DNA from: Clostridia bacterium | GTDB lineage: Bacteria; Bacillota; Clostridia; Christensenellales; CAG-314 | DNA length: 64,000 nt | Direction: 5' to 3' | NCBI GenBank assembly: GCA_900769665.1 | Contig: CAAGHL010000070.1 | Coordinates: 13,620-77,619 of the forward strand | Shown: piece by piece, positions 1-64,000 of the stretch | Position numbering within the stretch: the stretch's first letter is position 1 | How the letters are laid out: the number at the start of each line of letters is the position of its first letter | Position numbers and translations under genes: made by a program | The notes under the pieces: generated by a model | Databases searched by the model: none | What the model was told of the DNA's origin: nothing | The model's input: the letters and a program-made list of their open reading frames with translations, nothing else

Positions 1-2451
1 TTTCATAACGTTATCCTTTTTTTGTGACATTTCGTCATTTTTGTTGTCGTCGTTGTCCGTTGCAATCGGGCAAGCGTCGGTGCTGTTTTGGTTGTCGTTT
101 GCGGTCGTAACGGCGTGCGCATTGTTGGTTGCAACAACGGCGCTAAGCTCGCTTTCGGTAAGCCTAGGAGATTTGAAGAAGTTAAGCCGCAATGCGTTTG
201 TAACCACAAACAAACTCGACAAACTCATTGCTGCAGCCGCAATCATGGGGTTGAGCGACAAGTTTAGCCAAGCGTACAGCGCACCTGCCGCAACGGGGAT
301 GCCGAGCGAATTGTAGAAGAACGCCCAAAACAGATTTTGCTTGATGTTGCGCACCGTCTTGCGAGAAAGCGCAACCGCCGTAGCCACGTCGCGAAGGTCG
401 TTTTTGACAAGTACCACGTCGGCGCTGTCCACTGCAATATCCGAGCCGTTTGCCACCGCAAACCCTATATCGGCGCGGGCCAGCGCAGGTGCGTCGTTTA
501 TGCCGTCGCCCACCATTGCAGTCATGCCGTTTGCCATCAGTTCGGCAACCTTTTGCTCCTTTTGTTGGGGCAGTACCTCGGCAACAAATTGTTCGATACC
601 TACCTCGTCGCACACTGCTTTTGCCGAAACTGCATTGTCGCCCGTGATAAGGATAGGAGTAAGCCCTTCCTTCTTCAACAGCGCTATTGCCTCCTTGGAA
701 GTAGGCTTTATCTCGTCGCCCACGCCCACGATACCGACAAATTTGCCGTCCTTTGCCACAACAAGACAACTCATTGCCTTTCGCGAGTACTCGTCCACCT
801 TGTCGGCGTACTCCGCACTTGCAACGCCTTGTTCGCTCATAAGTGCCTTGTTACCAACGGCGTACACACTGCCGTCGACGGTTGCAACAACGCCCTTGCC
901 GGGGACGGTGGTAAACTCCGTCGGCTCGGCAAACGCAACGCCCTTGTCCGTTGCGTAATCCACAACGGCTTTACCGAGCGGGTGTTCGCTTTGCTTTTCT
1001 ATGCCTCCCACAATGCCGAAAAACTCCGCTTCGGACAGTGTGGAATAGTACGTTTTTACTTGCGGTTTACCCACAGTAACAGTGCCCGTCTTGTCAAGAG
1101 CAACGTACTTGATGTGGGAAATATTTTCCAACACTTCGCCGTTTTTAATCAAAATGCCGTTTTCCGCACCCTTGCCGGTAGCTACCATTATCGCAACGGG
1201 CGTTGCCAATCCCAAGGCGCACGGGCAACTGATGACAAGTACCGACACGGCAAACTTCAATGCCATACCTACGCTTGCGCCAACGCACAGCCAAACCACA
1301 AACGACACAATGGCGATACCCATTACAACAGGCACAAACACCGACGAGATTTTGTCGGCAAGACGTTGAATGGGTGCTTTTGTACTGCTTGCTTCCTCGA
1401 CAAGGGCAATTATTTTACTTAACGTACTGTCGCCGCCTGCTTGCGTGACGCGTACTCGTACATATCCGCCAACGTTGACGGTGCCGCCCACCACATTTGC
1501 CCCTACAAGGCGTTCCTGCGGTAAACTTTCGCCCGTTATCGCGCTTTCGTCGGCAAAGCAACTGCCAAATTCCACAACGCCGTCGGCAGGGAAACTCATA
1601 CCCGCCTTGACTACGACGAGATCGCCTGCCTTTACCTGTGCGCTGTCCACTTCCGTTTCCTCGTCGTTGACGTACACCAATGCCTTTTGCGGAGCAAGCC
1701 TACGCAACTTGTTGAGGGCATCGCCGGTACGCACTTTGCTGCGCCCCTCGAAATATTTGCCGAGGTCCACAAGGGCAAGTATCATTGCCGAGGACTCGAA
1801 GTACAAATCGTGGTGAAAGCCTGCAATTACGTTCATGTAGTATTCCGCCTCGGTCTGATTCGTTGCCGTCGCCCACATTCCGAGGTTGTAACTAATAAGA
1901 AACGTAACCGCAATACCGTACAATGCGCTTGCGACGCTGCCTACCGCAATAAGGCTGTCCATGTTGGGCGCGCCTTGAAAAAGTCGTTTGAAACCGACAA
2001 TAAAGTAATTTCGATTGACGTACCAAACGGGCAAACACAACAACAGTTGCACCAAAGCAAAACTAACGGCGTTTTTGTGTCCCGACAAGAAACTCGGCAA
2101 AGGCAAATTCCACATCGGTCCCATAGCAACATACATCAACACCGCACAAAAACCGATACTGACAAGTAACCGCGCAAGTCCTACCGTGTTTTGCGGTTGA
2201 GGTTGACTTGTTTGAGCCGCCGCAACGCTTTGAGTACCCTCCGTAACGGGCGATGCGCCATAACCGCCGTGTTTGACTGCGTCGACAATAGCCTGTACGG
2301 TGGTTTTGTCGGGATCGTACTCCACCGTCATGCTGTTGGTCAACAAACTGACGTTGACGTTTGTTACGCCTGCTAACTTGTTTACCGAACGTTCGACATG
2401 TGCCGAGCATGCGGAGCAAGTCATACCGCTGACATTAAATTTTTGTTTCAT
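1..2451 (-). CDS. copA: Copper-translocating P1B-type ATPase (CopA-like); C-terminal end runs off the left edge of the window
   Basis: Absent from the ORF track because no stop is reached before position 1. ATG at 2449-2451 lies behind GGAAGG. My translation gives an HMA domain (MKQKFNVSGMTCSACSAHVERSV), then SCPCALGLATP, DKTGT (1081-1095) and GDGINDAPAL (~497-530), all in one frame. Confidence 0.9.
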   Translation of the reverse strand, partial: MKQKFNVSGMTCSACSAHVERSVNKLAGVTNVNVSLLTNSMTVEYDPDKTTVQAIVDAVKHGGYGASPVTEGTQSVAAAQTSQPQPQNTVGLARLLVSIGFCAVLMYVAMGPMWNLPLPSFLSGHKNAVSFALVQLLLCLPVWYVNRNYFIVGFKRLFQGAPNMDSLIAVGSVASALYGIAVTFLISYNLGMWATATNQTEAEYYMNVIAGFHHDLYFESSAMILALVDLGKYFEGRSKVRTGDALNKLRRLAPQKALVYVNDEETEVDSAQVKAGDLVVVKAGMSFPADGVVEFGSCFADESAITGESLPQERLVGANVVGGTVNVGGYVRVRVTQAGGDSTLSKIIALVEEASSTKAPIQRLADKISSVFVPVVMGIAIVSFVVWLCVGASVGMALKFAVSVLVISCPCALGLATPVAIMVATGKGAENGILIKNGEVLENISHIKYVALDKTGTVTVGKPQVKTYYSTLSEAEFFGIVGGIEKQSEHPLGKAVVDYATDKGVAFAEPTEFTTVPGKGVVATVDGSVYAVGNKALMSEQGVASAEYADKVDEYSRKAMSCLVVAKDGKFVGIVGVGDEIKPTSKEAIALLKKEGLTPILITGDNAVSAKAVCDEVGIEQFVAEVLPQQKEQKVAELMANGMTAMVGDGINDAPALARADIGFAVANGSDIAVDSADVVLVKNDLRDVATAVALSRKTVRNIKQNLFWAFFYNSLGIPVAAGALYAWLNLSLNPMIAAAAMSLSSLFVVTNALRLNFFKSPRLTESELSAVVATNNAHAVTTANDNQNSTDACPIATDNDDNKNDEMSQKKDNVMK

Positions 2452-2592
2452 ATACCTTCCTTTCCGTCTTTCGCCACTGAAAACCATCTGCCGACAACGT
2501 TTTGCAAGTTGCGTTGTAGCTTGTCAAATACAATTTTGCATATCTGCAACCGCTAATGCAACTACACTACTTGTCGATATTTTTCTGTGATG

Positions 2593-2613
2593 TAGGTACT
2601 TCGCCAATACCTA
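2593..2613. promoter_or_regulatory. Inverted repeat TAGGTA-N9-TACCTA inside the copA leader (candidate metal-regulator operator)
   Basis: Perfect 6-bp arms read directly, located between the candidate promoter and the copA ATG. It matches neither the CopY nor the CsoR consensus as I remember them. Confidence 0.2.
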
Positions 2614-2693
2614 ATATGCCCACTTTGATGACACATAAATCAATTTCGGTGACAAAAAGGCGATACATTGGTGTTGTTCTCCATTCCGAAGAT

Positions 2694-2722
2694 ATAATAT
2701 CACTATTTTTTTGCCTTGACAA
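2694..2722 (-). promoter_or_regulatory. Sigma-A-type promoter candidate for copA
   Basis: Minus strand reads TTGTCA, 17 nt, TATTAT. It would give a leader of about 240 nt. Confidence 0.45.
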
Positions 2723-2815
2723 TCGTTTGAAAATAATTTCTACTGTTTTAGTAGGATTTTTTTTCAGTAAAGCACCATACCGTCGAATTTACACACAAGC
2801 GCCGCCTCGGGCAAC

Positions 2816-2852
2816 AAAAAAACGCACTCCGAAAGGTTGCTTTCGAAGTGCG
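2816..2852 (-). terminator. Rho-independent terminator after the 2868..3830 gene
   Basis: Minus strand: CGCACTTCGAAAG, loop, CTTTCGGAGTGCG, followed by T7. Confidence 0.75.
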
Positions 2853-2867
2853 CCAATGTATACTCTT

Positions 2868-3830
2868 TTACTCGAAGATCACTTTGCCGCTGTCAAAGTT
2901 TATTGCCGACACGTTGCCGATACGTTCTGTCAAGTAGGACACCACCGACGTTGCGTAACCTGCGATTTGCGCCGTAGTCAACGGTTCGTCACCTTCCGCC
3001 GCAATCAACTTAAACAATGCGTCCAATGCGGCAAGACTTACTTCTTTGTCACGCTCGTTGACGGATACGGAGTGGAACTTTCCCGACAGTTTGCCGTTTG
3101 TTTGCGAGAAGTCGTCTAACGCAACGTCCAACTCTGCGTAGACAATGTCGGCAAGGGTGACAAACGGAATTGTAATACCATTGGTATAATCGGATATTTC
3201 CACCGAAACGGTAATGGTCATGTGCGTTTTGCCGTCCGTTTGGTAAAAGCCGAGCTTTTGTATCGATGCGTTTAGCGTTTGCAATATCTCTATCGGCGCA
3301 ATCAACGCCGCCAAGTCCGCCGAGCCGATACTGTCCACCACGTCGGTGACAAATTTGCTGTCGGCGTAAAATTGGTTTAGCGCGGAGTTTATCATATAAG
3401 CCAGCTCCGTAGAGAAAAAGGCATGTTCCTTTTCGAGAGGGTGCAAATCCACGTAGCTGTGCGCCGTACGAAGCAACATTTCTTCATATTTGGGTGTGCC
3501 GTCGGCTGTCTTGTCGACAATCCACAGTTTTGTTTTTTCGTCGGCAGACGCTTTTTCGGCAGCGGTCGGTATGCCGTTTGCGCCGAGAGTATATGCGTCC
3601 TTGGCAAGCGAAGAAGCAACCTTCCACAAACGATTGATTGTGTAGTTACCTAACCCTACGGAGTCGATCGTGTACGTGTCGTTGAGTTTGACGGTACCCA
3701 AGCCTAATGCGTTAGGCGTACTGTTGAACGCCCAAAAGAACGCGCCGACCACAAGCGCAACTATTACAAGTAGAATAATCACGGCGGCAAGCAAACAACC
3801 GCCCTTGGAATAAGATTTGAATACAGACAT
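2868..3830 (-). CDS. Hypothetical membrane-anchored protein (single N-terminal TM helix, ~290-aa outer domain)
   Basis: ORF 2868..3914 trimmed to ATG 3828-3830 behind GGAGAA. TM helix CLLAAVIILLVIVALVVGAFFWAF. No family recognised. Confidence 0.6.
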   Translation of the reverse strand: MSVFKSYSKGGCLLAAVIILLVIVALVVGAFFWAFNSTPNALGLGTVKLNDTYTIDSVGLGNYTINRLWKVASSLAKDAYTLGANGIPTAAEKASADEKTKLWIVDKTADGTPKYEEMLLRTAHSYVDLHPLEKEHAFFSTELAYMINSALNQFYADSKFVTDVVDSIGSADLAALIAPIEILQTLNASIQKLGFYQTDGKTHMTITVSVEISDYTNGITIPFVTLADIVYAELDVALDDFSQTNGKLSGKFHSVSVNERDKEVSLAALDALFKLIAAEGDEPLTTAQIAGYATSVVSYLTERIGNVSAINFDSGKVIFE

Positions 3831-3959
3831 TTTCCGTTCTCCTTGGCTCCGTGACAATGTTTCGGATGTTTCGTCGCGCCAAACGAGTAAGCAAAACTCG
3901 TATTTCGTCCGCACGCAACCGCAAAAACAATCGTCGCCGTTGTAATCGGTAAGAAATCA

Positions 3960-4478
3960 TTACACTTTCTTTGGTTCGGGGTAATCGACTCCGAAAGTTT
4001 CCACAGTGACGGACTTCATGATTTGGTCGTAAAACGGCTTGTCGTACGGGTCGGTGTACTCGTCGGCGATTTCGTCTACAACGTTCATACCCTCGATGAC
4101 TTTGCCGAACGCCGCATATTTTCCGTCAAGGTGAGGTGCGTCGGCGTGCATAATGAAAAATTGACTGCCTGCGCTGTCGGGTTGCATGGAACGCGCCATA
4201 CTGATGACGCCGCGCTCGTGGTAGATGTCGTTGGCAAAGCCGTTGTCGGAAAACTCACCCTTAATGCGGTATCCGGGGCCGCCCGTTCCGTTACCTTTGG
4301 GGCAACCGCCTTGTATCATAAATCCGCGTATTACACGATGAAATTTCAATCCGTTGTAGAAGCCTTTGTTGGCAAGAGAAATAAAGTTGTTGACTGTGTT
4401 GGGGGCAATTTCGGGATAAAGTTCCACCTTGATTTGTTTACCGTTTTCCATTGTGATGGTAGCAATCGGATTAGTCAT
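3960..4478 (-). CDS. ppiB: Peptidyl-prolyl cis-trans isomerase, cyclophilin type
   Basis: Cyclophilin motifs [13 protein letters not shown] and SQFFIM. Start trimmed to ATG 4476-4478 behind AAGGAGGA. Confidence 0.9.
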
Positions 4479-4600
4479 ATTGTCCTCCTTGATGATATTA
4501 TTTTTTGTCGCTTTGTGCGGCAATTAGATTTGCAATGACAGTTTTACAATTGCGATGTGCCAACCTACCAACAATTTTTTATAAAAGCGTATGCCAAATA

Positions 4601-4652
4601 ATCGTCAACGTCAGGTTGCGTCAGGTTGCGACAGGTTGCGGCAGGTTGCGCC
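4601..4652 (-). repeat. Tandem 10-mer array (4 x NCAGGTTGCG), variant of the GCAACCTAACGTTGACG repeat family
   Basis: 4611-4650 reads tcaggttgcg tcaggttgcg acaggttgcg gcaggttgcg, preceded by atcgtcaacg. The terminal unit cgcaacctgacgttgacga (minus strand) differs by 1 nt from the unit at 49693-49711 and 56654-56672. Confidence 0.8.
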
Positions 4653-4724
4653 ATCGCTACACTTATTGTAGCACAAAAACATATACGTACACAAGTATTT
4701 GCAAAAAAATAGGCAAAAATCCGC

Positions 4725-4754
4725 AAAAAAACATGCCCCGATGTACGAGGCATG
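4725..4754 (-). terminator. Rho-independent terminator after the 4774..5334 gene
   Basis: Minus strand: CATGCC, loop, GGCATG, then T7. Confidence 0.7.
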
Positions 4755-4773
4755 CTTGTGATACCGTATGTAA

Positions 4774-5334
4774 TTACTTTTTGCAAACAAACGGTACTGC
4801 AACTGCGCCGAGACCGCCGACAAGGCTGAGTATCGAACCGATAGCAAGCTCAACGGTACTTTTAATAGTAGTAATACCTAAACTTGCGCTGGAACTGTAC
4901 ACGTTTGTGCATATGATTGCAAATACAAATGTTACGATTGCAATCAATGCAAGCAATGCTCCTAAATACTTGATGTAGCCGTACAACTTGGGGACAACAA
5001 GACTGACAACGGCAAGCACGATACCTATACAACCCACGATTGCCGTAACAAGGGACAATACGGTGAACCATTTGGCTTGTGTCTTTTCGTCATCGAGAAA
5101 GAATCTCGTTCTTGCAACACGTCCCGCGTCGGACAAATCACCGACAGCTTTGTCGGACATACCTTCAAGCATACCGAACAAACCATAGCTTGTCTTTTCC
5201 GTCGAGCCTATACCGGATGCGCCGCCTTGCGAAGTCAACAGCGGCAACGCAAAGTTGAGCACTGCCAACACGCACATAACGGCAAACAACACCACGCCGA
5301 TAAAGTTTGCTTTTCTAACCTTTCTTTTTGCCAT
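4774..5334 (-). CDS. Hypothetical polytopic membrane protein
   Basis: ORF 4774..5418 trimmed to ATG 5332-5334 behind GGAGGAA. Several hydrophobic segments. No family recognised. Confidence 0.55.
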   Translation of the reverse strand: MAKRKVRKANFIGVVLFAVMCVLAVLNFALPLLTSQGGASGIGSTEKTSYGLFGMLEGMSDKAVGDLSDAGRVARTRFFLDDEKTQAKWFTVLSLVTAIVGCIGIVLAVVSLVVPKLYGYIKYLGALLALIAIVTFVFAIICTNVYSSSASLGITTIKSTVELAIGSILSLVGGLGAVAVPFVCKK

Positions 5335-5460
5335 ATTTCTTTCCTCCGTTTCAAGTAGTGTCCGCACGACGGCAATGTCGAACGGGCGGATGCCGCAACA
5401 TTTTGCGACGAATACCATATATATAATAATTTACTCGTGGAAAATATTGCAACAAAAATA

Positions 5461-5509
5461 AAAAAAATGTCGCAAGGTTATTTGGTTGTATTCCGTAACC
5501 TTACGACAT
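5461..5509 (-). terminator. Rho-independent terminator after the 5528..5944 gene
   Basis: Minus strand: ATGTCGTAAGGTTA, loop, TAACCTTGCGACAT, then T7. Confidence 0.7.
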
Positions 5510-5527
5510 TCTTTATTTTACCAATTA

Positions 5528-5944
5528 CTATCTTGCAGCCGCAATGCCTGCTTTTGTTCCGTAGTAAATCATTTTTCCGGATTGGGTAATTGTCCAATCG
5601 CTTTCTTTACTATCCTTGTCTTTTTCGGCGTAGGACTTAACTTTGTCCCATGCTGTCTTGGCTTGATCGGCACTTGCAAAGTAAATAACCGTTACGTGGT
5701 CAACCTTTGCGTTGTCGCCTTCGCCAGTGGACTTGGTTCCGGAAATAACAGCCTCTACACCCTTAACTCCTACAAGAGTCAAAGCAGCAGGAACAACATT
5801 TTCGTCTTTTGCCGCGGTGTAACCGTTCTTCTTCAAGGCTTCAATCGCTTTGTCGGGATTGGAGTTGGGTGCGCAAGCAACGAGCATTGCCAAGGACATA
5901 ACCACTACCAATGCAAGAGCTGCAATCTTTGCAAACTTTTTCAT
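5528..5944 (-). CDS. Hypothetical lipoprotein
   Basis: Signal peptide with lipobox (MKKFAKIAALALVVVMSLAMLVAC). 138 aa. Confidence 0.65.
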   Translation of the reverse strand: MKKFAKIAALALVVVMSLAMLVACAPNSNPDKAIEALKKNGYTAAKDENVVPAALTLVGVKGVEAVISGTKSTGEGDNAKVDHVTVIYFASADQAKTAWDKVKSYAEKDKDSKESDWTITQSGKMIYYGTKAGIAAAR

Positions 5945-6094
5945 AAATTTCCTCCTACATTTTTTTTTAGGACAACAAATAGTCTACTACAATTTCTGTC
6001 AAAAGTCAATACCTGACTTTCAAATAGTAGGCGACTTCCCGAAAAATGAACAAATCTCCTTCAAATGTTCATTTTGTACTCGACGTCCTGTTTA

Positions 6095-8914
6095 TCACTT
6101 TACTTTACCATATACAAACGTAAGCGTCGCACTGCCATTCTTTGGCGTAAGGTGACATTCGTGCGGAAGCGGTCCGCATGCGTTACTGCCAAGTCCCGAC
6201 ATAAACAAGTCTGCGGTAAGGTAAGTTCCGTCGCGTTTAGGCAGTTCGAAGTCATGTTTTGCCCCCGCTATTTGCTTGGCGGAATACGGCAACGCCGAGA
6301 ATGACGTCATGCCTTCCACACGCACTAAACGTTTGCCATCGGACACTTCGGCGTAGTCCGATAGGTAGTGACTGCCGCTTTCCTGTGGCTTGACGTAGTG
6401 ATGATATTGTTGCGAAATTGTCGATACGTATTGCTTTTTTTGTGCAAACTCGTACATGTCGCAGTAAGTCTCCGTCGGTCCGTATGCACGGTAAACCAAC
6501 TTGTCAAATTCAAGCGGAAGTTTGGTCGTCCACCCGAGTCTGGGCAAAAACGGCAATGTGCCGCAGTCATCAAAACGATACTCGACATCAAGTTGTACTG
6601 CACTCTCGACAAATGAGTAAACCAAGTGCATTGCGACAACGGGCTTTTTTGTACAGTATGCGACACACACGTCAAACTGCACGGTTTGCCCGACAATGTG
6701 GTAACTTTTGGCTTGACTAACGGCGCTGTCAATGTAAAAATCGTCAAATTTGCCTTGTACATTACGGTCGTTGTCTATCGGAGCGCGATATATCGTGGCT
6801 TCCAATGCGCCGTACTTTTCGCCGTCAACGACAACGGAACACACCTGTCCGCTACACTTGTCAAACACCACGGTCATAAAATTATTTTGTGCCGTTATGT
6901 ATCTGTCGCCGTCGATAATTTGCGTATCGACGCTTTTGCGAACGGGTGGATTTTGCGGCTTACTGCGCAGTTGCGATTGGTAGACCAATCTGTTCCCTTC
7001 GTAGTAGCGTACCGCAATATCTTCTCCTTGCACGGCAATAATTTGGCTTTCACGCGGCTGTAAGTTCACCTCGGTAACGATTGTTTTGCCGTCACACTCG
7101 ATTTCCAACTTTCCGTTTGCCGCAAGGAAAAAGCGTTTGTTGTACACGGTCAAGATATCGCCGCTCAATTCCGCCGTCACGGGACTGTAATAGTGTTGCA
7201 TTTGTAGTGTGCCGCTTTTTACTTCCCTATCGGCGGACACAATGCCGTCACAACAAAAGTTGTCGTCGTGCCTACGTTCGCCGAAGTCGCCGCCGTAACA
7301 CAAACCGCGCTTGCCGTAACGCACGCCGTGATCAGCCCACTCCCACACAAAGCCGCCGATAAAGCGGTCATTGCTTTCCATCAGTTGCCAGTACTCGCGC
7401 ATTTCGCCCGGTCCGTTGCCCATAGCGTGCGCGTACTCGCACAGCACAAGCGGACGATGTTCCTTTACGTCGGAAAGATATTCTTCCGACATCCACTCCA
7501 CCGTCGGATACATTCGGCTTACCATGTCGACGGGCGTTGTGTAGTAGGTGTCGTCCGACCTATTGCAATACCACAGTGACTCGTAATGGAAGGGGCGATT
7601 GTCCAACTTTTTTGCTGCAACGAGTGCCTCGGCAAGGTACTTGCCCCAGCCCGATTCGTTGCCGAGCGACCAAATGACAACGCACGCATGATTTTTGTTG
7701 ACGACAATGTTGCACAGTTGCCGCTCCATTATTTGGTGAGCAAAGTCTTGGTCGTCCATCAGCGCACCAAACACCGAATCATCGTAGCCGTCCGCCATCA
7801 TAACCGTGCCATGAGATTCCATGTCGCTTTCGCTCATCACGTACAAGCCCTGTTCGTCGCACATTTCGTACAAAAGCGGACTTGACGGGTAATGCGATGT
7901 ACGCAGAGCATTGACGTTTAGCGACTTCATCAGCAAAATATCCTTACGCATGTCCTCGTAGCTTACCGCAGCACCCTTGTCGGGGTGGAAGTCGTGACGG
8001 TTGACGCCGTACAGTTTGACAGGTTTACCATTGACAAGGAAAATGCCGTCCTTCACTTCCGAAGTACGCACGCCTACTCGCTCGAATATCTTTTCACCGT
8101 TGGCAGACAACGTAAGGTCGTACAGATTAGGCGTTTCGGCACTCCACAGCTTAACGTCGGGGACGAGGATTGATACCGTTTGGCTCGGCTTTGCCACAAA
8201 ACTCCTACCGTAGAAATCCAGCGAGATTTCCACGTCGGAATTGTTGGTAAACAAAATTTTGCCGTCCGTACCGCAAAAATCGGTGTTTATGGTGTAGTCG
8301 GTGATGTGTTCACTCGGACGCATAAGCATGTATACACTACGGAAAATGCCCGTAAACCGCCACTTGTCTTGATCTTCGAGGTAGCTACACATGTTCCATT
8401 TTAGCACCAGTACGTCGATTTTGTTGTCGCCGACATGCACGAAGTTTGTAACGTCAAACTCACTAATGCGGTGAGACACGTTGGAATATCCCACAAATTT
8501 GCCATTGACATACAGGTAGAAACAGCTGTCCACGCCCTCGAACACCATTGAAACAAACTCGTCTACGCTACTAATCGTAACGTTGCGGCTGTAGTGATAC
8601 GCAGGATTGGGCTTGAGTATGTAGGGTGGATCATACGGAAACGGATAGGCTACGTTTGTGTATTGAAAGTAGTCCAAACCGTAGTACTGCACGCAACTTG
8701 GCACATCGATCCGCTTGGTGGGCGTTTTTGTCCAAAAATCGCCGACATCCAACACCGTGTCGTAGGCTTGTATCGTCCACTTGCCGTCAAGATCGACAAA
8801 TCTTTTACTTTTTGTGCGAAAACCGCGTTTTTGTCCGTCCTCAAACGGAACATAGTAACATCTTTTAGGCAAGGTGTTGATTGAACAGCCTTGAGCGTAA
8901 TATGGTAGAAGCAT
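6095..8914 (-). CDS. Glycoside hydrolase family 2 beta-galactosidase (LacZ type)
   Basis: Motifs WSLGNESGWG and CEYAHAMGNGPG, with a C-terminal beta-gal small-chain-like region. ORF 6095..9025 trimmed to ATG 8912-8914 behind GGAGGT. Confidence 0.9.
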   Translation of the reverse strand: MLLPYYAQGCSINTLPKRCYYVPFEDGQKRGFRTKSKRFVDLDGKWTIQAYDTVLDVGDFWTKTPTKRIDVPSCVQYYGLDYFQYTNVAYPFPYDPPYILKPNPAYHYSRNVTISSVDEFVSMVFEGVDSCFYLYVNGKFVGYSNVSHRISEFDVTNFVHVGDNKIDVLVLKWNMCSYLEDQDKWRFTGIFRSVYMLMRPSEHITDYTINTDFCGTDGKILFTNNSDVEISLDFYGRSFVAKPSQTVSILVPDVKLWSAETPNLYDLTLSANGEKIFERVGVRTSEVKDGIFLVNGKPVKLYGVNRHDFHPDKGAAVSYEDMRKDILLMKSLNVNALRTSHYPSSPLLYEMCDEQGLYVMSESDMESHGTVMMADGYDDSVFGALMDDQDFAHQIMERQLCNIVVNKNHACVVIWSLGNESGWGKYLAEALVAAKKLDNRPFHYESLWYCNRSDDTYYTTPVDMVSRMYPTVEWMSEEYLSDVKEHRPLVLCEYAHAMGNGPGEMREYWQLMESNDRFIGGFVWEWADHGVRYGKRGLCYGGDFGERRHDDNFCCDGIVSADREVKSGTLQMQHYYSPVTAELSGDILTVYNKRFFLAANGKLEIECDGKTIVTEVNLQPRESQIIAVQGEDIAVRYYEGNRLVYQSQLRSKPQNPPVRKSVDTQIIDGDRYITAQNNFMTVVFDKCSGQVCSVVVDGEKYGALEATIYRAPIDNDRNVQGKFDDFYIDSAVSQAKSYHIVGQTVQFDVCVAYCTKKPVVAMHLVYSFVESAVQLDVEYRFDDCGTLPFLPRLGWTTKLPLEFDKLVYRAYGPTETYCDMYEFAQKKQYVSTISQQYHHYVKPQESGSHYLSDYAEVSDGKRLVRVEGMTSFSALPYSAKQIAGAKHDFELPKRDGTYLTADLFMSGLGSNACGPLPHECHLTPKNGSATLTFVYGKVK

Positions 8915-9021
8915 TTTTACCTCCATGGTAGCAGTATCTGCGACATCAGGCGTTGAAGTTTGACGAATTACAGCCCAAAATGTCACGAAAAATCGCTTAC
9001 GTATTATATTTTTTCCGACAG

Positions 9022-10212
9022 TCAATTCTCTTGCGAAGTGTATTCGCAGGACTGCCTATCCACAGTTGCGACCACGTACACATTGGGATGCAGTTCCGCA
9101 ACTTTACTTTGCAAATAATTGCGAAGTTCGCCGTCGGACATTGCACAGTCGAAGGTCACAGCCACGTCAAATATCAAATTGATGCGTTGCGGCCCCTTTA
9201 CCATGCGGAAGTCATGCACGCCGAAACGCTCGTCGAGTTGCGCCACAATTTGCTTTACTTCCTTGCGGTAGCCGTCCAACACGGGGTCGCCGACAACAAT
9301 GGGGTCCATGTGTATCACCAACGTTACATCGGTATGCTCGGCAAAGTCCCGCTCGATATTGTCCACCAATTCGTGGCTTGTCATCACGTCCACCGCCGCG
9401 TCCACTTCCACATGCACGCTTGCGTAAAACTTGTTCGGACCGTAGTTGTGCACTTCTAGGTCGTGGATGCCCTTTACTCCGTCAAATTGCATGATGCGGT
9501 TGTATATGCCGTCGACAACTTCTTTGTCGGGAGCTTTGCCTAGCAGTTTGCTCATTGTGTCGCGCAGTATGCCTACGCCGGCAACGCCGATAAGCACTGC
9601 CACCGCCAAGCCGACAATGCCGTCCAAGTACACAAAACCCGTGTATTTGGTGACAAGTACCGACGCTAAAACGCCGAAAGTGGCACACGAGTCGGACAAA
9701 CTGTCCGTTGCGGTTGCTTTCAACAATTCACTGCCGTAGGTGTTGCCAAGTTTGCGATTGAACAAAAACATCCACAGTTTAACCGCAATGGATACGCCCA
9801 ATACCCCGACAGTCCACCAACTGAATTCCGAAGCCGTCGGCGAAATAATCTTGTCTATACTCTCTTTTGCCAGTTGCAAGGCAAGCACGGCAACTATCAC
9901 GCCTACGACCAATGCCGAAACGTACTCGATACGCTGATGTCCGTAAGGATGGTCTTTGTCGGCTTTTTTGCCTGCCAACTTGAAGCTGACAAGCGAAATA
10001 ACGTTGCTTCCGCAGTCGGTAAGGTTGTTGATACCGTCTGCAAGCGCAGACACCACGCCGAACATTAGGCCTATCGCCATCTTTGAAACGGCAAGCAATA
10101 TGTTTAGTATTATGCCTACGGTGCCGCTCAACTTTCCGACTTGTTGTCGTACCGTGCCGTTTTGCGTTTCGGCGTAGTTTGGCACGAATAGTTTTAGTAA
10201 CAGTTTTGTCAT
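9022..10212 (-). CDS. Cation diffusion facilitator (CDF) family metal efflux transporter
   Basis: Six hydrophobic segments, DHPYGHQRIEY, and a C-terminal cytoplasmic domain. The ORF-track start at 10221 is TTG; the first ATG is 10210-10212. Start uncertain by 3 codons. Confidence 0.85.
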   Translation of the reverse strand: MTKLLLKLFVPNYAETQNGTVRQQVGKLSGTVGIILNILLAVSKMAIGLMFGVVSALADGINNLTDCGSNVISLVSFKLAGKKADKDHPYGHQRIEYVSALVVGVIVAVLALQLAKESIDKIISPTASEFSWWTVGVLGVSIAVKLWMFLFNRKLGNTYGSELLKATATDSLSDSCATFGVLASVLVTKYTGFVYLDGIVGLAVAVLIGVAGVGILRDTMSKLLGKAPDKEVVDGIYNRIMQFDGVKGIHDLEVHNYGPNKFYASVHVEVDAAVDVMTSHELVDNIERDFAEHTDVTLVIHMDPIVVGDPVLDGYRKEVKQIVAQLDERFGVHDFRMVKGPQRINLIFDVAVTFDCAMSDGELRNYLQSKVAELHPNVYVVATVDRQSCEYTSQEN

Positions 10213-10401
10213 GAAATTCAACCTACGTATTATTTTTTTGTGATTTTACCGTCAACGCCAACCACATTAGCGATACCAATCTGCACAGCACAATCGTGTG
10301 TAAAATTAGCGACGGAAACACCGCTAAATAGCAATTTGCCTTCCGCACAATGGCAGAAAGCAAATAGTATTCTTTTGATAGTAACGGCGAGTTTTTGCCG
10401 T

Positions 10402-11832
10402 CTATTTTGTCTTGTTGAAGTAGTCTTGCACTATCTTGTACAGCATGCCCGTGTCGTCGTATTCGCCGGGATTGGTTGCTCCGACAGTGCCGACCTTGCT
10501 CCAAGCCTCGGCAATTTCCTCATATGTTGCCGTTGTAATGTCCACTTTCAGTTCGCCTGCGCCAAGACACATTTTGTTGACGTACAATCCCCAACTGTTG
10601 TCCCAATCGCCTACGGAGATAGCTTTGTAATTCCAAATTGTCCAGCCAAAACCTCTCTTGTCGTACTCGGCAAGCCATTTGTCCCATTCCGCCTCGTTGT
10701 CAAAGAAAGTAAATTCCCCTATTAGATACGGGACATCGAACGCCTTGAACGAATATGTAAGGTCTTGCGCCCAATAAAACATATCGTAACTGATGGTGCC
10801 GCTGTTCCAATTGTACATATGCAATTGGTACATGACATTGTTCCAACCAAACAACGACGGATCGATGCAACTGCCAAACATCCAACAAAATTCCACGGAT
10901 ATTAGGTGGTTTTGCGTGTCTACATCCCGTATTGCGCGGTACAATTTGTCCATCACTGCCGCTTGCTTGCGCGTAGTAGACGGCGTATTGCGGTCGACGG
11001 GTTCGTTCATCAGGTCATATGCGCCTATCGTTTGGGACAAGTCTTTCCGCACGGTGGCGTAACGCTCGGCAATTGTTTTCCATAACAAGCACATGTCTTC
11101 CTGTGCTTTTTCGTTGGTCCAAAAGTCGATTGTACGCAAGCCGCTGTGCTCGTAACCGTTTTGTCCGCCTTCTACTCCGTGCATATCCAATATAGCGTAC
11201 AAGCCGTTTGCCTTGCATTGATCCAAGAACCAGTCCAATCGTTTGTACCACTCGTTTTTCATCACGTAGTTGTTGTTGGCGTCCAACTCCATAAAGTTAC
11301 CAAAATACATCGGCAACCGCACAGTGTTGAAACCGAGTTGCTTGACGTAGACAAAGTCGACTTCCTGTATAAAGTTATCTTGGTAAATATCCACAAGCTT
11401 GTCGGCTTTTTCCTTGCCGAAACGCTCGGTAAGAATGTCCAATTCGTCCTGATAGAAACTTTCCTTGTAACTTTCCACAATTCCGTTTTCGTTTACTTTG
11501 GCAGGTTTTCCGTCTTTATCGAGCTCCACGCCTACGCTGTGCGTGCAAAGCCAACCCTCGGTAATCAACCAGTTGCCGAAGTTAATTCCGCGAAATGTTA
11601 CGCGATTGCCGTCGGCGTCGTACACGCCTCTGCCGTTTGCACGCAACGGTTGGTCGACGGCAGTTTCCCCCGTCCATTGTATTTTGTCAGGTACGGGCGC
11701 GTAGTAGTTGTCGGCAAAAACAGCGACTTTTACAAGCAATATACCTGTAATCAGTGCAAATACAAGCACTATTGCCACCACTACAATCAACACGCGTTTC
11801 AATACGGAACGCTTTTGTTTTGCCTCTTCCAC
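10402..11832 (-). CDS. Glycoside hydrolase family 5 (cellulase/mannanase-like) with N-terminal membrane anchor
   Basis: TM helix VLIVVVAIVLVFALITGILLV, FNTVRLP, and catalytic NEP (YDLMNEPV). Start set to GTG 11830-11832 behind AAAGGAGA; the ORF-track start at 11895 has no RBS. Confidence 0.8.
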   Translation of the reverse strand: MEEAKQKRSVLKRVLIVVVAIVLVFALITGILLVKVAVFADNYYAPVPDKIQWTGETAVDQPLRANGRGVYDADGNRVTFRGINFGNWLITEGWLCTHSVGVELDKDGKPAKVNENGIVESYKESFYQDELDILTERFGKEKADKLVDIYQDNFIQEVDFVYVKQLGFNTVRLPMYFGNFMELDANNNYVMKNEWYKRLDWFLDQCKANGLYAILDMHGVEGGQNGYEHSGLRTIDFWTNEKAQEDMCLLWKTIAERYATVRKDLSQTIGAYDLMNEPVDRNTPSTTRKQAAVMDKLYRAIRDVDTQNHLISVEFCWMFGSCIDPSLFGWNNVMYQLHMYNWNSGTISYDMFYWAQDLTYSFKAFDVPYLIGEFTFFDNEAEWDKWLAEYDKRGFGWTIWNYKAISVGDWDNSWGLYVNKMCLGAGELKVDITTATYEEIAEAWSKVGTVGATNPGEYDDTGMLYKIVQDYFNKTK

Positions 11833-11992
11833 AATATCTCCTTTGACGTATAACACACGTGCGCGCGGCGATATACCGCAACCCAAACGCCGCATTTTTG
11901 CACACTAAACAACGCAAAATGTAACGGAATTTGTAATACGTATTGATTTTTTTAGTACAATTCCTATATTTAGTCAACGCCTTGCAAAACGT

Positions 11993-13459
11993 CTACTCTG
12001 CTTTATCATTGCAGTCCGTTGCGGTGTTGTCAACTTGTTCTGCGGCTTGTTGCTCCGTAGCGACATCGACGTTACCTTCCACATCGGCGTTAATTTGCAA
12101 CAACTCCTTGCGACGAAATTCCCCTGCTTGCTTACGCACGATTACCGACGGAACGAACACAAACGCCGCCGCCACTGCGGAAAACAAAAACAATTCAAAC
12201 GGGTAAACTTTGTCGCCGATATTGTATCCGCTGTTTGACGTAATCAAATCGTTGTAGGATTTCAATTCTTCGCCGAATCCGTTGATAATAAGCGGCGTAA
12301 ACAGACTTGCCAATATCATCGGGACGGTAACGTAAATGATGATACGCACACCTTGGAAGCAGCCTGCCTTGTCCTTTGGCGTGTAGTCGCGTGCCGACGC
12401 GTTAAACAAGCCCGCAACAAGCAAACTTGCACCCTCGATAAGCGTCCCGCCGACGACAAACAACGCAAAAGTCAATGTTTTATCTCCACCGCAAAACTTG
12501 ATTAAGTACACAATCAGTCCGCCCAAAACGCCTGCCGCCGCAACGGGGTAGAAAAACTTTTCTTTGCCGAATTTGTCCATCAGTTTGCCGCCGATAACGG
12601 CAATCACCGCCGACAGCAACACCACAAGCGCAAGCGGCAACACATATCCGTCGCCGAAACCTAAGGTGTATTGCAAAAGCACAATCATGTACGGTTGCCA
12701 CAGTTGCATGGAAAGTCCGCTAAACATCATGCCGAACAAACACACGTAAATCATCTTATGTTTGACAAAACTTTTCGGACGAAATCCGTAAGCCACTTCG
12801 GCAAAGTATTTTCCGCTACGATCGGGGCGCAACACGGGGCTGTCCTTCATTAAAAACAATCCCACAACGCCGGACAGCGACGTCATGCCGCCAAGTAGCA
12901 AAAAGAATGTCGTCCAGTTACCGTTTTGCGTCAATCCGTCAAAGCCTACAAAAATAATCATCAATGCGGCAACAGGCATAATGGACAATACCACGTCCAC
13001 AAAGCCGCGGTTGGTGATGTCCGTAACGTCGGTAACCCATGCGGAAAAAGCCGCATCGTTGGAAAGCGAGCCGAACACCGTCATTACGCAGTCCATAATA
13101 ACAAACACCACTACCACGGTCACGACGCTTTCCGCCGAAACGTGGTTGTTGCCAAACAGCGCAAAAGCCGCCGTCACCAAGCCCCACACAATGTAGCCGA
13201 AGCACACAAAAACCTTGCGTTTGCCTACACGGTCGGTCAGTACTCCGCCGAAAATGGACACCAACGCCGCAACGACTGCACTTGCCGCAACGGTAGCCGA
13301 ACTTGCCCATGGTTCCATGGTAATGTTCTTTTGTATGTAGGTGGAAAAATAGATATTCTCCACAATCCAAGCAATCTGTCCCATAAGACCGAATATTGCC
13401 ACGGACAACCACACTTTCCAACCGAGTTTGTTGGACTTGCGTACTACTACTTCCGCCAT
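11993..13459 (-). CDS. MFS transporter (sugar:cation symporter-like)
   Basis: About 12 hydrophobic segments and the LTDRVGKRK loop. Start ATG 13457-13459 behind GGAGGT. Acidic C-terminal tail. Confidence 0.8.
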   Translation of the reverse strand: MAEVVVRKSNKLGWKVWLSVAIFGLMGQIAWIVENIYFSTYIQKNITMEPWASSATVAASAVVAALVSIFGGVLTDRVGKRKVFVCFGYIVWGLVTAAFALFGNNHVSAESVVTVVVVFVIMDCVMTVFGSLSNDAAFSAWVTDVTDITNRGFVDVVLSIMPVAALMIIFVGFDGLTQNGNWTTFFLLLGGMTSLSGVVGLFLMKDSPVLRPDRSGKYFAEVAYGFRPKSFVKHKMIYVCLFGMMFSGLSMQLWQPYMIVLLQYTLGFGDGYVLPLALVVLLSAVIAVIGGKLMDKFGKEKFFYPVAAAGVLGGLIVYLIKFCGGDKTLTFALFVVGGTLIEGASLLVAGLFNASARDYTPKDKAGCFQGVRIIIYVTVPMILASLFTPLIINGFGEELKSYNDLITSNSGYNIGDKVYPFELFLFSAVAAAFVFVPSVIVRKQAGEFRRKELLQINADVEGNVDVATEQQAAEQVDNTATDCNDKAE

Positions 13460-13486
13460 ACTGACCTCCACAAAGGTTATCGCTTT

Positions 13487-13515
13487 ATTGTACCACACAT
13501 CTATTTATATTTCAA
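13487..13515 (-). promoter_or_regulatory. Sigma-A promoter candidate for the MFS gene
   Basis: Minus strand: TTGAAA, 17 nt, TACAAT, with TGg extended -10. Confidence 0.5.
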
Positions 13516-13654
13516 GTTTTATCGAAAAATTTAGCACCGTACAACGAATTTTATTTCGATTTGCAAGTAGAAAATCAGGAATATGCAAGCAATCAATCTG
13601 TTCGATAAGCAAACGAACTCGTTTAATGCGACAGTCACAGCATTACCTTTTCGG

Positions 13655-13855
13655 GAACGCCTGATGCTATATCGCCTCGGCAATGTCCCACGAAAAACGG
13701 TCTGATACCTCCCTCCAGTCGGAGCAAAGAAGTAATAGTCCGCACTCATTTTTATGCGCCCTCCTTCCGAGGTTTTCGTTTGGACACCGCCTCGCCTCCC
13801 ATTGCAAATAGGTCGACGTAATTAAAATGTCGCTGCGTGGTAACACCGTGACTGT
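13655..13855 (+). repeat. Degenerate, rearranged copy of the B-type intergenic repeat
   Basis: Shares gaacgcctgatgct, tagtccgc..tatgcgcc and atgtcgctg.gtgg.aaca blocks with 16502-16658. Interrupted by about 60 nt. Confidence 0.4.
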
Positions 13856-14045
13856 CACATATCCAACTCTTGGAGAAAATGAGATTTTTCATCGACAAAC
13901 GTTGGTAGCTTCAACTTATCGAACCGATTTTAACTTATCTTTCAAGCAAATACACCTTTCAAAACTTCATAGTAAATCGACGCAAAGCCAATCGATTTAA
14001 CCAATCAATTTTTCGCCGCATCTTTCACTCGTTGCCCCACCATTC

Positions 14046-14225
14046 CACTACCCCGACCACCCACCCCTCAAGGTCAAAGAACTTTATTATAAAGTAGCAT
14101 GCGAGGCGCGACCTACTTTGTCGCAACGTGGCAATCTCGCGGAAGCACCATTGTCGCAAGGTTGCTTTCCAGCAGATCCCCACGTCGCGACAAGTACAGT
14201 CGCTCCTCGGGATGACACTTTATTG
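14046..14225 (+). repeat. A-type intergenic repeat, full-length copy (A1)
   Basis: The left part (cactaccccga ccaccc..ctcaaggtcaaagaactttatta) matches 16491-16500 plus 16659-16712. The right part, 14126-14216, is the reverse complement of 18910-18994. Confidence 0.8.
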
Positions 14226-14236
14226 CATACTAACAC

Positions 14237-14390
14237 TCACTTAATCATTTTCTACCAACTAAGTGTTTGGTGGGCAAGGTGTTGCCCCACGGCGACATCG
14301 GAGCGTAGGCACATACAACTGAGAGCGGTCAACAAGTGATATTGCTCTACGCGGAGCGAGCATCAGGCGTTCGCAGTGGGACAATGCCTT
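14237..14390 (-). repeat. B-type repeat, inverted copy (B2), MITE-like
   Basis: The reverse complement aligns to 16502-16658 at about 80% identity over about 100 nt (ctgcgaacgc.tga.gctcgctccgc..agagcaata ... gcctacgctccgatgtcgc.gtg.ggcaac). Confidence 0.7.
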
Positions 14391-14492
14391 GACCGACAAA
14401 CACGTTTACTGCCAATCGCCCTCTACTTGCCTCCGCGGCGAGCGGCGAGAAAGGGGTGCGGGGAAAACGACGTTCGTTTGCCCCGCATACGC

Positions 14493-14521
14493 TTGACGTC
14501 AGTAAAATAATACAATATAAT
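14493..14521 (+). promoter_or_regulatory. Sigma-A promoter candidate for pepF
   Basis: TTGACG (14493-14498), 17 nt, TATAAT (14516-14521). Confidence 0.6.
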
Positions 14522-14614
14522 ATATCTAATATTTGTCCGAAGCGACCCGTCCGCCACGGTATGTCGCGCCACAAAAATGGCAACACTTATTTGGACAAAG
14601 AAGGAGCTAATAGT

Positions 14615-16399
14615 ATGAGTTACACCAACCGCAATGAAATCCCCGCAAAATATACTTGGAACCTCGGCGACATCTTCGCCACACCAGACAAATGGGAAGA
14701 GGCTTTCAACCAACTGTCCAAGGAGTACACCGCTTTGTGCGACTTCCAAGGCAAGCTTGCAAACCGCGACAGTTTGCTTGAATTTTTCAAGCTGTCCGAC
14801 AAAATCGACCTCAAATTGGAGCAACTGTACTGCTACGCTTCCATGGCTTACAACGAGGACAGCCAAGACTCCGTACGTCAAGCACGTTTCAGCAAAATTT
14901 ACGGCTTACTCAACAAGTATGACGCCGCAACAAGCTTTGTTTCTCCGGAATTGTCGGCAATCCCCGACGAGCAACTGAAAGCATTCATTGCCGATCCCGC
15001 TTTTTCCGACTACGACGTCATCCTTACCAACCTACTTGAAGGCAAAGCGCACATTTTGTCCGAAGCGGAAGAAAAACTCATGGCAAAAGTCGGCACGTTC
15101 TCCGAGCAATTCCACGAAGTTTTCAATCGCTTGGACAGCGGCGACATCAAGTTTGACAAAATAACCGTCAACGGCGAGGAAGTCCAACTCGGTCACGGCA
15201 CATACAGTATGCTGTTGCAAAACAAGGATCAAGCTGTGCGTAAACTTGCGTTTGAAACCTACTACAAGGCATATGTCGACGTAATAAATACGCTTGCCGG
15301 CGTTTACGAAGGCAGCGTAAAGGCGGACTGGTTCCGCGCCGAAGCTCGTCACTTCAACTCCACAATGGAAATGGCACTGTTCTACGAACATGTAGACAAA
15401 GCCGTGTACGACAACCTTATCAAATGCACGCACGAGTCGCTTGCGCCACTACATCGCTACATTGCGCTACGCAAAAAACTGATGGGTTTGGAAACGCTCA
15501 ACATGTACGACTTGTACGTGTCCATATTTGAAGACGCCGACATCTCCTGCGAATACGAAGAGGCTTGCGAGCTTGTGTTGAAAGGCTTGGCACCCCTCGG
15601 CGAAGATTACCTAAAAGTCGTGCGCGAAGCATTTGCCAACCGCTGGATTGACGTACACGAAACGCCGACAAAGCGTAGCGGCGCATACAGCATGGGCGTA
15701 AAGGGCGTACACCCCTACATGCTACTCAACTACCAAAAAACCACGCACGACATCTTTACAATCGCGCACGAAATGGGACACTCCATGCACAGCTATTACA
15801 GCGAGTTGACGCAACCGCAAGCAAAAAGCGACTACAAGATTTTCGTTGCCGAAGTTGCTTCCACATGCAACGAAGTGTTGTTGCTAAAATATTTGCTAAA
15901 AACGGAAACCGATCCCGCCGTCAAAAAATACTTGCTGCAATACTACTTGGATATGTTGCGCACCACGCTGTACCGTCAAACAATGTTTGCCGAGTTTGAA
16001 CAAATTTCCCACGACATGGCGGAAAAGGGCGTACCTTTCACCACCGAAGCACTGTGCGAAAAATACTTGGCACTCAACAAAATGTACTACGGCGAAGCAG
16101 TCCACCACAACGAAGAAATCAAGTACGAGTGGGCGCGTATACCGCACTTTTACCGCGCATTTTACGTGTACAAGTACGCTACCGGTATCATTTCGGCAGT
16201 GTGCATAGCGGAAAAAATTCTCAGCGAAGGCGCACCCGCATTGGCGGCTTACCGCAAGTTTTTGACGCTTGGCGGCAGCATGGACCCCGTGTCGGAATTG
16301 AAAGTGGCAGGCGTAGACCTTACGACGGAAGAACCCTTCAAAATCGTTGCAAAGAGCTTCGAAGACACGCTCAACCAATTGGAAGAACTGTGTAAGTAA
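14615..16399 (+). CDS. pepF: Oligoendopeptidase F (M3B metallopeptidase)
   Basis: HEMGH zinc site (IAHEMGHSMH) and a 594-aa length typical of M3B. ORF 14456..16399 trimmed to ATG 14615 behind GAAGGAG. Confidence 0.9.
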   Translation: MSYTNRNEIPAKYTWNLGDIFATPDKWEEAFNQLSKEYTALCDFQGKLANRDSLLEFFKLSDKIDLKLEQLYCYASMAYNEDSQDSVRQARFSKIYGLLNKYDAATSFVSPELSAIPDEQLKAFIADPAFSDYDVILTNLLEGKAHILSEAEEKLMAKVGTFSEQFHEVFNRLDSGDIKFDKITVNGEEVQLGHGTYSMLLQNKDQAVRKLAFETYYKAYVDVINTLAGVYEGSVKADWFRAEARHFNSTMEMALFYEHVDKAVYDNLIKCTHESLAPLHRYIALRKKLMGLETLNMYDLYVSIFEDADISCEYEEACELVLKGLAPLGEDYLKVVREAFANRWIDVHETPTKRSGAYSMGVKGVHPYMLLNYQKTTHDIFTIAHEMGHSMHSYYSELTQPQAKSDYKIFVAEVASTCNEVLLLKYLLKTETDPAVKKYLLQYYLDMLRTTLYRQTMFAEFEQISHDMAEKGVPFTTEALCEKYLALNKMYYGEAVHHNEEIKYEWARIPHFYRAFYVYKYATGIISAVCIAEKILSEGAPALAAYRKFLTLGGSMDPVSELKVAGVDLTTEEPFKIVAKSFEDTLNQLEELCK

Positions 16400-16405
16400 A
16401 AATAC

Positions 16406-16445
16406 AACGTCGATGCGCTTGTCGTGTCGACGTTCTTTTTTGTTT
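16406..16445 (+). terminator. Rho-independent terminator after pepF
   Basis: AACGTCGA, loop, TCGACGTT, followed by CTTTTTTTGTTTTG. Confidence 0.8.
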
Positions 16446-16501
16446 TGTTCCCACCGACTTGTTTGCAAGATATGGTCGGTTTGCACGAACCACTACCCCG
16501 A

Positions 16502-16658
16502 AAATCGCCTCGCTATTACCACGCTGCGAACGCTTGAAGCTCGCTCCGCACAGAGCAATATAGATATAGTCCGCTTTCAATCTTATGCGCCTACGCTCCG
16601 ATGTCGCTGTGTGGCAACAACTCGGCTCCACCCCTTCGGGAAAGGCAATGATTTTTTT
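16502..16658 (+). repeat. B-type repeat, forward copy (B3), apparently inserted into an A-type repeat
   Basis: It separates cactaccccga (16491-16501) from ccacccctcaaggtc (16659-), which are contiguous at 14046-14075. GA is present at both junctions. The ends aaatcgcct and aggcaatgattt form an imperfect terminal inverted repeat. Confidence 0.65.
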
Positions 16659-16735
16659 GACCACCCCTCAAGGTCAAAGGACTTTATTACAACGCACGAC
16701 CTATTGTTGCAATCCGTTTGAAAGCAACCTTTGCA
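16659..16735 (+). repeat. A-type repeat, partial copy (A2)
   Basis: gaccacccctcaaggtcaaaggactttattacaacgcacgacctattgttgcaa matches 14055-14126. Confidence 0.7.
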
Positions 16736-16758
16736 AAACTATAACATTTCCTTAAAAC

Positions 16759-16812
16759 TGCTCAATATTTTTGCCGAATATTGCTCAATGAAAACGCCGA
16801 ATATTGCTCAAT
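16759..16812 (+). promoter_or_regulatory. Three direct repeats of TGCTCAAT phased exactly 23 bp apart (candidate regulator-binding array)
   Basis: TGCTCAAT at 16759-16766, 16782-16789 and 16805-16812. The last two sit within identical 17-mers, GCCGAATATTGCTCAAT (16773-16789 and 16796-16812). Confidence 0.5.
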
Positions 16813-16840
16813 CCTTGACAAATGGCGAAAAAAACTAACG

Positions 16841-16869
16841 TTGACAAGTAGGTCTTACTACAATATAAA
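16841..16869 (+). promoter_or_regulatory. Orphan near-consensus sigma-A promoter
   Basis: TTGACA (16841-16846), 17 nt, TATAAA (16864-16869). There is no plus-strand CDS downstream before the hairpin at 17082-17110. Confidence 0.5.
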
Positions 16870-16875
16870 GCCGAC

Positions 16876-17115
16876 ATCGACAATAAAGTTACCGTCAACA
16901 ATTGTCGGGATACTCGCAAAGGGCGCTCTTGTTTCCCCAAGGGCAGGGGAAGGCATAGATGCGAGGGCGTTCGCCGCAAGGACTGCGGCTCGGCTGAGGA
17001 CACGTTTTACACTTCGGCACTACTTGATCGGCTTAATGAGCCAAATACATAGTAGGCAATGTTATTTTCATTATGCAAGAAGCCCTCTTGCGGATTTTCC
17101 GCAAGAGGGCCTTGA
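16876..17115 (+). ncRNA. Candidate ~240-nt orphan transcript (sRNA or leader remnant); hypothetical
   Basis: Bounded by the orphan promoter and a 13-bp-stem hairpin. Local hairpins include CCGACA..TGTCGG and GCCGCA..TGCGGC. The only coding potential is a 12-codon micro-ORF (16959-16997) behind GGGGAAGG. No known RNA family recognised. Confidence 0.2.
17082..17110. terminator. Strong hairpin terminator downstream of the pilin-like gene (possibly bidirectional)
   Basis: GCCCTCTTGCGGA, TTT, TCCGCAAGAGGGC. On the minus strand it is followed by a T-rich tract. Confidence 0.75.
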
Positions 17116-17172
17116 TTGTTGGATCGAGTTGTCAATTGCGATAGAATACTCTATCGATTGTCGGGCAAACAC

Positions 17173-18810
17173 CTATTTGGAAACGATGTACCACGTGTCG
17201 CTACCAATTACTTCCGAAGTTGTTTTGCAACCTTCGCCGAGCAGAATTTTGCCAGTATAAGCGTTCTCAGGATCAACTGGTGTAACGCCGGGATTGTAAT
17301 TTTTGAATTTACCACCATTTACAGTAATCGTGCAACCTGCAGTGGCGCTATCTTCATGATTCAAAACATAAGATATTTTGTTGCTTGGTGTCGCAGTTTC
17401 AAAAGTACCACCATTGATAGTAACAGTTGCCTTACTTCCGCTAGAGCGTGCGGTACACACATAGATACAAGAGGTTTGTTCTGATGTTCCGTAGAAGTGA
17501 CCACCGTTGATTGTCAACTTGCCGTAGTTTCCTGCACGTACAGCACTTGTTACTTTGTTGGTATATGTCTTGTCCGATCCAATAACAGCACCGGTTTGGG
17601 CTTCACTACTATCATTTATGGTCAATTTACCACCCGAACCACCGATGTAGAATACAGATCCGTTGTTGGGCTTAACGCCATCAGCATATTCAAGTTTAAC
17701 AGTATGTCCGTTCAAATCAATGACAAATTTTTTGCCTGACATGTAGATTTCATCTGTAACGGTAACATCGGCAATAAATTTCAAATATGCGCCTTTCTTT
17801 AATTTTTCAATCTTTAATGCTTGCTCGCCGGTTGCGATCAAATAAGGACTTTCTTCCGTGCCAAGACCACCAACGAAATTGTTAACATCATCTTTTACGA
17901 TATCCACTTTCTTATCTTTCTTTACTTCAGCAGGAATAGTTGTAGCATTTTTAACCACATCCAATACGCTATCATCAGTAGCTGCAACAAGATTTATTTT
18001 TGCACCTTCTTCTGCTACAATTTTAACATCACCAGCACCATTATCAGTAGGAGATACAAGAACAACGTTTACTACAGCTTGCTTAGTAATCTCAAGTTTT
18101 CCTTCCTTAATTGTAAGGTTGCCACGAACTTCACCCTTTTCATAATAAGAGTGTGGAGCAACAGCAGTAATATTAACTTTATCAACAGTGCCATGGTGTT
18201 CCACACTATCAGTTACGGCGTCAATCGTAAGGTTGCCACCCTTTGTACGAATAACAACATCTTGCGCATTTGTATTTGCCACGTACTTAAGTTCGTCAAC
18301 TGTAGTTTCACCTGCATCGAAACCAACCTTTACTTCGAGAGGCTTTTCGGCTGAAGTTTCAATAGTTTCACCTGCCCAGTAGATAGAATACTTTTGGTTT
18401 TCTACTGCGGGAATTTCCTTGCTAAGGAATTGCCAATATTGATAATCCTTGACGTCCTTGTTGGTTTGCGTGTCGGGAATACCCGTGATACCTTTTTCCG
18501 TTTTGTAAACAAAGCAGTAGTTGACGCTGTCCCACAAAATTTCGTGTTCGCTTACGCTTGCGCTGATTTTTGCAACGTCAAAACCTGCGTTTTCCTTGAC
18601 TGCGCCGAGTACGTCGTAGACCGTGTCGTACTTTTCGGTGCTGAGTGCGATTGCCTTGTTGAGGTTAGACACAAGTGCCTCGTCCTTGGCTTGGTTTGCC
18701 TTGCTGATAAGACTGCTGAATGTAGGGATAAGTACTGCCGCAAGCAATGCTATTACGGCAACAACAATGATCAGTTCCACCAAAGTGAAACCTTTTTTAC
18801 TATTTTTCAT
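17173..18810 (-). CDS. Large type IV pilin-like protein (prepilin N-terminal cleavage/methylation domain plus ~510-aa C-terminal domain)
   Basis: N-terminus MKNSKKG/FTLVELIIVVAVIALLAAVLIPTF. The C-terminal third has repeated strands KLTINGGHFYG, TVTINGGTFET and ITVNGGKFKN. ATG 18808-18810 behind AAGGAGAA. Confidence 0.8.
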   Translation of the reverse strand: MKNSKKGFTLVELIIVVAVIALLAAVLIPTFSSLISKANQAKDEALVSNLNKAIALSTEKYDTVYDVLGAVKENAGFDVAKISASVSEHEILWDSVNYCFVYKTEKGITGIPDTQTNKDVKDYQYWQFLSKEIPAVENQKYSIYWAGETIETSAEKPLEVKVGFDAGETTVDELKYVANTNAQDVVIRTKGGNLTIDAVTDSVEHHGTVDKVNITAVAPHSYYEKGEVRGNLTIKEGKLEITKQAVVNVVLVSPTDNGAGDVKIVAEEGAKINLVAATDDSVLDVVKNATTIPAEVKKDKKVDIVKDDVNNFVGGLGTEESPYLIATGEQALKIEKLKKGAYLKFIADVTVTDEIYMSGKKFVIDLNGHTVKLEYADGVKPNNGSVFYIGGSGGKLTINDSSEAQTGAVIGSDKTYTNKVTSAVRAGNYGKLTINGGHFYGTSEQTSCIYVCTARSSGSKATVTINGGTFETATPSNKISYVLNHEDSATAGCTITVNGGKFKNYNPGVTPVDPENAYTGKILLGEGCKTTSEVIGSDTWYIVSK

Positions 18811-18909
18811 ATGAAATATTCTCCTTAAGATTACGCCACTATGAATCCATATGTGGTCTTACTAATACTCTGTTTTGCACATTTGCCTCAAATTGACACA
18901 TTGAATTAT

Positions 18910-18994
18910 GTCATCCCGAGGAGCGACATTTGCGACGTGGGGATCTGCTGGAAAGCACCCTTATTACAATGGCGCTTCCGCGAGATTGCCACGT
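18910..18994 (-). repeat. A-type repeat, inverted partial copy (A3)
   Basis: The reverse complement matches 14126-14216 (about 78 of 85 aligned bases, one 6-nt indel). Confidence 0.8.
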
Positions 18995-19170
18995 CAGCCG
19001 ACGTTCACGGCTTCCTCGCAATGACAATCACACGCAACGCAACCATTTTGTCGGCGTCTTTGCCATAATGTCATTACTTACAAATGTACACGTTTTTTGC
19101 ATACGCATCGATTTTTCGCACGCAAAAATACCCTTCACCAAGGTATGGTGCGGGTTACAGGAAGAATATT

Positions 19171-19614
19171 TCAGCACAGCAGCACTTGCAAAATGCTGTA
19201 CAAATTTTGCTTATCTAACGGCTCGATTTTCCAACGGGGGGGGGTAGAGCCGTTGTCGCAAAGGCGTTCGTACGCCTTGCGCTTTTTGCCGCCAAGGTAG
19301 TTGACAATGCCGTCAACGGTCATCATTGCCACAATCAAGGCTTGCGCCCACAGCACAAACTCCACCACGGTAAGCGGAATGATTGCGCTTACACCGCCGG
19401 CAAACATAACCGTCATTGCATGCGCGTAGACGTCCTTGCCGAGCAGGTTGCACACGGATTGTTGCAAAATGCCCTCGTTGGTGCACAGGCACAGTATTGC
19501 AAAGGTGAAGAAAAACAAAATGGCATGCAAAACGTTGACCGTCTTGCGACTTTTGCGCTCCACAACGACGGACAACACGATGTTTATCAACATGTAAACA
19601 ACCAAGATTGCCAT
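19171..19614 (-). CDS. Hypothetical small membrane protein
   Basis: ATG 19612-19614 behind GAGGAG; four hydrophobic segments. Contains a C9 tract (19236-19244) near the 3' end. Confidence 0.5.
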   Translation of the reverse strand: MAILVVYMLINIVLSVVVERKSRKTVNVLHAILFFFTFAILCLCTNEGILQQSVCNLLGKDVYAHAMTVMFAGGVSAIIPLTVVEFVLWAQALIVAMMTVDGIVNYLGGKKRKAYERLCDNGSTPPRWKIEPLDKQNLYSILQVLLC

Positions 19615-19808
19615 AATTTGCCAAACTCCTCAATTTTGCAAGCCAAAATACCCTCTAGGGGCTTTTGCATTGAACATTATAATACTTTACTCAACGTAAG
19701 TCAACAAAATAGCCGCAAATATGCGACAATTTGCCGAAAAATGTAAAAATTTTTACTAGAAATGCACACGATTTTTTTATTACGTATGTAATTTTTCGTG
19801 TCATTGAG

Positions 19809-20720
19809 CTACAAAGTAATGGACATTGTGCGAAGGTCGACGTCATGTATTTGGTCGTTTATGCAGTAGGCGTATGGCTCGAGGAAGGTTTCCGTGCGTT
19901 CCGTCAACCCTACACTGCGCAAGCCGTCGGCAACTACTGCGCAAACGCTTTCCGCAAGGGCAGGAGATTCGTCCAAAGGGCAACCGACAAGCGCAGTCAG
20001 CATATCCCCCACTTGCGCCCCAAGTACGGGCAAAGCCGCCAAACCACGGTGCGCCCACTTGTAGTACGGCATGTAGGCGTTGTTGATTAGGTACACCGCC
20101 GACATTGTGCTTTCGACAAACCCAGACAGTGCGCCAAACGCCGCCACACGCTCGTTGCGAGCAAGGCAACGCGGCAAATTGTACTGTCCGCTTTGCGCCA
20201 TGCCAAACAGCGCCGAGGCAAGCTTTTTCAGTCGCACGTCCTCGGGACGGTTGAGCAAATACGCCCTTATGTCGGAAAAATCGCCATACGTATCGCAAAA
20301 AACCTGACCGTTGGTGGCTTCGGCAAGGTAGCTGTCGGGCAAAGCAAGCCACTGTTTGGCAGCGACGGGGACTTCCGCACCGACGTAAAATGTGTAAAAC
20401 TCCGTTGTGGTATGCACGCCCCTGCCGACAAATTGCGACTCGTTTAGGCAATATCCGCCGCCATGCGCACGCACCAATTTGGTGTAGGCACGGGACAGTC
20501 GGAAGCCGATACGGTCGTAGTCCTCGTCGGTGAGCCACATGCAAAAGCCAATGCCGAAGTCGTGATCGCGCGACAGTTCGTCGTCGAAACCGAAGCACTC
20601 CGATCCGTGCCCTGCCAACCCCACGGCAATGCGGTCGGCGTAGTCGGCAAAGTTGTCGGCAATCATTTGTTTGCCGTACTGCTCGTAGAAGTCGCGAGCT
20701 TCCGCCAAGCCCTTACTCAT
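19809..20720 (-). CDS. DUF4037-like (nucleotidyltransferase-associated) protein
   Basis: N-terminal pattern ARDFYEQYGKQMI...RIAVGLAGHGSECFGFDDELSRDHDFG, as I recall for DUF4037. ATG 20718-20720 overlaps the upstream stop (ATGA). Confidence 0.65.
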   Translation of the reverse strand: MSKGLAEARDFYEQYGKQMIADNFADYADRIAVGLAGHGSECFGFDDELSRDHDFGIGFCMWLTDEDYDRIGFRLSRAYTKLVRAHGGGYCLNESQFVGRGVHTTTEFYTFYVGAEVPVAAKQWLALPDSYLAEATNGQVFCDTYGDFSDIRAYLLNRPEDVRLKKLASALFGMAQSGQYNLPRCLARNERVAAFGALSGFVESTMSAVYLINNAYMPYYKWAHRGLAALPVLGAQVGDMLTALVGCPLDESPALAESVCAVVADGLRSVGLTERTETFLEPYAYCINDQIHDVDLRTMSITL

Positions 20721-21493
20721 AGTGCCTCTCCGTAGATTTCCTCGGCGGTTTGGCGCAATGCCTCGGCTTGCAAATCCATGCCGAACGCCGCAAATATCGG
20801 ATAGCACTTGGTCAGTGCGTAGGCGTAGTCACCGTCGCGAGGGATGTCATCTCGGCACAAAATTAGCCACGCTTCGTCCAGCGATTGTAACGATTTTTTG
20901 CTACCGTTTGCATTTTTTTGATACACTTGTGCCAACACGCAGTAGCTGACGGCAATATCGTAGGGGTGACTGCCCTCCTCGGTAAGCACGGCAACGGCAC
21001 GATGCAAGCAGTCCTCGGCAAGGTCAAGTTTGCCCATTGTGTACAGCGTGGAAGCCTTGTTGTTGAGGAACGCCGCATACTCGTATGTATTTTGTTTGCC
21101 CTCGGCAACAAAGGTTTGTTCCGCCTCGTCGTACAGCTTTGCGGCAAGGTCGGTTTGCCCGTATGCGCCGAGGGTTGTAGCCACGTTGACCACCACCGTT
21201 TCGCCGCTGACGCTGTGGCGCAGTCCCGTTTCGTCCAACAATTTGAGTGCGGCATAGCAAGCCTCGGTGGCTTTGTCCGTTTGTCCTTGGCGGCGATAGA
21301 AGCCTATTTGCTCGTTGGTGACGGTCAGCAAACCGCGTTTGTCGTCCATGCCGCGTGCTTCGTCCGCCCAGTAGCGCAAGCAACGCTCGGCGCCGAGCAT
21401 GTCGTTGGCGTGCAAAAACTCGTCCAATTTACTCAAAAAACGAGCCACGTTTATGCACTCGCGCGGTTCGTTGTCGCAACATCTTACAAGCAT
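20717..21493 (-). CDS. Helical-repeat (TPR-like) protein
   Basis: ORF trimmed to ATG 21491-21493 behind AAGGAGA. Repeated about-34-aa amphipathic helix pairs. Translationally coupled to the DUF4037-like gene. Confidence 0.55.
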   Translation of the reverse strand: MLVRCCDNEPRECINVARFLSKLDEFLHANDMLGAERCLRYWADEARGMDDKRGLLTVTNEQIGFYRRQGQTDKATEACYAALKLLDETGLRHSVSGETVVVNVATTLGAYGQTDLAAKLYDEAEQTFVAEGKQNTYEYAAFLNNKASTLYTMGKLDLAEDCLHRAVAVLTEEGSHPYDIAVSYCVLAQVYQKNANGSKKSLQSLDEAWLILCRDDIPRDGDYAYALTKCYPIFAAFGMDLQAEALRQTAEEIYGEAL

Positions 21494-21631
21494 ATTATCT
21501 CCTTTTGCCGCACACATATCGGGTTTTTGCCACGCACAACGGCGGCAAAACGCAAAAATGCGGCATAATAGTAGGCTGATTGGCACTAGATATTATACCG
21601 CAAAAATTGTAGTTTTGTCAATGCGCACGCA

Positions 21632-22276
21632 CTATTTGTGCGGCAGGTACTTGTCGGCGCGATTGTGCTTGACGGTGAGGTAACTGCGCCCGATGAGGAA
21701 TGCGCCGTCGGGGACGTCCTCGGTGACGGTTGTGCCGCATGCAACAAAGCAATCGTTGCCCATGGCGAGGGGCGCGACAAGGTTGCTGTTGCACCCGATA
21801 AAACAATTGTTGCCCACCACCGTGCGGTGCTTTGTTTTGCCGTCGTAGTTGACAAAAATCACGCCGCAACCGACGTTGGTGTTGCCGCCGACGGTAGCGT
21901 CGCCGATGTAGGCAAGGTGGCTGGCTTTTACGCCGTCGCCGAGGGTGCTGTTTTTGATCTCGACAAAGTTGCCCACGCGGCAATTGTTGCCGATTGTTGC
22001 GCCGTCACGCAGATGCGCATTGGGACCGACCATGCAGTTGTCGCCGACGGTGCTGTCGCAAATGCGCGAGGACTTGACCACGGTGTTGCAACCGATTTGA
22101 CTGTTGGATATGTAGCTGAAACTTCCGATTGTGCAACCGTCGTGTATCACTGTGTTACCCTTGACGACGGCATACGGCTCGATTGTTACGTTGTTGCCGA
22201 CCACGACGGACGGCTCGATGTAGTACACATATTGCTCCTTGAAATGAGTTTTTTGTATAGGGTTTCCATTCGCCAT
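21632..22276 (-). CDS. Left-handed beta-helix (hexapeptide-repeat) acetyltransferase resembling only the C-terminal domain of GlmU
   Basis: GNFVEIKNSTLGDGVKASHLAYIGDATVGGNTNVGCGVIFVNYDGKTKHRTVVG...LVAPL. ATG 22274-22276 behind AAGGTGG. No uridyltransferase domain upstream. Confidence 0.8.
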   Translation of the reverse strand: MANGNPIQKTHFKEQYVYYIEPSVVVGNNVTIEPYAVVKGNTVIHDGCTIGSFSYISNSQIGCNTVVKSSRICDSTVGDNCMVGPNAHLRDGATIGNNCRVGNFVEIKNSTLGDGVKASHLAYIGDATVGGNTNVGCGVIFVNYDGKTKHRTVVGNNCFIGCNSNLVAPLAMGNDCFVACGTTVTEDVPDGAFLIGRSYLTVKHNRADKYLPHK

Positions 22277-22506
22277 CACTAACCACCTTGGAGATGCCCT
22301 TTTCCGCGGCATAGCCGTTTGTAGGATTAACGACACTAACCGCACGAACCCCACCACGTGGGTACACGGCAGCTCGCTTCCGCACAAAATCTACGAAAAA
22401 TTTCTATCTCCAAGGATAAGTGAATTGATTAGTGATGACGATGGAAACCCTACGTGTTGATTTTTTACACAAACCCCTAGTGCCTCCACGGCAGTGGTGG
22501 CAACAG

Positions 22507-24789
22507 CTAGGAGATTTTGCAGACTAGGATGGTCATGTCGTCGGCAGGTTTGCCCTTGCATATCTTTTGCGCCTTTTGCATTATTTCCTCCGCCATGCTT
22601 TGCGGATTTGTCAGCGTGCTTTGCGTCACGATTTGCGCAACGGCATTTACGTCGCGGAAGCAATCGGTCACGCCGTCGGTCATCAGCACCACGCAGTCAC
22701 CGCAATTAAACGCCATTTTTGTCACGGACGGGCGCATTTCCTCTAACACGCCGAGGGGTAGGCTACTGCCGTTGACGATTTCCACCTCGTCGCCGCACCT
22801 CACCACCCCTGCGGGCGCGCCAAGCTTGATAAAGTCCGCCAAGCCGTTGTACATGTCCAACACCACCATGTCCACGGCGCAAAAAACTTCATTGCCGCAA
22901 CTTGTCAGCAGTTTGTTGACGCAGGACAGTATCGTGTCGTTGTCGAAGCCTGCGCGGTAGAAGCTTTCCACAAGGCTGATGGACGTTGCGGACATTTCCT
23001 CGGCGCGAGCACCGCTACCCATGCCGTCGCACAGCGCAACAATGCACTTGCCGTTGTCGGTGGTCAGCACGCTGTAGGTGTCGCCGCTGACGTTACTGCC
23101 CGATTTGGCAACGAACGATATGCCGTAGGTGACTCGGTAACGCGGTTTTGCCGCAAGGATGACGTTTGTCCAGCCGGCACTTTCGGTGGGCTCCGTTTTA
23201 TCCACAATCATTGGTTGGTTGACCACCGCCGAGGTGACCTGCTCGATTACGTCGTTTGCCACATCGCCGCTTGCCACCGTGACAAACACCGACAAATTGC
23301 CACCCTGTTGCAACACCGTCGCGCCGATGCACTTGACGTTGTGGAACACAAGCCTGTCCACAAGCTCGGTTTCCTTGTCGCTGTCAGACACGGCTTTGCT
23401 TTTGCAGTCGGAAGCAAGTTGCAACAGCAAACCCGACACGCCGCCCATTTGGTCGCCGAGCAACGTGCGATTGTTGGCGGTTTGCTCGTTTGCGGCAACG
23501 TACTCGGTGTAGGATTTGGCTTGGGAGTTGATTTCCGAAATAACGCCCGACACACGCTCGCAACGAAGTCCCAACGACTGCGGAACGTCCAATATGCTAC
23601 ACTTACCGCGTTTAACAGCGCAAACTGTCATACTCAACAGGCTTTGCTCGGTATCTTGCAAGTTTTGCCGCCAACACGTGGAGCGCAAGTTGCAATCACG
23701 ACAAACGCTTTCGGCAACTTGGCGCACGATACCGTTTTCCGCTTGCTCCACCGTCACCTGCGCGTTGGAAACGGAGTAGAAAGCGTTGCGCATTGACAGA
23801 AAAATATCCGACAAACGGTACAGCCGCCGAGCCAACGCCACGCCCGTTTTTTGCGAAACACTGCGCGCGAGGTAGGTTTCCGCACTGCCGTAGAAGCAAT
23901 CTTTTAGGTACTTGTACGCCTTGCCGGGGATACACACGAACACTAGCACCGACAGCGCAGTAGGCAAAAAAACGATGGTATCGAAAGTGCCGTGAATATT
24001 GAAAAAGTATGACAACACCACGTCCACGGCAACCACCGACACAGCACCCACAAGTCGATGTACCTTGCTTAGCGCAACGGCGGCAAGGGCGGAAGCCACA
24101 CAAAACACACAGCACTCGAAACCGCCCGTGGCTAGCAAATTGCCGATGCCGACGGTAGCTGCGCACACAAACGCCGTTTTGTCGTCGAGTGCCGACACGC
24201 AAAATAGCACGGCAAAAGGCGCGACAAAGTAGACGGGAGCCAAGCCCCACAGCGTGTACTTGGACAAACAGTAGCTTGCCACCACGCCGAACAGCACAAT
24301 GCAAATGCGCTCGTCCAACGCAGGCTTGTAGTCGACTCCGCGCACAAACACGGCGCGAAACACGTATATGCACACGTAGGCAAATGCAATGCCTAGTGCC
24401 ACGCACAGCAACCGACGGGCAAGCTCGCCGTAGCCGTCAAAGCGGTATGCCACGTAAAATACGTTGGCAAGCAAAGTGTACAACAGTAGCGCACCTTTGC
24501 CGATTTTTCGCTTGACAAGTTTGTGTACGCACACCGCAGTCATGATTACCGCCGCGCGCACGCCTGTGTGCATAAGCGACGTTGCGCCGCCTAGCAACGA
24601 TGAGCCGAGATAGATTACGCAAACGACAATCGGGTTGGCAGCATATGTTGCGCCTACAAAAATGCCGAATGCAAACGCTCCGTCCGACAGCGTTGCCGAA
24701 AGTAGGCACATTGCCGTGTAGACGGCGTACATAAGTACGGTGGAACGGGATAGTTTTTTCATGGGCAACTCCAAGGGCTTTTGCTCCAT
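22507..24789 (-). CDS. spoIIE: Stage II sporulation protein E (membrane PP2C phosphatase)
   Basis: N-terminal half has about 10 TM segments. C-terminal PP2C domain (GDTYSVL...ALCDGMGSGARAEE...VLMTDGVTD). Start ambiguous: GTG 24801, ATG 24789 or ATG 24762. Confidence 0.85.
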   Translation of the reverse strand: MEQKPLELPMKKLSRSTVLMYAVYTAMCLLSATLSDGAFAFGIFVGATYAANPIVVCVIYLGSSLLGGATSLMHTGVRAAVIMTAVCVHKLVKRKIGKGALLLYTLLANVFYVAYRFDGYGELARRLLCVALGIAFAYVCIYVFRAVFVRGVDYKPALDERICIVLFGVVASYCLSKYTLWGLAPVYFVAPFAVLFCVSALDDKTAFVCAATVGIGNLLATGGFECCVFCVASALAAVALSKVHRLVGAVSVVAVDVVLSYFFNIHGTFDTIVFLPTALSVLVFVCIPGKAYKYLKDCFYGSAETYLARSVSQKTGVALARRLYRLSDIFLSMRNAFYSVSNAQVTVEQAENGIVRQVAESVCRDCNLRSTCWRQNLQDTEQSLLSMTVCAVKRGKCSILDVPQSLGLRCERVSGVISEINSQAKSYTEYVAANEQTANNRTLLGDQMGGVSGLLLQLASDCKSKAVSDSDKETELVDRLVFHNVKCIGATVLQQGGNLSVFVTVASGDVANDVIEQVTSAVVNQPMIVDKTEPTESAGWTNVILAAKPRYRVTYGISFVAKSGSNVSGDTYSVLTTDNGKCIVALCDGMGSGARAEEMSATSISLVESFYRAGFDNDTILSCVNKLLTSCGNEVFCAVDMVVLDMYNGLADFIKLGAPAGVVRCGDEVEIVNGSSLPLGVLEEMRPSVTKMAFNCGDCVVLMTDGVTDCFRDVNAVAQIVTQSTLTNPQSMAEEIMQKAQKICKGKPADDMTILVCKIS

Positions 24790-25027
24790 GCTACACCCCA
24801 CTCGACATCAAATAACGGCAACGTTTGCGGAATTTTGGTTATTTTTGCCGATTTGTCGCAGTTGACGGACAAGCTAGTTTGCTTGACGACAACATTAACG
24901 GAGAAGTGCAAACATCGGCAAATCGGGTGCTTATGTGTGGGTGGCATGAGCGTAAAACAAAAGATTGCACAGTTGGAAATGCCATGAGCAAGGACAACTT
25001 TGCCTAAAAACATACTCTCCGCTATCG

Positions 25028-25531
25028 CTACATTACTCTACACAACAAACACGCGCATATACCGCCGACAAGGTTGCAAAACAGCGCAATAGGAACCGCC
25101 CAACCCGTGTGCTTTACCTTGGTTTGCGCAAAGTACACCGCCGCTACGTAAAAGACCGTTTCGCTACTGCCCATGATGACGCTTGCGCAACGCCCGATGT
25201 AACTATCAGTGCCGTAGCGCGCGTACACGTCGGAAAGTATTGCCAAACTGCCGCTACCTGAAAAGGGACGGAGCAACATCAGTTCGACCACTTCCGACGG
25301 GATACCGACAAGGCTGAATGGCGGCGAAAGAAACCGCACGACATATGCGCCGACGCCGCTGACGTGCAATGCGTTTGTCATGACAAACATTGCGGCGAGG
25401 TAGGGGAAAATGCCGATACCAAGCGGCAAAGCCTTTTTTACGCCGCACACGAAACCGTCGTATACGTTGACCCGTTTTGCCAATCCGCACACAAGCGTAA
25501 CGATGAAAATAAGCGGAATAATGTAACTCAT
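25028..25531 (-). CDS. spmB: Spore maturation protein B (nucleoside-recognition/Gate domain membrane protein)
   Basis: 167-aa polytopic protein, 4-nt overlap with the upstream spmA-like gene. Typical spmA-spmB order. Confidence 0.8.
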   Translation of the reverse strand: MSYIIPLIFIVTLVCGLAKRVNVYDGFVCGVKKALPLGIGIFPYLAAMFVMTNALHVSGVGAYVVRFLSPPFSLVGIPSEVVELMLLRPFSGSGSLAILSDVYARYGTDSYIGRCASVIMGSSETVFYVAAVYFAQTKVKHTGWAVPIALFCNLVGGICACLLCRVM

Positions 25532-26142
25532 TTTGCAATACGTATCTCTTTTTTGCCGACATTGACGGTTTGTTTAGACTGCACGGCAGGCTTGCGTTTG
25601 GGGTACGCCACGCACACCAGCGCAACGCCCACGACGGCGGTAAATATGGTGGAAATAAGCGTAGGCAACAAGATGTCGGCGGCGTTTGCCGAGCCTAGCG
25701 AAGCACGCAAACCGATGACGGTAGTCGGCACAAGTTGCACGCCGCTTGCGTTTACCACAAACAACATTGCCCCTGCACGTGACAGCGTTTCGCCGTGTTC
25801 CGTTTCCTTTATGACGGCAATTGCCGACGGCGTACTTGCGTTGCCCACCCCAAGCAGGTTGGACGCAGTGTTGAGTGAGATATACTCCGCCGCCGCTTGG
25901 CTGACATTGCCGTACAACCATTTGTTGAGCGGTTGCATAAGCTTTGCCAAGGCTTCCACCGCTTTGGCACGCTCGGCAATTTCAAACACGCCCGTCCACA
26001 CCGCATACACCGCGACAAGCTCCAAGGCGTACTTCAACGCACTGCTTGTGCCGTCCACAAACAGCGACAAAACCTTGTCCGGCGAGGTAAAAACAAGGCA
26101 AACTATCGAGACAATTACGCACACGCTCCACACTATGTTCAT
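25528..26142 (-). CDS. spmA: Spore maturation protein A
   Basis: Gate-domain membrane protein. The ORF-track start at 26148 is TTG; the first ATG is 26140-26142 (MNIVWSV...). Confidence 0.8.
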   Translation of the reverse strand: MNIVWSVCVIVSIVCLVFTSPDKVLSLFVDGTSSALKYALELVAVYAVWTGVFEIAERAKAVEALAKLMQPLNKWLYGNVSQAAAEYISLNTASNLLGVGNASTPSAIAVIKETEHGETLSRAGAMLFVVNASGVQLVPTTVIGLRASLGSANAADILLPTLISTIFTAVVGVALVCVAYPKRKPAVQSKQTVNVGKKEIRIAK

Positions 26143-26177
26143 ACGCAATTGTATTACTCATCGGCTTGTTTTAGTAC

Positions 26178-26209
26178 AAAAAAAAGCACGCCACGGTAGG
26201 TGACGTGCT
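26178..26209 (-). terminator. Rho-independent terminator downstream of hsp20
   Basis: Minus strand: AGCACG, loop, CGTGCT, then T8. Confidence 0.7.
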
Positions 26210-26337
26210 AAAAAATAACGTTGCACATTGAAAAGTGCCATTTGCACTGCGTTGTATATTACGTTTAACGTGACACTTTGCACGATTTAACATCGTTTAG
26301 TGCAACATAGGAGGAGCATCGGATTGCTCGGCACAAA

Positions 26338-26742
26338 TTACTCGACGGTAATTACGTGCTTTGCGCTTTCGGGCTTTTCCTTGGGTACGGTGACGGTCAA
26401 CACACCGTTGTCGTACTTAGCCTTGATGAGGGTTTGGTCAACGTCGCCCATGTAGTAGCTACGCGACAACTTGACGCTACGTTCGCGACGGATGTAGCGT
26501 TCGTTTTCCTCTTCCTTGGCTTGTTTTGCGGCGGACACGGTAAGGTAGCCGTTGTCAAACTTCAAATTGATGTCTTCCTTGGCAAAACCGGGCATTTCGA
26601 TGTCGAGGACGTACTCCTTTTCGTTCTCCTTGATGTCGGTCTTCATCAAAGCGGTGTCCTCACCTACATAAAACGGGCGGAAAAATCCGTCAAATGCGTC
26701 TTCCAAAAAATCATTGTTTCTACGAGTGATGTAGTTTTTCAT
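26338..26742 (-). CDS. Hsp20/alpha-crystallin family small heat-shock protein
   Basis: Alpha-crystallin core (YVLDIEMPGFAKEDINLKFDNGYLTVSA...GVLTVTVPK). RBS AAGGAGAT. Confidence 0.9.
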   Translation of the reverse strand: MKNYITRRNNDFLEDAFDGFFRPFYVGEDTALMKTDIKENEKEYVLDIEMPGFAKEDINLKFDNGYLTVSAAKQAKEEENERYIRRERSVKLSRSYYMGDVDQTLIKAKYDNGVLTVTVPKEKPESAKHVITVE

Positions 26743-26951
26743 AACGAATATCTCCTTGTATTCAGTGGATTTTCAACAAGATTGGGTGCCGTGCGCCAAG
26801 TCCGCAACGCCTTCGACATCGGTATTGCCTACATCGGAAACATTGCTAGCGGCATTTGTGCGTGCGCATAAACGGTTACTTACAAAACCATGCACCGCTT
26901 TTGCAAACTTCACAGCCCGATCACTTTGTTGGCAATCTTGCCGTTCGTTTG

Positions 26952-26978
26952 TTAGCACTCTTCCTCATTGACTGCTAA
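26952..26978. promoter_or_regulatory. CIRCE element (HrcA operator) upstream of hsp20
   Basis: TTAGCACTC, N9, GACTGCTAA, versus consensus TTAGCACTC-N9-GAGTGCTAA (1 mismatch). It directly abuts the -10 box. Confidence 0.75.
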
Positions 26979-26979
26979 C

Positions 26980-27007
26980 ACTATACCACATCTACATTAT
27001 TTGTCAA
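26980..27007 (-). promoter_or_regulatory. Sigma-A promoter candidate for hsp20
   Basis: Minus strand: TTGACA (27002-27007), 16 nt, TATAGT (26980-26985). Confidence 0.6.
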
Positions 27008-27120
27008 CGGATTTTTGACAATTTTAGCAAAAAATATTCGTCAAACGTGTACAAATCACGTCCGTTTGTTTACATTAGCCAAAAACAATTAAGTTTCAGC
27101 CGCTTCAAGCATACAAACCG

Positions 27121-28896
27121 CTACTTCAACGCCTCGTATTGACTGTTATATATTTTGGCGTAAAAGCCGTTTGCCGCCATCAGTTCCGCATGGGTGCCTT
27201 GTTCTACAATACTGCCGTTGTTGACGACGAGTATAGTGTCAGCGTTAAGTATAGTACTAAGTCGGTGCGCAATTACAAACGCCGTGCGTCCGACAAGCAA
27301 CTTGTCCATGGCTTCCTGTATCAGCAACTCGGTACGTGTGTCCACGTTGCTGGTCGCCTCGTCAAGTATCAACATCGGTTTGTTTGCCAAGTAACTGCGT
27401 GCAATGGTCAGCATTTGCTTCTGTCCGCCGCTAAGGTTGGTAGTTTCCTCGTTGATTACCGTTTGGTATCCGCCGGGCAACCCGTCGATAAAGCCGTCGA
27501 TGTGCGCAAATTCGCACGCTCTTCTTAAGTCTTCCTCCGTTGCATTCGGATTGCCGTACGCCACGTTGTCGAACACCGTACCTCCAAACAGCCACGTATC
27601 TTGCAACACCATTGCAAACATATCTCGCACCACATTTCTCGGTAAGGTCGCCGTGTCCACGCCGTCGATAAGTATTTGCCCCTCGTCAGGGTCGTAAAAG
27701 CGCATAAGCAAGTTGACGATGGTTGTTTTTCCGCCGCCAGTCGGACCGACGATTGCCACCTTTTGCCCTGCCTTTACCTGCACGCACAAGTCTTCGATTA
27801 GCGGTTTTTGCTTGTCGTAGGCAAAATATACGTGTCTAAACTCAACGTTGCCGCGCACCTCGTTTCGTGTTCCGCAGTCAACTTCCTGCATTTCGGGCAT
27901 ATCCAACAATTTGTACACGCGGTCGGCGCACGCCAAAGTATGTTGCACCGATCCCATGCCGTTGGCAATGCTTTCCAGCGGTCCTGCAAACATTTTTGCA
28001 AACAATATCACGGCAATCACGTCGCCGACGCTAACCACATTGTTGACGGCAAGCACTGCGCCGATGATACACACGGCAACGTAGGCAATGTTGTTGGTAA
28101 AGGCAATTATCGGTTGCACCGTGCCGGACATCCGTTGCGCACGAAACAGTTTTTGGCGATATTGGTCGGTAATTTCCGCCATTTGCTTGTGTTGGTGTTC
28201 CTCCAAATTAAACGCCTTGACAGTGTCGAATCCGCCGTAGTTCTCTTCGACAAAGGCGTACATTTTGCCGTTTACCTTTCTAAACTCGTGCCACGTCTTT
28301 TCGCACCGTGCGGAAATCACAACGGACAGCACCACCGACAGCGGCACCAACGCCACCACGGCAAGCGCAAGCCACACGTTGACGGCAAACATCATATAAG
28401 TAATGATTACTATGCGCACGAAGCCGTCCAACAGCGTGTCTGTAATGAGGTAAATGGTCGAGCTCATATTAGACACGTCGGACATCATGCGCGACAGCAA
28501 TTCCCCCGCAGGAGTGTTATCCACAAAAGACACCGGCAAACGCTGTATTTTGTCGCTGATGCGTATGCGCAAATTTTTGGTGTAGAAGCGTGAGGTAATG
28601 TTGGTCGTCAGTATGACCATTGCCGAGCTGAGCACCCCTGCCGCAATGTAAAACAATGCCGCCTTGGCGCACAGCACGCCCAACGCATACATATCTATCG
28701 GCTTGCCCGTTTCGCCGAAATCGAACAGCATATCCGTCATTTGACTGACGAGCAACGGCGTTTGCGTGGACACCAACACCGAGCCGACGCAAATTACCGC
28801 CGCCAAAACAAACGCCCACGCAATAGGTTTTGTGTCGCGCACCAGCCTAGCCACCGTTTTCATCGCCGTGGAGCGTTCCTTAGGCGTTTTACTCAT
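27121..28896 (-). CDS. ABC transporter, fused permease/ATP-binding subunit (exporter, second half of a heterodimer)
   Basis: Six TM segments plus an NBD with Walker A GPTGGGKTT, signature LSGGQKQ and Walker B LILDEATS. Start trimmed to ATG 28894-28896 behind GGGGGTGA, with an 8-nt overlap with the upstream gene. Confidence 0.9.
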   Translation of the reverse strand: MSKTPKERSTAMKTVARLVRDTKPIAWAFVLAAVICVGSVLVSTQTPLLVSQMTDMLFDFGETGKPIDMYALGVLCAKAALFYIAAGVLSSAMVILTTNITSRFYTKNLRIRISDKIQRLPVSFVDNTPAGELLSRMMSDVSNMSSTIYLITDTLLDGFVRIVIITYMMFAVNVWLALAVVALVPLSVVLSVVISARCEKTWHEFRKVNGKMYAFVEENYGGFDTVKAFNLEEHQHKQMAEITDQYRQKLFRAQRMSGTVQPIIAFTNNIAYVAVCIIGAVLAVNNVVSVGDVIAVILFAKMFAGPLESIANGMGSVQHTLACADRVYKLLDMPEMQEVDCGTRNEVRGNVEFRHVYFAYDKQKPLIEDLCVQVKAGQKVAIVGPTGGGKTTIVNLLMRFYDPDEGQILIDGVDTATLPRNVVRDMFAMVLQDTWLFGGTVFDNVAYGNPNATEEDLRRACEFAHIDGFIDGLPGGYQTVINEETTNLSGGQKQMLTIARSYLANKPMLILDEATSNVDTRTELLIQEAMDKLLVGRTAFVIAHRLSTILNADTILVVNNGSIVEQGTHAELMAANGFYAKIYNSQYEALK

Positions 28897-30637
28897 GGCG
28901 CTCACCCCCTTTGCAATGCGTTTCGGAGTAGCCTTTGCCAAGCTGACTGTCACAAATTTCACGATACGTATTGCAATTTTCAAGCAATTCCTCGTGAGTT
29001 CCGCAACCGACAACTCTGCCACAGTCCAACACATACACCTTGTCACAACGCTTTGCCGTAGCCGCACGTTGCGTGACAATCACCTGCGTTTTGCCTTGCA
29101 AACGGGCGTTTAGCGCACGCCGCAAATTGCTTTCGGTAAGGAAGTCCAACGCCGAAAAACTGTCGTCGAATATGTACACCGAAGCGTCCTTGACGATGGC
29201 TCGAGCAATGTTTATGCGTTGCTTTTGCCCACCGCTTACGTTTGTTCCGTCGGGCGTCAACATGTATTGCAAACCTTCCTCGTGTTCGGCAATAAAATCT
29301 GCCATTTGCGCAACGCCCAACGCCTCAGCGACTTGTTTGTCGTCGGCATCGCGGTTGCCCATACGCACGTTGTCGGCAATCGTGCCTTCAAACATGGTAG
29401 CACGTTGTAACGCCACCGACATGTTGTCGCGCACAACGCCTACGGTCGCTTGGTCGTAGTCCACGCCGCCGAGCTTGCGCACGCCGCTACACGGATAAAA
29501 CCCGAGCAGTAGTTTGACAAGCGTTGTTTTGCCGCTACCCGTGCCGCCTATCACGCCGACGATTTGTCCCTCTTCCGCACAAAAATCGATGTCGGACAGG
29601 GAGTTTACTCTGCTGTCGGGGTAGGCAAATGACACGCCGCTAAACTCGATTGCGCCGCTGAGCTTTGTTTTGTCGACGGTTTTACTTTCCTCGACTGGCA
29701 TGTTCATCACTTCGGCAATGCGCCCTAGACTCACCTTGACGCGCGGTACGGAAGAAATCGACCAACTGACCACAAGCACTGCATTGACAATCAATGCAAT
29801 GTACTGTATCGTGGCAATGATGTCGCCTGCACGTAATGTTTCCACACGTTGCAACCGCACCGCACCCACGTACACAATGGCAACGGTGGCAAGGTTTAGC
29901 GCAAGTCCTGCAAGCGGATTGACAAGACCGCCGATAGTGTTGTTGCGCACATAGCAGTTGTTCATTTCCGTAGTAGCGGCGGCGACGCGTCCGTGCTCGT
30001 AGTTTTCCCTATCAAAGGCACGCACCACGCGTATACCGCCCAAACGCTCGCGCATGATGCGGTTTTGTTGGTCGGTAAGTTGGTCGCCACGCTCCCAATA
30101 CTTGTCTAGTCGCAATGTAACGACAGCCGTTACCACAAGCACCGCCGCCGAAATGCCGAGCAAAATAAGCGGCAACACCCAATCGCCCTTGAAGCTAAGC
30201 AAGATACCGCCGACAAACATAATCGGTGCGGAAATCAGTAAGTACGGCAATGATGTGATTACTTCTTCCAGCCAACCGATGTCGTCGGTACTGCGAGTAA
30301 TCAAACTGCCCGTGCCGACGGAGGAAAACTGCTCGAAGGTAAGCGAATTGACCTTGTCGAAGATTTGACTGCGCATGTCCGCCGTCAGCCGCGAGGAAAA
30401 GTCCGCAGACAACCGCACGTTGACAAGCGACGTAATCATTGCCGCCGCCGCAAGCGCAATCATCACCGCGCCCCTTACATATATGTACGGCAAATTGCCC
30501 GTGCGCACGCCAAGCTCCACAATGTCGCTCATCACGTACGGCAAAAACAATCCGCACAAAGTTTGCGCCGCATATAAAATCATCAAGGCAAATACGTATT
30601 TTGTATATGGTTTTACAAATTTTAGCAATAGTTTCAT
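28889..30637 (-). CDS. ABC transporter, fused permease/ATP-binding subunit (exporter, first half)
   Basis: Walker A GGTGSGKTT, signature VSGGQKQ, Walker B IFDDSFS. Confidence 0.9.
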   Translation of the reverse strand: MKLLLKFVKPYTKYVFALMILYAAQTLCGLFLPYVMSDIVELGVRTGNLPYIYVRGAVMIALAAAAMITSLVNVRLSADFSSRLTADMRSQIFDKVNSLTFEQFSSVGTGSLITRSTDDIGWLEEVITSLPYLLISAPIMFVGGILLSFKGDWVLPLILLGISAAVLVVTAVVTLRLDKYWERGDQLTDQQNRIMRERLGGIRVVRAFDRENYEHGRVAAATTEMNNCYVRNNTIGGLVNPLAGLALNLATVAIVYVGAVRLQRVETLRAGDIIATIQYIALIVNAVLVVSWSISSVPRVKVSLGRIAEVMNMPVEESKTVDKTKLSGAIEFSGVSFAYPDSRVNSLSDIDFCAEEGQIVGVIGGTGSGKTTLVKLLLGFYPCSGVRKLGGVDYDQATVGVVRDNMSVALQRATMFEGTIADNVRMGNRDADDKQVAEALGVAQMADFIAEHEEGLQYMLTPDGTNVSGGQKQRINIARAIVKDASVYIFDDSFSALDFLTESNLRRALNARLQGKTQVIVTQRAATAKRCDKVYVLDCGRVVGCGTHEELLENCNTYREICDSQLGKGYSETHCKGGERHE

Positions 30638-30689
30638 TTTATCTTTGTCGCTTAGGGATCAATCGTCACAGTCGACCGCCTCAAGGTAT

Positions 30690-30721
30690 AAAAAAAAGGA
30701 GGCTTGCATATGCAAACCTCG
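30690..30721 (-). terminator. Rho-independent terminator after rpsR
   Basis: Minus strand: GAGGTTTGCA, TA, TGCAAGCCTC, then T8. Confidence 0.8.
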
Positions 30722-30756
30722 CTTAGTTGGCTTAAAGCTAGAAATCCGTATCGAAA

Positions 30757-31002
30757 TTAGTCGGCAACGTAGGGAATCAAAGCCATTTGACGTGCGCGTT
30801 TGATTGCTACTGCAAGCTCTCTTTGGTGACGAGCGCAAACGCCTGTCATACGACGGGGCAAAATTTTGCCGCTTTCCGTAAGGTACTTTTTGAGCTTAGC
30901 AACGTCTTTGTAGTCGATGCTTTCGGATTTCTCCACGCAGAAGTTGCAAACCTTTCTACGTGCAGGCTTTCTCATAGGCTTTTTGAATTCTTTATTTTCC
31001 AT
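30757..31002 (-). CDS. rpsR: 30S ribosomal protein S18
   Basis: KVCNFC...IDYKD...[18 protein letters not shown]...[13 protein letters not shown]. Confidence 0.95.
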
Positions 31003-31021
31003 TGTTATTCTCCTTGTAAAC

Positions 31022-31441
31022 TTAGAAAGGCATGTCGTTGTCGTCCGCTTGAACTTCCGTCAATGTGTCGATTGTTTGACCGCCTTGACGGGGTGCAGGT
31101 TGACCGGGGGCGGGTGCTACGCCGCCTTGGTTGGCGCGGGACAAAAATTCCACTTGATCCGCACGGATGTCAAATGTTTGACGTTTGACGCCGTCGCGTT
31201 CGTAGCTGCCTGTTTGGATACTTCCTACAACAGCAACTTGGCTACCCTTTACAAGGTACTTGACGCAGTTTTGCGCAAGCGAATCCCAAGTGATGATGTT
31301 GATGAAGTCCGCACGATTTTCGCCGTCACGAGAATAGGGACGGTTGACTGCAATGCTGAAACGGCAATAAGAGTGACCGGATTCAAACGAAGAAGCCGTC
31401 GGATCCTGTGTAAGTCTGCCAATCAAAAATACTTTGTTCAT
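31022..31441 (-). CDS. ssb: Single-stranded DNA-binding protein
   Basis: [16 protein letters not shown]-fold N-terminus, Gly/Pro/Gln-rich linker, acidic tip DNDMPF. Confidence 0.95.
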
Positions 31442-31462
31442 TGTCTTCTCCTCGGTGTCCGA

Positions 31463-31744
31463 TTACTTTTTGACAACCATGAAACGAACTACGCCGTCGG
31501 TGATACGGAGTACGCGTTCCACTTCGTCGGGAAGAGTTGCGGCTGCAGAGAAGTTTACCAAAACATAGTAACCTTCGGTCTTGTAGTTGATGGCATATGC
31601 AAGTTTGCGTGTGCCCCACTTGTCAACTCCGTCGACCGTTCCGCCGTTGTCCGTAACAACCGCATTGATCTTGGCGATAATTGCCTCCTTGGCTTCGTCG
31701 GAAAGATCGTTGTCGATGATGTACAACAATTCGTAACTGTTCAT
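31463..31744 (-). CDS. rpsF: 30S ribosomal protein S6
   Basis: MNSYELLYIIDNDLSDEAKE...KWGTRKLAYAI. ORF 31463..32155 trimmed to ATG 31742-31744 behind AAGGAGGT. Confidence 0.95.
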   Translation of the reverse strand: MNSYELLYIIDNDLSDEAKEAIIAKINAVVTDNGGTVDGVDKWGTRKLAYAINYKTEGYYVLVNFSAAATLPDEVERVLRITDGVVRFMVVKK

Positions 31745-31955
31745 AACTATATACCTCCTTATGGACTTTTGGCAGCGACAGGTAGTCGCCGCAAGGTGTG
31801 CCCGTACTACGAGCAATAGTATTATATAATATATATCCGCGAAAAGCAAGCGTTTTTTTGCAAGTTTTTTAGAAAGATAGATTTGCAACAATTGAATTTG
31901 CACTTCCACTTGAGTAACGACGCATTTAATCGTTTGACCGTCAGGTCGAAGCCTT

Positions 31956-32948
31956 CTAATTGGCTTGCGTGACTGCGACGGGTTGCTTGAACGTGGTAAT
32001 CTTGCCGTTGTCGGCGTCCTGAAACAACATCCAAAACGCAACGGGCGTGCTGTCCACGTAGACAAAATCCTTGTCGAAGAAACCGTCCTTTTCCGCAGGC
32101 AAGCCGTAACAAATGTACCGCACTTTGCCTTCCCGTTGCAGTACGCCAAGCACAAAGTATTTGTCCGAAGAGGGGAAGTCGATACGCACGAAAAAGGACT
32201 CCTCGTACTTTTTGATCAGCGGAAAGTACGGTGGAAACTCCACAAACAGTTTGCCGATTTCTCGTTTGACAGTTTCGTAGTAGTCGCAGTTGGCGCCCGT
32301 GGCGTAAAAGCGGTCGAATGCGTCGCTGTACTCCTCTACGCTTTTGTAACGCCCGTCGGCGGTTTTGCGCAAGGTGGTCAAGTCCATATCGGTGTAGTAG
32401 TCGGCAGTGGACGCAACAAACTCTTCGTATTTGGTGGGGTCTTCGCCGTCGGCACTGCCGTTGGGCAAATTGCCGTCTTGCGCAGTGGCAGAGGTCACCT
32501 GTTCCGTCGCATTGACGGGAGGTTCCGACACGTTTTGCACGGCATTGGCGTTTGTTGCCGACTTTGCAACGGCGGCAGCTACAAGCTTGTCCATGTGTCG
32601 AGCCAATTTGTCGCAAAGGGCAGCCTCTCCAAGCACGCCTCGAGCCGCTTCGTAGCACTTGCCCTCTCGCTTGACAAGCAAGCACCCGATGTTGTCAAGG
32701 TCCTTGACGGGCAAGGCAAACACTCGGTTGTTTAGGTCCGGCAACAACTTTGCGTACACTGCGTCGCCGAAGTTGAGCAACAGCCACCACTGCCCGAAAC
32801 CGCCGTTGTCGGCATTGGTAACAAACACCGTAACGGTGGTTTCCGTGGCGGAATTGTTGACCAGTTTGACCATGCCGCACAGCTCGCGGTTGCGTTCGGC
32901 AAAGCGTTTGTCCGTTTGTTGCAATATCATCACTCGTTTGCAGTACAT
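31956..32948 (-). CDS. Hypothetical protein (330 aa), conserved-looking C-terminal domain
   Basis: ATG 32946-32948 behind GGAGGAA. Central low-complexity linker. C-terminal segment FVLGVLQREGKVRYICYGLPAEK...FWMLFQDADNGKI. No family recognised. Confidence 0.6.
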   Translation of the reverse strand: MYCKRVMILQQTDKRFAERNRELCGMVKLVNNSATETTVTVFVTNADNGGFGQWWLLLNFGDAVYAKLLPDLNNRVFALPVKDLDNIGCLLVKREGKCYEAARGVLGEAALCDKLARHMDKLVAAAVAKSATNANAVQNVSEPPVNATEQVTSATAQDGNLPNGSADGEDPTKYEEFVASTADYYTDMDLTTLRKTADGRYKSVEEYSDAFDRFYATGANCDYYETVKREIGKLFVEFPPYFPLIKKYEESFFVRIDFPSSDKYFVLGVLQREGKVRYICYGLPAEKDGFFDKDFVYVDSTPVAFWMLFQDADNGKITTFKQPVAVTQAN

Positions 32949-33163
32949 ATTTCCTCCGTATTTTGTCCGTTTTGACTGTTTTTGTAACAAAAAAGTGCAC
33001 ACGTATATATTTTTTGCCGACATCGCAATTGTCGACAAAACAAGCCGTCGCACACATTTAGTAGATAGCCATATATTGCCACTACCCCTATTTCGTATAC
33101 AAATATACCAAATTTTTCACGCAGAAAATTGACTTTGTTTGTCGAAATTACTCGAAAAACCGC

Positions 33164-33194
33164 ACAAAAAAGACTGCCGCAAGCAGCAGTCTTT
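33164..33194 (-). terminator. Terminator after the Cys-rich protein gene (bidirectional-looking)
   Basis: AAGACTGC, loop, GCAGTCTT, flanked by A6 and T-rich tracts. Confidence 0.75.
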
Positions 33195-33236
33195 CTAGTT
33201 TTTTCGTTGTCATCACTTTATGGCTACAAACGGTTG

Positions 33237-35438
33237 TCAGCTATACAACTGCGTGTAGTCGCAACCGTCGCAAGTACATTTCCAATATTCGTGTTGCTCA
33301 CCGTCAACAGTCATCTTTTGAATTTCGCCCAACACGTGTCCGTGCCTGTACCAGTCTACTTTCAAATCGCCGTCAAATATCGTTTGCCCATTGTAAGTGA
33401 TTCGCATATGCAAGCTGCCGACAATGTTATTAAACTCGTCGGGATCGCTTATCGATTCGGCATGTTTGATGTTTATTGATGAAATATTGACCAGCAATCC
33501 ACAATCGAGGCAAACATACAGTCGACTTGTTTTTGTACTCGATTTCAGCCACAAAACACGTCCGTGCCTGTCGCCCTCGAGCCACTCGGTATAGTCGTCG
33601 TGGTCTATTGCAAGATACGTTTCGCCCTGCCCGCAAGGACAAGTAGAAATATACAAATTGTGACCGCAGTCGCCTATTTCCTTATCCACGACTTCTTCAA
33701 TGTGGCGGTACTCGATGCGTTCCGTAGTGTCGCCGCACACCGTACAAGTGGATGTCACTTTGACGCCGTCCTTACAACTTTTGCTACCCGAGAGCAGTTC
33801 TGCTGTTTGCTTGTATTCGTGATTATTACGAGCATACTCAACTTCCTGCTTATGGCAAACGGAGCACTCGTACACAAGCTTGCCGTAATACTTGCAACTT
33901 GTCGTTTCGCCCTCGACAAGTTGCATTTTGTGCAGACACTTGTCGAAATCGTACAGTTTTCCCGTATTGATGTCCATAGAGAAGTTCAACCCCGACGAAA
34001 ACTCGTATCTGACGTCCGCGCTCGTATCCAAACCAACGCTTTCGACTTGCGCCTTTGTGAGCATTACTCGTTCGCCGTCTTCTTCCACGTAATAGACAAT
34101 GCTTTCCGTCACGATCATTGGTGAAAACACTACGCACATCAACCAATTGTCACCGCACTCCTCGTACATACCGATAAAGCACGCATTGGCAAAGTTTATT
34201 TTTCTCGTTACGGTGTATATCGAGTAAATTTCTTTTCCTTCAAAACTTGTGCCGCTGTAACCACCGCCATAGGTGTAGCTGTAACTGCCCCACCATTGTC
34301 CGTCGATTTGTTCCACCTTTGCGCTGTTGCGCTCTTCACCCTCGTCAGCCAAAGCTTGCGTAAGTTCCAACGCTTCGCTTTCCGTTGTGGGCGTTTTGAA
34401 TTTGTCTGTGTACTGCGCCACACTATCCACGAATTTGTCGGGATCGAAGTCTATCTTCATATCGGGCAAAACGGTAACGTCAAAGCTTGCCCTAGCCATT
34501 TCTTTGCGAATGTAATCGAGTGCGCCGACAAACCATTTGTCGGTATCGTTTTTCACTTCGAAATCCGACTTTGCGGAAACAGCGTAGTTCCAACGCAATT
34601 CTTTCAACACACCGTCTTTGACGGTAGCACGAATCCCGAGCGCTTCCTCGGCAAGGTCGATAAATGCGTCGGCATAGGACTTCAATTGGTCGGCGGTATA
34701 CTCTCGACCACCGGTGTTGTCGTTTGCCACAACGGCGATTAGCGCATACGGAGTCATATCCTTTATTTGCGGCAAGTACTCTTCCAGCCATTGCTTTACG
34801 CTGTCGATACCGACAAGCTCGCCGACGTTTGTTGCAAGCACTTCCTCGTCGGCAAGCAAACCTGCTACCGTTTTGCCGTCGGGTACTTTGATACCGCAGT
34901 AATACAGCAATTCTTCCAATGTTACGTTACTTCCGCTCACGTCGATAAACGCTTGCGCCAAACTCAAAACGTCGACAACTTTCAAACCGCGCTGTTCCAA
35001 TGCAGACAGTAAATCTTTTACAGTCATCTCGCCGATTTTGTCACAAATTTTCGGTAACGTATCAAGAAATCCTTCACCAAACGCCTTGTCGAAGATGTTG
35101 CGCAAGGTGTATGTTTGCAAGTCTTTGCTGATTTGACGCAAGGAGTCGAAGTTGATCATGTACACATCGCCGTCGTTGGTTGTAGCCTTGCCGACAATGC
35201 CGCCGAGAAACTTCTTGACTGCCGCAATTTCCGCCGCATTTTTGCTTTGCACCGCGTCCAACACAACGTCGAGTTTGGTTGCTAGATCGGATATTGTTTT
35301 GCTGTCGGCATTAAAACCATTAAAGAGATCCGCACCGACCATGCTGTTTGCAAGCGCTTTGATTAGTTCGTCTGCATCGGCAACGAGATAAGCGCGCGCA
35401 CGGACGGTGTGTGTACAAAACGTTCGAATCCAAGTCAA
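33237..35438 (-). CDS. C-terminal ~730 aa of a Cys-rich extracellular protein (no credible own start; continues from 35320..36150 after a frameshift)
   Basis: The ORF-track start is TTG with no RBS. Sequence is protein-like from ...TVRARAYLVADADELIKAL. Multiple CxxC/His clusters (CSVCHKQ, TCTVCGD, CLDCG, CTCDGC). Confidence 0.6.
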   Translation of the reverse strand: MTWIRTFCTHTVRARAYLVADADELIKALANSMVGADLFNGFNADSKTISDLATKLDVVLDAVQSKNAAEIAAVKKFLGGIVGKATTNDGDVYMINFDSLRQISKDLQTYTLRNIFDKAFGEGFLDTLPKICDKIGEMTVKDLLSALEQRGLKVVDVLSLAQAFIDVSGSNVTLEELLYYCGIKVPDGKTVAGLLADEEVLATNVGELVGIDSVKQWLEEYLPQIKDMTPYALIAVVANDNTGGREYTADQLKSYADAFIDLAEEALGIRATVKDGVLKELRWNYAVSAKSDFEVKNDTDKWFVGALDYIRKEMARASFDVTVLPDMKIDFDPDKFVDSVAQYTDKFKTPTTESEALELTQALADEGEERNSAKVEQIDGQWWGSYSYTYGGGYSGTSFEGKEIYSIYTVTRKINFANACFIGMYEECGDNWLMCVVFSPMIVTESIVYYVEEDGERVMLTKAQVESVGLDTSADVRYEFSSGLNFSMDINTGKLYDFDKCLHKMQLVEGETTSCKYYGKLVYECSVCHKQEVEYARNNHEYKQTAELLSGSKSCKDGVKVTSTCTVCGDTTERIEYRHIEEVVDKEIGDCGHNLYISTCPCGQGETYLAIDHDDYTEWLEGDRHGRVLWLKSSTKTSRLYVCLDCGLLVNISSINIKHAESISDPDEFNNIVGSLHMRITYNGQTIFDGDLKVDWYRHGHVLGEIQKMTVDGEQHEYWKCTCDGCDYTQLYS

Positions 35439-36150
35439 CGCGAAGCAAGTCCGTTATCACGCCGTACAGTTTACCGTTTTCCAACACGCCGCTGTACTCG
35501 GCTTCTTGAGCAAACTCGTCGTTGCCGTTTTCGACGGGTATATTGGCTTTGTTGCGTAGTAAGCAATTGACTATCAGTTTGGCGTTGCCATTGGAAAGCA
35601 TACCCCAAACGATGTCGGCTTTGACAACCTGCCACATATTGTCGTCCATACCAAGCAAGTGAGCGTTGTCCTCGGTCAAAAACTCTACGTTGCTAAATTT
35701 GATACCGTACTCGAAGGCTTCCGTTTTGCCGTCTGTGCCCACTGCCGCCACCGCCGAAAAACGTCCGCAAATAAGACAAATGCCCGACGGCGAATAACTG
35801 TGTTTGCCGCTGTCCACCTTTACATTGTGTCCGCACGTGGCATTTTTCCAGTGTTCGGCTTCGTCACTCGACCAAAAGCTTTCGGTTGCGTGTCCGCTAG
35901 TAACCTTCTTATAGTTGCACACGGTACACGTGTAGGTCATCTCACCGCAATCGTCACCCTCGGCAGGCTTTGTTTGCACGCCTTTGTCAAATACGTGCGG
36001 TTGCTTCAACGTTTCACCGTCCGACTTGACCCAATGGTACTCTTGGTCAAAGCCGTACTCGATGTCCCCGTTCGTCACACCGTCGCATGCGCCTAGCACA
36101 AATGCAAACGCAAGCACGACACACAACGTCAATAGCAGTTTATTCTTCAT
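35320..36150 (-). CDS. N-terminal lipoprotein portion of the same Cys-rich protein (frame lost near 35392-35414)
   Basis: ATG 36148-36150 behind GAGGAGGT. Lipobox LAFAFVLGAC. TYTCTVCNYKK..GH and GICLICG modules. The last ~30 codons are Arg/Cys-rich out-of-frame-looking sequence. Confidence 0.6.
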   Translation of the reverse strand: MKNKLLLTLCVVLAFAFVLGACDGVTNGDIEYGFDQEYHWVKSDGETLKQPHVFDKGVQTKPAEGDDCGEMTYTCTVCNYKKVTSGHATESFWSSDEAEHWKNATCGHNVKVDSGKHSYSPSGICLICGRFSAVAAVGTDGKTEAFEYGIKFSNVEFLTEDNAHLLGMDDNMWQVVKADIVWGMLSNGNAKLIVNCLLRNKANIPVENGNDEFAQEAEYSGVLENGKLYGVITDLLRVDLDSNVLYTHRPCARLSRCRCRRTNQSACKQHGRCGSL

Positions 36151-36420
36151 ATTACCTCCTCAAATCAAATACATATATTTATATTAAAAACATATGTTCT
36201 TGTTGTATATAGTAAAGTATTTGAAAGCAAAAATCAAGCGTTACAAGAAAGAAAATGCAATAATGAAAATATGACAACATTATTTGCTTTTGCAACTGTT
36301 TTCGGTTATGTTTTTCACCGGTAACCGCACTCTCCAAAATGATTAGCGACAATGCGGAAACCTTATAACCGATATTACAATCAACAATATCTTGAATTTT
36401 CCGACAGTCGACTGTAATCA

Positions 36421-36450
36421 AAAAAAAAGGCACAAGCCTAAGCTCGTGCC
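36421..36450 (-). terminator. Rho-independent terminator after the HAD hydrolase gene
   Basis: Minus strand: GGCACGAGC, loop, GCTTGTGCC, then T8. Confidence 0.8.
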
Positions 36451-36519
36451 TTGAAGATACATATTTTGTTGTACGGCATGCAGTCGTTTGCGACATTGGC
36501 TAGTGTGCCCAAAAAGTCG

Positions 36520-37356
36520 TCAACGCTTGACTTCGTAGGACTTGTGCGACAGTTCCTCATACTTGGTTTCGGCGCAAATCTTTTCCAAAATAATTTTCAT
36601 TGCGGCGTCCATTTGACTGCCGTCGCGGTAGTCGCCCTTGACGTAGAAATCCACTCGTTCGTCGTCCACAAGGTACAATGCGTCGTCCGGTCTGCGGTAA
36701 ACGCCCACGGCATATCCGCCGCGCGTGCGTGTAAGCTTCATACTGGGTACGTCGGTAAGTCCGTCGCCGATGTATATCATGTGGGAAAAGGGCACCACAC
36801 GTTCGTCCGTAGGCATGGACATGTTGAGTTTTTTGTCCTCCGACACGTCCTCCACGCCCTTGTTGATACGGTACAAAAATTGCGTTTTGTTGGTGTAGTT
36901 GATGGCGACGGAAGGCCACACAGGCTCGCCGTTGTCGTCGTAGACGTAGTCGCAAGCGAAGATATTGTAAAACTCCTTGCCTATCGGGCAACCCTCTATC
37001 ATGGGTTTCAGTCCGCAAGAAATGATGTAGTGCCGCACTTCCAAACCTAGGGAAGCTCCGTAGGCGTTGATACGCTTGAACCAACCCTTGACGCCCTCGA
37101 AAAACTTGACGTCCTTGCCCATTTCCTTCAGCTTGTCGCGCGTAAGGTGAATTTCCTTTTCCCTCGCTTTGGTAGCCATAAGGTACATGTAGGACAGTAT
37201 GTGGTCCATATCGTATTTGTGCGCTATTTCGTCGCTTTGCTTCCAAAACGTCACCGAATCCATGCCGAGCGACGGTATGAAAGTAAACTCCTGCATATCC
37301 TTGGTGGACAGCGTGTTGTCGAAGTCGTAAATCAGCGCAACTACATTGTTGTTCAT
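36520..37356 (-). CDS. HAD-superfamily hydrolase
   Basis: Motif I YDFDNTLS. The ORF-track start at 37362 is TTG; ATG 37354-37356 lies 6 nt behind GGAGG. Confidence 0.8.
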   Translation of the reverse strand: MNNNVVALIYDFDNTLSTKDMQEFTFIPSLGMDSVTFWKQSDEIAHKYDMDHILSYMYLMATKAREKEIHLTRDKLKEMGKDVKFFEGVKGWFKRINAYGASLGLEVRHYIISCGLKPMIEGCPIGKEFYNIFACDYVYDDNGEPVWPSVAINYTNKTQFLYRINKGVEDVSEDKKLNMSMPTDERVVPFSHMIYIGDGLTDVPSMKLTRTRGGYAVGVYRRPDDALYLVDDERVDFYVKGDYRDGSQMDAAMKIILEKICAETKYEELSHKSYEVKR

Positions 37357-37447
37357 TTGCAACCTCCTATCACAAAAATTACGTAAAACGGTAATAAAAT
37401 TTCACATACGTATGCGTTTTTTTGCTACACAAGCACTCCGCACCACA

Positions 37448-37816
37448 TCACCAAACAATGCAAACCCAAGTAAGCAACGCTTGCAAAACAATCACGATGG
37501 ACAGCACAAATGTCGGCTTGAACACGTCCTCGTCGGTGCGGTAAATCGGCTTTAGTTTATAAAATAAAAATATAGCCAACACCAACACAAAGGCAACGAT
37601 GTCGGTAATTATCGGTCCCCACATCAGCTCGCCGATGCACGTAGGCGCGCCCCAACCGATGGCAAATTCCTCACCGATGACAAGCGACGTCCACACAAAG
37701 TGCACCAAATTTACGCCGATAAGCAACGTAAGCAACACTATTGCCCAAGCGGAACGCTCGTACTTTTTCTTTTGTCTGATTTTGCTCCCCATGTAGGAGT
37801 TTGGTCTACGTGACAT
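37448..37816 (-). CDS. Hypothetical small membrane protein
   Basis: ATG 37814-37816 behind AGAGGGGA. Three hydrophobic segments. Confidence 0.5.
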   Translation of the reverse strand: MSRRPNSYMGSKIRQKKKYERSAWAIVLLTLLIGVNLVHFVWTSLVIGEEFAIGWGAPTCIGELMWGPIITDIVAFVLVLAIFLFYKLKPIYRTDEDVFKPTFVLSIVIVLQALLTWVCIVW

Positions 37817-37959
37817 AACTACAATCCCCTCTTTACTAAATTACTAGTCAGGACAACTCCACAATCGTCCATACACTACCGCAACCGTCAACAGTTTTAC
37901 AAACTTGGCAATGCGTACTTAGACATTACACACTGCATAGCTACTTGCATGGCGTAAGT

Positions 37960-38022
37960 TTAACGCCAAAGTATCCGTCGTCACACTCTCAAAATGGTTA
38001 GTGATAGCTAAATTAACCCTAC
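37960..38022 (-). repeat. 64-bp GTAGGGTTAATTT... element, copy 1
   Basis: About 89% identical to 58478-58541. Its first bases (minus strand gTAGggtt) supply the stop codon of the 38019..39299 gene. Confidence 0.8.
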
Positions 38023-39299
38023 TTATTTTTCTTCCTAATATTGCCCTTGATAAGGTTTACGATGGTCATAACCAAGCCGATTACGATAAACACGTAGTAG
38101 GACAGGAAACGCCAACCCACCACCGTCCAAAACAGTAGCGACGGTGCGACGACCTTTTCCAAGGCGTACAAAAACAGGCTTTCCACCGCAAGCGAATTAC
38201 CCGGCGTCGGCACAAACATTACGCTCATAGAGGAATACACGTTTAGCGTCATGATTGCAAACATCAGTTCCACGCTGGGCGCAATGCTTCCGCCAAGGGC
38301 AAGCACCACAAAATACGGCAACGTCATGGAAAGGAACGGCTCGGCGATACACAACAGCACTAGCAGTATGGCGCGCAAGGGCTTCTTTGCCATGATGACA
38401 AACCCGTTGCGGAAGTCGTAGGCAATGCGCTTGGCGTGCTCAAATGCGTCCTCGTCACTCTTGATGATGCGCAACTTCATTGCAATGCGCAAAAACCATG
38501 CAACTATGCGCCCCGTAACCTTTGGCAAAAACGCAAAACATACAATCAGTAGCGGCATACTGAGGTTGATACCGAATCCGATCCAACCTGCCACTTTTAG
38601 CCAAGCAATACGCTCGGCATTGTCAACGTAGGTAGCAAGTACGTCTTTGTTGAACAACATCAGACAGAAGCAAATGCTCAGCCAAAAGATGACGTTGAAG
38701 GCGTACTTTATCATTATCACGGCAGAGCTTTCGCCGCCGCTAAGACCTTTTTTGTGCAAGTGATAGATTTGAAACGGTTGTCCGCCCGAGCTAAACGGCG
38801 TAATGTTGTCGTAGTACTTGCCCACAAGCGACACTTTCAGTGCCAACCCGTAGGTTGTTTTGTCGGGGGTGACGGTTTTCAAAATTACGTAGTACTTCAA
38901 GGAGTCCAGCGCCATCATGACAAGCAACACGCCCACGGACAGAAACAGGTACCACGGATTGAGGTTGACGATTACGTCGGCGAAACTCTTGGAGTTGCCG
39001 TCGGCGATTTGCGACGAGAGGTCGTACATAAAGTACAAACTCAGCACAATCACCACCACGAAAAACACGTTGCTCCACACGCGCGTGCCTCGTTCCGGCT
39101 TGGTGTTGTCGCGTTCGTTAAAAGGCGCGTACCTTTCGTCGGGACCATTGTCGGTTGCGTCGATTATTCCGAGGTCGTCTGCTGCTTGAACGCAAGCATC
39201 GTCGGAAAGCGCACATTGTTCGACTTGCTCCGCGACAATATCCGTCGTATTATCGTCGGTATGTTTAGTTGTCTTGTCTTCGTTCATATTCATAAGCAC
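38019..39299 (-). CDS. Flippase-like / lysylphosphatidylglycerol-synthase TM-region family (UPF0104) membrane protein
   Basis: Polytopic, with YYDNITPFSSGGQPFQIYHLHKKG. Start uncertain: GTG 39299, ATG 39293 or ATG 39287, and no clear RBS. Confidence 0.7.
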   Translation of the reverse strand: MLMNMNEDKTTKHTDDNTTDIVAEQVEQCALSDDACVQAADDLGIIDATDNGPDERYAPFNERDNTKPERGTRVWSNVFFVVVIVLSLYFMYDLSSQIADGNSKSFADVIVNLNPWYLFLSVGVLLVMMALDSLKYYVILKTVTPDKTTYGLALKVSLVGKYYDNITPFSSGGQPFQIYHLHKKGLSGGESSAVIMIKYAFNVIFWLSICFCLMLFNKDVLATYVDNAERIAWLKVAGWIGFGINLSMPLLIVCFAFLPKVTGRIVAWFLRIAMKLRIIKSDEDAFEHAKRIAYDFRNGFVIMAKKPLRAILLVLLCIAEPFLSMTLPYFVVLALGGSIAPSVELMFAIMTLNVYSSMSVMFVPTPGNSLAVESLFLYALEKVVAPSLLFWTVVGWRFLSYYVFIVIGLVMTIVNLIKGNIRKKNK

Positions 39300-39621
39300 A
39301 GTATATTATAACACAACTTACGTCACATTGCAATCGTTACGTTCATTTTTGCCGACAGCATTAGCAATATAGTATACAAAATCGCCAATCTTGTTTATTT
39401 TGCCAATAACGTACAACGTCAACCGCCACCCGACACACCGCAACAAACAAAATGACGAGCTCGGCACAATACCAAACTCGTCTTTTTGTCGGGGTCACAT
39501 TGTCGTCACAAAATACTTTACACAGTGCGCAAGCACATTTACAAAAGAGGTGACGCAAAACGCAAACCACAATCTTTGGAAGTCAAAAAAAAACATTTGT
39601 CACTTACACACTACCGCGCAA

Positions 39622-40512
39622 TTACTCTTCGGGAGTTGCCGTCCAGAAAGCGTCCCAATCCGCAGGCACGCCGAAGCCGGAGAAGTCGATTACACGCTTG
39701 AACGGCTCATGGTTGTAAGCAGGAGCAACGTCGCTGTCGGTAATTTCCTTCCCGTTGCCGAAAGCTTTTGCTGTGATTTCGATGTCGTCGGCGGTAAGCC
39801 CTTCGGGCAAAGTGTACTCGCGGTCGGTGTCGGCAAAGATGTAGAATGTTTTGTAAGCCAAAAATTTGTTTTCAAAGCTAAAATCGGTGTAAGTCAACGT
39901 CGTGAGCGTGTCGCCCGTAGCCTTGTTTTTTACATACACTTCGATTTTGCTAGGCATACCATTGAACCACAGTGCGTTTTCGAGGTAGTAGCACGCAAGG
40001 CTGACATTAAGTTTGCCGTCAGCAACCGTGTAGGTAGCTTTAGGTATCCCCAACTTGCCGCCAAGTGTGAAGTCGAATGTGGCAGGGTCGCTGTCGATGT
40101 AGTCGCTAGCCGTTGCAATGCACTTTGCAGTGTAGCTTGCCTTGGGAAGATCGGTAACGTTGATTATTCCGCCCGGGGCAATCGTAGCGTCGGAAAAAGC
40201 ACGCACTTCCATATTTCCCGTAATACGTCCCGTACCGATAAGCATACTGGTCATTGCCACGATGTCGGTGTATTCCTTGCCTTGCGGATCGTACTTGACA
40301 AGCACGATGTAGTAAAATTGTCCGTTTTCCACCGCATCGAAAGCATAGTCACCCGTAGCGGTGTCAAATGTAAAGTTAGCGGGAGAGGCAAGCTTTTGTT
40401 TGTCGGTTTTGTTGCCTTTGTCGTCGTCGGTGTTATTGCAAGCAACAAGTCCCAAAACTCCGCTAAGTACAAGCATTATCGCAACCAGTGCGACGAAAAT
40501 TCTTTTCTTCAT
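39622..40512 (-). CDS. Hypothetical lipoprotein (296 aa)
   Basis: MKKRIFVALVAIMLVLSGVLGLVAC lipobox. RBS GGAGGAA. Confidence 0.7.
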   Translation of the reverse strand: MKKRIFVALVAIMLVLSGVLGLVACNNTDDDKGNKTDKQKLASPANFTFDTATGDYAFDAVENGQFYYIVLVKYDPQGKEYTDIVAMTSMLIGTGRITGNMEVRAFSDATIAPGGIINVTDLPKASYTAKCIATASDYIDSDPATFDFTLGGKLGIPKATYTVADGKLNVSLACYYLENALWFNGMPSKIEVYVKNKATGDTLTTLTYTDFSFENKFLAYKTFYIFADTDREYTLPEGLTADDIEITAKAFGNGKEITDSDVAPAYNHEPFKRVIDFSGFGVPADWDAFWTATPEE

Positions 40513-40534
40513 ATTCTTTTATTCCTCCGTATGT

Positions 40535-42088
40535 TTACATGAGTATTAAGGTTACAAGTAACAACAAGGACGCTATTGCGGTCGGAAAACCAATGTTTTT
40601 GATTTCTTGCTTTTTGAAGGTAAGCAACTTGAGTACTGCATAGGAAATCATACCGATTGCTACGCCCACTACCACGTTTTGCGTAAACGCAACAAGTGCC
40701 GCAGTTGCGGCAAACGGAACAAACTCCGTAATGTCATTGCAATTGCAATTTTTCACTCCGCGTAGCATAAACAATCCTACGGTAAGCATCAACAGTCCGC
40801 TTACCACAAAGCCGGCTTGCGCATACTCGGCAAAGCTGTTGCTTGTAGCGTGACCGTATTCGCTAACCTTTGCCGTGTAAGTGGCAAACAGCGCAAAGAA
40901 AGCCCACGTCAACGAAGCCAATGCGTAGCCGATACCGCACACAACCGAAGCAAGACCCGTTTTTGCCCCTTCTTCGGCGGCAACGGACGATTGCTTGCCG
41001 ATACTGACGGGAGCCGAGCCTACGACGGGAGCAAATACATTTACAGCGGCATTTACCAACAATGCCTTGCCACGACCGAGCGAACAATCGACATCGGACA
41101 GTTCCACCGCTCCGATTGCGCTTTCCGACTCGTACATACCCATAAACAGATATGTAAGCGCACCGCCGATAAACAACGTCACAACGCTACCGTTGTAAGC
41201 CGAGAAGTCAAACCCCTTGGTAAACACTGCGCCCCACTCGATACCCGTCAAGCCGAAGCCGAATGTGTACAAGTTTTCCGCACCCGCAGCCAAGTAAGCG
41301 CGGTCCACGCAAAACAGTTCATTGAACGCCGCAACGACGCCCAATAGATAAAACAGCAACAATCCCGTCAAAAATCCGTACATATAAGGATGTGCGAGAT
41401 TGAAGCGTTTGCATACAATCACTACGATTACACCGATTGTAGCCGCCACAAGCGCAACCGTTGCAAGCGACGAAAGGGACGACCAGTCGACTACGTTTAC
41501 CGCGCCGTTGCTACCTACGGTAATTACGCCGCAAGTTTTTAGCGCATAAGATATTACGTACAATCCCGTGCCTACGGGCAATGCCTTTTTGACAGGTTCG
41601 GGTAATGCGGCAAGCACAAACTTGCGCGAAGCAGGTATTGCCATTACAACCACATATATGATTGCGCCGACAAAAGACACGGCAAGCAAATTGTAGTACG
41701 TCAGTCCGTTTTGTGCGCCAAGTAGGGAAATAAACGCCGTAGACAGCCCGAGGCTAGACACCTGCACCAACGGCAAATTGCACACAAAACCAAGCAACAT
41801 TGTGCCGACAAATGACACGAGCGTAGCCGCAAGGTAAGTCCCTGCATATCCTGCGCGGTCACTGCCGAGCGTTTCGCAAATAATGCGAGTATTCATCAAA
41901 AGTACGCACACCGAGATAAGAAACACCGAAATTCCCGCAACAACCTCTCGCTTCATGGTACTGCCGCGTTCCTTAAACTTGAAAAACTTGTTTAAGCATT
42001 TAGCAAGTCCCTTTGGCTCGTATGTTTGCGATTGTTCCTGCTCGACGGCTACTTCCTCCGAATTGGATACAATTACATTTTCTTCCAT
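40535..42088 (-). CDS. NCS2-family purine permease (AzgA/PbuG-like)
   Basis: FFKFKERGSTMKREVVAGISVFL N-terminal signature, about 12 TM segments. Start trimmed to ATG 42086-42088 behind GGAGAT. Confidence 0.85.
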   Translation of the reverse strand: MEENVIVSNSEEVAVEQEQSQTYEPKGLAKCLNKFFKFKERGSTMKREVVAGISVFLISVCVLLMNTRIICETLGSDRAGYAGTYLAATLVSFVGTMLLGFVCNLPLVQVSSLGLSTAFISLLGAQNGLTYYNLLAVSFVGAIIYVVVMAIPASRKFVLAALPEPVKKALPVGTGLYVISYALKTCGVITVGSNGAVNVVDWSSLSSLATVALVAATIGVIVVIVCKRFNLAHPYMYGFLTGLLLFYLLGVVAAFNELFCVDRAYLAAGAENLYTFGFGLTGIEWGAVFTKGFDFSAYNGSVVTLFIGGALTYLFMGMYESESAIGAVELSDVDCSLGRGKALLVNAAVNVFAPVVGSAPVSIGKQSSVAAEEGAKTGLASVVCGIGYALASLTWAFFALFATYTAKVSEYGHATSNSFAEYAQAGFVVSGLLMLTVGLFMLRGVKNCNCNDITEFVPFAATAALVAFTQNVVVGVAIGMISYAVLKLLTFKKQEIKNIGFPTAIASLLLLVTLILM

Positions 42089-42162
42089 AAAAATCTCCGA
42101 AGTATCATCGGCGCATGCTCCGCAATTACTGCGGAGCAAAGCACCGTATCGTCAACAAACTA

Positions 42163-45100
42163 TCACTTGTTTTCTTTCTTGGTTGCACCCTTAAAGCCTG
42201 GTACTACCTTAAACACGATGATAAGCACGATTGCCGCCGCAAACAAAATGTTTTGAGCAACCCAAATGGAAACCCACCACCAAGCGCGCGTACCTTCGAT
42301 CTTGCCGGAGTGTGCGTATTGGTACAAGGAGTGTTTCATTGTTTGTTGAAGCTTGTATTGTCCGTAGTTGGTGGTATACGAGCCGTCGCCGAATGCCGCA
42401 ACAACGGTAGGATCGTTGACAAACAAACCTACGTGCAGGATGCCGCCTTCCGCACCGTAAAGGAAGAATACAGAGGAGTTGTACACGTCGCCGAAGTCAC
42501 CATCACCGTCGGTGATCATAAATCCGTCAAAGCCCCAGTCATGTTGCACCATTGTGGTGTGGAATCCGTAATGCGACCAAGCCGTGCCGATTCTATTCAT
42601 GGCAGCCATGATACCGTCGGCTTCGTACTTTTTGACGGAAATCTCAAACGGGCGAGCGTAGATCTCGCGGATGGCTTGTTCGTTAGCCCACGTGCATACG
42701 CCCGTACGGTTGGTGTCGTTGTCGTTGATTGCAAAGTGTTTGATTGTTACGGACGTACCCGTGGATTGGATACCTGCAACTTCCGAACCACCGATTTCGC
42801 CTGCCAACACGCCATCTTCACTAAAGTACTCGAAGTTACGTCCGCCGAAAGGAGAACGGTGCGTGTTCATGGAAGGACCGTATGTGCCGCCGAGGTTGAA
42901 CAGTACCGATTGATGTCCGTATGCAACGCCGGTTTCGTTGACAAGGTCGGTATTGAATGTGGACGCAAGCAATACTGCGCAGGGCCACCACGTAGCTCCG
43001 TTGTACTTTCCGTTTGCCACTTCCGCAGGACCGTCAAGGAATGTAACGTACTTTTTGCCTACTGAGTCCACGTTTGTGGTGCGATAGGAGCATACGCCTT
43101 GAAGAGTGATTGCCTCTTCCAACGTCGTCATGGAAGCAAGCATATCCCAAATGTTGCTGGTTGCAGGCACGTATCCCATGTCGTCCACCGACAGTTTGTG
43201 GTACTTGCCCGAAGCGATTTCAGAGGGATTTTCGTACACGGCAAACGTTCCGTCGTCATTCATCTTTACCTTGCCGTCATCGCCTTCTTCTACGTAATAC
43301 ACCTTGCCCCAATCAACCTTGTAGCTTTCGTCGTTGACGGATTTGCCGTCGACGGTGGTAGTCATGTAGGGCGCAACGTCGTTGCCGTGTGCGTAGTAAG
43401 TTTTGGTGATGGTCGTCTTTACACCGTTGATGTATGTTTCAAAGGTGTATTCCGCACTTTGCTTACCCGTCAGCAACAGTATCTTCGAGATACCTTCGGC
43501 AAGTATTTCGTTAGGTGCTTCGTTGGATTGGTGACGCATTATCGAAGCCATACCGTCGGAAATGTTGCTTCTGGACAAATATCCGTCTAACATGTTACCG
43601 TCACCTGCCGTCACGTCGTCCATTGCGTTACGTGCCGTGTTGGCGTCGCTGTTTCTCTTGACTGCGTACACCGCTCCGTCCACGATACCTTCGACGGGAC
43701 CCGTGGGTTTCTCCTTGAAGATGACGGGGTGAGCAAGGTTGAAGGAAACGCTGTCGTAATAAGCAGTGTTGCCGCTTTCCGCCCAACAGTGGGCGTTGTC
43801 TTGGATGTTGAACTTGTATGTGCCGTTTTCAAGCACGTAACAACCTTGACCGAAGTTGTCGTAGGATGCGATTTCGTCCGTTTCAAAGGTAATTACAACG
43901 TCTTCGGAAGCACCGGGAGCAAGCTCCTTGGTTTTACCGAACGCAACGAGAGAAACCTTGGACTTTTCCAAGCCTCTGCCCTTGATACCGAAGTTATTAG
44001 TATCGCTTGCGTATGGTGCGTCGACGTACAATTGGACAATTTCCTTACCCGTATACGTGCTACCAGTGTTGGTTACGCGCACTGTGATGCTGTTTGTTCC
44101 GTGCGGAGTCATCGTAACGTCGGAAGCAACTATTTTTTGCGAGAAGGTCGTGTAGGACAAGCCGTAGCCGAATGGAAATTGCACCACTTGATCGTAGCCG
44201 CCCGTCACTTTGCCGTTTTTGAACTCGATTGCCTTGAATGCGTCACTGTCGAAGTAACCTTCGGCGGCAGCGGTTTCGTAGTACTTGTAACCTACGTAGA
44301 TACCTTCTTCGTATTGGTAGAACTTGTGCGCGTTACCGTTGCCTGCAATGGCTTTGCCATCGGCTGTTTTCAGTTCGGCATTGGCGTACTCGTTATTGTC
44401 CATGTTGTAGTATGTAGGGTTGGTGGTCATGTCGTATGCGTAGGTGTCGGCAAGTGCGCCCGAAGGAGATTTGCCGGCAACCACGTTTGCCGTACCCATG
44501 ATACCTGCCTCGCCGGGCAAGCCCATCCACAAGCATGCGTCCACACGGTACTTTTCCTCGTTGAGGAAGCCGCACTCGAGGGGCGTTGCGGAGTTGAGCA
44601 ACACGATTGTTTTGTCAAAGTTTTCCTTAGCAAACTCCAACAATGCGTACTCGTTGTCGCCAAGCTCCAAAATGGTACGATTGAGTGTGGAACCCGTGTT
44701 GTCGATGTCCATTGTGGGAGAAGCGCCTTCGGCACCGGTACGGGAGAACATGACGAGTGCAGTCTTGTAACTTCCGATAGACGGCTTGACAAATTGCTCG
44801 TAGGTTTCGCGAGTGAACTCGTTAATATTTTGGTAGCCTACCCATGCGGAAGAGGTCACGCCGGGGTCGCCGCTTGCAAGAAACGCAGGATCGGTGTTAC
44901 GTCTGCGTGCACCGCCGCTTGCCTTTACAAGCCATTGCCATACGTCGTCGTTGACGCTGAGTCCTGCGTCGGAGAATGCTTTGTACGGGGTGATTGTGTT
45001 GTTGTCGTCCTTACCGCCCGCACTGCCCTCGCCGCCGATGATGTAGTTGTACGTCATTGCTCCTAACAACGTAACCTTGTCGCCCTTGGCAAGAGGCAAG

Positions 45101-45351
45101 GAATTGTCGGAGTTTTTCAGCAAAACCGAGCCTTCCTCGCCCACGCGCATGCTTACGTTGTAGCCTTCACTGTAGCACGACGCAAGGTCGTAACTCCCGT
45201 CGCCATTGACGCTACTTGTCGTATAGCCGCCCAAAAACATCGCAATGGTGTCTTTTAGGCTGGCAAACACAACGTTGATGATCAAGCAGATGACTAGTAG
45301 AATAGCGCAAACCACTATGCCTACAACTGCTTTCTTCTTGCTTTGTTCCAT
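42163..45351 (-). CDS. Glycoside hydrolase family 3 (beta-glucosidase-like) with TM helices at both termini
   Basis: GH3 nucleophile region WGFDGFMITD. N-terminal TM VVGIVVCAILLVICLIINVVF, C-terminal TM VSIWVAQNILFAAAIVLIIVF. RBS AGGAGGAA. Confidence 0.9.
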   Translation of the reverse strand: MEQSKKKAVVGIVVCAILLVICLIINVVFASLKDTIAMFLGGYTTSSVNGDGSYDLASCYSEGYNVSMRVGEEGSVLLKNSDNSLPLAKGDKVTLLGAMTYNYIIGGEGSAGGKDDNNTITPYKAFSDAGLSVNDDVWQWLVKASGGARRRNTDPAFLASGDPGVTSSAWVGYQNINEFTRETYEQFVKPSIGSYKTALVMFSRTGAEGASPTMDIDNTGSTLNRTILELGDNEYALLEFAKENFDKTIVLLNSATPLECGFLNEEKYRVDACLWMGLPGEAGIMGTANVVAGKSPSGALADTYAYDMTTNPTYYNMDNNEYANAELKTADGKAIAGNGNAHKFYQYEEGIYVGYKYYETAAAEGYFDSDAFKAIEFKNGKVTGGYDQVVQFPFGYGLSYTTFSQKIVASDVTMTPHGTNSITVRVTNTGSTYTGKEIVQLYVDAPYASDTNNFGIKGRGLEKSKVSLVAFGKTKELAPGASEDVVITFETDEIASYDNFGQGCYVLENGTYKFNIQDNAHCWAESGNTAYYDSVSFNLAHPVIFKEKPTGPVEGIVDGAVYAVKRNSDANTARNAMDDVTAGDGNMLDGYLSRSNISDGMASIMRHQSNEAPNEILAEGISKILLLTGKQSAEYTFETYINGVKTTITKTYYAHGNDVAPYMTTTVDGKSVNDESYKVDWGKVYYVEEGDDGKVKMNDDGTFAVYENPSEIASGKYHKLSVDDMGYVPATSNIWDMLASMTTLEEAITLQGVCSYRTTNVDSVGKKYVTFLDGPAEVANGKYNGATWWPCAVLLASTFNTDLVNETGVAYGHQSVLFNLGGTYGPSMNTHRSPFGGRNFEYFSEDGVLAGEIGGSEVAGIQSTGTSVTIKHFAINDNDTNRTGVCTWANEQAIREIYARPFEISVKKYEADGIMAAMNRIGTAWSHYGFHTTMVQHDWGFDGFMITDGDGDFGDVYNSSVFFLYGAEGGILHVGLFVNDPTVVAAFGDGSYTTNYGQYKLQQTMKHSLYQYAHSGKIEGTRAWWWVSIWVAQNILFAAAIVLIIVFKVVPGFKGATKKENK

Positions 45352-45720
45352 TGTAACACTTTCCTCCTGATTATTTTTGCCGAGTGACGTCGGCTATTTT
45401 GCAACGGGTTCTGCTGTCAGAGCTTGCCCGTTTGTCGCCAACTATACACAGTGGCGAACTTTGCAAAAAGACTGTATCACATCGCAAAAAGGAGTTCAAG
45501 GAGTATTCCCTATCTAGTATTTGTGGTTTCATAGTCGGTACTTGCGCAGCGTGTTTTTGTCTTGATTTGACCGCAAACAGCCGCATTTGCTTGCGACATT
45601 ACCTTGTACACTGCCGACAAAAATTGTCACAAACTACGCAAATCAAAAAAAAATCGCACAAATAACAAACAGACCATCACAAGGAATGATCTGTTTGTTT
45701 ATTTAGCGACAATCGAAACA

Positions 45721-47058
45721 TCACTCTTGCACCAACGGGAATAGCATATCCACCATAAACATATTGTCCTCGGTGCGCATTACCAAGTCGCCGTTATACC
45801 TCTCGCATATCACACGCATACTTTTGCAACCGTAGCCGTGGTAAAAGTCGTTATCCTTTGTGGTAAGCGGCAATCCGTCGCGGAAAACGAGCTCGGACTC
45901 GAACCAGTTTTCGATATGCACCGACAATATCTTACCTTTCGCCACCACTTTGAAACGAATAAAGCGTTTTTCGAGGTCGTCCAGTTTCATCACGGCGTCA
46001 ATGGCGTTGTCTATTGCGTTACCGAACAGCGAGTAGATGTCCTCTATCCTCATAAAGGACAGCTGCTTGCCGTCAGCCATTACGGTCAAACGAATATTAT
46101 TCTTTTGGCAAATGAGGGATTTTTCCGTCAAGATTATGTCCAACGCTTCATTGTCCGTTTTGACAACCGAGTCGTAGATGTTGATTGCGTTTTCTATTTC
46201 TCGTATAGTTTCGCTACTGACCTTGTCGTTTTGTCCGATAAGTCGTATTTGATGTTTCAGATCGTGACACTTTAGGTTAATAAGGTCTATGTTTTCCTTG
46301 GATATTGCATACTGTTCCTGTTCCTGCGTAAGCAGTCTGTTTACCACGTCCAACTCGTCGTGCATTTTTTTGTTGGACAGCAACCCGAACTGCAAACTGA
46401 CGGCAAACACACAACACAAAATGTTATATATTGCCGCGACAATAAGGTTTACCTTGTCGTAGTTGTTGTCGCTGTTGTACACCACTACGGAGTTTAGGAT
46501 GATGTCTATCAACAGTATTGCAATGGACAACAACAAGAAGAACACGTTGTTTACCTTCAAGTCCTCATGCTTGCCTATCCTACGGGAGAACAACACATAC
46601 ATCAACACATACACTATCGAGTAGCTGTCCATGTAGAAGCAAATTGTAAAAATGTTTATCTTGGGTGCGACGGCGTAACCGTACACTCCCATAGCCATGC
46701 CTTCGCCAAAGCCCGTGGCGGTAAGCAACAAATTGTTTATTTCGTATGCCAAGTGTTGTGTAGTATAACCGGCAATTGCGCAAAACAAGATATTGACCCA
46801 CGGCTCGTCGTAGCAAATTTTGAATGACAACGTAGCAATTGTAAACAACGCCAAAAACATCAGCGAAGTATACCACGCATTGTAAAAGAAAATAGGAAAC
46901 AAAAACGCGCTTACAAAGCACACCGCCATTGCGGCAACAAACCGCAACGCAAAGTGAGTGCGATGGCGAAGATTGCGAGTAAACAAACAACACGCCACGA
47001 TAAGCTCCGCCATGAATACCAGCTTGTACCAAAACAAAGTAGTAAACTCAAACATCAT
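45721..47058 (-). CDS. GHKL sensor histidine kinase, AgrC/VirS-like (polytopic N-terminus)
   Basis: 6-7 TM segments, then CHDLKHQ, NAIDNAIDA and HGYGCKSM ATPase motifs. ATGA overlap with the response-regulator gene. Confidence 0.85.
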   Translation of the reverse strand: MMFEFTTLFWYKLVFMAELIVACCLFTRNLRHRTHFALRFVAAMAVCFVSAFLFPIFFYNAWYTSLMFLALFTIATLSFKICYDEPWVNILFCAIAGYTTQHLAYEINNLLLTATGFGEGMAMGVYGYAVAPKINIFTICFYMDSYSIVYVLMYVLFSRRIGKHEDLKVNNVFFLLLSIAILLIDIILNSVVVYNSDNNYDKVNLIVAAIYNILCCVFAVSLQFGLLSNKKMHDELDVVNRLLTQEQEQYAISKENIDLINLKCHDLKHQIRLIGQNDKVSSETIREIENAINIYDSVVKTDNEALDIILTEKSLICQKNNIRLTVMADGKQLSFMRIEDIYSLFGNAIDNAIDAVMKLDDLEKRFIRFKVVAKGKILSVHIENWFESELVFRDGLPLTTKDNDFYHGYGCKSMRVICERYNGDLVMRTEDNMFMVDMLFPLVQE

Positions 47059-47759
47059 CTTTCTCCCAAAAACTCGTTGAGTCTGCGTACGAATTCCTTG
47101 CGCTTTTGTCTGCTAAGAGTCAGCGTTTGGTCACCCACTTGCACTTCAAAACCATCCACGGCGTACACGTAGCGTAGGTTGATTAAATACCAACTGTTGC
47201 CGCGCGCAAAGTATTTCAACTCTTTGCGGCTTTCTAACTCTTTCAGCGTACCCCAACTTTCTATGTCGCCCTCGTCGGTATGAAATACAAGTCTGTGTCC
47301 GCAAACCTCGATGTAGGAAACGGCGTTTGCCGACACGCGCCGAATGCCGTTGACTGTTTTTATGGTCAACTCGCAAGTTTTGGTTGCCACAATTGCGTGC
47401 ATAATGCGGTTGAGCATAGAGGAAAAAGCGTAATACGTAATAGGTTTGACAATGAAGTCGGCGGCACCAACCGAGTAGCCTTTTGCAGCAAACTGTTGCA
47501 TGTTGGTGACAAACACTATGGTCACAAGCTGATCAAGCTCTCGCAACTTGGCGGAGATTTCCATGCCGTTGCTGTCGGGTAACTCGATGTCCATAAACAC
47601 GATGTCGACATCCGACTTGTAATTGGACAAAAAGGATTCGCCGTCGGTGTAGACGGTAATGTTGAACAAAACGTTGTTTTTCTCGGAATATTTCTTCAAA
47701 AACTCTTTCAGCTTGTCCGCCGCGGCGGTTTCGTCTTCAACAATCGAAACACAAATCAT
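47055..47759 (-). CDS. LytTR-family response regulator
   Basis: Receiver domain (VSIVEDE...DIVFMDIELPD...) plus a C-terminal LytTR DNA-binding domain (ISYIEVCGHRLVFHT...). Confidence 0.9.
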   Translation of the reverse strand: MICVSIVEDETAAADKLKEFLKKYSEKNNVLFNITVYTDGESFLSNYKSDVDIVFMDIELPDSNGMEISAKLRELDQLVTIVFVTNMQQFAAKGYSVGAADFIVKPITYYAFSSMLNRIMHAIVATKTCELTIKTVNGIRRVSANAVSYIEVCGHRLVFHTDEGDIESWGTLKELESRKELKYFARGNSWYLINLRYVYAVDGFEVQVGDQTLTLSRQKRKEFVRRLNEFLGER

Positions 47760-47812
47760 AGTTTTTCCTCTGTAACTAAGGTTATTGACTAACCAAACTC
47801 GGTTTTTTGTTC

Positions 47813-47841
47813 ATTATACCACAGCAAAAGCCTACTTTCAA
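47813..47841 (-). promoter_or_regulatory. Sigma-A promoter candidate for the LytTR-HK operon
   Basis: Minus strand: TTGAAA, 17 nt, TATAAT, with TGg extended -10. Confidence 0.55.
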
Positions 47842-47987
47842 TACCCATTTTTGCGCCATTGCTTATCTTGTAATCCACATTACTTAATTAGCATTTTTAT
47901 ATGCAATAAAATATATAAACAAAGAATACTTTGTCGTGCGCCACTGTAAATTTGACCTCTTTTGTAACATAATAATGTATATAAGCC

Positions 47988-48016
47988 TTGACAAACAGGT
48001 AAAAGTGTAGTAAAAT
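47988..48016 (+). promoter_or_regulatory. Sigma-A promoter for the Y-family polymerase operon
   Basis: TTGACA (47988-47993), 17 nt, TAAAAT (48011-48016). Confidence 0.65.
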
Positions 48017-48025
48017 ATTATAGTA

Positions 48026-48037
48026 GAACATTTGTTC
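48026..48037. promoter_or_regulatory. LexA (SOS/Cheo) box
   Basis: GAACATTTGTTC is a perfect GAAC-N4-GTTC palindrome, 10 nt downstream of the -10 box and 14 nt upstream of the ATG. Confidence 0.7.
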
Positions 48038-48050
48038 AGTGTGCGGAGAA

Positions 48051-49316
48051 ATGAAGACAAGAACCTATTTTTGCATCGATATGAAGAGTTTTTTCGCTTC
48101 CGTCGAGTGCGCCGAACGACAACTTAATCCGCTTACCACCAAGTTGGTGGTTGCCGACCCCTCACGCGGAAAAGGGGCAATTTGCCTTGCCGTTTCGCCC
48201 AAGCTTAAGCAAATGGGCGTAAAAAACCGTTGCCGATTGTTTGAGATACCCGACAACATCGACTACATCATCGCCAAGCAGCAAATGAAAAAGTACATTG
48301 CCTACTGCGCGGACATATACGACATCTACCTAGACTACGTCAGTCCCGACGACATACACGTGTACAGCATCGACGAGTCCTTCATCGACGCGACGGACTA
48401 CCTTGCGCTGTACAACATGACTGCCAAGCAGTTTGCCGTCAAGCTGACTGACGAAATCGCACGCCGAGTCCACATCCCTGCCACCGTCGGCATAGGTAGC
48501 AACCTGTATCTTGCCAAAATTGCCCTCGACATCACGGCAAAGCACGCCGAGGACCACATTGGCATACTGGACGAGCAAATCTACTGCGACACGCTGTGGC
48601 ACCACCGCCCCATCACCGACTTTTGGAACGTAGCCAAGGGCACTGCGGCGCGACTTGCCAACTACGGCATATTTGACATGCACGGCATTACGCAAATGCC
48701 CGAGCAACTGTTGCACAAGCTGTTTGGCAAAAACTACCGCATATTGCTCGACCACGCTTGGGGCAAGGAAAGTTGCACCATTGCCGACATCAAGGCGTAC
48801 AAAGCCAAGTCGCACTCGGTAAGCACGTCGCAAATACTGTTTTGCGACTACCCCACCGACAAGGCGCGCATAGTAATGGCGGAAATGGCGCTGACCATGT
48901 GCCAAGAAATGATGCGGCGCAAGGTAATTGCGCTAAACGTGGACATCGGCATCGGTTACAGCAAGGACGTAATACCCTTGACGGGCGGACACGCACGCAT
49001 GAGCCAAGCAACAAACGCCTACTCGCTGGTGAAAGACTACGTGTTGCGCTTGTTTGACCAAACCACCGTGCCCAACGTGCCGATACGGCGGCTGACAATA
49101 TCCTTTTCCAAGCTGTCCGACGAGGCGTGCCGCGGCTATGACATGTTTACCGACGAGGAAGCCGTCGAACGCGAGCTACGATTGGAACACACGGTGCTGG
49201 ACATCAAAAACAAATTCGGCAAAAACGCCATTTTGCGGGGCATCGACCTTGCCGACGGCGCAACAACCAAAATACGCAACAAACTTATAGGAGGACACAA
49301 CGGTGAGCTCGAATAA
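48051..49316 (+). CDS. Y-family DNA polymerase (UvrX/ImpB/DinB-like translesion polymerase)
   Basis: YFCIDMKSFFASVECAER, SIDESFID. Start trimmed to ATG 48051 behind GGAG. Confidence 0.9.
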   Translation: MKTRTYFCIDMKSFFASVECAERQLNPLTTKLVVADPSRGKGAICLAVSPKLKQMGVKNRCRLFEIPDNIDYIIAKQQMKKYIAYCADIYDIYLDYVSPDDIHVYSIDESFIDATDYLALYNMTAKQFAVKLTDEIARRVHIPATVGIGSNLYLAKIALDITAKHAEDHIGILDEQIYCDTLWHHRPITDFWNVAKGTAARLANYGIFDMHGITQMPEQLLHKLFGKNYRILLDHAWGKESCTIADIKAYKAKSHSVSTSQILFCDYPTDKARIVMAEMALTMCQEMMRRKVIALNVDIGIGYSKDVIPLTGGHARMSQATNAYSLVKDYVLRLFDQTTVPNVPIRRLTISFSKLSDEACRGYDMFTDEEAVERELRLEHTVLDIKNKFGKNAILRGIDLADGATTKIRNKLIGGHNGELE

Positions 49317-49674
49317 AAAAAGCGACGTAATATTTGAGGAGGAAGTAAACCGCGCGGCGCAATTTTTGCCCTTCGATGCGCTGAAAGGACTAAGCGAGGA
49401 ACTACGCAAGCGCGAGGAACGCCACTGCCGTGTGGAAAAGGTTGAGCTGTCGGAGGAGCAAGCGGCTGTCGTCAACAACGAGTTGTGCAAGTTGCAAGCA
49501 GGCGATGCCGTGCGCATACGCTTTTACTACCACGGGCACTACGTCACGTTGGACGGCGTGTTGACCAAGATTGTGCCGCAAATGCGCTACCTGACAATGG
49601 GTACGGCAAAAATTGGCTTTGACGACATATACGAAATAAAGCAAATCGACCCCTCAAGCGTCGACCCGACCTAA
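49303..49674 (+). CDS. YolD-like protein (accessory partner of Y-family polymerases)
   Basis: GTG start overlapping the polymerase stop, behind GGAGGA. FLPFDALKGL motif and size match YolD-like proteins as I recall them. Same gene order as yqjW-yqzH and uvrX-yolD. Confidence 0.65.
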   Translation: MSSNKKSDVIFEEEVNRAAQFLPFDALKGLSEELRKREERHCRVEKVELSEEQAAVVNNELCKLQAGDAVRIRFYYHGHYVTLDGVLTKIVPQMRYLTMGTAKIGFDDIYEIKQIDPSSVDPT

Positions 49675-49714
49675 CCCAACCTAACGTTGACGCAACCTAA
49701 CGTTGACGAGTAGG
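49668..49714 (+). repeat. Tandem 16-mer repeat (2 x CAACCTAACGTTGACG plus partial unit) starting 2 nt after the YolD-like stop
   Basis: 49677-49715 is identical to the reverse complement of 56650-56688. Followed by a G8 run (49713-49720). Confidence 0.85.
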
Positions 49715-49801
49715 GGGGGGTAAAGTGTTAAATTTACATCAAAACAAGGTATTTAGTTAAGCCTAACCCCCACTTCCACCACCGCAAAAACATACAAAAA
49801 C

Positions 49802-49837
49802 AAAAAATCCGCTACGCCAATACGTAACGGATTTTTG
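49802..49837. terminator. Bidirectional terminator between convergent genes
   Basis: A6, AATCCGCTACG, loop, CGTAACGGATT, T5. Confidence 0.7.
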
Positions 49838-49866
49838 CATACGTTGTTGTTTTTTGACGACAAACA

Positions 49867-50376
49867 CTACTCATCGTCCTCGTCATCGTCCTCATCTTCA
49901 TCGTCGTCTTCGCCGTCGCCATCCACATCGTCGAAGTCGTCGTCGAAATCGTCCGGGTAGTCGTCGGGATAGTCCTCGAGTTCGGTATCTTGGTTTTCCT
50001 CGTCCTCGAAGTCGTCGTCATCGTCTTCGTCGTCTTCCAACTCCTCAAGCGGAATGATGTCGTCTTCCCCGGGCACTTCGGTATCCTCGTCGTCGAGGTA
50101 GGTACGCCAGTCGTCGCTGTCCTCGTCGATGTCGTCGCTGATTTCCTGCGAAGCGCGCGCAAGGCAGTTTTCGCACATGTCTTCGTCCATGCCGATGTAT
50201 GCCGCCTTACAAGAGGGACACAACTTCAACGGTTCTTCCTCGTCGATGATGTCGTCGAGCAACATTATTTTGCTTTCCAAGCCAAGTTCCGACTTGCATA
50301 CGTCGCACATTTCCTCGTTTTCGGGGATATAATTCAGTTCGCAGCGCGGACATTTTTTATATTTAACCTTTCCCAT
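49867..50376 (-). CDS. Double zinc-ribbon protein with extreme poly-Asp/Glu C-terminal tail
   Basis: CPRC..CDVC and CPSC..CENC pairs in the first ~85 aa. The remainder is dominated by D/E and ends GEDDDEDEDDDEDDE. RBS AAGGTGA. Confidence 0.7.
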   Translation of the reverse strand: MGKVKYKKCPRCELNYIPENEEMCDVCKSELGLESKIMLLDDIIDEEEPLKLCPSCKAAYIGMDEDMCENCLARASQEISDDIDEDSDDWRTYLDDEDTEVPGEDDIIPLEELEDDEDDDDDFEDEENQDTELEDYPDDYPDDFDDDFDDVDGDGEDDDEDEDDDEDDE

Positions 50377-50609
50377 AATTCACCTTGTTGTAGTTAGTCG
50401 CTTTATTGCGCGCGTATAATTTAGCATTATTCTAGCCAAATGTAAACTGTTTTTTGCCAATTTCTTCAAACAAATATGATAATTTTGTCAAAAAACATTA
50501 CAAACGTCACCGTTTCGGCTCAAAATGCCCTATTTTGCTTGTTTTGCCAACGTTTTTGTGCAATCAGCGCACGTTGTCTGTACGGCAAAACACACGCCTG
50601 TCGGACAAG

Positions 50610-50945
50610 TTATTTTGCGCCGTCGTCGCACTCTCCGTTGTTGCCGCAGTTGCCCTTGTCGGTAGCCGTATTACCGTTGTCGGCATTGTTGCCTTGCGAA
50701 TTGCGTATCTTGGTCAAACGCACGATGTGCACCACCACTAGGGCGCAATTCATCACCCACACCGAAGCCGACTTGATGCACAGTCCGTACACCACAAACA
50801 CCGCCGCGCCGACAATGTTGACAATGCGTATGGCACGTTCGTCCTTCATCAAAAAGCTGACAAGCACCAACGCCGCCGCCAACAGCCCGAGCCACTCCAT
50901 ACCGTTTGTCCAATCGAACAAATTGTTTTGTATCCAATCCGCCAT
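50610..50945 (-). CDS. Small membrane protein, YgjV-like (tentative)
   Basis: ORF 50610..51182 trimmed to ATG 50943-50945 behind GGGAGGA. Two to three TM segments, and an Asn/Gly-rich tail. Confidence 0.5.
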   Translation of the reverse strand: MADWIQNNLFDWTNGMEWLGLLAAALVLVSFLMKDERAIRIVNIVGAAVFVVYGLCIKSASVWVMNCALVVVHIVRLTKIRNSQGNNADNGNTATDKGNCGNNGECDDGAK

Positions 50946-51441
50946 TACAGAAATCCTCCCGTTTGTACACCCGTGCGCTAACACGCCGTGATGTTGTTTG
51001 CAAGGTCGACACGACCTTAGGAAAATTTCCCTCCACCGGGCAACTTTTGTTGCCAAACCGCCGACATAAATGTTTCCAAGTTTCCCGTCACCACCGCCAC
51101 CAATCGTTTTGGCGTGCGACTTACTGCCAACTAGGCGTTTAACCATCGTTTGCTTACTACAAAAGCAACCGCCGGCTAGCACACCTAAGATACATTACAT
51201 GCGTGCGGAAACACAGTATACCAAATAGTCGCAAAAAATGCAACAGAATTTGTATATTTTATTGCGGTTGCCACAAGCAATTTTTCGCGCCATGCCTCAA
51301 CCCACGATTTTTCGCCGAAATAACACAAAAGGCGGCTTCGGTTGTGCCGCCTTTCTTACATATTTCTTTTTCAGTTTTCTTTCCACCACTCCACTCCCCA
51401 CGCCCTACAAAAACAAAAATACCGCAACAAACCCAAAGCAT

Positions 51442-51470
51442 TTGACACGACGGGCGTAAGTTGGTACAAT
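51442..51470 (+). promoter_or_regulatory. Sigma-A promoter candidate for udk
   Basis: TTGACA, 17 nt, TACAAT, with TGg. Confidence 0.6.
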
Positions 51471-51501
51471 TGTCGTGTAATTACTTCACGCGGCGGAGGG
51501 C

Positions 51502-52131
51502 ATGATGAATACCATTGTAATAGGCATTGCCGGCGGTACCGGTTCCGGCAAAACAACCGTGGCAAAAAAGATTTTTCAGGCATTTGACAAAAGCGCGGTG
51601 ATACTTTCCCACGACTACTACTACAAGGAGTATCCCAACCTCACGCTCGAGGAAAAACGCAAGCTAAACTACGACCACCCCGACAGCCTAGACACCGACT
51701 TGTTGGTGGAACACATCAAGGCATTGAAGAGCGGACAATCCATCATGCACCCCACGTACGACTTCTCCACACACAGCCGCAACAAGGAGTGGTCTAAGAT
51801 GAACAGCGCCGAGCTGATAATTGTGGAAGGTATACTGATATACACCAGCAAGGAATTGTGCGACCTGTGCGACATCAAGCTGTTTGTGGATACCGACGCC
51901 GACGTGCGCTTTATACGCCGCTTGCGCCGTGACGTCAACCGCCGCGGACGTAGCATGGAATCGGTAATCAATCAGTACCTGTCCACCGTAAAGCCCATGC
52001 ACGAGCAATTTGTAGAGCCGTCCAAGGCAAAAGCCGACCTAATCATCCCCGAGGGCGGACACAACACCATTGCCGTGGGCATGATCGTGGACGCAATACG
52101 CAAAATGATGAAGAAAGAGCAAGACCAATGA
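51502..52131 (+). CDS. udk: Uridine kinase
   Basis: P-loop GIAGGTGSGKTT. YDHPDSLD and RRLRRD motifs. Confidence 0.95.
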   Translation: MMNTIVIGIAGGTGSGKTTVAKKIFQAFDKSAVILSHDYYYKEYPNLTLEEKRKLNYDHPDSLDTDLLVEHIKALKSGQSIMHPTYDFSTHSRNKEWSKMNSAELIIVEGILIYTSKELCDLCDIKLFVDTDADVRFIRRLRRDVNRRGRSMESVINQYLSTVKPMHEQFVEPSKAKADLIIPEGGHNTIAVGMIVDAIRKMMKKEQDQ

Positions 52132-52931
52132 CAAAGATAGATTTGCAAGGCATAAGCAACGCACGCGACCTTGGCGGCATTGCAACGCCCTACGGCGCCG
52201 TCGCCGCAGGTAGACTGATACGCAGCGGAGAACACAGCCGCATGACGGACAGCGACAGCAATGCGCTAAGTGCGCTTGGTTTGGCGCGAGTGATAGACCT
52301 ACGCACCGACAAGGAAATGGCAAACGTCCCCGACCGCAAAATAGAGGGCGTAACATACACGCAAATACCCATTATACCGCAAACAACATTCGGCATCAGC
52401 TACGAGTCCTCCGACGGACCCACCATTGCCGCCCACCTACAAGCAGGCATAGAGCGCATGCGCCAACGCGGCGAAACCCCCGAGGAACACATGTGCGAGC
52501 TATACAGCCGCTTTGCCACAAACGAGTTTTGCAAGCAACACATAGGGCAGTTTGTTCAAACGCTTGCCCACTACCCCACACAAGGCGCAACGCTGTGGCA
52601 TTGCAGTGCAGGCAAGGACCGTGTAGGCGTTTGTACCGCCACGTTGCTACACTGTTTAGGCGCAACTAAAGAGCAAATAATTGCCGACTACATGTTGACC
52701 AACACGCAAACGGAAACTTCGCGCGAGTCGGTGATTGCCAAGGTAACGCCACACGTGACCGCCGACAAACTGAACCTCGTCAAGCAAATGTTGCGCGTCG
52801 AGCCGCACTACATCGGTACGTTTTTTGCCGCCGTCGACAATTTGTACGGCAGTATGGACGGCTTTGTTGCGCAAATAGGCGTAACTGCCCAAGACATTGC
52901 CCTACTGCGTGCCGAGTATTTGGTAAAATAG
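52128..52931 (+). CDS. Tyrosine-protein phosphatase (Y_phosphatase3-like)
   Basis: CX5R active site HCSAGKDRVG. ATGA overlap with udk. Confidence 0.8.
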   Translation: MTKIDLQGISNARDLGGIATPYGAVAAGRLIRSGEHSRMTDSDSNALSALGLARVIDLRTDKEMANVPDRKIEGVTYTQIPIIPQTTFGISYESSDGPTIAAHLQAGIERMRQRGETPEEHMCELYSRFATNEFCKQHIGQFVQTLAHYPTQGATLWHCSAGKDRVGVCTATLLHCLGATKEQIIADYMLTNTQTETSRESVIAKVTPHVTADKLNLVKQMLRVEPHYIGTFFAAVDNLYGSMDGFVAQIGVTAQDIALLRAEYLVK

Positions 52932-52946
52932 CATAAAAAAAAACAA

Positions 52947-52990
52947 AAAAGGTTGTTGCAAGGAACCACTCCTATAACAACCTTTTGTTG
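52947..52990. terminator. Bidirectional terminator between convergent genes
   Basis: AAAAGGTTGTT, loop, AACAACCTTTT, flanked by A-rich and T-rich tracts. Confidence 0.7.
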
Positions 52991-53091
52991 TTTGAAATTT
53001 TAATTTTTGGCAAACCGCCCCGACAAGGCAAAAAAAACAGTTGCAATGGCAAATCCGTTGCAACTGTCAAAACTATATTGCGTTTTTTATT

Positions 53092-53616
53092 TTATCTTGC
53101 GGCAAAAGCGTCCCAAAAACTAATCTTGCCACGGCGGAAGAAACTGCTCATCTCGGCAAAAACTTCCATGTCGTCCTTGGCGTTGGGGTTGACGGCAATA
53201 AACATTGCGCCGTTCTTTTCGGCAATTTCCTTAACTTTTGCGGCGAAATCATCGTCGGAACCGACCGTTTGCAACACCGCAACTTTTGCGCTTGCGTAGT
53301 CCTTGCAAATCTTTGCAATCAACTCGTCGTAATCTTGGAAAAACTCTTCGTTGGCGGTTTCGTTTTCGCCGAAGGAAATCAAAATGTTGGACGGAGCGAG
53401 ATATTTCAAGCAGTCGTCGACAACGGATTTCGCTTGCTTTACAGTCAGGTTTTCCAAACTACGATTGTACACCGCGTAGTCGCTTACACGCTTTTGCATC
53501 AGTGTGTAGAAGGGAAAGTCGCTAAGATAATCGGAACCGAACACAACGGCTTCGCCCTTGACAGCAAGTTTGTTGAGTACCTTGTACTTTTTTGCCCTTT
53601 CTTCAATCGTTTCCAT
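53092..53616 (-). CDS. Hypothetical protein, SGNH/GDSL-hydrolase-like fold suspected
   Basis: ATG 53614-53616 behind GGAGG. VVFGSDYL and ISFGENE blocks loosely resemble SGNH blocks I and III, but no clear catalytic Ser/His. Confidence 0.45.
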   Translation of the reverse strand: METIEERAKKYKVLNKLAVKGEAVVFGSDYLSDFPFYTLMQKRVSDYAVYNRSLENLTVKQAKSVVDDCLKYLAPSNILISFGENETANEEFFQDYDELIAKICKDYASAKVAVLQTVGSDDDFAAKVKEIAEKNGAMFIAVNPNAKDDMEVFAEMSSFFRRGKISFWDAFAAR

Positions 53617-53617
53617 A

Positions 53618-54010
53618 TTATGCCTCCGAAGCATGCGCTTTTTTGTTGCATTTATTTGTGCGTTTTACGTCGCCCTTGACGGGTGCTACACTGCCGTTGG
53701 TTTGCACGTCGGCAACGACAAAGTCGTCGTCTTGCACTGCATGTGCGTGCTTTTCGTTGTGCTTGTTGATGATAAATACCACAAGGTCCATTGTAACTAC
53801 AACCAAGTTGAGCACGTACAACCACAACACGTAGGTGATGTGACCCGACAAAACTTTGCTTGTAATACCGCAAATGTATCCGATGATTATCACTATCGTA
53901 AATATCATGCTTTTGCCCGCAGTGGACTTGGACTTGATACTTTTTACTACGGAAATCGGCCACGAAATACCGAAACATACCAACATCATTACTTCAAACA
54001 ATTGAGCCAT
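53618..54010 (-). CDS. Small membrane protein (PQ-loop/SemiSWEET-like, tentative)
   Basis: ATG 54008-54010 behind AAAGGAGA. Three TM segments, then a charged tail. Confidence 0.5.
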   Translation of the reverse strand: MAQLFEVMMLVCFGISWPISVVKSIKSKSTAGKSMIFTIVIIIGYICGITSKVLSGHITYVLWLYVLNLVVVTMDLVVFIINKHNEKHAHAVQDDDFVVADVQTNGSVAPVKGDVKRTNKCNKKAHASEA

Positions 54011-54202
54011 AACTAATTCTCCTTTCAAACAAGTACCATTATACGCTTGACAAACGATAATGTATAATATATATTTTTTATGTAATCAATAATTTTCAAG
54101 CATATATTCGAAAGCGTCCGAAAACGGCAAACAAGGCGTCGATGTAAGCAATTAAAGGTAACTACATCACCTAAAACTTTATTATATAAGGAGAAAAGGC
54201 AA

Positions 54203-55066
54203 ATGGAAATCAACAGCCTGCGATACTTCTACGAAGCGGCAAAGTGCCAACACATCACAAATGCCGCCGACAACCTACATATTGCGCAACCTGCGCTGAC
54301 CAAATCGATAAAGTCGCTGGAAGAGGAACTCGGCGTAAAACTCTTTTACAAATACGGGCGCGGCGTAAGGCTGACGGAATACGGCGAGTTTTTGAAAGAC
54401 AAAATAGAGCCGATAATAAAGCAACTGGACGTATTGCCCGTTGCAATAAAAAACTTTACCGACCTAAACGAAAATACCGTTTCGATAAACGTGCTTGCAG
54501 CCTCCACCGTCACCACCGACATAATAATAAAGTTCAAAAAAACTCACCCCAACGTGATGTTTAAGATGACGCGCAAGGAGGAGGAAACCCACGCCGACAT
54601 CGAAATACTGACCAACGCAAAAACGCACGACCACATCATCGACGTAAAAAAAGAAGCGATAATCGAGGAAAAAATTTACGTTGCCGTGCCGATAGACAGT
54701 CCGCAAGCGCAAAATGACGAAATAAACCTGTCGGAATTGCGCAATTGCGAGTTTATTGCGCTGTCGGGTTCGCGGCGTTTCCGTCCGCTGTGCGACGCCT
54801 ACTGCGAGTACGCCGGGTTCAAGCCGCAAGTGACGTTTGAAAGCGACTCCCTAATCGCCGTCAAAAACCTTATTGTGGCAGGGGTCGGAGTGGCATTTTG
54901 GCCGGAGTTTTCTTGGGGCAAAATCACCCACGAAAACATCAAGTTGCTAAATATCGTCAACCCCGATTGCAAGCGCGAAATAATACTGTACCTTACGGGC
55001 AACAAACAGTCCAAAATAAGCGAGGAGTTTTTCGACTTCTTGGTGTCGGAGCTTAAACAACGCTGA
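54203..55066 (+). CDS. LysR-family transcriptional regulator
   Basis: N-terminal wHTH (LRYFYEAAKCQHITNAADNLHIAQPALTKSIKSLEEELG) plus a substrate-binding domain. Divergent from the 53618..54010 gene. Confidence 0.9.
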   Translation: MEINSLRYFYEAAKCQHITNAADNLHIAQPALTKSIKSLEEELGVKLFYKYGRGVRLTEYGEFLKDKIEPIIKQLDVLPVAIKNFTDLNENTVSINVLAASTVTTDIIIKFKKTHPNVMFKMTRKEEETHADIEILTNAKTHDHIIDVKKEAIIEEKIYVAVPIDSPQAQNDEINLSELRNCEFIALSGSRRFRPLCDAYCEYAGFKPQVTFESDSLIAVKNLIVAGVGVAFWPEFSWGKITHENIKLLNIVNPDCKREIILYLTGNKQSKISEEFFDFLVSELKQR

Positions 55067-55087
55067 CGTACTAATATAATAAAGGAA

Positions 55088-55126
55088 AGCGGGTCTGCAA
55101 TGCGCTAGGTTGCACGCCCGCTTTTG
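55088..55126 (+). terminator. Terminator after the LysR gene
   Basis: AGCGGG, loop, CCCGCT, then TTTTG. Confidence 0.65.
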
Positions 55127-55138
55127 TATTGACGAAAC

Positions 55139-55181
55139 AAAAAAAAAACGGCGAAGCAAGCAATCAAGCTCGTTTCGCCGT
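55139..55181 (-). terminator. Terminator after the 55211..56356 gene
   Basis: Minus strand: ACGGCGAA, loop, TTCGCCGT, then T10. Confidence 0.8.
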
Positions 55182-55210
55182 AAGCGTCTATTTAGTTACG
55201 CGCCAAACAA

Positions 55211-56356
55211 TTAGTCGTTGGATTGTTGGTCGTCGTTGTCGCCGTAGTGAACTTTGCCGCCGATTGTGGTAGCGTCTTCTTGCTTGGGTTTGATGCAAAG
55301 CAACACAACGATGCCCACTGCCGCCAAACCTGCGATTACGTACAGCACGATTTGCCAAACCTTAGCGGTATCTTGTTCCTCTTCGGTGGCTTTCTTGGCG
55401 TTTACGTACAGGTTGAGGACAAACTCGGGCGCATTGCCGTCCTTGTCTACGCCTGTGTAGCCGTATTGGTCCTTGAAGCTGTACTTAACACGGTACTTGT
55501 AGTCCTTGCTGTTGCTGCTGACGTCGTCGTTGCCTGCCAAAATACCGCTTGTGGAAACAAAGTCGCTGTACTTGTCGTCAAGCACTTTGGTGTCCTTGCT
55601 GCTGTCGTAGATAGCCGTCCAGTTGCCGTCAATCATCTTTTCGATTACGTAGTACACGGTGATGTAGCTGCTGCTGGTACCCTTGCCGTCGTCGGTCATG
55701 GTGAACAACAACGTTGTGGGGATGGAGTAACGCGTACCAACGGTGATACCCTTCTTGGTGTAATCGTCGTATCTGGTTTGGTTGAGGGTGATGATGGGGT
55801 TGTCTACGTCTTGTGCGTACAAGCTGACAAGTTGGCTCTTGGCTACGATATCCTTGGTGTAGTCGACAGAGTAAGTTGTCTTAGCTTCTTCGCCTTCTTT
55901 TTCTTCCGTAGTTGCATGGGGACGAACAACTACAAAGCGGAACGACCACCAACCGACGGAGTTGACGTCGATGGTTTCTTCGGCTGCTGCATAGCCTGCC
56001 TTCTTATCCTTGTCTTCGGCAACTTCACCGCGGTCACTGCCCGGTTTGAAGTATTGAATTTCCACCTTGTCCGACTCTTCTTTAAGTTTACCGTCTGCGG
56101 AAACAAAGTTTGCGCCGCCAAACAATGCGGTGATGTCGGCTTCGGTAGCCAACCAAGCGGGTACTTTAATGTCACCGAGATTCAACGAGAAGTTGCTTGC
56201 AAGCACCTTCAACGTTTCGTCCGCAGCGATTTTCTCGTTGAGTGCGGTTTGGTTGACGGTAACGGGTGCCGGATCCTCAGCAAATGCCATTGCCGAAACG
56301 CCGAGCATTCCGACAAGAATTGTCAATGCCAAAATCAAACTGATATACTTTTTCAC
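55211..56356 (-). CDS. Hypothetical secreted protein with C-terminal membrane anchor
   Basis: Start set to GTG 56354-56356 behind GGAGGAA. Signal peptide ...MLGVSAMAFA. C-terminal TM IVLYVIAGLAAVGIVVLLCI. Confidence 0.65.
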   Translation of the reverse strand: MKKYISLILALTILVGMLGVSAMAFAEDPAPVTVNQTALNEKIAADETLKVLASNFSLNLGDIKVPAWLATEADITALFGGANFVSADGKLKEESDKVEIQYFKPGSDRGEVAEDKDKKAGYAAAEETIDVNSVGWWSFRFVVVRPHATTEEKEGEEAKTTYSVDYTKDIVAKSQLVSLYAQDVDNPIITLNQTRYDDYTKKGITVGTRYSIPTTLLFTMTDDGKGTSSSYITVYYVIEKMIDGNWTAIYDSSKDTKVLDDKYSDFVSTSGILAGNDDVSSNSKDYKYRVKYSFKDQYGYTGVDKDGNAPEFVLNLYVNAKKATEEEQDTAKVWQIVLYVIAGLAAVGIVVLLCIKPKQEDATTIGGKVHYGDNDDQQSND

Positions 56357-56435
56357 GATATTCCTCCGAAGGACAACAAATTGTCCATCTGTGTTTTGGG
56401 TAGGAAAAGGGTAGACTTTCCCCACATACTGTAAT

Positions 56436-56464
56436 ATTTTACAATTTATTTGCCGACTTGTCAA
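56436..56464 (-). promoter_or_regulatory. Sigma-A promoter candidate for the 55211..56356 gene
   Basis: Minus strand: TTGACA, 17 nt, TAAAAT. Confidence 0.55.
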
Positions 56465-56649
56465 CGGTTTGCCGAAAAATAGTACCGAATATATGCGCAA
56501 ACCGATGATTTTTAGTGCGAAACAAGCAAAAAAGCTAAGCGTTGCGACGATAATTGCAAACATAGCGCACTATCACTGCCACGTAGACAATTGCAAATAG
56601 CGCCAATCAACAATAAAGCGTCATCCCGAAAAGCAAATACCACCGACAA

Positions 56650-56690
56650 TCCTACTCGTCAACGTTAGGTTGCGTCAACGTTAGGTTGCC
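56650..56690 (-). repeat. Tandem 16-mer repeat starting 2 nt after the RluA-family stop codon
   Basis: Minus strand reads TGA gg caacctaacgttgacg caacctaacgttgacg agtagg, identical to 49677-49715. Confidence 0.85.
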
Positions 56691-57470
56691 TCAGTCGAGG
56701 TTGTCGCCCGTTTGCGGTTGAAAGTACAGCGGTTCGCCGTCGTCCACGTCACTGTCGGAAAAGTTTTCCACGTGGCTCTTGATGTCAAAGCGTTTCCACG
56801 GCTCGCTGTCGGGCGGATAGGCAACAAACACCATGCGTTCCTTGGTGACGGGGTGCGTAAGCTCCAGCTTGTACGCCCACAATGCAAGGTTTTGTCCGCG
56901 CACGATGTTGCCGCCGTAGCGTGCGTCGCCGTACACGGGGCAGTTGATTGCGCTCATTTGCACGCGAATCTGGTGGCTACGTCCCGTGCCGAGTTGCACC
57001 TTGACAAGGCTCAAACGCTCGTCGGAGTCCAACACTTCGTAGCTTAACTCGGCTCGCTTTGCGTCGTGGTCGCCAAAGGTTGCCACGTACACCGTGTTGG
57101 TGAGGCTGTTCTTTTTGAGGTAATTGACAAGGGTGTCCTTGCGTTGCTTTGGCGTGCCGACAACCGTCGTGAGGTAGGTTTTGGTCATTTCTCCGTCGAC
57201 GATTTGCTTGCTAAGCCGCTCCGCCGCCTTGCTGTTTTTGGCAAACACCATCACGCCGCCCGTGGGACGATCCAATCTGTGCACAAGCCCGAGGTACACG
57301 TTGCCGGGTTTGTCGTACTTGTTTTTGATGTAGTCTTTCAGTAGCGTCAGCAAGTCAAGGTCGCCGCTGGCGTCGGCTTGACTGGGGATATTTTGCGGTT
57401 TGACGACCACAAGTATGCTGTTGTCTTCGTGAAGAACGGCAACGTCGTCCATTGTAAAGTTTCTGCTCAT
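56691..57470 (-). CDS. RluA-family pseudouridine synthase
   Basis: HRLDRPTGG catalytic motif. Start trimmed to ATG 57468-57470 behind GGAGAT. Confidence 0.85.
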   Translation of the reverse strand: MSRNFTMDDVAVLHEDNSILVVVKPQNIPSQADASGDLDLLTLLKDYIKNKYDKPGNVYLGLVHRLDRPTGGVMVFAKNSKAAERLSKQIVDGEMTKTYLTTVVGTPKQRKDTLVNYLKKNSLTNTVYVATFGDHDAKRAELSYEVLDSDERLSLVKVQLGTGRSHQIRVQMSAINCPVYGDARYGGNIVRGQNLALWAYKLELTHPVTKERMVFVAYPPDSEPWKRFDIKSHVENFSDSDVDDGEPLYFQPQTGDNLD

Positions 57471-57527
57471 TGTATCTCCGTATGTGCGCTCGGAAAGTTG
57501 CCGTCGTCGCACAAATTATCTATCGTA

Positions 57528-58388
57528 TTAAAATGTCACTATGCCGCTTGCGCCGCAAGGCAACACTATGCCTTCGTCGGTGGGTAGGCACACTTCGTAG
57601 CTGTCCACCTTGCCGCGAGAAGCGTTGGGTACGCACCGCGTAAGTATGTTAGACAGCACAGTCGGTTGTAACCCCGTCGTGTAACTGTTGATAAGCACAA
57701 ACAACGGATTGTCCGACAGCACGCCTGCGCAAAGCTCCACGAAGTCGCAAATATCGTCCTCGATTTTCCAAATTTCGCCGTTGCTTCCGCGCCCGTAGCT
57801 GGGCGGATCCATGATGATTGCGTCGTAGCGACGTCCGCGGTTGATTTCCCTTTTGACAAACTTGCGGCAGTCGTCCACGATGTATCGCACGGGTTTGTCG
57901 GAAAGCCCTGACAACGCAACGTTTTCTCGACAGCGGTCCACCATGTTTTTGGCGGCGTCCACGTGACAAACGCTTGCGCCTGCGGACAAACACGCAACGG
58001 TTGCGCCGCCCGTGTAGGCAAACAGGTTGAGGACGTTTATCGGGCGGTTGGCTCCATGTATGAGGTCGATCATTGTCGCCCAGTTGGCGGCTTGCTCGGG
58101 GAAAAGTCCCGTATGCTTGAATCCCATCGGCTTGACGGCAAACGTTAGGTTGCGCCAACTTACGTGCCACTCGTCGGGGATGGGTTTGTTGTACTCCCAA
58201 TGTCCGCCGCCGCTACTGCTGCGTATGTACTTGGCGTCGGGGCGCACAATCTTGTCGAGCGGCTTCGCGGCATGCCAAATGACCTGCGGATCGGGACGAA
58301 GCAACACGACGTTGCCCCACCGCTCCAACTTTTCGCCGTCGCCCGTGGCAATTATTTGGTAATCTTTCCATTCGGTATTGATGTTCAT
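57528..58388 (-). CDS. Class I SAM-dependent (rRNA-type, RlmI/RlmK-like) methyltransferase
   Basis: LNLFAYTGG SAM-binding loop and DPPSYGRG motif. Confidence 0.8.
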   Translation of the reverse strand: MNINTEWKDYQIIATGDGEKLERWGNVVLLRPDPQVIWHAAKPLDKIVRPDAKYIRSSSGGGHWEYNKPIPDEWHVSWRNLTFAVKPMGFKHTGLFPEQAANWATMIDLIHGANRPINVLNLFAYTGGATVACLSAGASVCHVDAAKNMVDRCRENVALSGLSDKPVRYIVDDCRKFVKREINRGRRYDAIIMDPPSYGRGSNGEIWKIEDDICDFVELCAGVLSDNPLFVLINSYTTGLQPTVLSNILTRCVPNASRGKVDSYEVCLPTDEGIVLPCGASGIVTF

Positions 58389-58477
58389 ATTAAATAAGTA
58401 TAAACTATTTTACGATTTTTCTCAACTGTTTTGTAGACGATAACAAAATTTGATTTACGTTGTACACAAAAGAAAGA

Positions 58478-58541
58478 TTAACGCCTAAGTATCCGCCGTC
58501 ACACTCGCAATAATGATTAGTGATAGCCAAATTAACCCTAC
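58478..58541 (-). repeat. 64-bp GTAGGGTTAATTT... element, copy 2
   Basis: About 89% identical to 37960-38022 with sharp boundaries. Lies in a 715-bp gene-free gap. Confidence 0.8.
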
Positions 58542-58995
58542 AAAATAGCACCGATTTATTCAGCATTTGTCAATACCTAATTCGCTTTTAATCAAATTTT
58601 TTTACCAAACGCCTCAACCGCAAAAACATGCTCCAAAACCGCCGTCCAAAGCCGTTTTTGTTACTAATTTTTACATACGTATAGATTTTTACCGACATCA
58701 ATACCTTCATTGCATAGCATTTTCCGCAATCCCGAGTACCAACAAGATTACTTCCAAGCACATTACAACAAGCGAAACGGCAAACCCGATCTTAGCCATC
58801 ATCGCGCCCTATCCGCCAGTCTTTTGTGCCCTACTAAGACCGCAAAGAGAAAACACAAAACCCAATATGCCACCTAAAAAAGAAAAAAATCAACCCTAAT
58901 ATAGCATACACGTTTGTCGCCGGAGAGTTCACATCGCAACCACAAGAGTAGCACTTTGTCGCACTACGCTATTACCATCGCTACAAAGACAATGC

Positions 58996-59041
58996 AAAAA
59001 AATGACCGCCATTGGGAGTTTTTGCACTCTCTACGGCGGTC
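58996..59041 (-). terminator. Rho-independent terminator after ileS
   Basis: Minus strand: GACCGCC, loop, GGCGGTC, then ATTTTTTT. Confidence 0.8.
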
Positions 59042-59103
59042 AGAATTTGTTTCTACTATAGATTTTTGTCCTGCGGGACAGTTTTCTATACTAAGCTTGG
59101 CGG

Positions 59104-62100
59104 TTACGCCTTGGTCAGGTACAGCGTTACTTTACTACCGTTGACGTCGATGTCCTTTTCGTACGTGCCGCTAGTTGCAGGATGTACGCTGTCGGCAAGA
59201 GTGCCGTTGGCAATGTCGTCGGCATACTTGACAAAGATGTCGGCAAGCTCGCCGTCCGCCTTGTAGCCGATGTCGATGTGGTCGGTAACGACAAAGTCCG
59301 ACTCCTTACGCATGGACTGAATCTTGCTGATGATTTCGCGCACGTGTCCTTCCTCGACAAGTTTGTCGGTCAATGTCACGTCCAGCGCAACGGTATCGCC
59401 GTGGTCGGACACTACCGAGTAGCCTTCCTTGTTGGCGGAGCTAATCAGCAAATCGCTTTCGGCAAGTTCCACGTCTTGTCCGTCGACATCCATGTGGAAC
59501 AGCGCGCCGCTCTTGACGGTATCCACCACTTCGCGTGCTTTTTCCTTCAAATTGGCAAGTTTTTCGCGGATTTTGCCCAAAATTTTGCCGTATTTGGGAC
59601 CTAACGTGCGCATTTGCGGCTTGATTTGGTAGTCGGCAAAGCCTTCCGCGGAGTTTACGGGCAACACTTCCTTGACGTTCAGCTCGTTACGCACGATGTC
59701 CTTCATTTCGTCGTTGAAGGTCATGTCGGTAGCGATGTACATGCGAGCCAACGGTTGACGATTTTTGACGTTTGCGGCATTGCGCGCGCTACGACCGAGT
59801 ACGACGATATCCAACACCTTTTCCATCATGGCGTTAAGTTTGGCGTCAATCATGCTTTCGTCGGCCTTGGGGAAGTCGCACAAATGCACGCTACGCGGCG
59901 CGTCCTCGAAGAAGTTTGCCGTGATGTTTTGGTAAATACTTTCGGTAATAAACGGTACAAAGGGTGCGGCAACCTTGACAAGCGTATCCAACGCCGTGTA
60001 CAAAGTCATAAACGCCGCTTGTTTGTCGTCCGTCCAATCGTGTCCCCAGTAGCGTTCGCGACAACGGCGTACGTACCAGTTGCTAAGCATATCGGTAAAA
60101 CGCTCTATTGCGCGTGCGCTGTCCGTGATTTCGTAGTTGGTCAGTCCCTTGTCCACCGTCTTGACAAGTTGGTTGACTTCGCTCAAAAGCCATTTGTCCA
60201 TAAGGGACAATTTGCAATTGCGTAGCTTGTACTTGCTCGGATCGAAATTGTCGATGTCAGCATACAACACGTAAAATGCGTACGTATTCCACAGCGTGCC
60301 GAGGAAGCGACGTTGTGTTTCCGACACGGCTTCGTCGTAGTAGCGCGACGGCAACCACGGAGCCGAGCTTGTGTAGAAATACCAACGTACGGCGTCTGCG
60401 CCTTGTTTGTTGAAGCTGTCCCACGGATCGACAACGTTGCCTTTGTGTTTGCTCATTTTAATGCCGTGTTCGTCACCGACAAGCCCCAGCACAAGGCAGT
60501 TTTTGAAGGGTGCCTTGCCAAACAACAACGTCGACACCGCCATTAGCGTGTAGAACCAGCCGCGCGTTTGGTCCTGTGCCTCGCTGATGAAGTCGGCAGG
60601 GAAGTTGCGCTCGAACAGCTCCTTGTTTTCAAACGGGTAATGGAATTGCGCATAGGGCATACTGCCGCTGTCAAACCAGCAGTCGATTACTTCCGGCGTG
60701 CGCACATACTCGCCGCCGCAATCGCACTTCCACTTGCAATCGTCGATAAACGGACGGTGCAATTCGATATCCTCACTGCAACCGCACTTTTCGGCAAGCT
60801 CCTTGCGGCTACCGATCACATGCACTTTGCCGCACTTGTTGCAAATCCACACGGGCAACGGCGTACCCCAATATCTGTCGCGAGAAATACCCCAATCGAT
60901 GACGTTTTCGAGGAAGTTGCCCATGCGTCCCGTGCCGATTGTCGGCGGAATCCAATTGATAGTGCTGTTGACTTCCAACAATTTGTCCTTGACAGCCGTC
61001 ATCTTGATAAACCACGACTTGCGTGCGTAGTAAATAAGCGGAGTATCGCAACGCCAACAATGCGGATAACTGTGTTCGTAAACAGGCGCGCTAAGCAGCA
61101 GGCCGCGTTGTTTGAGATCGGCAATGATTGTCTTGTCCGCCGTCTTGCAAAATACTCCGGTCAGTTCGCCGCAACCGTCCACAAACTTGCCGTCCTCGCC
61201 CACCAATTGGACAAGCGGCAAACCGTACTTGCGCCCCACATTGGCGTCGTCCTCACCGAAGGCAGGCGCAATATGCACGATACCCGTGCCGTCCGTCAAC
61301 GTAACGTAGTTGTCGTTGGTGACGTAATAGCAGTCGGAATCCACTTTGGCGTAGGTGTACAACGGTTTGTAGTGCGTACCCTCGAAGTCGCTACCTTTGT
61401 GGTGCGCAACCATGGTGTAGGTGCCTTCCTCGAAGTGTTTGTTTACAAGCTCGGCGGCAAGAATGTACTTTGTGCCGTCGACGTCGATTGTGACGTAATC
61501 GAAGGAAGCGTTCATACACAACGCAACGTTGCTGGGCAATGTCCATGGTGTGGTAGTCCAAGCCAAAAAGTAGGTACCGGGGTGGTCGACAAGTTCAAAC
61601 TTGGCAACCGCACTGCGTTCCTTGACGTCCTTGTAGCCTTGCGCCACTTCGTGACTGGAAAGCGCCGTACCGCAACGAGGACAGTACGGTACAATCTTGA
61701 AGCCCTTGTACAACAAGCCCTTTTCGTATATGGTTTTGAGTGCCCACCACTCCGACTCGATGTAATTGTTGTCGTAGGTTACGTAGGGGTGTTTCATGTC
61801 AACCCAGTAGCCAACGCGCTCGGACAAGCGTTCCCACTCGCCTTCGTACTTCCACACCGACTCCTTGCACTTCTCCACAAACGGCTCGATACCGTACGCT
61901 TCGATTTGCTTTTTGCCGTCGATGCCGAGTAACTTTTCCACTTCCAACTCGACGGGAAGACCGTGCGTGTCCCAACCGGCTTTGCGCAAAACGTTTTTGC
62001 CCTTCATTACTTGGAAACGGGGGATCAAATCCTTTATGCTGCGCGTAAGCACGTGACCGATGTGCGGCTTGCCGTTGGCTGTCGGCGGACCATCGTAAAA

Positions 62101-62226
62101 CGTAAATGTACCGCTACCTTTGGCGGTTGTTTGTTCGAAGATTTTGTTTTCCTTCCAAAAGTTTAACACGTCAAGCTCGCGCCCGACGAAATTCATGGAA
62201 GTGTCTACTTTCTTGTACTTACTCAT
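59104..62226 (-). CDS. ileS: Isoleucine--tRNA ligase
   Basis: HIGH (GKPHIGHV) and KMSKS (IKMSKHKGN) motifs, 1040 aa, Zn-binding Cys clusters. RBS AAGGAGAA. Confidence 0.97.
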   Translation of the reverse strand: MSKYKKVDTSMNFVGRELDVLNFWKENKIFEQTTAKGSGTFTFYDGPPTANGKPHIGHVLTRSIKDLIPRFQVMKGKNVLRKAGWDTHGLPVELEVEKLLGIDGKKQIEAYGIEPFVEKCKESVWKYEGEWERLSERVGYWVDMKHPYVTYDNNYIESEWWALKTIYEKGLLYKGFKIVPYCPRCGTALSSHEVAQGYKDVKERSAVAKFELVDHPGTYFLAWTTTPWTLPSNVALCMNASFDYVTIDVDGTKYILAAELVNKHFEEGTYTMVAHHKGSDFEGTHYKPLYTYAKVDSDCYYVTNDNYVTLTDGTGIVHIAPAFGEDDANVGRKYGLPLVQLVGEDGKFVDGCGELTGVFCKTADKTIIADLKQRGLLLSAPVYEHSYPHCWRCDTPLIYYARKSWFIKMTAVKDKLLEVNSTINWIPPTIGTGRMGNFLENVIDWGISRDRYWGTPLPVWICNKCGKVHVIGSRKELAEKCGCSEDIELHRPFIDDCKWKCDCGGEYVRTPEVIDCWFDSGSMPYAQFHYPFENKELFERNFPADFISEAQDQTRGWFYTLMAVSTLLFGKAPFKNCLVLGLVGDEHGIKMSKHKGNVVDPWDSFNKQGADAVRWYFYTSSAPWLPSRYYDEAVSETQRRFLGTLWNTYAFYVLYADIDNFDPSKYKLRNCKLSLMDKWLLSEVNQLVKTVDKGLTNYEITDSARAIERFTDMLSNWYVRRCRERYWGHDWTDDKQAAFMTLYTALDTLVKVAAPFVPFITESIYQNITANFFEDAPRSVHLCDFPKADESMIDAKLNAMMEKVLDIVVLGRSARNAANVKNRQPLARMYIATDMTFNDEMKDIVRNELNVKEVLPVNSAEGFADYQIKPQMRTLGPKYGKILGKIREKLANLKEKAREVVDTVKSGALFHMDVDGQDVELAESDLLISSANKEGYSVVSDHGDTVALDVTLTDKLVEEGHVREIISKIQSMRKESDFVVTDHIDIGYKADGELADIFVKYADDIANGTLADSVHPATSGTYEKDIDVNGSKVTLYLTKA

Positions 62227-62278
62227 ATCTTCTCCTTGTAAAAGTTAGTGATTTTTTGTGTGTTTTATTTTTATTTTT

Positions 62279-62317
62279 GCGGGAAAACCCCTTTTTGTAA
62301 AAAGCGGGTTTTCCCGC
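62279..62317. other. 12-bp perfect hairpin ~50 nt upstream of the ileS ATG, containing a nested GCGGG-AAAA-CCCGC-T5 terminator-like stem on the minus strand (62299-62317)
   Basis: GCGGGAAAACCC (62279-62290) pairs with GGGTTTTCCCGC (62306-62317). Confidence 0.5.
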
Positions 62318-62651
62318 ACCCTTTCCCCAAAAACTTTGGGTAAATGGGAGAGGTTGGAGATGGGTGCGAAGGGCGACAACCGGGCGGTGCGCCGCACCAT
62401 AAACGAGCTTCTTTTTGCAATTTTGCACTGCGCGTCCTTAATCTTACGGCAAGGCAACGGCGGAGAGTGCGGTAGCCACTTAAAGAAACTGTGCGCTACG
62501 TATCCTTAGACATACCCGAGAGCAACGGCGGAGATTGGTGCAGATTGTGGCAACAGTTGCTCGACACACACGCCCAATGTACTAAGTCGTACATGACGGG
62601 TGGGTTGGGCAAGCGTAGCCGCAAGATGTGCCGATATACGCCGTTGTCCCA

Positions 62652-62953
62652 TAAAAAATGCCCCTTGGTTCACACCAAAGGGCGACAATCACTTGCCACG
62701 ATACCACCTTTATTTACGGACACATTTCCTACTATCCGCCTCATTAAACGCACTAACGGAGCGCAACACCGTACCGCCTACTTTGTCGAAACACTTTCCG
62801 TGCCACTACTTTGTCCCGATTGTCGGATGTTCAACGGTCTACTTGCAAGGTGATGGCTTACGAGCAAATAGTCGCGCCTTGCACCAAACGGCACGCTCTC
62901 TAAGCAATTTGTATCCGCAGTCTTGTCCTTACTCAAACGTATTTGTATATTGT
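62652..62953 (-). promoter_or_regulatory. T-box leader (tRNA-Ile responsive) with intrinsic terminator
   Basis: Read on the minus strand: AGAGAG, then GGTGCAA (stem I motifs). Candidate specifier AUC followed by A (62852-62854). T-box-like AAAGGTGGTATCGTGG (62696-62710). Terminator GCCCTTTGG..CCAAGGGGC plus T6 (62652-62683). Confidence 0.65.
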
Positions 62954-62960
62954 CGAATAC

Positions 62961-62989
62961 ATTTTACCAAACTTTACGCCGCTTGGCAA
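62961..62989 (-). promoter_or_regulatory. Sigma-A promoter candidate for the ileS leader
   Basis: Minus strand: TTGCCA, 17 nt, TAAAAT, with TGg extended -10. Confidence 0.55.
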
Positions 62990-63047
62990 GCAATTTTGTA
63001 AAACTCCGCCGTTTTTGCCCACATTTTGCCAATTCAGCAACCGCAAC

Positions 63048-63087
63048 AAAAAAACACAGCCGATTGGCATTGGCGCAAACGGCTGTG
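63048..63087 (-). terminator. Rho-independent terminator after the uracil permease gene
   Basis: Minus strand: CACAGCCG, loop, CGGCTGTG, then T7. Confidence 0.8.
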
Positions 63088-63173
63088 TGACGTGTTTTGT
63101 GTATTTAGTTTATCGGGCGGATTGTTGTTTCCTTTCGGCAAGCTACCGCGCTGTCACTGCGCTACTTGTGCGA

Positions 63174-64000
63174 TTACTCAGCTTCCGTTGTGGTCGTTGT
63201 TTCTTCGGCTTGCTTTTTGTTGCCGATGTTGCAAAGGATGTTGACCAAGATACCGAGGATAAGCGAGCAAGCAACCGCCGTGATGGTGATTTTGCCAACA
63301 TTGATTACAAGTCCGCCTACACCGCTGATAAGGATTACAGACACTACAAACAGGTTGCGGTTGTCGTTGAGGTCGATGGGTTGAATCATTTTGAGACCGG
63401 ACACTGCAATAAATCCGTACAATGCCATACAAACGCCGCCCATTACGCAGCTGGGGATTGTTGCAAGGAAAGTTACAAACGGTCCGACAAAGCTTGCAAC
63501 GATACAAAGAATTGCCGTAGTAAAGATTGTAACTACCGAAGCGTTACCCGTGATTGCTACGCAAGCTACGCTTTCGCCGTATGTAGTGTTGGGGCAACCG
63601 CCGAAGAATGCACCTGCAATACTACCTACACCGTCACCGAGAAGGGTGCGTGTAAGTCCGGGGTTTTCGGTAAGGTCTTGTCCGATAATGCTGGACAGGT
63701 TTTTGTGGTCGGCAATATGCTCGGCAAATACTACAAACGCGACGGGCATGTAAGCAACGGCAATCGTACCGATGTATTGACCGATGTTCGCGTCGCCGTA
63801 GTTGCCGTCAAATGCTTTGAGGAAGGCGAAAGAAGGTACCCATTCCATATGAGCAAACTTGCTGAAATCGATTACTTTGAGTGCATCGATGTTTGCCCAA
63901 TATCCTATGCCGGTAAAGAGTGCCGCAACGGCGTAGCCTGCAACGATACCGATGATGAAGGGGATAAGCTTGATGGATTTGTTGCCGTATACAGACGCAA
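63174..64000 (-). CDS. NCS2-family uracil/xanthine permease (UraA/PyrP-like); N-terminus beyond the right edge
   Basis: The listed ORF 63174..63848 continues in frame to 64000. GGCPNTTYGESVA signature. Confidence 0.85.
   Translation of the reverse strand, partial: ASVYGNKSIKLIPFIIGIVAGYAVAALFTGIGYWANIDALKVIDFSKFAHMEWVPSFAFLKAFDGNYGDANIGQYIGTIAVAYMPVAFVVFAEHIADHKNLSSIIGQDLTENPGLTRTLLGDGVGSIAGAFFGGCPNTTYGESVACVAITGNASVVTIFTTAILCIVASFVGPFVTFLATIPSCVMGGVCMALYGFIAVSGLKMIQPIDLNDNRNLFVVSVILISGVGGLVINVGKITITAVACSLILGILVNILCNIGNKKQAEETTTTTEAE

Follow-up and report, generated by a model that had tools for sequence, protein, structure and literature searches.

The window analysed here, a 64-kb stretch of DNA, contains a segment of 4.7 kb in which pepF and a gene for a pilin-like protein are enclosed by two copies, B1 and B2, of a palindromic repeat that we call B (Table 1). 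Orthologues of the pilin-like gene are common in the clade, at 44-84% identity. A promoter (TTGACG-17-TATAAT, 14493-14521) and a terminator (16406-16434) were predicted for pepF itself, and a terminator was also predicted for the pilin-like gene (17082-17110). On the pilin strand of IG3 a single consensus-like promoter was found (19074-19045), which lies upstream of B2.

Table 1. Genes, repeats and other features of the pepF/pilin-like gene locus (positions in the window)
Feature	Position	Strand	Description
C1	13652-13845	+	Copy of the second hairpin-forming family, C
Second D-A copy	14031-14097		Unsplit, degenerate (IG1)
B1	14095-14216	+	122-nt B copy; profile score 116.7, E 8e-35; left end repeat degenerate (TAGCATGCGAGG), followed in order by h1 (GCGAC/GTCGC), central hairpin H (ACGTGGCAATCTCGCGGAAGC...GCTTTCCAGCAGATCCCCACGT), h2 and right end repeat CCTCGGGATGAC
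C2	14244-14439	-	C copy with its core at 14277-14393; lies immediately upstream of the pepF promoter
pepF	14615-16399	+	Oligoendopeptidase F, 594 aa
Split D-A unit	16446-16501 (D half), 16661-16692 (A half)	+	
C3	16502-16660	+	C copy inside a D-A repeat unit
b'	16693-16731	+	Diverged half B copy: outer hairpin and one H arm
'Orphan promoter'	16730-16875	+	Relic of the promoter/operator region of an AAA_14/DUF4143 ATPase gene
Pilin-like gene	17173-18810	-	545 aa, N_methyl prepilin-type N-terminal methylation motif
B2	18910-19025	-	116-nt B copy, orientation opposite to B1; profile score 107.1, E 8e-32; both end repeats intact (GTCATTGCGAGG ... CCTCGGGATGAC on the minus strand); h1 stem differs (AGCCG/CGGCT), h2 with a 6-nt deletion

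Comparison of the intergenic region with the window by blastn aligned 14126-14217 with 18994-18909 at 86.96% identity over 92 columns (80 matches, 6 mismatches and one 6-nt gap; E 3e-21), confirming the facing inverted repeats that an earlier, sequence-only reading of this DNA had placed at 14126-14216 and 18910-18994. The ungapped core of the alignment (14126-14188 against 18932-18994) covers 63 nt at 92%, and the longest identical runs are 26 and 21 nt. The terminal 18-mer GTCATCCCGAGGAGCGAC has two exact occurrences in the window, against 0.04 expected by chance, and B1 and B2 were the sole copies matched in the 64 kb by a profile made from 12 family members. The pairing over about 90 nt was correctly described, but not the full extent of the arms, each of which is about 30 nt longer on one side; in these additional 30 nt the sequences of B1 and B2 differ and the hairpin is the same. 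B1 and B2 are, in addition, imperfect palindromes in themselves; the z-scores of their folds are -7.9 and -9.0 (B1) and -4.4 and -4.5 (B2). B2 lies upstream of the pilin-like gene, its left end (18910) being 99 nt from the ATG, in agreement with the distance of about 100 bp given before. A distance of 4.7 kb between the window's only two copies departs slightly from randomness and would suit a local hotspot.

The structure of B was determined from the window together with the fetched loci, in which 19 copies bounded by end repeats were found at about 16 sites, with lengths of 116-250 nt. A canonical copy has 116-125 nt, and variants with additional modules measure 160-250 nt. The terminal inverted repeats are 12 nt long (GTCAT[T/C][G/C]CGAGG ... 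CCTCG[C/G][A/G]ATGAC), and between them stand a hairpin of 5-7 bp, a central hairpin of about 60 nt and a second small hairpin; a 7-nt loop, about TGACCTT, is conserved in the first small hairpin. The build is modular, with a conserved core, variable inserts and alternative outer modules consisting either of an end repeat plus hairpin or of an E motif. Half copies, with the break in the loop of H, are common. Most copies are preceded by AT or T and followed by AT or AA, but the same dinucleotide stands on both sides in only about half of them, and these bases could belong to the end repeat. B has no coding capacity, since the ORF lists show chance frames only across copies.

Minimum free energy folds of individual copies gave a cloverleaf for single-stranded B. 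Each of the 10 base pairs in the small hairpins h1 and h2 showed compensatory double changes and was 98-100% paired; the observed covariation score was reached by none of 500 shuffles and collapsed in slid controls. Helix 1, examined in the terminal-inverted-repeat test, was 86% paired in five full canonical copies. Such strong covariation of the hairpins would also fit a function at the RNA level or in protein binding. Rfam 15 gave no match in the window at the gathering score and none in 13400-19400 at E<=1, the search for tRNA and tmRNA found none, and the folding energies of the top and bottom strands of B showed no consistent difference.

An exact 21-mer of B matched 16 contigs from human-gut metagenomes, corresponding to about 13 distinct loci. 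Apart from the repeats, these contigs have nothing in common with the window or among themselves, except for two pairs of overlapping contigs and one contig that matches the right flank of the window. All B copies are intergenic, occur in either orientation and are sometimes single, and their neighbours include genes for glycogen phosphorylase (glgP), DnaN, a GlgC-like NTP transferase, a class I tRNA synthetase and an F420-ligase-like protein. In contig L027, glgP is bracketed by two inverted B copies, a layout like that of the window but without any surface-protein gene. Two unrelated loci, L022 and L024, have in common a 185-nt B element of 93% identity, and their homology is limited to 1372-1558 and 130-315, respectively, ending one base past the end repeats on each side. 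Five contigs of sample ERZ780157, with coverage of 2.8-4.2x, contain six B copies; among these contigs, L015 matches the right flank of the window at 98.8% identity. The ERZ780157 contigs represent one species that has B at several sites.

A 20-mer of the 3' arm gave no extended match in the genome collection, which does not contain the source species; its two hits there, in a Planctomycetaceae MAG and in Paracoccus, matched over 20-22 nt only and were taken as chance. Two 20/21-mers of B and one 19-mer of C had no match in the viral collection, and a canonical B copy was unmatched in the plasmid and phage collections by distant blastn. A looser pattern (end repeat plus ACGTGGCAATC) retrieved four viral contigs from two viruses, which carry the left module or a simplified element only; this end-plus-hairpin module recurs in viral contigs of very different G+C content. 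Full-text searches of the literature with the end-repeat sequences returned unrelated primer matches only, and a keyword search nothing relevant. The B family looks undescribed, and resembles a MITE or a modular repeat of the BOX or Correia type.

We consider it probable that B1 and B2 belong, independently of each other, to this dispersed, non-coding palindromic family, likely a miniature mobile element, and that their pairing is incidental. The sequence-only reading had offered a dispersed palindromic family as its fallback, which is borne out, B being found next to housekeeping genes in many intergenic regions that are unrelated to one another. It stands there singly or in either orientation, which is what that reading had itself named as evidence against a cassette.

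In the window B sits among the other repeat families C, D-A and E, which appear to mark synteny breakpoints. The core of a C copy is about 125-135 nt. The sequence-only reading overlooked that C2 (14277-14393) and C3 (16504-16629) form a nested inverted pair hugging pepF, as well as the third copy, C1. A spacer (14217-14297) that recurs elsewhere too joins C2 to B1. The D-A unit interrupted by C3 is contiguous in five other copies (four loci and the degenerate copy of IG1), giving a clean filled and empty case for family C. The half copy b' adjoins the AAA_14/DUF4143 promoter relic and occupies the same relative position as the half copy at 11177-11241 of L030. The relic itself, described earlier as an orphan promoter, contains repeated TTGCTCAAT boxes and a -35 box; the ATPase gene to which it belonged is present in relatives and deleted in the window. 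It is fused to an E-type repeat motif (16831-16851), which contributes a second TTGACA with TATAAA 17 nt further on.

Gene order and orientation of the window are kept in all three same-species contigs and in all four related-species loci (five contigs). The presence of B varies among the orthologous spacers of the window, L030, L032 and L033, and the flanking DNA is also replaced in every case. L032 has a B copy at the B1 site only (same relative site, 81% identical) and lacks B2, while L033 has no B at the B1 site, fragments, and a reversed copy near the B2 site, which differs from B2 in position and is opposite to it in orientation. In L030 four full and two half copies occur within 6 kb. 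Orthologous pilin genes either have no B (L032) or have it on the far side of a conserved upstream motif (L030, L033). Because the neighbouring DNA is replaced as well, no clean empty site for B was found among the three orthologous spacers. The more distant relatives L005 and L009 have YpeB, pepF (+) and then a cellulase or cation-efflux gene (+), and in comparison with them pepF of the window is inverted relative to both conserved flanks. An inversion of pepF alone with C2 and C3 as its ends was considered and rejected, since pepF and the relic of the AAA_14 promoter, which lies beyond C3, have the relative order and orientation found in L011, L030 and L033.

The sequence-only reading had compared the layout to an invertible or mobilisable cassette. 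In such a cassette B1 and B2 would be recombinase sites for flipping or moving the 4.7-kb pepF and pilin-like segment, in the manner of phase-variable switches of surface proteins. The facing copies, with B2 close upstream of the pilin-like gene, agree with such a cassette, and so does the strain variability of the pilin side of B2, where L015 follows the window at 98.8% up to B and then continues with different DNA. However, neither a recombinase nor a transposase turned up in the 10 kb to either side or in 20 more ORFs of the window, using the precomputed Pfam labels of all called genes between 7173 and 28810 and our own Pfam scans, so that the earlier statement that the window has no such enzyme held over these regions. 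Furthermore, a single orientation was seen in the same-species contigs and related-species loci, where the comparison of synteny proposed earlier revealed no inversion; the pair is not conserved, one or the other copy being absent from L032 and L033; both enclosed genes are complete, pepF having its own promoter and terminator; and the same element lies beside housekeeping genes elsewhere. Since B is dispersed, the pair unconserved, the orientation constant and no enzyme was found, the cassette is not supported; we judge it very improbable, and it is already close to refuted. That B1 and B2 face each other across pepF and the pilin-like gene is incidental, and the pair does not delimit a functional cassette. 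The only likeness to invertible switches such as fimS, hin and the invertible promoters of Bacteroides is the presence of inverted repeats flanking a segment by a surface-protein gene; unlike those switches, B1 and B2 come without a recombinase or a second orientation, are much longer and palindromic, enclose two complete genes, and form a pair that is not conserved in relatives.

Other explanations concern what the B family does or leaves behind. It is possible, though on balance doubtful, that the repeats are scars or substrates of recombination, with B, C and E acting as homology patches or fragile palindromes in rare reshuffling, possibly including an inversion; this is compatible with a dispersed family and additional to it. 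The inverted position of pepF relative to L005 and L009 points in this direction, as do the breakpoints: homology stops exactly at a B terminus between the window and L015 and between the window and L033, that of L015 and L025 ends inside B, between h1 and H, and many half copies end at the H loop. The locus is also B-rich in several lineages, at non-orthologous positions. However, the short identical runs shared by B1 and B2 make a poor substrate for homologous recombination, the arrangement is stable clade-wide, and the block inverted with respect to the distant relatives is pepF plus AAA_14, given that the order of pepF and the AAA_14 promoter relic is that of L011, and not the B1-B2 interval. 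The coincidence of breakpoints and repeats could merely mark where alignment becomes impossible. A structured RNA or regulatory element, a transcribed cloverleaf acting in cis, for instance by stabilising the mRNA, as a site of processing or as a terminator-like hairpin, by which B2 would modulate the pilin-like gene, seems to us quite unlikely. The compensatory changes at every pair of both small hairpins, with conserved loops, would be expected of it, the promoter at 19074-19045 could make B2 a 5' leader or the spacer of a 147aa-pilin operon, and related modules of terminal inverted repeat plus hairpin occur in viral contigs in short gaps between co-directional genes. Nevertheless, Rfam gave no match even at the permissive threshold, the strand energies mark no strand as transcribed, the copies are found in either orientation, at variable distance from genes and often truncated, and orthologous pilin genes do without B or have it beyond the conserved upstream motif. 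Finally, the conserved 12-nt ends, the TGACCTT-type loops, the freely covarying stems, the central hairpin and the recurrence in viruses suggested that B might be the substrate of a hairpin-recognising enzyme common to gut Clostridia-like bacteria and some phages, which would make it a new REPIN-like system; candidates would include HUH/RAYT-like enzymes and other transposases or nucleases that act on single-strand DNA. We hold this idea as tentative and rather unlikely.

The preferred reading, a dispersed family of miniature elements, agrees with several known systems in general design. Correia elements (CREE/NEMIS) of Neisseria are non-coding intergenic elements of about 100-155 bp with long hairpins and size variants, and have end repeats of about 26 bp and a TA duplication. 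B is like them in size, lack of coding sequence, terminal inverted repeats, intergenic dispersal, hairpins, size variants and the occurrence of surface-protein genes among many neighbours, but shows no sequence similarity to them and has a 12-nt end repeat, and its target duplication, if any, may be AT; the three-hairpin cloverleaf with covarying small stems is a feature of B and not of Correia elements. BOX elements of Streptococcus pneumoniae are composed of boxA, boxB and boxC and have no 12-nt terminal inverted repeat, and the BIMEs of E. coli are built of REP units linked to RAYT transposases. Both resemble B as modular mosaics of stable secondary structure that cluster with other repeat types in spacers, and differ from it in sequence and in module set. 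Like REP sequences and REPINs, B is a short intergenic hairpin repeat; its stems covary and the whole element is palindromic. MITEs derived from insertion sequences, such as RUP from IS630-Spn1 and bcr1 of Bacillus cereus, share with B the small size, end repeats, lack of an ORF and occurrence in many copies, together with near-identical copies at unrelated loci (here L022 and L024) and presence or absence among relatives; for B, in contrast, neither an IS with the same ends nor a clear target duplication was found. An integron attC site (RYYYAAC / GTTRRRY with IntI) was rejected, as the ends of B are GTCATTGCGAGG / CCTCGCAATGAC and no integrase was present among the scanned proteins.

B most likely is, or was, a miniature non-autonomous mobile element hosted by an uncultured spore-forming gut bacterium and its relatives. 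An enzyme encoded elsewhere would copy the whole unit, one end repeat through to the other, and B would accumulate in long intergenic spacers alongside C, D-A and E; judging from breakpoints at element ends or at the palindrome centre, these repeats appear to be the places where synteny breaks over evolutionary time. No autonomous IS with B end repeats and no transposase was found in the window, in the 38 fetched loci or in the plasmid and phage collections. The 10 ORFs adjoining B copies that were scanned against Pfam encode housekeeping or defence-type proteins only, and Y1_Tnp had no match among the proteins scanned. A small GIY-YIG gene in L030, which abuts a half copy, was rejected as the mobilising enzyme, as it is absent at all other B sites.

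Since there is no evidence of a phase-variable or mobile cassette, the pilin-like gene should not be annotated as one. The analysis defines instead a family of small structured repeats, apparently not described before, from an uncultured lineage of the human gut, with its ends, modules, covarying hairpins and the companions C, D-A and E. Long intergenic spacers are filled with such repeats, contigs break at them and synteny breakpoints coincide with them; they therefore matter for assembly, for binning and for the reading of rearrangements. The B family also provides a handle for finding the enzyme that spreads it.

The inverted repeat that the sequence-only reading had placed around pepF and the pilin-like gene was confirmed. 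When the MFS-pepF spacer was compared with the window by blastn, 14126-14217 aligned to 18994-18909 with 87% identity over 92 columns, one 6-nt gap included (E 3e-21), and the ungapped core was 92% identical over 63 nt. The ~90-bp pairing was therefore real, but the arms proved longer than had been noted, each being part of a copy (B1 or B2) of a repeat family, B, whose terminal 18-mer is present at exactly two places in the window (chance expectation 0.04). The right copy had been put about 100 bp from the pilin-like start, and 99 nt were measured from the end of B2 to the ATG. Repeats make up most of the three spacers that adjoin pepF and the pilin-like gene, and these spacers are of unusual length; Rfam gave no match in the B1-B2 region, even at E<=1.

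Repeats and genes of the window, and B content of related loci
Feature	Position	Description	Detail
C1	13652-13845 (+)	copy of C, a second hairpin family	wider limits 13652-13845
D-A unit in IG1 (first spacer, before pepF)	14031-14097	unbroken	contains box 14061-14092
B1	14095-14216	B-family copy, imperfect palindrome	fold z-scores -7.9 and -9.0
C2	14277-14393 (-)	C-family copy	wider limits 14244-14439
pepF	14615-16399		
Split D-A unit	16446-16692	interrupted	box repeated at 16661-16692
C3	16504-16629 (+)	C-family copy	wider limits 16458-16659
Half copy of B	16693-16731		
Pilin-like gene	17173-18810	545 aa	prepilin-type N-terminal methylation motif
B2	18910-19025	B-family copy, imperfect palindrome	fold z-scores -4.4 and -4.5
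E-motif pair	49658-49714 / 56651-56707	57 nt, inverted, 84%	CTACTCGTCAACGTTAGGTTG exact at 49693-49713 and 56652-56672
L032 (related locus)		one B copy, at B1 site	none upstream of pilin-like gene
L033 (related locus), B1 site		no B	homology to window ends exactly at B1 terminus
L033, upstream of pilin-like gene		one B copy, orientation opposite to window B2	other side of conserved upstream motif
L030 (related locus)		4 full and 2 half B copies in 6 kb	

Alignment of the copies revealed a discrete element whose 12-nt ends are constant, GTCAT[T/C][G/C]CGAGG ... CCTCG[C/G][A/G]ATGAC, and paired ends, 116-250 nt long, occurred 19 times in the window and the compared loci. In the canonical order the left end repeat is followed by a small hairpin of 5-7 bp (h1), a central hairpin of ~60 nt (H; ACGTGGCAATCTCGCGGAAGCGCC ... 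GGTTGCTTTCCAGCAGAT[TG/CC]CCACGT), a second small hairpin (h2) and the right end repeat. Each of the ten base pairs in h1 and h2 showed compensatory double changes (paired in 98-100%), with stems including GCGAC, AGCCG, GAAAC, AAACG, GTGAC, ACGAC and AAAAC around a loop that stays approximately TGACCTT. None of 500 shuffles equalled the observed covariation score, and the signal collapsed in controls with partners slid by 1-3 columns. MFE folds of single copies were cloverleaves, and folding energies showed no consistent strand bias. Variants have one outer module exchanged for a motif termed E, CCTACTCGTCAACGTTAGGTTG, or contain inserts, and half copies that stop at the H loop are numerous.

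A scan of the genome collection returned only two matches, of 20-22 nt and in unrelated organisms, which were taken as chance. An exact B 21-mer, on the other hand, matched 16 human-gut metagenome contigs. Apart from two overlapping pairs and L015, which is 98.8% identical to the right flank of the window, these contigs have only repeat modules in common with the window and with each other. Every copy is intergenic, with neighbours encoding glycogen phosphorylase, DnaN, a GlgC-type nucleotidyl transferase, a class I tRNA synthetase, an F420-ligase-like protein and a GNAT protein. One sample (ERZ780157) held six copies on five contigs of 2.8-4.2x coverage, one of them from the window's species. 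The presence of B at many unrelated intergenic sites, including beside housekeeping genes, bears out the fallback proposal of a dispersed palindromic family.

The preferred proposal of the sequence-only reading, that B1 and B2 bound an invertible or mobilisable cassette, is not supported. Synteny with relatives showed pepF and the pilin-like gene in a single order and orientation, that of the window, in three same-species contigs and at four orthologous loci (five contigs) of related species, whose pilin-like proteins are 79-82% identical. The order at the related loci is DUF4037, a small ORF, pilin-like (+), optionally AAA_14/DUF4143 (-) and GIY-YIG (-), then pepF (-), MFS (+) and cellulase (+), and the B content varies between loci. 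As had been stated, no recombinase or transposase domain was found, either among the genes at 7173-28810 or in another 20 ORFs of suitable size. pepF is provided with a consensus promoter and terminator of its own. The varying B content, constant gene order, lack of a recombinase among the genes and ORFs scanned, and separate pepF signals together indicate that the B1/B2 pairing is incidental. At L027, glgP lies between two inverted B copies, reproducing the window layout without a surface-protein gene. The GIY-YIG nuclease gene (98 aa; L030 11711-12007, also L031 4049-4342) was not found in the window or any other compared locus; in L030 a half B copy (12032-12095) lies 25 nt from its start codon and a full B-type element (11463-11625) on its other flank.

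Compared with the distant relatives L005 and L009 (pepF 85-88% identical), pepF of the window has the opposite orientation with respect to both conserved flanks, and the sporulation genes preceding pepF in those loci are not in the window. This inverted arrangement is fixed throughout the window's clade and is not bounded by the B1-B2 interval. Homology between close strains or species tends to end at a B terminus or within B, and half copies are broken at the centre of the palindrome, suggesting that the repeats mark, and perhaps promote, rare rearrangements. In a comparison of L015 1356-1772 with window 19025-18780 and L025 2713-3003, L015 (98.8% identical to the window on the side of the 147-aa gene) carried a 77-nt E-motif insert within its B copy; beyond B its DNA is that leading in L025 to a GAP1-N2 (GTPase-associated, conflict-system) gene, not to the pilin-like gene.

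An orphan promoter had also been proposed in this segment. Promoter-like sequence is present (~16730-16875), but it matches the promoter region of the AAA_14/DUF4143 ATPase gene, which follows pepF in L011, L030 and L033 and has been deleted from both the window and L032. The relic retains repeated TTGCTCAAT boxes and a -35 box and continues into an E-type motif, the source of a second TTGACA, with TATAAA 17 nt on. The operator-like array, 3-4 direct repeats of (A)TTGCTCAAT upstream of the promoter (window 16730-16830, L011 2412-2540, L030 11062-11170), persists in the window despite the gene deletion.

Family C (~125-135 nt) combines a long outer stem, rich in compensatory changes, with a conserved centre, GCTCGCTCCGCGCAGAGCAATAT...TATGCGCCTACGCTCCGATG; besides the three window copies, at least 10 were found in metagenome or relative loci, and Rfam gave no match. 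C2 and C3 form a nested inverted pair closely flanking pepF. The D-A unit, CCCACCGACTTGTTTGCAAGATATGGTCGGTTTGCACGAACCACTACCCCGACC.CCCACCCCTCAAGGTCAAAGGACTTTATTA, is unbroken in IG1 and at four other loci, and its second window copy is interrupted by a 155-160-nt insertion bearing C3; the split and unbroken forms give family C a clean pair of filled and empty sites.

Several other repeats were observed. The E-motif pair encloses 6.9 kb with Imp-YgjV, PRK, Y_phosphatase3 and a LysR regulator, the first three of which adjoin the sporulation genes upstream of pepF in L009. Further short repeat families, at 62350-62651, 22258-22317 and 16905-17007 (the last 86% identical to L033 14965-15063), recur in the metagenome contigs and in L033. 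A 40-nt family (6408, 11920, 25522, 28948, 58557, 58659), with centre ATACGTAT and then a T-run, lies upstream of several genes, and a similar motif, ACGTATGCAAAAA..TGT.CATTTG, is found in relatives ahead of the pilin-like gene; in the window it is upstream of B2. Motifs of this type may represent a common promoter or operator signal. A degenerate GTC/ATC repeat of 3-nt period (49859-50046) would give a minus-strand ORF (49867-50376) a long Asp/Glu-rich stretch.

At 100% identity, the window matches a 107,657-bp scaffold of human-gut metagenome ERZ28566613. Its nearest named relatives, 'Candidatus Fimimonas' and 'Corallococcus sp. CAG:1435', are both assigned by NCBI taxonomy to Myxococcota (Myxococcaceae). 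Since SpoIIE, SpoIIR, SleB, YpeB, SipL and SpoIIID are encoded in the neighbourhood and related loci, the organism looks like a spore-forming Clostridia-type bacterium, and the assignment of such a lineage to Myxococcaceae seems to be an artefact of naming.

B behaves like Correia, BOX, BIME or RUP-type intergenic repeats; no sequence relatives were found in Rfam, plasmid or phage collections, or the searchable literature. Most likely B would be a non-autonomous miniature mobile element moved by an enzyme supplied in trans. The best evidence that the unit is copied whole comes from L022 and L024, two unrelated loci sharing the same 185-nt variant (93% identity), with homology limits running from end repeat to end repeat within one base. 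AT flanks both sides of only about half of the copies, clear target duplication was not seen, no clean empty site was found at the orthologous spacers compared, and no partner element or enzyme was found in the window, the compared loci, or plasmid or phage collections. The hairpin covariation would fit equally an HUH-type enzyme recognising single-stranded DNA or a role as RNA. IMG/VR contigs contain a module of GTCATTGCGAGG, a small hairpin and ACGTGGCAATC (L035 2999-3128; L037 1134-1177, 2246-2289 and 9175-9216; L038 4305-4346) in short gaps separating co-directional ORFs, with a simplified full palindrome in L035; the stems vary yet stay complementary (GGCGGC/GCCGCC, GGGGC/GCCCC). This combination of end repeat, hairpin and ACGTGGCAATC, found with further compensating stems in viral contigs whose G+C is 42-57%, suggests that B belongs to a wider superfamily.

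What the first reader, a model, noticed from the sequence alone, without database searches (positions are those of the whole stretch)
14237..16658. A second, ~150-bp MITE-like repeat pair flanks pepF alone, and one copy is inserted inside the other repeat type
The reverse complement of 14237-14390 aligns with 16502-16658 at about 80% identity (ctgcgaacgc, gctcgctccgc, agagcaata, gcctacgctccgatgtcgc blocks). pepF therefore sits between inverted copies. At the right side this element separates cactaccccga from ccacccctcaaggtc, which are contiguous at 14046-14075 in the left A-type repeat. GA occurs at both junctions, and the element ends (aaatcgcct... / ...aggcaatgattt) form an imperfect terminal inverted repeat. 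That is the signature of a small non-autonomous element that transposed into another repeat. No such family is known to me for this sequence.
Basis: partly seen in the sequence, partly recalled or inferred. Interest (0 to 1): 0.55.

Follow-up and report, generated by a model that had tools for sequence, protein, structure and literature searches.

The report
Hairpin-forming dispersed repeat family around pepF
The two inverted ~150-bp repeats around pepF are real copies of a previously undescribed family of small, non-coding, hairpin-forming repeats. The family is scattered through the genome of an uncultured gut Clostridia species and comes and goes between strains, so it is a new example of a familiar kind of bacterial "junk" repeat, not a classical transposon-derived MITE.

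Summary
16515-16622 matches the reverse complement of 14277-14385 at about 80-82% identity (E about 1e-20). A third, diverged copy lies at 13667-13810.

These "B" elements belong to a dispersed family. About 25 more copies sit in gut-metagenome contigs of the same lineage, next to housekeeping genes. None lies at pepF in sister species.

Conspecific strains L038 and L040 carry the uninterrupted A-type repeat (..CCCCGA|CCACCCACCCCTCAAGG..) exactly where the window has B_right.

The element is not a classical MITE:
- The "GA" target duplication is not reproduced in other copies.
- The 25-30-nt arms are the variable part (74% identity) and the inner core is nearly invariant (96%).
- The arms co-vary to keep a hairpin: 93% of cells paired, 15 pairs changed on both sides, 0 of 500 shuffles as good.
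- The hairpin favours one strand (73 G.U cells against 10 A.C).
- Copies are often nested and are swapped at orthologous sites between strains.
- No transposase was found, and there is no Rfam match.
- Orientation relative to genes is mixed.
- Two of the three window copies lie upstream of the predicted promoters.

Best reading: a lineage-specific ERIC/bcr1/REPIN-like structured repeat that spreads without target duplication and recombines freely. pepF is not a cassette.

The parts
16502..16656 (-). B_right: the inserted B element. The main hairpin is 16507-16626, closed by an outer pairing AAATCGCCT / AGGCAATGATTT, followed by a T-run. The strand given is the one that folds best.
   Evidence: Covariance-model hit 16500-16640(-), 144 bits. 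Insertion limits come from the empty allele in L038/L040.
14242..14410 (+). B_left: a B element in the opposite orientation. The hairpin is 14261-14405, with a small extra hairpin and a TAATC..GATTA-type end. It lies about 85 nt upstream of the predicted pepF promoter.
   Evidence: Covariance-model hit 14259-14400(+), 139 bits. The orthologue in L035 scores 143.5 bits; arms 91% and core 99% identical. Hairpin limits. Promoter.
13667..13810 (-). B3: a diverged third family member with hairpin 13674-13796. Its stem is GTCCCACGAAAA / TTTTCGTTTGGAC. It sits inside the arms of an older member.
   Evidence: z = -3.6 on this strand. Covariance-model hit of 103 bits. Close relative at L019:4777-4920.
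13628..13668 (.). 5' arm plus the AACGCCTGATGCT box of an outer ('level-1') family member whose core has been replaced by B3.
   Evidence: L035 has an intact diverged member here (L035:9482-9623, 66 bits). The window differs from just after CTGATGCT.
13827..13858 (.). 3' arm (ATGTCGCTGCGTGGTAACACCGTGACTGTCAC) of the outer shell. It no longer matches the 5' arm, which suggests a recombinant origin.
   Evidence: (D9, I4).
14030..14092 (+). A1 repeat, uninterrupted copy (..ccactaccccgaccacccacccctcaaggtcaaagaactttatt..).
   Evidence: About 17 uninterrupted copies occur across the window and fetched loci.
16447..16501 (+). Left half of the A1 repeat that B_right interrupts.
   Evidence: Contiguous with the right half in L038/L040.
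16657..16692 (+). Right half of the interrupted A1 repeat.
   Evidence: 94% identical to 14061-14092. Empty allele shown.
14089..14223 (.). A2 repeat: a second type of roughly 135-nt imperfect palindrome (GCATGCGAGG..CCTCGGGATGAC).
   Evidence: Self-complementary at 73%; 14126-14217 matches 18909-18994 in inverted orientation at 87%.
18900..19030 (.). Second A2 copy in the window.
14615..16399 (+). pepF (oligoendopeptidase F, M3 family). It is a bystander gene, with its own promoter (14493-14521) and terminator (16406-16434).
   Evidence: Pfam match. Promoter and terminator scan.

Best explanation
B is a lineage-specific family of small (about 120-160 nt), non-coding, hairpin-forming dispersed repeats in an uncultured human-gut Clostridia species related to 'Candidatus Fimimonas' / CAG:1435.

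Anatomy: each unit has a nearly invariant inner core, a variable apical loop and a 25-30-bp closing stem. The stem sequence drifts but stays complementary.

Behaviour that is shown: units sit in intergenic DNA in either orientation. They often lie inside other repeats (A1) or inside older family members (nested 'Russian dolls'). They are gained, lost and exchanged between strains. B_right entered an A1 repeat downstream of pepF, and no target duplication recurs between copies at the A1 junction.

Mechanism, which is inferred: the element is non-autonomous. It spreads through a single-stranded hairpin form of one particular strand, handled in trans by an enzyme that recognises structure and core rather than conserved ends (as REP/REPIN-RAYT or IS200/IS605-type systems do). 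Ectopic recombination or gene conversion between copies then shuffles modules.

pepF itself is not part of any mobile unit.
For: Dispersal:
- A metagenome scan with a 19-mer gave 21 contigs.
- nhmmer and the covariance model find about 25 copies in them, next to dnaN, guaA, xseA, an amylase gene, a thiamine-transporter gene and others.

Restriction to the lineage:
- No copies at pepF in species with 85-88% identical PepF.
- Only one true hit among 185,579 species-representative genomes.
- None in viral contigs.

Structure:
- 17 copies give a 34-bp consensus with 93.4% of cells paired and 15 pairs changed on both sides. The covariation score is 0.244 against 0.113 in shuffles, and 0 of 500 shuffles reach it. 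Slid controls pair at 29-49%.
- The fold is strand-specific: 73 G.U against 10 A.C cells, 4 conserved G.U positions against none, and mean MFE -52.9 against -43.5 kcal/mol.
- The core without the loop is 95.8% identical, against 73.7% for the arms.

Insertion and turnover:
- The orthologous empty A1 site is in L038/L040; filled alleles are in the window and L043.
- Downstream of pepF there are 0, 1 or 2 copies among strains of one 90%-identity PepF cluster.
- Different family members occupy the same upstream position in L037, L043/L036 and the window.
- B3 in the window stands where L035 has a different member.

Nesting and recombination:
- Composite copies share a roughly 270-nt interior at 92-98% identity with sharp ends, yet have four different, self-complementary outer stems.
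- L026 and L027 are chimeric.

No duplication recurs at the A1::B junction across copies. The family is non-coding: copies differ by 1-nt indels and the only ORF is strain-specific.
Against: - No mobilising enzyme was found. Only 64 kb of this genome plus short contigs could be examined, so trans-mobilisation is an inference.
- All A1::B composites share one junction. They may descend from a single insertion, with the pepF-downstream polymorphism arising by gene conversion from a paralogous A1::B copy rather than by fresh insertion. L043's left A1 half is indeed of a different paralogue type.
- The G.U bias counts related sequences, not independent events, and would equally fit a transcribed RNA.
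- Most comparison loci are short-read metagenome contigs. Some chimeras (L026, L027) could be assembly artefacts at repeats.
- Sharp outer termini exist for some subfamilies (AAATCG..GATTT) but not for all. In others the similarity decays gradually outwards.
Confidence: 0.55

Rival explanations
1. Classical MITE: a deletion derivative of a DDE-transposase insertion sequence. It would be mobilised in trans through its terminal inverted repeats and leave a fixed target-site duplication (GA or TA-like).
For: - Size, lack of coding capacity, inverted arms, many dispersed intergenic copies and a filled/empty polymorphism all fit.
- The outermost AAATC..GATTT / TAATC..GATTA ends recur in two subfamilies.
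- MITE criteria are taken from PMC3184786.
Against: - No fixed duplication. GA occurs only in the window, there is none in L015, and L043 has a different junction.
- The arms are the least conserved part and co-vary, and four unrelated outer stems surround an almost identical interior. A transposase that reads TIR sequence would not allow this.
- No IS or transposase domain in the 38 window ORFs and 10 neighbouring genes scanned.
Confidence: 0.12
2. A family of structured RNAs. These would be either small RNA genes, or cis-acting hairpins transcribed with neighbouring genes that affect mRNA stability or termination, as shown for ERIC, Correia and bcr1. The hairpin and core would be conserved by selection on the RNA.
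For: - Strong covariation, wobble bias to one strand and a better fold on that strand.
- An invariant core between variable stems and loop is typical of protein-bound or catalytic RNAs.
- About half of the copies lie upstream of a co-oriented gene.
- bcr1 and ERIC precedents for RNA-level compensatory change are described in PMC3184786.
Against: - Orientation is mixed: about 9 copies are upstream and co-oriented, and about 7 are in convergent or 3' regions.
- B_left and B3 lie upstream of the predicted pepF and MFS promoters, and B_right lies beyond the pepF terminator on the opposite strand.
- Copies are absent from, or swapped at, orthologous sites in conspecific strains and missing in sister species. 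This argues against a needed regulator.
- No Rfam family matches.
- No transcription data were available.
Confidence: 0.2
3. No dedicated mobility. In this reading an old set of palindromic repeats is maintained and reshuffled only by ectopic homologous recombination, gene conversion and template-switching at palindromes. This would keep arms complementary and homogenise interiors.
For: - Replacement rather than clean insertion at several orthologous sites.
- Chimeric copies.
- All A1::B composites share one junction, and L043's flanking A1 half is of another paralogue type.
- Five clustered transitions sit in one arm of B_left relative to L035, and that arm matches the L017-type arm.
Against: - It does not explain how copies reached more than 15 unrelated intergenic sites in the first place.
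- It does not explain the conserved G.U (A/C) asymmetries, which palindrome correction would erase.
- Nearly identical interiors sit within unrelated outer stems.
Confidence: 0.12
4. pepF is carried by a composite element bounded by the two inverted copies, or was inverted by recombination between them.
For: - The two copies are inverted around pepF.
- Relative to the sister species in L009 (pepF-GH5-CDF all on one strand), pepF is in the opposite orientation to GH5 and CDF in the window.
Against: - Conspecific strains keep the same gene order and pepF orientation with no downstream copy at all (L037, L039, L041, L042).
- The right-hand synteny (pepF, then the convergent 764-aa hydrolase gene) is shared with L010, which has no B copies.
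- The copies are only about 80% identical and share at most a 19-nt exact stretch.
Confidence: 0.01

Closest known systems
ERIC / IRU elements of Enterobacteriaceae
   Same: - An imperfect palindrome of roughly 127 bp.
- Strictly intergenic, found in either orientation.
- Copy number and positions differ between related strains.
- My recollection of Hulton 1991, Sharp 1997 and Wilson & Sharp 2006 (listed in PMC3184786): the centre of ERIC is well conserved, some copies carry internal insertions at fixed sites, and compensatory changes point to a folded single strand.
   Different: - Unrelated host: an endospore-forming gut Clostridia lineage.
- No sequence comparison with the ERIC consensus was run, so sequence relatedness was not tested.
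- ERIC-type copies are described with TA flanks and target duplications (PMC3184786), which B lacks.
- The deep nesting and the mosaics with A1/A2 modules seen here are not an ERIC feature.
bcr1 repeat of the Bacillus cereus group
   Same: - About 155 bp and found in Firmicutes.
- Non-conserved genomic distribution between close strains.
- Base-pair compensatory changes maintain a double-stranded structure (PMC3184786).
   Different: - bcr1 is flanked by 5-bp direct repeats at every copy and is known to be transcribed.
- B shows no fixed duplication, and no transcription data are available for it.
REP / REPIN elements with their RAYT (Y1 HUH) transposases, and BIME mosaics
   Same: - Structure-defined hairpin repeats with no target duplication.
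- Clustered in mosaics with other short modules.
- A strand-specific single-stranded hairpin is the presumed substrate, which fits the wobble bias and the TSD-less insertion seen here.
   Different: - REPs are 20-40-nt palindromes with a conserved 5' tetranucleotide, and REPINs are doublets of them with a poorly conserved centre.
- B is a single 120-160-nt hairpin whose centre is the most conserved part.
- No RAYT gene could be looked for outside the 64-kb window.
Correia (NEMIS/CREE), RUP and other bacterial MITEs
   Same: - Size, inverted arms and a long predicted stem-loop.
- Intergenic location and strain-to-strain presence/absence (PMC3184786).
   Different: - Those elements have conserved 26-bp-type TIRs and TA or other fixed duplications, and in several cases a recognisable parent IS.
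- B has none of these.

Membership tests
MITE (IS-derived, DDE transposase) | Small (under about 400 bp) and without a transposase gene | tested here: met
   Units are 120-160 nt. Copies differ by 1-nt indels in the core. The only overlapping ORF (72 aa at B3) is not called in the other strains.
MITE (IS-derived, DDE transposase) | Terminal inverted repeats | tested here: met
   Arms of 25-30 nt pair in every copy. The outermost AAATC..GATTT ends are seen in two subfamilies.
MITE (IS-derived, DDE transposase) | TIR sequence conserved among copies, or matching a parent IS | tested here: not met
   Arms are 73.7% identical against 95.8% for the core. Four unrelated outer stems surround one interior. 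No IS was found near any copy.
MITE (IS-derived, DDE transposase) | Fixed-length target-site duplication | tested here: not met
   Empty allele: CCCCGA|CCACCCACCCC. Window: GA..GA. L043: GA..A|CCC. L015: GAC|..|CGCCC with nothing duplicated. No recurrent direct repeat at the other copies.
MITE (IS-derived, DDE transposase) | Multiple dispersed copies and insertion polymorphism | tested here: met
   About 25 copies in unrelated intergenic regions. Empty and filled alleles occur in conspecific strains.
MITE (IS-derived, DDE transposase) | Cognate transposase elsewhere in the genome | not testable with these tools
   Only the 64-kb window and short contigs are available. No transposase domain in the 38 window ORFs scanned.
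REP/REPIN-RAYT | Palindromes of 20-40 nt with a conserved 5' tetranucleotide, in doublets; RAYT gene present | tested here: inconclusive
   Size and anatomy do not match: B is a single long hairpin with a conserved centre. The presence of a RAYT gene cannot be checked without the genome.
ERIC-like structured intergenic repeat (as a kind, not by sequence) | Imperfect palindrome of about 100-160 nt, intergenic, in both orientations, strain-variable, with compensatory changes | tested here: met
ERIC-like structured intergenic repeat (as a kind, not by sequence) | Sequence homology to the enterobacterial ERIC consensus | not tested
   No comparison with the ERIC consensus was run. Host phylum and sequence composition make homology unlikely.
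Curated structured RNA families (Rfam 15) | Match to a covariance model | tested here: not met
   No hit at gathering score in the window. No hit overlaps any B copy at E<=10 in 13400-19300, at E<=1 in 10 loci, or at E<=10 on the composite in L007.
Cis-regulatory leader / riboswitch | Consistent position in the 5' UTR of co-oriented genes | tested here: not met
   Orientation and position are mixed. The window copies lie outside the predicted transcripts.

The most novel reading that the evidence does not exclude
B elements, together with the A1/A2 modules, could represent a new kind of bacterial mobile hairpin element. In this reading the element is recognised by its invariant core. It inserts site-specifically and without target duplication into other repeats, and into the apex of its own relatives at the conserved ..CTGATGCT / CCGATGTC.. 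boxes. That would build nested 'Russian doll' hairpins. The intermediate would be a single-stranded DNA or RNA of one defined strand, and the enzyme, or possibly the element's own RNA, is not yet known.
Probability: 0.12. Interest if true: 0.7.

Novelty: new member of a known kind. Interest (0 to 1): 0.42.

Why it matters
- It adds a well-supported repeat family, with a covariance model and an exact empty/filled site, to a poorly studied and uncultured but common human-gut lineage.
- These repeats mark hot spots where intergenic DNA differs between strains that share a 90%-identity PepF cluster. This matters for strain typing, for metagenome assembly (contigs break at them) and for understanding rearrangements.
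- The anatomy is unusual: an invariant core, co-varying arms, one preferred strand and no target duplication. This makes the family a reasonable place to look for a hairpin-recognising mobilisation system, or for a structured RNA with a protein partner.

Tried and rejected
- Rfam, at gathering and permissive thresholds, on the window, ten loci and the composite element: nothing relevant. The only hits were a T-box (below gathering score) and a TPP riboswitch elsewhere in the loci.
- Small protein: the 72-aa ORF at B3 has no Pfam match, overlaps the MFS promoter, is frameshifted or stopped in the other copies, and is not called in the other strains.
- Riboswitch or leader: rejected on mixed orientation and on position relative to promoters.
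- Internal promoter or inverton: no sigma-70-like promoter in the core by inspection, and the loop is the variable part. Not pursued.
- Insertion of a conserved core into arbitrary palindromic targets: rejected because the arms of all copies share conserved sub-motifs (GUUG../..UAAU box, CGAAAA/UUUUCG) and are therefore homologous.
- 'Shell-only' units (arms joined without a core): none found. The only such junction is a lone 15-mer, AACGCCTGATGTCGC, upstream of the GH2 gene with no arms around it.
- pepF inversion or composite transposon: rejected.
- Genome-collection scan: only one true hit (L007). The other six were chance 19-mer matches in unrelated phyla.
- Viral contigs: no hits.
- Literature: nothing on repeats in this taxon.
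Full report
1. THE OBSERVATION

The pair is real. Window 14277-14385 (reverse complement) aligns with 16515-16622 at 79.8% over 109 nt, or 82% over 100 nt, with E about 3e-20 in the window's self-comparison. The 19-mer GCCTACGCTCCGATGTCGC occurs exactly twice in 64 kb, against 0.02 expected.

It lies at about 13667-13810, in the orientation of the right copy (66% identity, E 2e-9). A covariance model built later finds exactly these three copies in the 64 kb: 16500-16640(-) at 144 bits, 14259-14400(+) at 139 bits and 13667-13810(-) at 103 bits.

The surrounding 'A-type' repeats are also real. 14061-14092 matches 16661-16692 at 94%. 14126-14217 matches 18909-18994 in inverted orientation at 87%.

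2. THE ORGANISM AND THE FAMILY

- pepF (14615-16399, Peptidase_M3) has its closest named relatives in MAGs called Candidatus Fimimonas and 'Corallococcus sp. CAG:1435'.
- The NCBI lineage for Ca. Fimimonas is Myxococcota. Relatives nevertheless carry spoIIR, sleB and ypeB next to pepF, so this is an endospore-forming gut Firmicute.
- The window is a human-gut metagenome scaffold.
- A scan of 185,579 species-representative genomes with the 19-mer gave one true relative, L007, plus six chance hits.
- The same scan of metagenome contigs gave 21 contigs. nhmmer and the covariance model find about 25 family members in them, often two or three per contig.
- Their neighbours are ordinary chromosomal genes: dnaN, guaA, xseA, an alpha-amylase gene, a thiamine-transporter gene, jag and others. 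No neighbour is a transposase.
- pepF loci of sister species (PepF 85-88% identical) contain no copy.
- Viral contigs contain none.

B is therefore a dispersed, lineage-restricted intergenic repeat.

3. ANATOMY

Each unit is one long hairpin. Aligning 17 copies (A4) shows three zones:
- An inner core that is almost invariant: 95.8% mean pairwise identity outside the loop.
- An apical loop at 75% identity.
- Closing arms at 74% identity.

The arms differ strongly between copies yet remain complementary. Examples, written on the B_right + strand, are ATTACCACGCTGCGA/TCGCTGCGTGGTAAC, ATTGTCCCACCGCGA/TCGCTGTGGGGCAAC, ATTACCTTTTCGGGA/TCCCGCAAAGGTAAC and GTCCCACGAAAA/TTTTCGTTTGGAC.

On the 34-bp consensus structure:
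- 93.4% of cells pair, against 85.8% in shuffles and 29-49% when partners are slid.
- 15 pairs change on both sides.
- None of 500 shuffles reaches the observed covariation.

The fold is strand-specific. On the reverse complement of B_right's + strand there are 73 G.U cells against 10 A.C, and four conserved G.U positions against none. The mean MFE is -52.9 kcal/mol against -43.5 kcal/mol.

These counts are of related sequences, not independent events. Even so, the pattern says that a single-stranded form of one particular strand matters.

No Rfam family matches.

4. IS IT AN INSERTION?

Yes. Other strains of the species were fetched through members of the 90%-identity PepF cluster that holds the window's PepF; its representative is 98% identical to it. 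They show the same gene order (GH5-MFS-pepF-N_methyl protein).

L038 and L040 carry, downstream of the same pepF terminator, an uninterrupted A1 repeat:
..GGTTTGCACAAACCACTACCCCGA|CCACCCACCCCTCAAGGTCAAAGGACTTTATTACAAC..

The window reads ..CCCCGA[AAATCGCCTCGC ... GGCAATGATTTTTTTGA]CCACCCCTCAAGG..

L043 reads ..CCCCGA[AAATCGCC ... GGCAATAATTTTTTA]CCCACCCCTCATGG...

The A1 repeat is itself dispersed. About 17 uninterrupted copies occur across the window and the fetched loci.

5. WHY IT IS NOT A CLASSICAL MITE

(a) The 'GA' duplication is peculiar to the window copy. L015 has GAC|insert|CGCCC, which reconstitutes the uninterrupted CCCCGACCGCCC exactly. L043 has a different right junction.

(b) All interrupted A1 copies share one junction. 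They may therefore descend from a single event and have been copied as a composite, or by gene conversion. L043's left A1 half is of another paralogue type.

(c) The ends are the least conserved part and co-vary. Composite copies share a roughly 270-nt interior at 92-98% identity, with sharp limits at CGAAAAA|ATACC.. and ..GAAATG|TTTTCG. Yet they sit in four different self-complementary outer stems (GTCCCA/TTGGAC, CATATCA/TGATATG, ATGTCA/TGACAT, ATACCCAT/GTTGGGTA).

(d) Nesting is common:
- L007 has three concentric shells.
- In the window, B3 sits between the arms of an older member (13628-13668 and 13827-13858).
- In the near-identical strain L035 (96-98% nt over window 4120-15562), that position holds an intact but different member.

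(e) No transposase or integrase domain was found in 38 window ORFs or 10 neighbours of other copies.

MITE criteria are taken from PMC3184786.

6. TURNOVER BETWEEN STRAINS

Downstream of pepF the strains carry:
- no copy (L037, L039, L041, L042; spacer about 360 nt);
- one B3-type copy (L038, L040);
- two copies (L043);
- B_right only (the window).

L036 (PepF 98% identical) has neither B_right nor A1 there.

Upstream of pepF:
- The B_left position holds the same element in the window, L035, L038 and L039.
- It holds an L007-type composite in L037.
- It holds another member in L043 and L036.

L026 and L027 are chimeras of two subfamilies. This could be recombination or assembly error.

These intergenic regions are hot spots where family members are gained, lost and exchanged.

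7. WHAT IT DOES NOT DO

- Orientation relative to genes is mixed: about nine copies lie upstream of a co-oriented gene and about seven lie in convergent or 3' regions.
- In the window, the best promoter matches are TTGACG-17-TATAAT at 14493-14521 for pepF and TTGAAA-17-TACAAT at 13515-13487(-) for the MFS gene.
- B_left and B3 lie between the two, upstream of both.
- B_right lies beyond the pepF terminator (16406-16434), and its folding strand is antisense to pepF.
- A cis-regulatory role for pepF is therefore unlikely.
- The 72-aa ORF overlapping B3 is probably spurious.
- pepF is not a cassette. Strains without any downstream copy keep the same order and orientation.

8. MOST LIKELY MECHANISM

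Shown:
- A dispersed, non-coding repeat with a conserved hairpin and strand bias.
- Entry into A1 with no target duplication that recurs between copies.
- Frequent exchange between strains.

Inferred (overall confidence about 0.55 for the kind; lower for the enzyme class):
- Copies spread as a single-stranded hairpin recognised through structure and core, as in REP/REPIN-RAYT or IS200/IS605-type systems, which leave no target duplication.
- Ectopic recombination between copies then reshuffles modules.

Rivals, in order of weight:
- A transcribed structured-RNA family in the manner of ERIC or bcr1 (0.2).
- A classical MITE (0.12).
- Recombination only, with no dedicated mobility (0.12).

9. COMPARISON AND NOVELTY

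In behaviour B resembles ERIC and bcr1: an imperfect palindrome of about 130-155 nt, a strain-variable distribution and compensatory changes (PMC3184786). Its TSD-less, structure-defined nature resembles REP, REPIN and BIME mosaics.

It fails the TSD and conserved-TIR criteria for MITE membership. It matches no curated RNA family.

I found nothing published on repeats in this taxon.

I rate it a new member of a known kind, namely small structured dispersed repeats. Its unusual features are the invariant core, the nesting and the insertion into other repeats. These leave a modest chance (about 0.12) of a new mobilisation mechanism.

Noticed in passing
window 16770-16815 (and L036:2440-2560): Three direct copies of AATATTGCTCAAT, 13-20 nt apart, followed by TTGACA. 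In strain L036 the same block lies upstream of an AAA_14/DUF4143 ATPase gene that the window lacks at this place. It looks like an operator or promoter region left behind.
   Followed up: partly
window 49677-49714, 56651-56688, 16838-16856: The motif CTAACGTTGACG(A)AGTAGG occurs as a tandem pair at 49677-49714 and as an exact 38-nt inverted copy at 56651-56688. A single copy lies near 16838. This is another short dispersed motif of unknown role.
   Followed up: no
window 37956-38022 and 58474-58541: A 68-nt direct repeat (90% identity) in two intergenic regions 20 kb apart. It is unrelated to A or B.
   Followed up: no
window about 8939-8953, minus strand: AACGCCTGATGTCGC is the two conserved boxes that flank the B core, joined together. 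It sits about 35 nt upstream of the GH2 gene's ribosome-binding site, with no inverted arms around it, and is conserved in L035. It could be a remnant or a coincidence.
   Followed up: partly
window 13531-13749, minus strand: A 72-aa ORF with a good-looking RBS is called as a gene in the source assembly. It overlaps B3 and the predicted MFS promoter, has no Pfam match and is not called in the other strains. It is probably not a gene.
   Followed up: partly
L035:10180-10430 versus window 14400-14480: Strain L035 carries about 230 nt of extra sequence between B_left and the pepF promoter. It includes what appear to be repeated ..CTACTTGCCTCCGCGGC.. units.
   Followed up: no
L009, L010, L013 versus the window: Gene order around pepF differs between sister species: ypeB-pepF-GH5-CDF in L009, ABC-pepF-hydrolase in L010. 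The window also carries about 6 kb (N_methyl protein, DUF4037, TPR and hexapeptide-transferase genes) between pepF and the 764-aa hydrolase gene that is adjacent to pepF in L010.
   Followed up: partly
taxonomy: NCBI places Candidatus Fimimonas under Myxococcota, apparently inherited from 'Corallococcus sp. CAG:1435'. The sporulation genes next to pepF in relatives show it is a Firmicute.
   Followed up: partly
L034:8547-8647; L026:223-442: A TPP riboswitch lies upstream of the thiamine-transporter gene next to a B cluster (60 bits, above the gathering score). A T-box-like leader also scores 61 bits, below the gathering score. Both are ordinary features and unrelated to B.
   Followed up: no

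Follow-up and report, generated by a model that had tools for sequence, protein, structure and literature searches.

The stretch of DNA analysed here (hereafter the window) comprises 64,000 nucleotides and is matched by a human-gut metagenome scaffold; among named organisms, those nearest to it are uncultured Clostridia of the Candidatus Fimimonas / 'CAG:1435' group. The locus under study lies between pepF and a convergent gene for a protein with a prepilin-type N-terminal methylation motif (hereafter N_methyl), and a first-pass annotation, made from the letters alone, had read it as an orphan promoter behind phased repeats that drives a regulator-controlled small RNA or leader peptide. The features on which the following argument depends are given below, with PDC-S01 denoting the candidate defence gene that occupies this site in sister strains.

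14615..16399, plus strand: pepF, encoding an M3 oligoendopeptidase F (Pfam Peptidase_M3 and M3_N), the left anchor of the locus.
16524-16622, plus strand: dispersed repeat R1, with an inverted copy at 14277-14376 on the minus strand (blastn against the window).
16661-16692, plus strand: dispersed repeat R2, with a copy at 14061-14092 (blastn against the window, 26-mer search).
16730..16830, plus strand: block homologous to the PDC-S01 upstream region of sister strains (blastn 80-84%, alignment A4).
16754..16812, plus strand: array of three 23-bp direct-repeat units with TGCTCAAT cores (23-column gap in alignment A4).
16815..16820, plus strand: TTGACA, the putative -35 box of P1, the ancestral PDC-S01 promoter (sister-strain alignment).
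16831..17071, plus strand: strain-specific filler of ~240 nt (no blastn match to L082 or L209).
16835..16852, plus strand: 18-mer CTAACGTTGACAAGTAGG, a dispersed repeat carrying the second TTGACA (three exact copies in the window, 0.08 expected).
16841..16869, plus strand: P2, a near-consensus sigma-70-type promoter of TTGACA, 17 nt and TATAAA (consensus match).
16959..16997, plus strand: micro-ORF of 12 codons, unsupported as a gene (within filler absent from sister strains; no downstream gene).
17082..17110, both strands: hairpin read as a bidirectional terminator, with a perfect 13-bp stem and a 3-nt loop (conserved in alignment A5).
17173..18810, minus strand: N_methyl gene of 545 aa (Pfam N_methyl), the convergent right anchor.

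The window PepF, found as an exact protein on ENA contig L001, is encoded by a gene with its own terminator at 16406-16434 (terminator scan). Further downstream, a motif search places TGCTCAAT cores at 16759, 16782 and 16805, with start-to-start spacings of 23 and 23, which agrees with the exact 23-bp period first described; the 64-kb window has just these three copies. The identical 17-mers of the first-pass annotation were also confirmed, with GCCGAATATTGCTCAAT at 16773 and 16796 and a chance expectation of 0.13 even with 3 mismatches allowed, and reading of the sequence bears out both TTGACA boxes (16815-16820 and 16841-16846) and, 17 nt past the second, TATAAA (16864-16869). The resemblance of phased direct repeats abutting a -35 box to a protein-binding array stands in a general sense. 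R1 and R2 (16524..16692) are not part of the array. A SigD-type -10 box (GCCGATAT) within GCCGAATAT was considered and dropped, as it contains an extra base and is accounted for by the repeat unit.

The locus was compared with the sister-strain contigs L082, L209 and L210, which encode a PepF 98% identical to that of the window. All three carry the same array with four units, compared to three in the window. For example, the four units downstream of pepF in L082 (TGCTCAAT, TGCTCAGT, TGCTCAAT and TGTTCAAT, spaced at exactly 23 nt) are followed by ccTTGACA, 17 nt, TATAAT and, after ~30 nt, the ATG of a 429-aa AAA_14/DUF4143 protein. In all three contigs the last array unit lies directly against the -35 box, and the promoter reads ccTTGACAaacgacgaaatatttgcTATAAT with the ATG ~30 nt later. 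The order in L209 (pepF, array, AAA_14/DUF4143 gene, hairpin, N_methyl on the minus strand, orf148 on the minus strand, DUF4037 on the minus strand) is that of the window plus one gene; L082 and L210 agree, the latter with a GIY-YIG gene ahead of the array. The N_methyl orthologues lie at 4383..6014 in L209 and 3987..5594 in L210.

Homology between the window and the sister contigs (blastn; alignments A4 and A5) extends over 16730-16830, where the partners are L082 2412-2537, L209 2452-2565 and L210 2402-2548, and resumes at ~17072-17079. Within this block the window array is without exactly one 23-nt unit, seen as a 23-column gap in A4. The block ends between the -35 box and the expected -10 position: similarity stops 10 nt past the first TTGACA, where the sister strains run on to TATAAT, and no AAA_14 gene was found by tblastn in the 64-kb window. 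This combination identifies the first TTGACA as the orphaned -35 box left by a promoter that has lost both its -10 box and its gene, so that P1 is predicted to be dead in the window. The array therefore belongs with the first TTGACA, which in sister strains is the -35 box of the missing AAA_14/DUF4143 gene, and not with the second promoter that it had been thought to control. The filler stands in for ~1.7 kb of L209 comprising the -10 box, the 5'UTR, the 429-codon gene and a 3' spacer. At the right-hand border, the hairpin sits 62 nt past the stop of the minus-strand N_methyl gene, and its L210 counterpart begins ~15 nt beyond the stop codon of PDC-S01 and ~60 nt beyond that of N_methyl; it is the predicted terminator common to the convergent PDC-S01 (lost here) and N_methyl genes. 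Thus, the 13-bp stem of the strong hairpin described earlier is real, but the hairpin is not private to the proposed RNA unit.

These alignments show a leftover PDC-S01 upstream module, made up of the repeats and the first TTGACA, with the gene replaced by filler and the hairpin remaining as the old shared terminator. In the proposed history of this strain, the entire PDC-S01 gene would have given way to ~240 nt of repeat-derived filler, along with its 5'UTR, its -10 box and a single repeat unit. That the gene was lost here, and not gained by the sister strains, is inferred because the array and the -35 box stayed behind. The array in the window is thus most likely a relic without its gene, although the intact state of all three cores and the near-consensus P2 may point to some residual function. 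Gene order around pepF is not kept among relatives at 73-85% protein identity, and blastn of the intergenic region against 80 pepF loci of related genomes (L002-L081) found no match, nor did comparison with phage and plasmid collections.

Other differences among the strains were also observed at this locus. The GIY-YIG gene of L210 (1603-1899) encodes a stand-alone 98-aa nuclease between pepF and the array, and its presence there is another sign of a variable hotspot locus. The N_methyl gene of the window is just 75-77% identical in DNA to those of L209 and L210, compared to 94% for the adjoining pepF, which suggests fast evolution or allelic exchange.

The product of the lost gene matches PADLOC candidate PDC-S01 (E 1.6e-59) and contains AAA_14 and DUF4143 domains. 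PDC-S01 proteins are AAA_14 ATPases fused to a DUF4143 PD-(D/E)XK nuclease-like domain (COG1373), and their genes are candidates for anti-phage defence. Previous work ranks PDC-S01 as the 4th commonest defence candidate across prokaryotes and the top single locus in rumen genomes, with no validated activity or mechanism (PMC12988326, PMC13356809). Surveys describe the gene as often multi-copy per genome and enriched in archaea, and elsewhere the family appears in surveys or fold classifications with its function unvalidated. The literature searched, whose coverage is incomplete, makes no mention of repeats upstream of DUF4143, COG1373 or PDC-S01 genes. The window resembles other PDC-S01 loci in that its array is the upstream module found at the same sister locus, and in its strain-variable presence within a very abundant family; it differs in having the array without the gene.

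The association between arrays and PDC-S01 was investigated in both directions, with a "PDC-S01 upstream repeat array" class defined from 26 loci. Going from array to gene, metagenomes were scanned for three TGYTCART cores spaced at 23 nt, which yielded 9 loci in which a PDC-S01 homologue (23-51% identity) starts 13-60 nt downstream, at G+C contents from 0.26 to 0.71; one of the nine, L148, has its cores in the opposite orientation. The TGYTCART core precedes PDC-S01 in L082, L209, L210, L211, L103, L113, L139, L140, L149, L181 and L206. The scan also returned many plain satellites, and an attempt to part these from operator-like arrays by spacer identity failed because true PDC-S01 arrays can have identical spacers. 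Going from gene to array, 18 PDC-S01 genes were selected by protein similarity alone (12 from plasmids, spanning nine genera; 4 from gut 'Bacteriophage sp.' contigs; L211; and L055), and the self-similarity of their upstream regions was scored at lags 8-40. All except L055, a distant homologue at 23% identity, have their own direct-repeat array just upstream (17/18). The best lag was 23 in 14/18 and 22 in 3/18, with 15/18 scoring at least 29, whereas none of 429 control upstream regions reached 29 at lag 22 or 23; one of these two lags was best in 5.6% of the controls, which is the chance rate.

The repeat unit changes along with the protein. The TGYTCART core is absent from all 16 plasmid and phage-contig genes; instead, lineage-specific cores are found, and proteobacteria have, for example, ATTGGACG, Collinsella AATCGTCCCAA or AATCTGGTTAA, and B. 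ovatus AAGCCAAACTGCCGAATAATATT. L211, whose protein is 76% identical to that of L082, has a TGCTCA-type core, with its last unit inside the promoter spacer; Firmicutes-type promoters thus show two placements of the last unit, against the -35 box or within the spacer. All aligned members (19/19) match PDC-S01, AAA_14 and DUF4143. The arrays are conserved in position, pitch and copy number (3-4, up to ~5), are chromosomal in many hosts and always lie 5' of the PDC-S01 gene near its start codon, and PDC-S01 is the sole constantly linked gene; a second, inverted array beyond the far side of the gene was found in none of 9 loci. A third homology search, with a profile query, recovered the same close cluster and no added diversity. 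Arrays with a 22-23-bp period thus lie upstream of PDC-S01 genes across bacterial phyla, and this family-wide array appears to be undescribed. The window itself has three direct repeats at the class period and the TGYTCART subfamily core (TGCTCAAT three times), and no AAA_14/DUF4143 gene within ~70 nt downstream on the same strand. Because this gene is absent from the window whereas L082, L209 and L210 have it at the orthologous position, the array of the window is classified as an orphaned one.

Several further loci carry related repeats. Gene-less TGYTCART arrays were seen on the minus strand of L101 (180-233), L130 (2960-3059) and L196 (10558-10634). Those of L101 and L130 are followed, as in the window, by a hairpin and a convergent ORF, and L130 also has TTGACA...TATAAA; a glyoxalase-like ORF comes after the L196 array. 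It seems to be a recurrent event that the PDC-S01 coding region is lost and the array left behind. A second class of TGTTCART arrays, with 23-nt spacing, variable spacers and no PDC-S01, was found in L105, L107, L110, L122, L123, L131, L168, L197 and L198, often at contig ends and in L110 ~200 nt before the N-terminus of an IS1634-like transposase; these may be mobile-element repeats. On two Collinsella plasmids, a gene for a small helix-turn-helix regulator (L215 238-459, L216 167-403) lies directly upstream of the PDC-S01 array, and this regulator is a possible alternative binder of the array in that lineage.

The lineage-specific cores and the constant gene linkage lead us to infer self-recognition, in which the PDC-S01 protein would bind the array of its own gene, and from the position of the array, which abuts or overlaps the promoter, such binding would most likely be repressive and probably amounts to autoregulation. 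In this candidate mechanism, several PDC-S01 protomers would sit side by side on the array at the 22-23-bp pitch, contact DNA through a helix-turn-helix-like segment between the ATPase and nuclease domains, and repress their own gene. A family alignment shows invariant ExD...ExK nuclease residues and, between the ATPase and the nuclease motif, a conserved helix S/T-R-x-T-x-x-x-Y-x-x-x-L at ~255-268; the Sigma54_DBD helix-turn-helix gives a weak match at 217-266. A structure model, itself poor (pLDDT 48, shallow alignment), has three helices in the segment between the domains, for which Foldseek returned a weak winged-helix match and no significant fold match, and PDB sequence and profile searches with the PDC-S01 protein matched the P-loop and nothing beyond, yielding no relative of solved structure. 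A DNA-binding domain in PDC-S01 is accordingly a putative assignment. Counted against self-binding are the inverted cores of L148, the absence of an array in L055, the Collinsella helix-turn-helix gene and the second TGTTCART class without PDC-S01.

A comparable arrangement is known from archaeal Orc1/Cdc6, an AAA+ ATPase with a helix-turn-helix-type domain that is encoded beside origin recognition boxes (ORB elements), which are usually inverted around an AT-rich unwinding region. PDC-S01 shares with it the order of an AAA+ ATPase followed by a (putative) helix-turn-helix-type domain and the location of the gene beside repeated sites. The PDC-S01 repeats, however, are direct and on one side of the gene, the protein has a nuclease-like domain, and no sequence relation was detected beyond the P-loop.

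Considered as a whole, the explanation that we regard as probable is that the locus is a relic PDC-S01 upstream module whose array is a candidate cognate, likely autorepressing, site of the PDC-S01 protein. A bolder generalisation, toward which we are about evenly disposed with some leaning against it, is that the strictly phased 22-23-bp arrays are the cognate sites of PDC-S01 in every lineage, with one protomer per repeat and a core-coevolving code, and would act as an off-switch or sensor of defence, with orphan arrays being either footprints of gene loss or decoys. For the window, the relic reading means that what looked like an orphan regulatory unit is a scar left by a strain-variable defence-gene candidate and that no new small RNA is needed. 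For the family, a cis-element whose core changes alongside the protein provides a direct handle on PDC-S01: the arrays predict sequence-specific DNA binding, probably with autorepression, supply ready binding substrates for each homologue, and allow gene-less footprints of past defence genes to be found in genomes.

The DNA that took the place of the gene contains a promoter of its own. The second TTGACA falls within the 18-mer CTAACGTTGACRAGTAGG, which recurs at 49697 (plus strand) and 56668 (minus strand), with one of these two copies in another convergent intergenic region. The possibility that the 18-mer is a common promoter was rejected, as the other two copies are without a good -10 box at 17 nt. 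The pattern TTGACA-N16-18-TATAA[AT] has 2 matches in 64 kb, against a block-shuffle mean of 0.07, and P2 is probably able to fire. Most likely it is a fortuitous promoter within filler DNA, and any RNA made from it a by-product of the rearrangement. Only 16970-17020 of the filler matches L210 (2161-2211, at a different position there), and this segment is a dispersed element.

The best surviving alternative, which we nevertheless judge unlikely, is that the array is still working, with a PDC-S01 paralogue elsewhere in the genome binding it in trans, either for decoy or titration or for control of P2 and a ~210-nt RNA. It would account for the perfect TGCTCAAT sequence of all three cores despite divergence of the spacers from those of the sister strains, and for a rare near-consensus promoter placed 29 nt after the last core. 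The gene-less arrays of L101, L130 and L196, followed by a promoter and/or hairpin, and the many PDC-S01 copies per genome reported in surveys also speak for it. However, neither a PDC-S01 gene nor a further TGCTCAAT is present in the 64-kb window, the sister strains lack the RNA region, which is partly composed of dispersed repeats, and intact cores may merely mean that the deletion is recent.

We consider it more doubtful still that the DNA from TTGACA-17-TATAAA to the hairpin is an independent small-RNA or leader-peptide gene controlled by a repeat-bound regulator, as the first-pass annotation had it. By consensus matching this DNA does have a near-consensus promoter and a hairpin terminator, the latter common to the neighbouring genes, and the predicted RNA folds better than shuffled sequences (z = -4.6 with the hairpin, -2.6 without it), but such a score is expected because the stretch is made of palindromic repeat fragments. 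The Rfam check proposed earlier, made at gathering thresholds for the whole window and with E values of up to 10 allowed for 16350-17250, returned nothing credible; a scan of the window for tRNA and tmRNA genes was likewise empty. The region 16831-17071 has no homologue in L082 or L209 and no match in the 80 related pepF loci, and the proposed RNA itself (16876-17080), partly dispersed repeat fragments, is without a counterpart in the three sister contigs, L210 offering just a 51-nt repeat match. The repeats, moreover, belong to another promoter. A leader peptide or attenuator fares no better, since the micro-ORF is followed by the hairpin and a convergent gene and there is no same-strand gene downstream to regulate. 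The statement that the micro-ORF is the only plus-strand ORF holds for ATG starts; a TTG-initiated ORF of 159 codons (16781..17260) crosses the region and the hairpin and runs antisense into the next gene, and having no Pfam match and no sister-strain counterpart, it is not taken to be a gene.

Plasmid iterons are among the known systems closest to the arrays in layout. In systems with Rep autoregulation, such as P1 incC/RepA and pSC101 RepA, the Rep protein binds repeats at its own promoter. Both kinds of locus have 3-5 direct repeats spaced at about two helical turns, at or overlapping a promoter, with a protein-specific repeat, PDC-S01 binding being putative. It is nonetheless highly improbable that the repeats of the window serve not in gene control but as replication-origin iterons or as subterminal binding sites within a mobile element. 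In favour of this reading, plasmid iterons are typically direct repeats of ~22 bp, many copies of PDC-S01 are on plasmids, the TGTTCART class occurs at contig ends and once near the IS1634-like transposase N-terminus, and the locus varies between strains. On the other hand, the array is flanked by pepF and N_methyl, no Rep, transposase or integrase gene lies beside it in the window, L082, L209 or L210, and no far-side inverted array was seen in the 9 loci. The chromosomal location of arrays in many hosts, always 5' of the gene near the start codon, also argues for a gene-control region. Unlike iterons, the present array has no initiator, origin features or plasmid context, and PDC-S01 arrays keep strictly to a pitch of 22-23 bp across phyla and are linked to an AAA+ ATPase-nuclease fusion; the arrangement belongs neither to the iterons nor to the Orc1/Cdc6 class.

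Virtually no weight is given to binding of the array by the LytTR response regulator encoded at 47055..47759 (minus strand): LytTR proteins do bind direct repeats at roughly two-turn spacing and LytTR/OmpR-type operators do lie just upstream of a -35 box, but this gene is 30 kb away and unlinked, and the present arrays accompany PDC-S01, not response regulators, across unrelated phyla, with cores that change along with PDC-S01, so that the link first suggested is unneeded. The LytTR gene is real but no orphan, as it overlaps by 4 nt a GHKL (HATPase_c_5) kinase gene at 45721..47058 (minus strand), with which it forms an ordinary two-component pair.

Repeats of other kinds are scattered through the window and its relatives. 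The intergenic regions around pepF are mosaics of short repeats. The R1 copies are ~100-nt inverted repeats, 82% identical, on either side of pepF. With respect to the cellulase and cation-efflux genes, pepF points the other way in the relative L083, a difference suggestive of an earlier inversion of the pepF segment. A perfect 38-nt inverted repeat (49677-49714 on the plus strand and 56651-56688 on the minus strand) consists of two tandem AACCTAACGTTGACG units plus AGTAGG, and its last 18 nt recur at 16835. Its copies, ~6.9 kb apart, enclose genes for a uridine kinase, a Tyr phosphatase and a LysR regulator; the repeats were rejected as transposon ends because they bracket ordinary housekeeping genes, and may serve as a substrate for inversion or represent a dispersed repeat. 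A REP/MITE-like palindromic family (GTCATYSCGAGG...GACGTGGSRATCT...) is spread over the intergenic regions of this species, with copies in the window at 18909-19025 and 14126-14217 (minus strand), in L209 at 4211-4277, and in L210 at 1512-1580, 2018-2075 and 2365-2431. Likewise, a 68-nt direct repeat, 90% identical, is shared by two distant intergenic regions (58474-58541 and 37956-38022), and a 42-nt near-perfect palindrome is present at 62278-62318.

Follow-up and report, generated by a model that had tools for sequence, protein, structure and literature searches.

A complete gene for a protein of 545 aa lies on the reverse strand (17173..18810) of the stretch of DNA analysed here, a 64-kb window from an uncultured human-gut Clostridia bacterium, and is described below as a modular type IV pilin gene. 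It starts with ATG and ends with a stop codon at 17173-17175; a Shine-Dalgarno-like AAGGAG (18821..18826, same strand) can be read directly from the sequence 10 nt 5' of the start. About 60 nt 3' of the stop, a 13-bp GC-rich hairpin (17082..17110), recovered by the terminator scan and as a self-complementary blastn match, is likely to act as a terminator in both directions, for the pilin gene and the M3-peptidase gene that converge on it. The locus is a monocistronic orphan. The encoded protein is 100% identical to a sequence (P0001) present on two metagenome contigs and, given the 1218 homologues recovered in the homologue search, its open reading frame is a genuine gene rather than a chance occurrence. 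GH2, GH3 and GH5 enzymes are also encoded in the window.

The original prediction described the gene as embedded between repeat elements, which could be confirmed only in part: both intergenic flanks hold dispersed repeats of 50-100 nt in common with the intergenic region 14061-14376, at 82-92% identity. The upstream repeat (18909..18994) has an inverted copy at 14126-14217 (92% in the repeat scan, 87% over 92 nt by blastn) and the downstream one (16524..16622) an inverted copy at 14277-14376 (found by the repeat scan; 82% over 100 nt by blastn), with an extra 32-nt copy on the downstream side (16661-16692 versus 14061-14092, blastn 94%). Rfam and tRNA scans of the 64-kb window returned no matches, so that the long flanks of the gene do not correspond to known RNAs. 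Silent pilS-like cassettes were ruled out, as a tblastn search of the pilin against the window found no second copy. A 147-aa membrane protein was rejected as a conserved upstream partner, being conserved within the species only and not homologous to the protein found upstream of a pilin gene 52% identical to ours (P0058, locus L090). A comparison of DinB between the window and L090 (27%) was dropped, the two proteins being probably non-orthologous.

Class III (prepilin) signals combine a short basic leader ending in Gly(-1) with Phe or Met at +1, Glu at +5 and some 20 hydrophobic residues. The protein begins with MKNSKKG/FTLVELIIVVAVIALLAAVLIPTF, a canonical signal of this class by its short basic leader, Gly(-1), Phe(+1), Glu(+5) and hydrophobic stretch. 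Its original recognition as a prepilin signal is borne out by matches above cut-off to Pfam PF07963 (N_methyl, residues 3-27; 30.8 bits versus 21.2, E=1.9e-7) and NCBIfam TIGR02532 (residues 5-27; 27.6 bits versus 16.3), and the N_methyl signal was the sole family found along the full-length protein in Pfam and NCBIfam. The leader, residues 1-7 (18790..18810; this and the following modules all on the reverse strand), ends in Gly(-1), and a prepilin-peptidase cleavage site is predicted before Phe8; G7, F8, T9 and E12 are invariant among 52 homologues. The mature part would comprise about 510 aa, about 3-4 times the ordinary size of a pilin, in agreement with the earlier estimate of several times.

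Residues 8-55 (18646..18789) correspond to the predicted alpha1 helix, with a hydrophobic alpha1N carrying the Glu at +5 followed by an amphipathic alpha1C, and form in the full-length AF2 model a helix of 46 residues (10-55). In a sequence search of the PDB, known pilins (Geopilin, PilA, PilE) align over alpha1 only, with E down to 2e-7, and alpha1 is the putative filament-core assembly interface. A small pilin head is predicted to follow at residues 56-130 (18421..18645), in which AF2 places two short helices (64-75, 79-85) and then four beta-strands (90-94, 99-104, 107-109, 125-129), and which is conserved along with alpha1 in the operon-linked homologues described below. The whole-protein model, with its helix 10-55 and four-strand head, reached a pLDDT of 86.2 and a pTM of 0.81. 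Between the head and the C-terminal module, AF2 and homologue comparison delimit a beta-rich stalk or connector (residues 131-300; 17911..18420), with strands within 142-277 and a block-mean pLDDT mostly above 88. It retains a conserved core, VVIRTxGGxLTxxA...HxG..DKV.ItAV, outside which the stalk varies more than any other region in the family (mean identity of the stalk across the family, 39%), and it is common to the homologues at loci L015 and L037 as far as a GGxGTxxxPYLI junction.

The C-terminal payload (residues 301-545; 17176..17910), delimited by AF2, Foldseek and the homologues, is predicted to consist of a GGLGTEESPYLI cap helix followed by about six coils of a right-handed parallel beta-helix, bearing the motifs DLNGH, TINDSS, three copies of INGGxF, VLNHxD and NYNPGVTxVDP. 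Modelled alone, it reached a pLDDT of 92.6 and a pTM of 0.91, with triplets of strands, three to a coil, that recur about every 31 residues. The three repeated strands that had first suggested a beta-helix were located at residues 430-441, 461-472 and 493-504, at a spacing of 31-32 residues, where they occupy successive three-strand coils of the AF2 models. Foldseek matches of the module were essentially all right-handed beta-helices, including adhesins (SRRP 5ny0, Awp1, tapirins, 3n6z); none was significant, either for the full or the domain model against the PDB or against BFVD, the best being 3n6z (E=0.027, probability 0.80). No Pfam or NCBIfam family was found on the C-terminal domain, and neither PF20585 nor PF13229 matched the window protein at E<=1 or reached the Pfam gathering score; PF20585, the 'pectate lyase-like adhesive domain', matches two of the 31 relatives of the C-terminal domain as well as several relatives of the N-terminal module. 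Searched against the PDB, the protein and a domain profile of 31 sequences returned just pilin alpha1 helices and a sub-threshold match to 3n6z through the GxGTxxxPYxI cap motif that the latter has in common with the payload. A deep search with the C-terminal domain retrieved 338 clusters only.

The payload is not confined to pilins. At about 80% identity it is carried by SipW-dependent proteins of the TasA/camelysin type (593-603 aa), which bear the TIGR04088 signal and whose cluster includes a SipW-like signal peptidase, and it also occurs on collagen-repeat, SLH and very large surface proteins. No SipW motif of the TIGR04088 (TFAWFTD) type was found in six frames of the 64-kb window. Identities of the N-terminal and C-terminal modules are almost uncoupled (Spearman 0.27), the payload remaining 67% identical where the carriers are 27% identical. 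Judged from these sequence comparisons, residues 301-545 are not pilus-specific, and the protein is a modular pilin in the sense of Raynaud and colleagues, that is, a pilin module with an extra non-pilus module.

Within the species the locus is hypervariable. In a comparison of five strains, the pilin is only 74-88% identical and mosaic, against 96-100% identity for the proteins that flank it; its N-terminus is conserved and its C-terminus hypervariable. This hypervariability suggests surface exposure, and a mosaic, hypervariable allele series within a species is what one would expect of a structure displayed at the surface and subject to selection by immunity or phages. It is possible, and we put it forward tentatively, that the 245-residue beta-helix is a horizontally exchanged and diversifying 'payload cassette', swapped by gut Clostridia among unrelated extracellular scaffolds while keeping the same ligand-binding function and allowing escape from IgA or phage. 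The scaffolds would then comprise the type IV pilin, the SipW/TasA-type fibre subunit, a collagen-like stalk and an SLH-anchored protein, with alleles recombining within and between species and the ligand function being shown on whichever fibre a lineage owns.

By a weak analogy with adhesive beta-helices, the payload is probably adhesive. An enzymatic payload with the same architecture and display, such as a member of the pectate-lyase-fold superfamily acting as polysaccharide lyase, hydrolase or esterase, appears unlikely; the pilus would in that case deliver a depolymerase to glycans of the diet or the host, or to capsules around other bacteria. Many of the Foldseek matches are indeed to GH55, GH82 carrageenase, pectin methylesterase, pectate lyases, PL6 and phage tailspikes, the conservation of the payload across distant carriers is unusual, polar residues D365, H369, D400, S402, N484, D487 and D513 are invariant, the window encodes glycoside hydrolases, and modular pilins with peptidases have already been catalogued. 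However, no CAZy-type or lyase Pfam family matches the payload, its sole family link being to the 'adhesive' PF20585; depolymerases with a beta-helix are usually longer than its 245 residues and some six coils; the structural matches, none of them significant, do not allow a catalytic constellation to be carried over; and an active-site scaffold would less readily tolerate the 71% identity seen within the species.

The window itself offers no pilus machinery, as had been predicted: the only class III motif in six frames, even with Ala or Ser allowed at -1, is that of this pilin, and no T2SSE, T2SSF or Peptidase_A24 domain was found in the open reading frames scanned, an absence that is not absolute because about 12 of them have no Pfam match. 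Proteins homologous to the window pilin over its N-terminal 230-370 residues are encoded at the head of complete operons for a pilus, with small pilins, PilD, PilC and PilB. In L015, the homologue (37% identity over residues 1-368) precedes three small pilins, PilD (A24_N_bact and Peptidase_A24), PilC (T2SSF) and PilB (T2SSE and MshEN). The same layout is found at L030, whose metagenome-assembled genome (MAG) has orphan large pilins on L027 and L039, and, according to motif scans, at L037, L046, L055 and L061. A search with residues 1-300, whose results do not contain the full-length family, was used for the range of architectures only. Individual MAGs hold one pilus operon and scattered orphan large pilins, an argument weakened by the fact that MAG bins can be chimeric. 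The alpha1N of the window pilin is almost identical to that of the small pilins of the related operons, and together with the operon linkage this lends comparative support, at the sequence level, to the display on a pilus proposed at the outset.

An orphan gene with no machinery in the window could also encode a cell-bound or secreted factor that never polymerises, the class III signal, processed by PilD, serving only to anchor it in the membrane, or else to export it so that a T2SS-like pseudopilus machine can release it. A protein of this size could impede filament packing, and the many large prepilin-type proteins carried by genomes of the clade, of up to 2325 aa, seem more than one tip needs. 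We nevertheless consider this reading improbable, since the alpha1N, including Glu+5, is conserved and nearly the same as that of the co-encoded small pilins, a conservation needed for filament packing and not for anchoring, since homologues open pilus operons, and since an anchored protein of such size would by our estimate hardly clear the Gram-positive wall.

The monocistronic gene, with its good ribosome-binding site and its own terminator, might encode the major subunit of a thick filament of its own, with a beta-helix on every subunit. Genes for major pilins classically combine a constant N-terminal part with a hypervariable C-terminal one, and this is the pattern observed here. Against this stand the pilins of 115-195 aa that the related operons always contain and that resemble a major subunit, the steric difficulty of fitting a subunit of 510 aa at every protomer, and the placement of modular pilins most likely at the tip (Raynaud et al. 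2021, PMC8179133), and the major-subunit reading is accordingly regarded as very improbable.

A minor pilin of a competence (Com) pseudopilus, binding DNA through its beta-solenoid in the manner of Thermus ComZ, is the kind of assignment to which weak N-terminal NCBIfam matches to ComGC, ComGD, ComGE and ComGF, and the presence of ComZ (6qvi), a large pilin with a beta-solenoid, in the Foldseek list, might lead. The ComGC-GG and GspG-K equivalog models all fall far below their cut-offs (13-33 bits versus 44-400) and cover the shared signal and alpha1 only, the ComZ match has an E of 5.3 and a probability of 0.02, and the related operons carry an MshEN-type PilB and several large adhesin-like pilins (LRR_5, PF20585), not a comG layout. 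As a DNA receptor is moreover not expected to be hypervariable, a role in competence hardly seems credible.

Compared with known systems, a close parallel to the window protein is found in modular type IV pilins. Two InterPro entries are relevant in this respect, IPR039448, which we take to be the right-handed beta-helix domain of Pfam PF13229, and IPR026906, presumably the BspA-type LRR region. Modular pilins are known from Streptococcus sanguinis, with PilB-vWA and PilC-lectin (Raynaud et al. 2021, PMC8179133; Shahin et al. 2023, PMC9934059), and Dataset S1 of the former lists IPR012902-IPR039448 (3 proteins) and pilin-IPR026906. The combination of pilin and beta-helix is already catalogued (Raynaud 2021), while the payload of the window itself is uncurated and, having no Pfam or InterPro signature, invisible to that InterPro census. 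Both sets of proteins join a class III signal and small pilin carrier to a bulky C-terminal module that is not pilus-specific, in a monoderm host, and for both tip display and adhesion are predicted. Unlike the catalogued pilins (PMC8179133), the window pilin has its pilin part and payload separated by an additional conserved, beta-rich stalk of some 170 residues. It is encoded by an orphan gene remote from pilus operons, its family has expanded in uncultured gut Clostridia to several members in a genome, and its allelic mosaicism within the species is strong. The existence of modular pilins, the presence of the module on SipW-type fibre proteins and the hypervariability of the locus had not been foreseen in the original prediction.

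Other systems resemble the protein in part. Thermus thermophilus ComZ (PDB 6qvi) and CofB of ETEC are also large minor pilins (about 520-550 aa) with beta-rich additions and a presumed position at the filament tip; the likeness to ComZ is not significant, and the two differ from the window pilin in serving DNA binding and as an adaptor for a secreted protein, respectively. In ComZ the solenoid is reportedly inserted in the pilin fold and not appended to it. The predicted fold of the payload, with three strands per coil, is that of PF20585 (Pectate_lyase_5) and of the binding region of Lactobacillus reuteri SRRP (5ny0, 5nxk), and is also seen in Bacteroides ovatus BACOVA_03286 (3n6z) and the Caldicellulosiruptor tapirins (4wa0, 6n2b), none of the matches of the window protein being significant. 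To our knowledge, SRRP serine-rich repeat adhesins carry no prepilin signal. Tapirins are cellulose-binding beta-helix proteins encoded beside a type IV pilus locus; being described as separate cellulose-binding proteins, they would lack a prepilin signal, unlike the window pilin. The SipW-dependent fibre proteins, encoded in tapA-sipW-tasA-like clusters with several proteins that carry a SipW-dependent signal, share the payload with the window pilin and differ wholly from it in secretion signal, N-terminal fold and assembly pathway. Equivalence with the TANB77 'pilin 938' cluster, whose pilin-like proteins also come from uncultured Clostridia of the human gut and have been considered for a role in host interaction (Kim et al. 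2024, PMC11680825), was rejected: that cluster is of the Tad/Flp type, with homology to TadZ/CpaE, CpaF and TadB/C (PMC11680825), and its short pilin-like proteins have 143-236 aa and, unlike the window pilin, do not belong to the GFTxxE prepilin class.

What the analysis shows is the class III motif, the folds predicted by AF2, the linkage of homologues to pilus operons, the occurrence of the module on other scaffolds and the hypervariability of the locus. The explanation that we consider best, with reasonable though not full confidence, is a modular type IV pilin that would be assembled by machinery acting in trans and would display a beta-helix payload most likely binding a ligand. Its carrier would be the class III signal peptide and small pilin fold, continued by the beta-rich stalk and a grafted right-handed beta-helix of 245 residues. 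In the mechanism that we infer, the hydrophobic alpha1N would insert the precursor into the membrane, where a prepilin peptidase of the PilD type, with its gene elsewhere in the genome, would cut off MKNSKKG and methylate Phe1. A PilB/PilC machine, likewise encoded elsewhere, would then build the subunit through alpha1 into a pilus made mostly of small pilins (about 115-170 aa) having their alpha1N in common with the large one, which would most likely take the tip or else a low-abundance place in the shaft. The beta-helix would in this way be carried through the Gram-positive wall and displayed, with a glycan or another surface as its most likely ligand.

How uncultured gut Clostridia attach to host mucus, dietary particles or other microbes is a largely unknown field, and the locus shows that these bacteria have families of large prepilin-type proteins carrying payloads missed by current domain databases. 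The concept of pili is unchanged by it, because the grafting of modules on pilins is already established. If the display on a pilus is true, the census of modular pilins would grow, type IV pili and fibres of the SipW/TasA type, which are unrelated to each other, would provide a concrete case of a payload in common, and the protein would offer a strain-variable surface antigen for strain tracking or studies of IgA targeting. If the exchange of the payload as a cassette proved true, the conserved pilin-plus-stalk carrier, with its multiple orphan copies per genome, would represent an uncharacterised adhesin repertoire of uncultured gut Clostridia.

The open reading frame at 17173..18810 on the reverse strand, which encodes 545 aa from an ATG start, is a real gene, with AAGGAG 10 nt 5' of the start codon and a 13-bp GC-rich hairpin ~60 nt downstream of the stop codon. 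The original prediction of a prepilin signal was confirmed, as the N-terminus MKNSKKG/FTLVELIIVVAVIALLAAVLIPTF scored above the curated cut-offs of both PF07963 (Pfam; 30.8 bits against 21.2, E=1.9e-7) and TIGR02532 (NCBIfam; 27.6 against 16.3). The NCBIfam equivalog models GspG-K, ComGC-GF, PpdD and PilA all remained far under their cut-offs and covered the N-terminal stretch only, while the sole matches in PDB sequence searches were pilin alpha1 helices. That the protein is a modular type IV pilin is, taken as a statement by itself, very likely; that it is a ComZ-like DNA receptor is exceedingly improbable.

The full-length AlphaFold2 model, built from an alignment of 52 full-length homologues (pLDDT 86.2, pTM 0.81), comprises four parts: the alpha1 helix (residues 10-55), two short helices and four strands (residues 64-129), a beta-rich region (residues 142-277) and, after a short helical linker, strand triplets (residues 323-544). 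In predicted secondary structure only, residues 64-129 are arranged like a small pilin head. The payload was also modelled alone (residues 302-545, alignment of 31 domain sequences; pLDDT 92.6, pTM 0.91), giving a cap helix past the GGLGTEESPYLI motif followed by ~6 three-strand coils with a period of ~31 residues, as is characteristic of a right-handed parallel beta-helix. This confident prediction of capped three-strand coils supports the fold class well, although no specific beta-helix family was supported for this region; the beta-helix-like C-terminal part proposed earlier is upheld at fold-class level, and the three INGGxF strands quoted for it lie at residues 430-441, 461-472 and 493-504. 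A payload acting as a depolymerase appears unlikely, ligand binding being the role that we favour for the beta-helix.

Scanning all six frames for class III signals, with Gly and then also Ala or Ser permitted at -1, revealed the pilin gene alone in the 64-kb window. Pfam annotated its neighbours as ordinary genes for housekeeping, sporulation and glycoside hydrolases; T2SSE, T2SSF and Peptidase_A24 domains were not found. The claimed lack of pilus machinery within 64 kb is therefore strongly supported by both approaches, but not absolutely, because ~12 ORFs have no Pfam match. For five putative long ORFs (348-733 aa), at 337-1422 (+), 2868-3914 (-), 33237-35438 (-), 40535-42139 (-) and 55211-56563 (-), Pfam gave nothing at E<=1e-3. 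The gene immediately upstream of the pilin, 19171-19614 (-), encodes a predicted multi-pass membrane protein of 147 aa, also without Pfam match; it is kept at the same position in the sister strain L087 (97%, with a differing C-terminus) and shows no homology to the membrane protein encoded upstream of P0058, the 52%-identical pilin gene of locus L090. The pilin region (16001-20000) has a G+C content of 44.5-44.8% against 49-55% in its neighbours, which would fit a surface gene that is laterally exchanged or evolves fast.

The description of the gene as embedded between repeats was partly right: both flanks hold short dispersed repeats, which also occur in the intergenic region at 14.06-14.38 kb. 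They are inverted, 30-100 nt long and 82-94% identical, are found in three intergenic stretches near the genes for the M3 peptidase and the pilin (14061-14376, 16524-16692 and 18909-18994) and also have copies in sister-strain loci; they may be of a REP- or MITE-like kind. Scanned against Rfam and for tRNAs, the window gave no matches. A separate 57-nt inverted pair (84%; 49658-49714 and 56651-56707, 6.9 kb apart), built of reiterated AACGTTGACG / CCTAAC units, has no relation to the pilin gene.

The protein collection contained 1218 homologues, all from metagenomes or MAGs, the full-length family measuring 520-550 aa with identities down to 44%. Scanning species-representative genomes yielded 80 loci, all from uncultured Clostridia living in the gut of humans, ruminants, reindeer, rabbit and chicken, most matching residues 1 to ~230-370 only. 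Their 129 class III-signal ORFs were bimodal in size, at 100-200 aa and 400-2325 aa; those of the upper range were frequently in tandem, with several per MAG. The largest prepilin-type protein found was a 2325-aa ORF with the signal KGFSIVELII (L035, 12069 onward, +).

Complete pilus operons begin with homologues of the N-terminal module. In locus L015, the opening gene encodes a 645-aa protein that matches residues 1-368 at 37% identity, extending across the GGxGTxxxPYLI junction; after it come three small N_methyl pilins, two genes of unknown function, PilD (A24_N_bact and Peptidase_A24), PilC (T2SSF) and PilB (T2SSE and MshEN). The layout recurs in L030 and is indicated by PROSITE-type motif scans in L037, L046, L055 and L061. 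In the MAG CALVHW01, the L030 operon is accompanied by orphan large pilins, one of 549 aa on L027 and one of 820 aa on L039 that contains BspA-type LRR modules, and the pattern per genome is one machine with several dispersed modular pilins. The alpha1N of the small operon pilins is almost identical to that of the large ones (KKGFTIVELVIVIAVIAILAAVLIPTF), as co-assembly in a single filament core would require. Both the operon position and the common alpha1N favour the pilus display suggested originally; a non-polymerised anchor or secreted form is quite improbable, and a major subunit of its own filament even more so. Searching with residues 1-300 recovered further proteins of ~170-525 aa, many probably fragments, with C-terminal parts including PF20585 (adhesive beta-helix), PF13229 (Beta_helix) and PF13306 (LRR_5). 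Taken with the operon homologues and shared alpha1N, these varied C-termini show residues 1 to ~300 to be a conserved unit of pilin and stalk that carries exchangeable payloads.

Ala at -1 is unusual in bacterial prepilins. It replaces Gly in 24 of the 129 class III signals of the related loci (about one fifth; e.g. KAFTVVEL, RAFTITEL), nearly all on large pilins (L003/L090 11801-13597, L014, L016, L017, L019, L022, L026, L027, L032, L035, L039, L041, L043, L048, L065, L066, L071 and L075), and could point to a peptidase with relaxed specificity. L090 10001-13597 (the same as L003) holds two modular pilins in tandem adjoining an Rnf operon, the neighbourhood also of the L083 SipW-type cluster: a 532-aa relative of the window pilin, and a 586-aa protein with Ala(-1), in which a long linker of acidic DPETDSET-type repeats is combined with a beta-helix-like C-terminus of another type.

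The distribution of the payload was followed with a full HMMER scan (residues 302-545) of 1.84 billion cluster representatives, which recovered only 338 clusters at E<=1e-3 and 18 at E<=1e-30. The carriers differ at their N-termini, with prepilin signals (including Ala(-1) variants) or SipW-dependent signals, and others are SLH-domain (P0137), very large surface or collagen-repeat proteins, such as P0135 with PF01391 repeats and PF20585 across the payload-homologous region. Proteins of 593-603 aa are ~80% identical to residues 304-545 and bear a TIGR04088 SipW-dependent signal (27.9 bits, cut-off 19). Besides an LPXTG protein and several more carriers of the SipW-dependent signal, their clusters encode a SipW-like signal peptidase I of archaeal type (TIGR02228, 75.8 bits), and they look like a tapA-sipW-tasA-like fibre locus. 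In L083/L084 (~960-11800), the LPXTG protein, a Peptidase_M73-like 181-aa protein and the signal peptidase come first, followed by four SipW-signal proteins (394, 491, 596 and 596 aa) and a further protein of 319 aa; the second of the 596-aa proteins (P0101) has the same beta-helix payload as the window pilin. Such identity shows one payload to be carried by two unrelated types of fibre subunit. Its hosts can be distant from each other, as RnfC and RnfD are 50% and 56% identical between L083 (SipW-type) and L090 (pilin-type), against 79% for the payloads. A horizontally exchanged cassette presented on interchangeable fibre scaffolds is a tentative reading, somewhat doubtful at present.

At long range, the payload is the best-conserved part of the full-length family (67% identity versus 27% for carriers), whereas at short range it ranks with the most variable parts. 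The order SpoIIE, Hexapep, TPR, DUF4037, small membrane protein, pilin and convergent M3 peptidase is common to five contigs from metagenomes or MAGs (the window, L087, L092 (GCA_965347585.1), L093 and L094). The M3 peptidase, DUF4037, TPR and Hexapep proteins are 96-100% identical, which indicates one species, while the pilins are hypervariable (74-88%), with head, stalk and payload varying independently: 98%, 67% and 83%, respectively, between the window and L092, and 91%, 86% and 71% between the window and L087. In the latter pair, the first 300 nt are 95-100% identical and the 3' half is a patchwork (48% to 96%). Across the family, identities of N-module and payload are almost uncoupled (Spearman 0.27), payloads being 46-96% identical in pairs with N-modules >=90% identical. 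The window contains no silent cassette. The pattern suggests a recombining, diversifying and exposed surface antigen, probably under selection. The 3' flank of the pilin gene is an indel hotspot, as sister strains carry an inserted AAA_14/DUF4143 ATPase gene between pilin and M3 peptidase (L087 12072-13361; L093 7730-10007, additionally with a GIY-YIG gene; L094 8103-9392) where the window has just a 770 bp repeat-bearing spacer (~16400-17170).

Tapirins, beta-helices linked to a pilus locus, are to our knowledge not pilins, and gave no significant matches to the window pilin. We take IPR039448 to be a right-handed beta-helix domain and IPR026906 a BspA-type LRR region. The window pilin fits the concept of modular pilins (Raynaud et al. 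2021, PMC8179133), and the kind of protein is already known, because that study lists three proteins of IPR012902-IPR039448 architecture (Dataset S1) and counts IPR026906 among the additional domains found in its 15 commonest architectures; it also explicitly expected many further modular pilins with modules lacking signatures. Equivalence with the TANB77 gut pilin was rejected as unrelated, the latter belonging to a Tad-type cluster (Kim et al. 2024, PMC11680825). Specific here are the uncurated payload family, the conserved stalk, the orphan location, the multi-copy expansion in uncultured gut Clostridia, the payload common to SipW/TasA-type fibre proteins and the within-species mosaic allele series.

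The mechanism that we consider probable as a whole would begin with a PilD-type peptidase encoded elsewhere, cleaving the precursor after Gly7 and N-methylating it. A PilB/PilC machine would then extract it from the membrane and polymerise it via alpha1 into a pilus mainly of small pilins, its most likely position being the tip, and the stalk and beta-helix would be displayed beyond the wall, where the beta-helix would bind a ligand.
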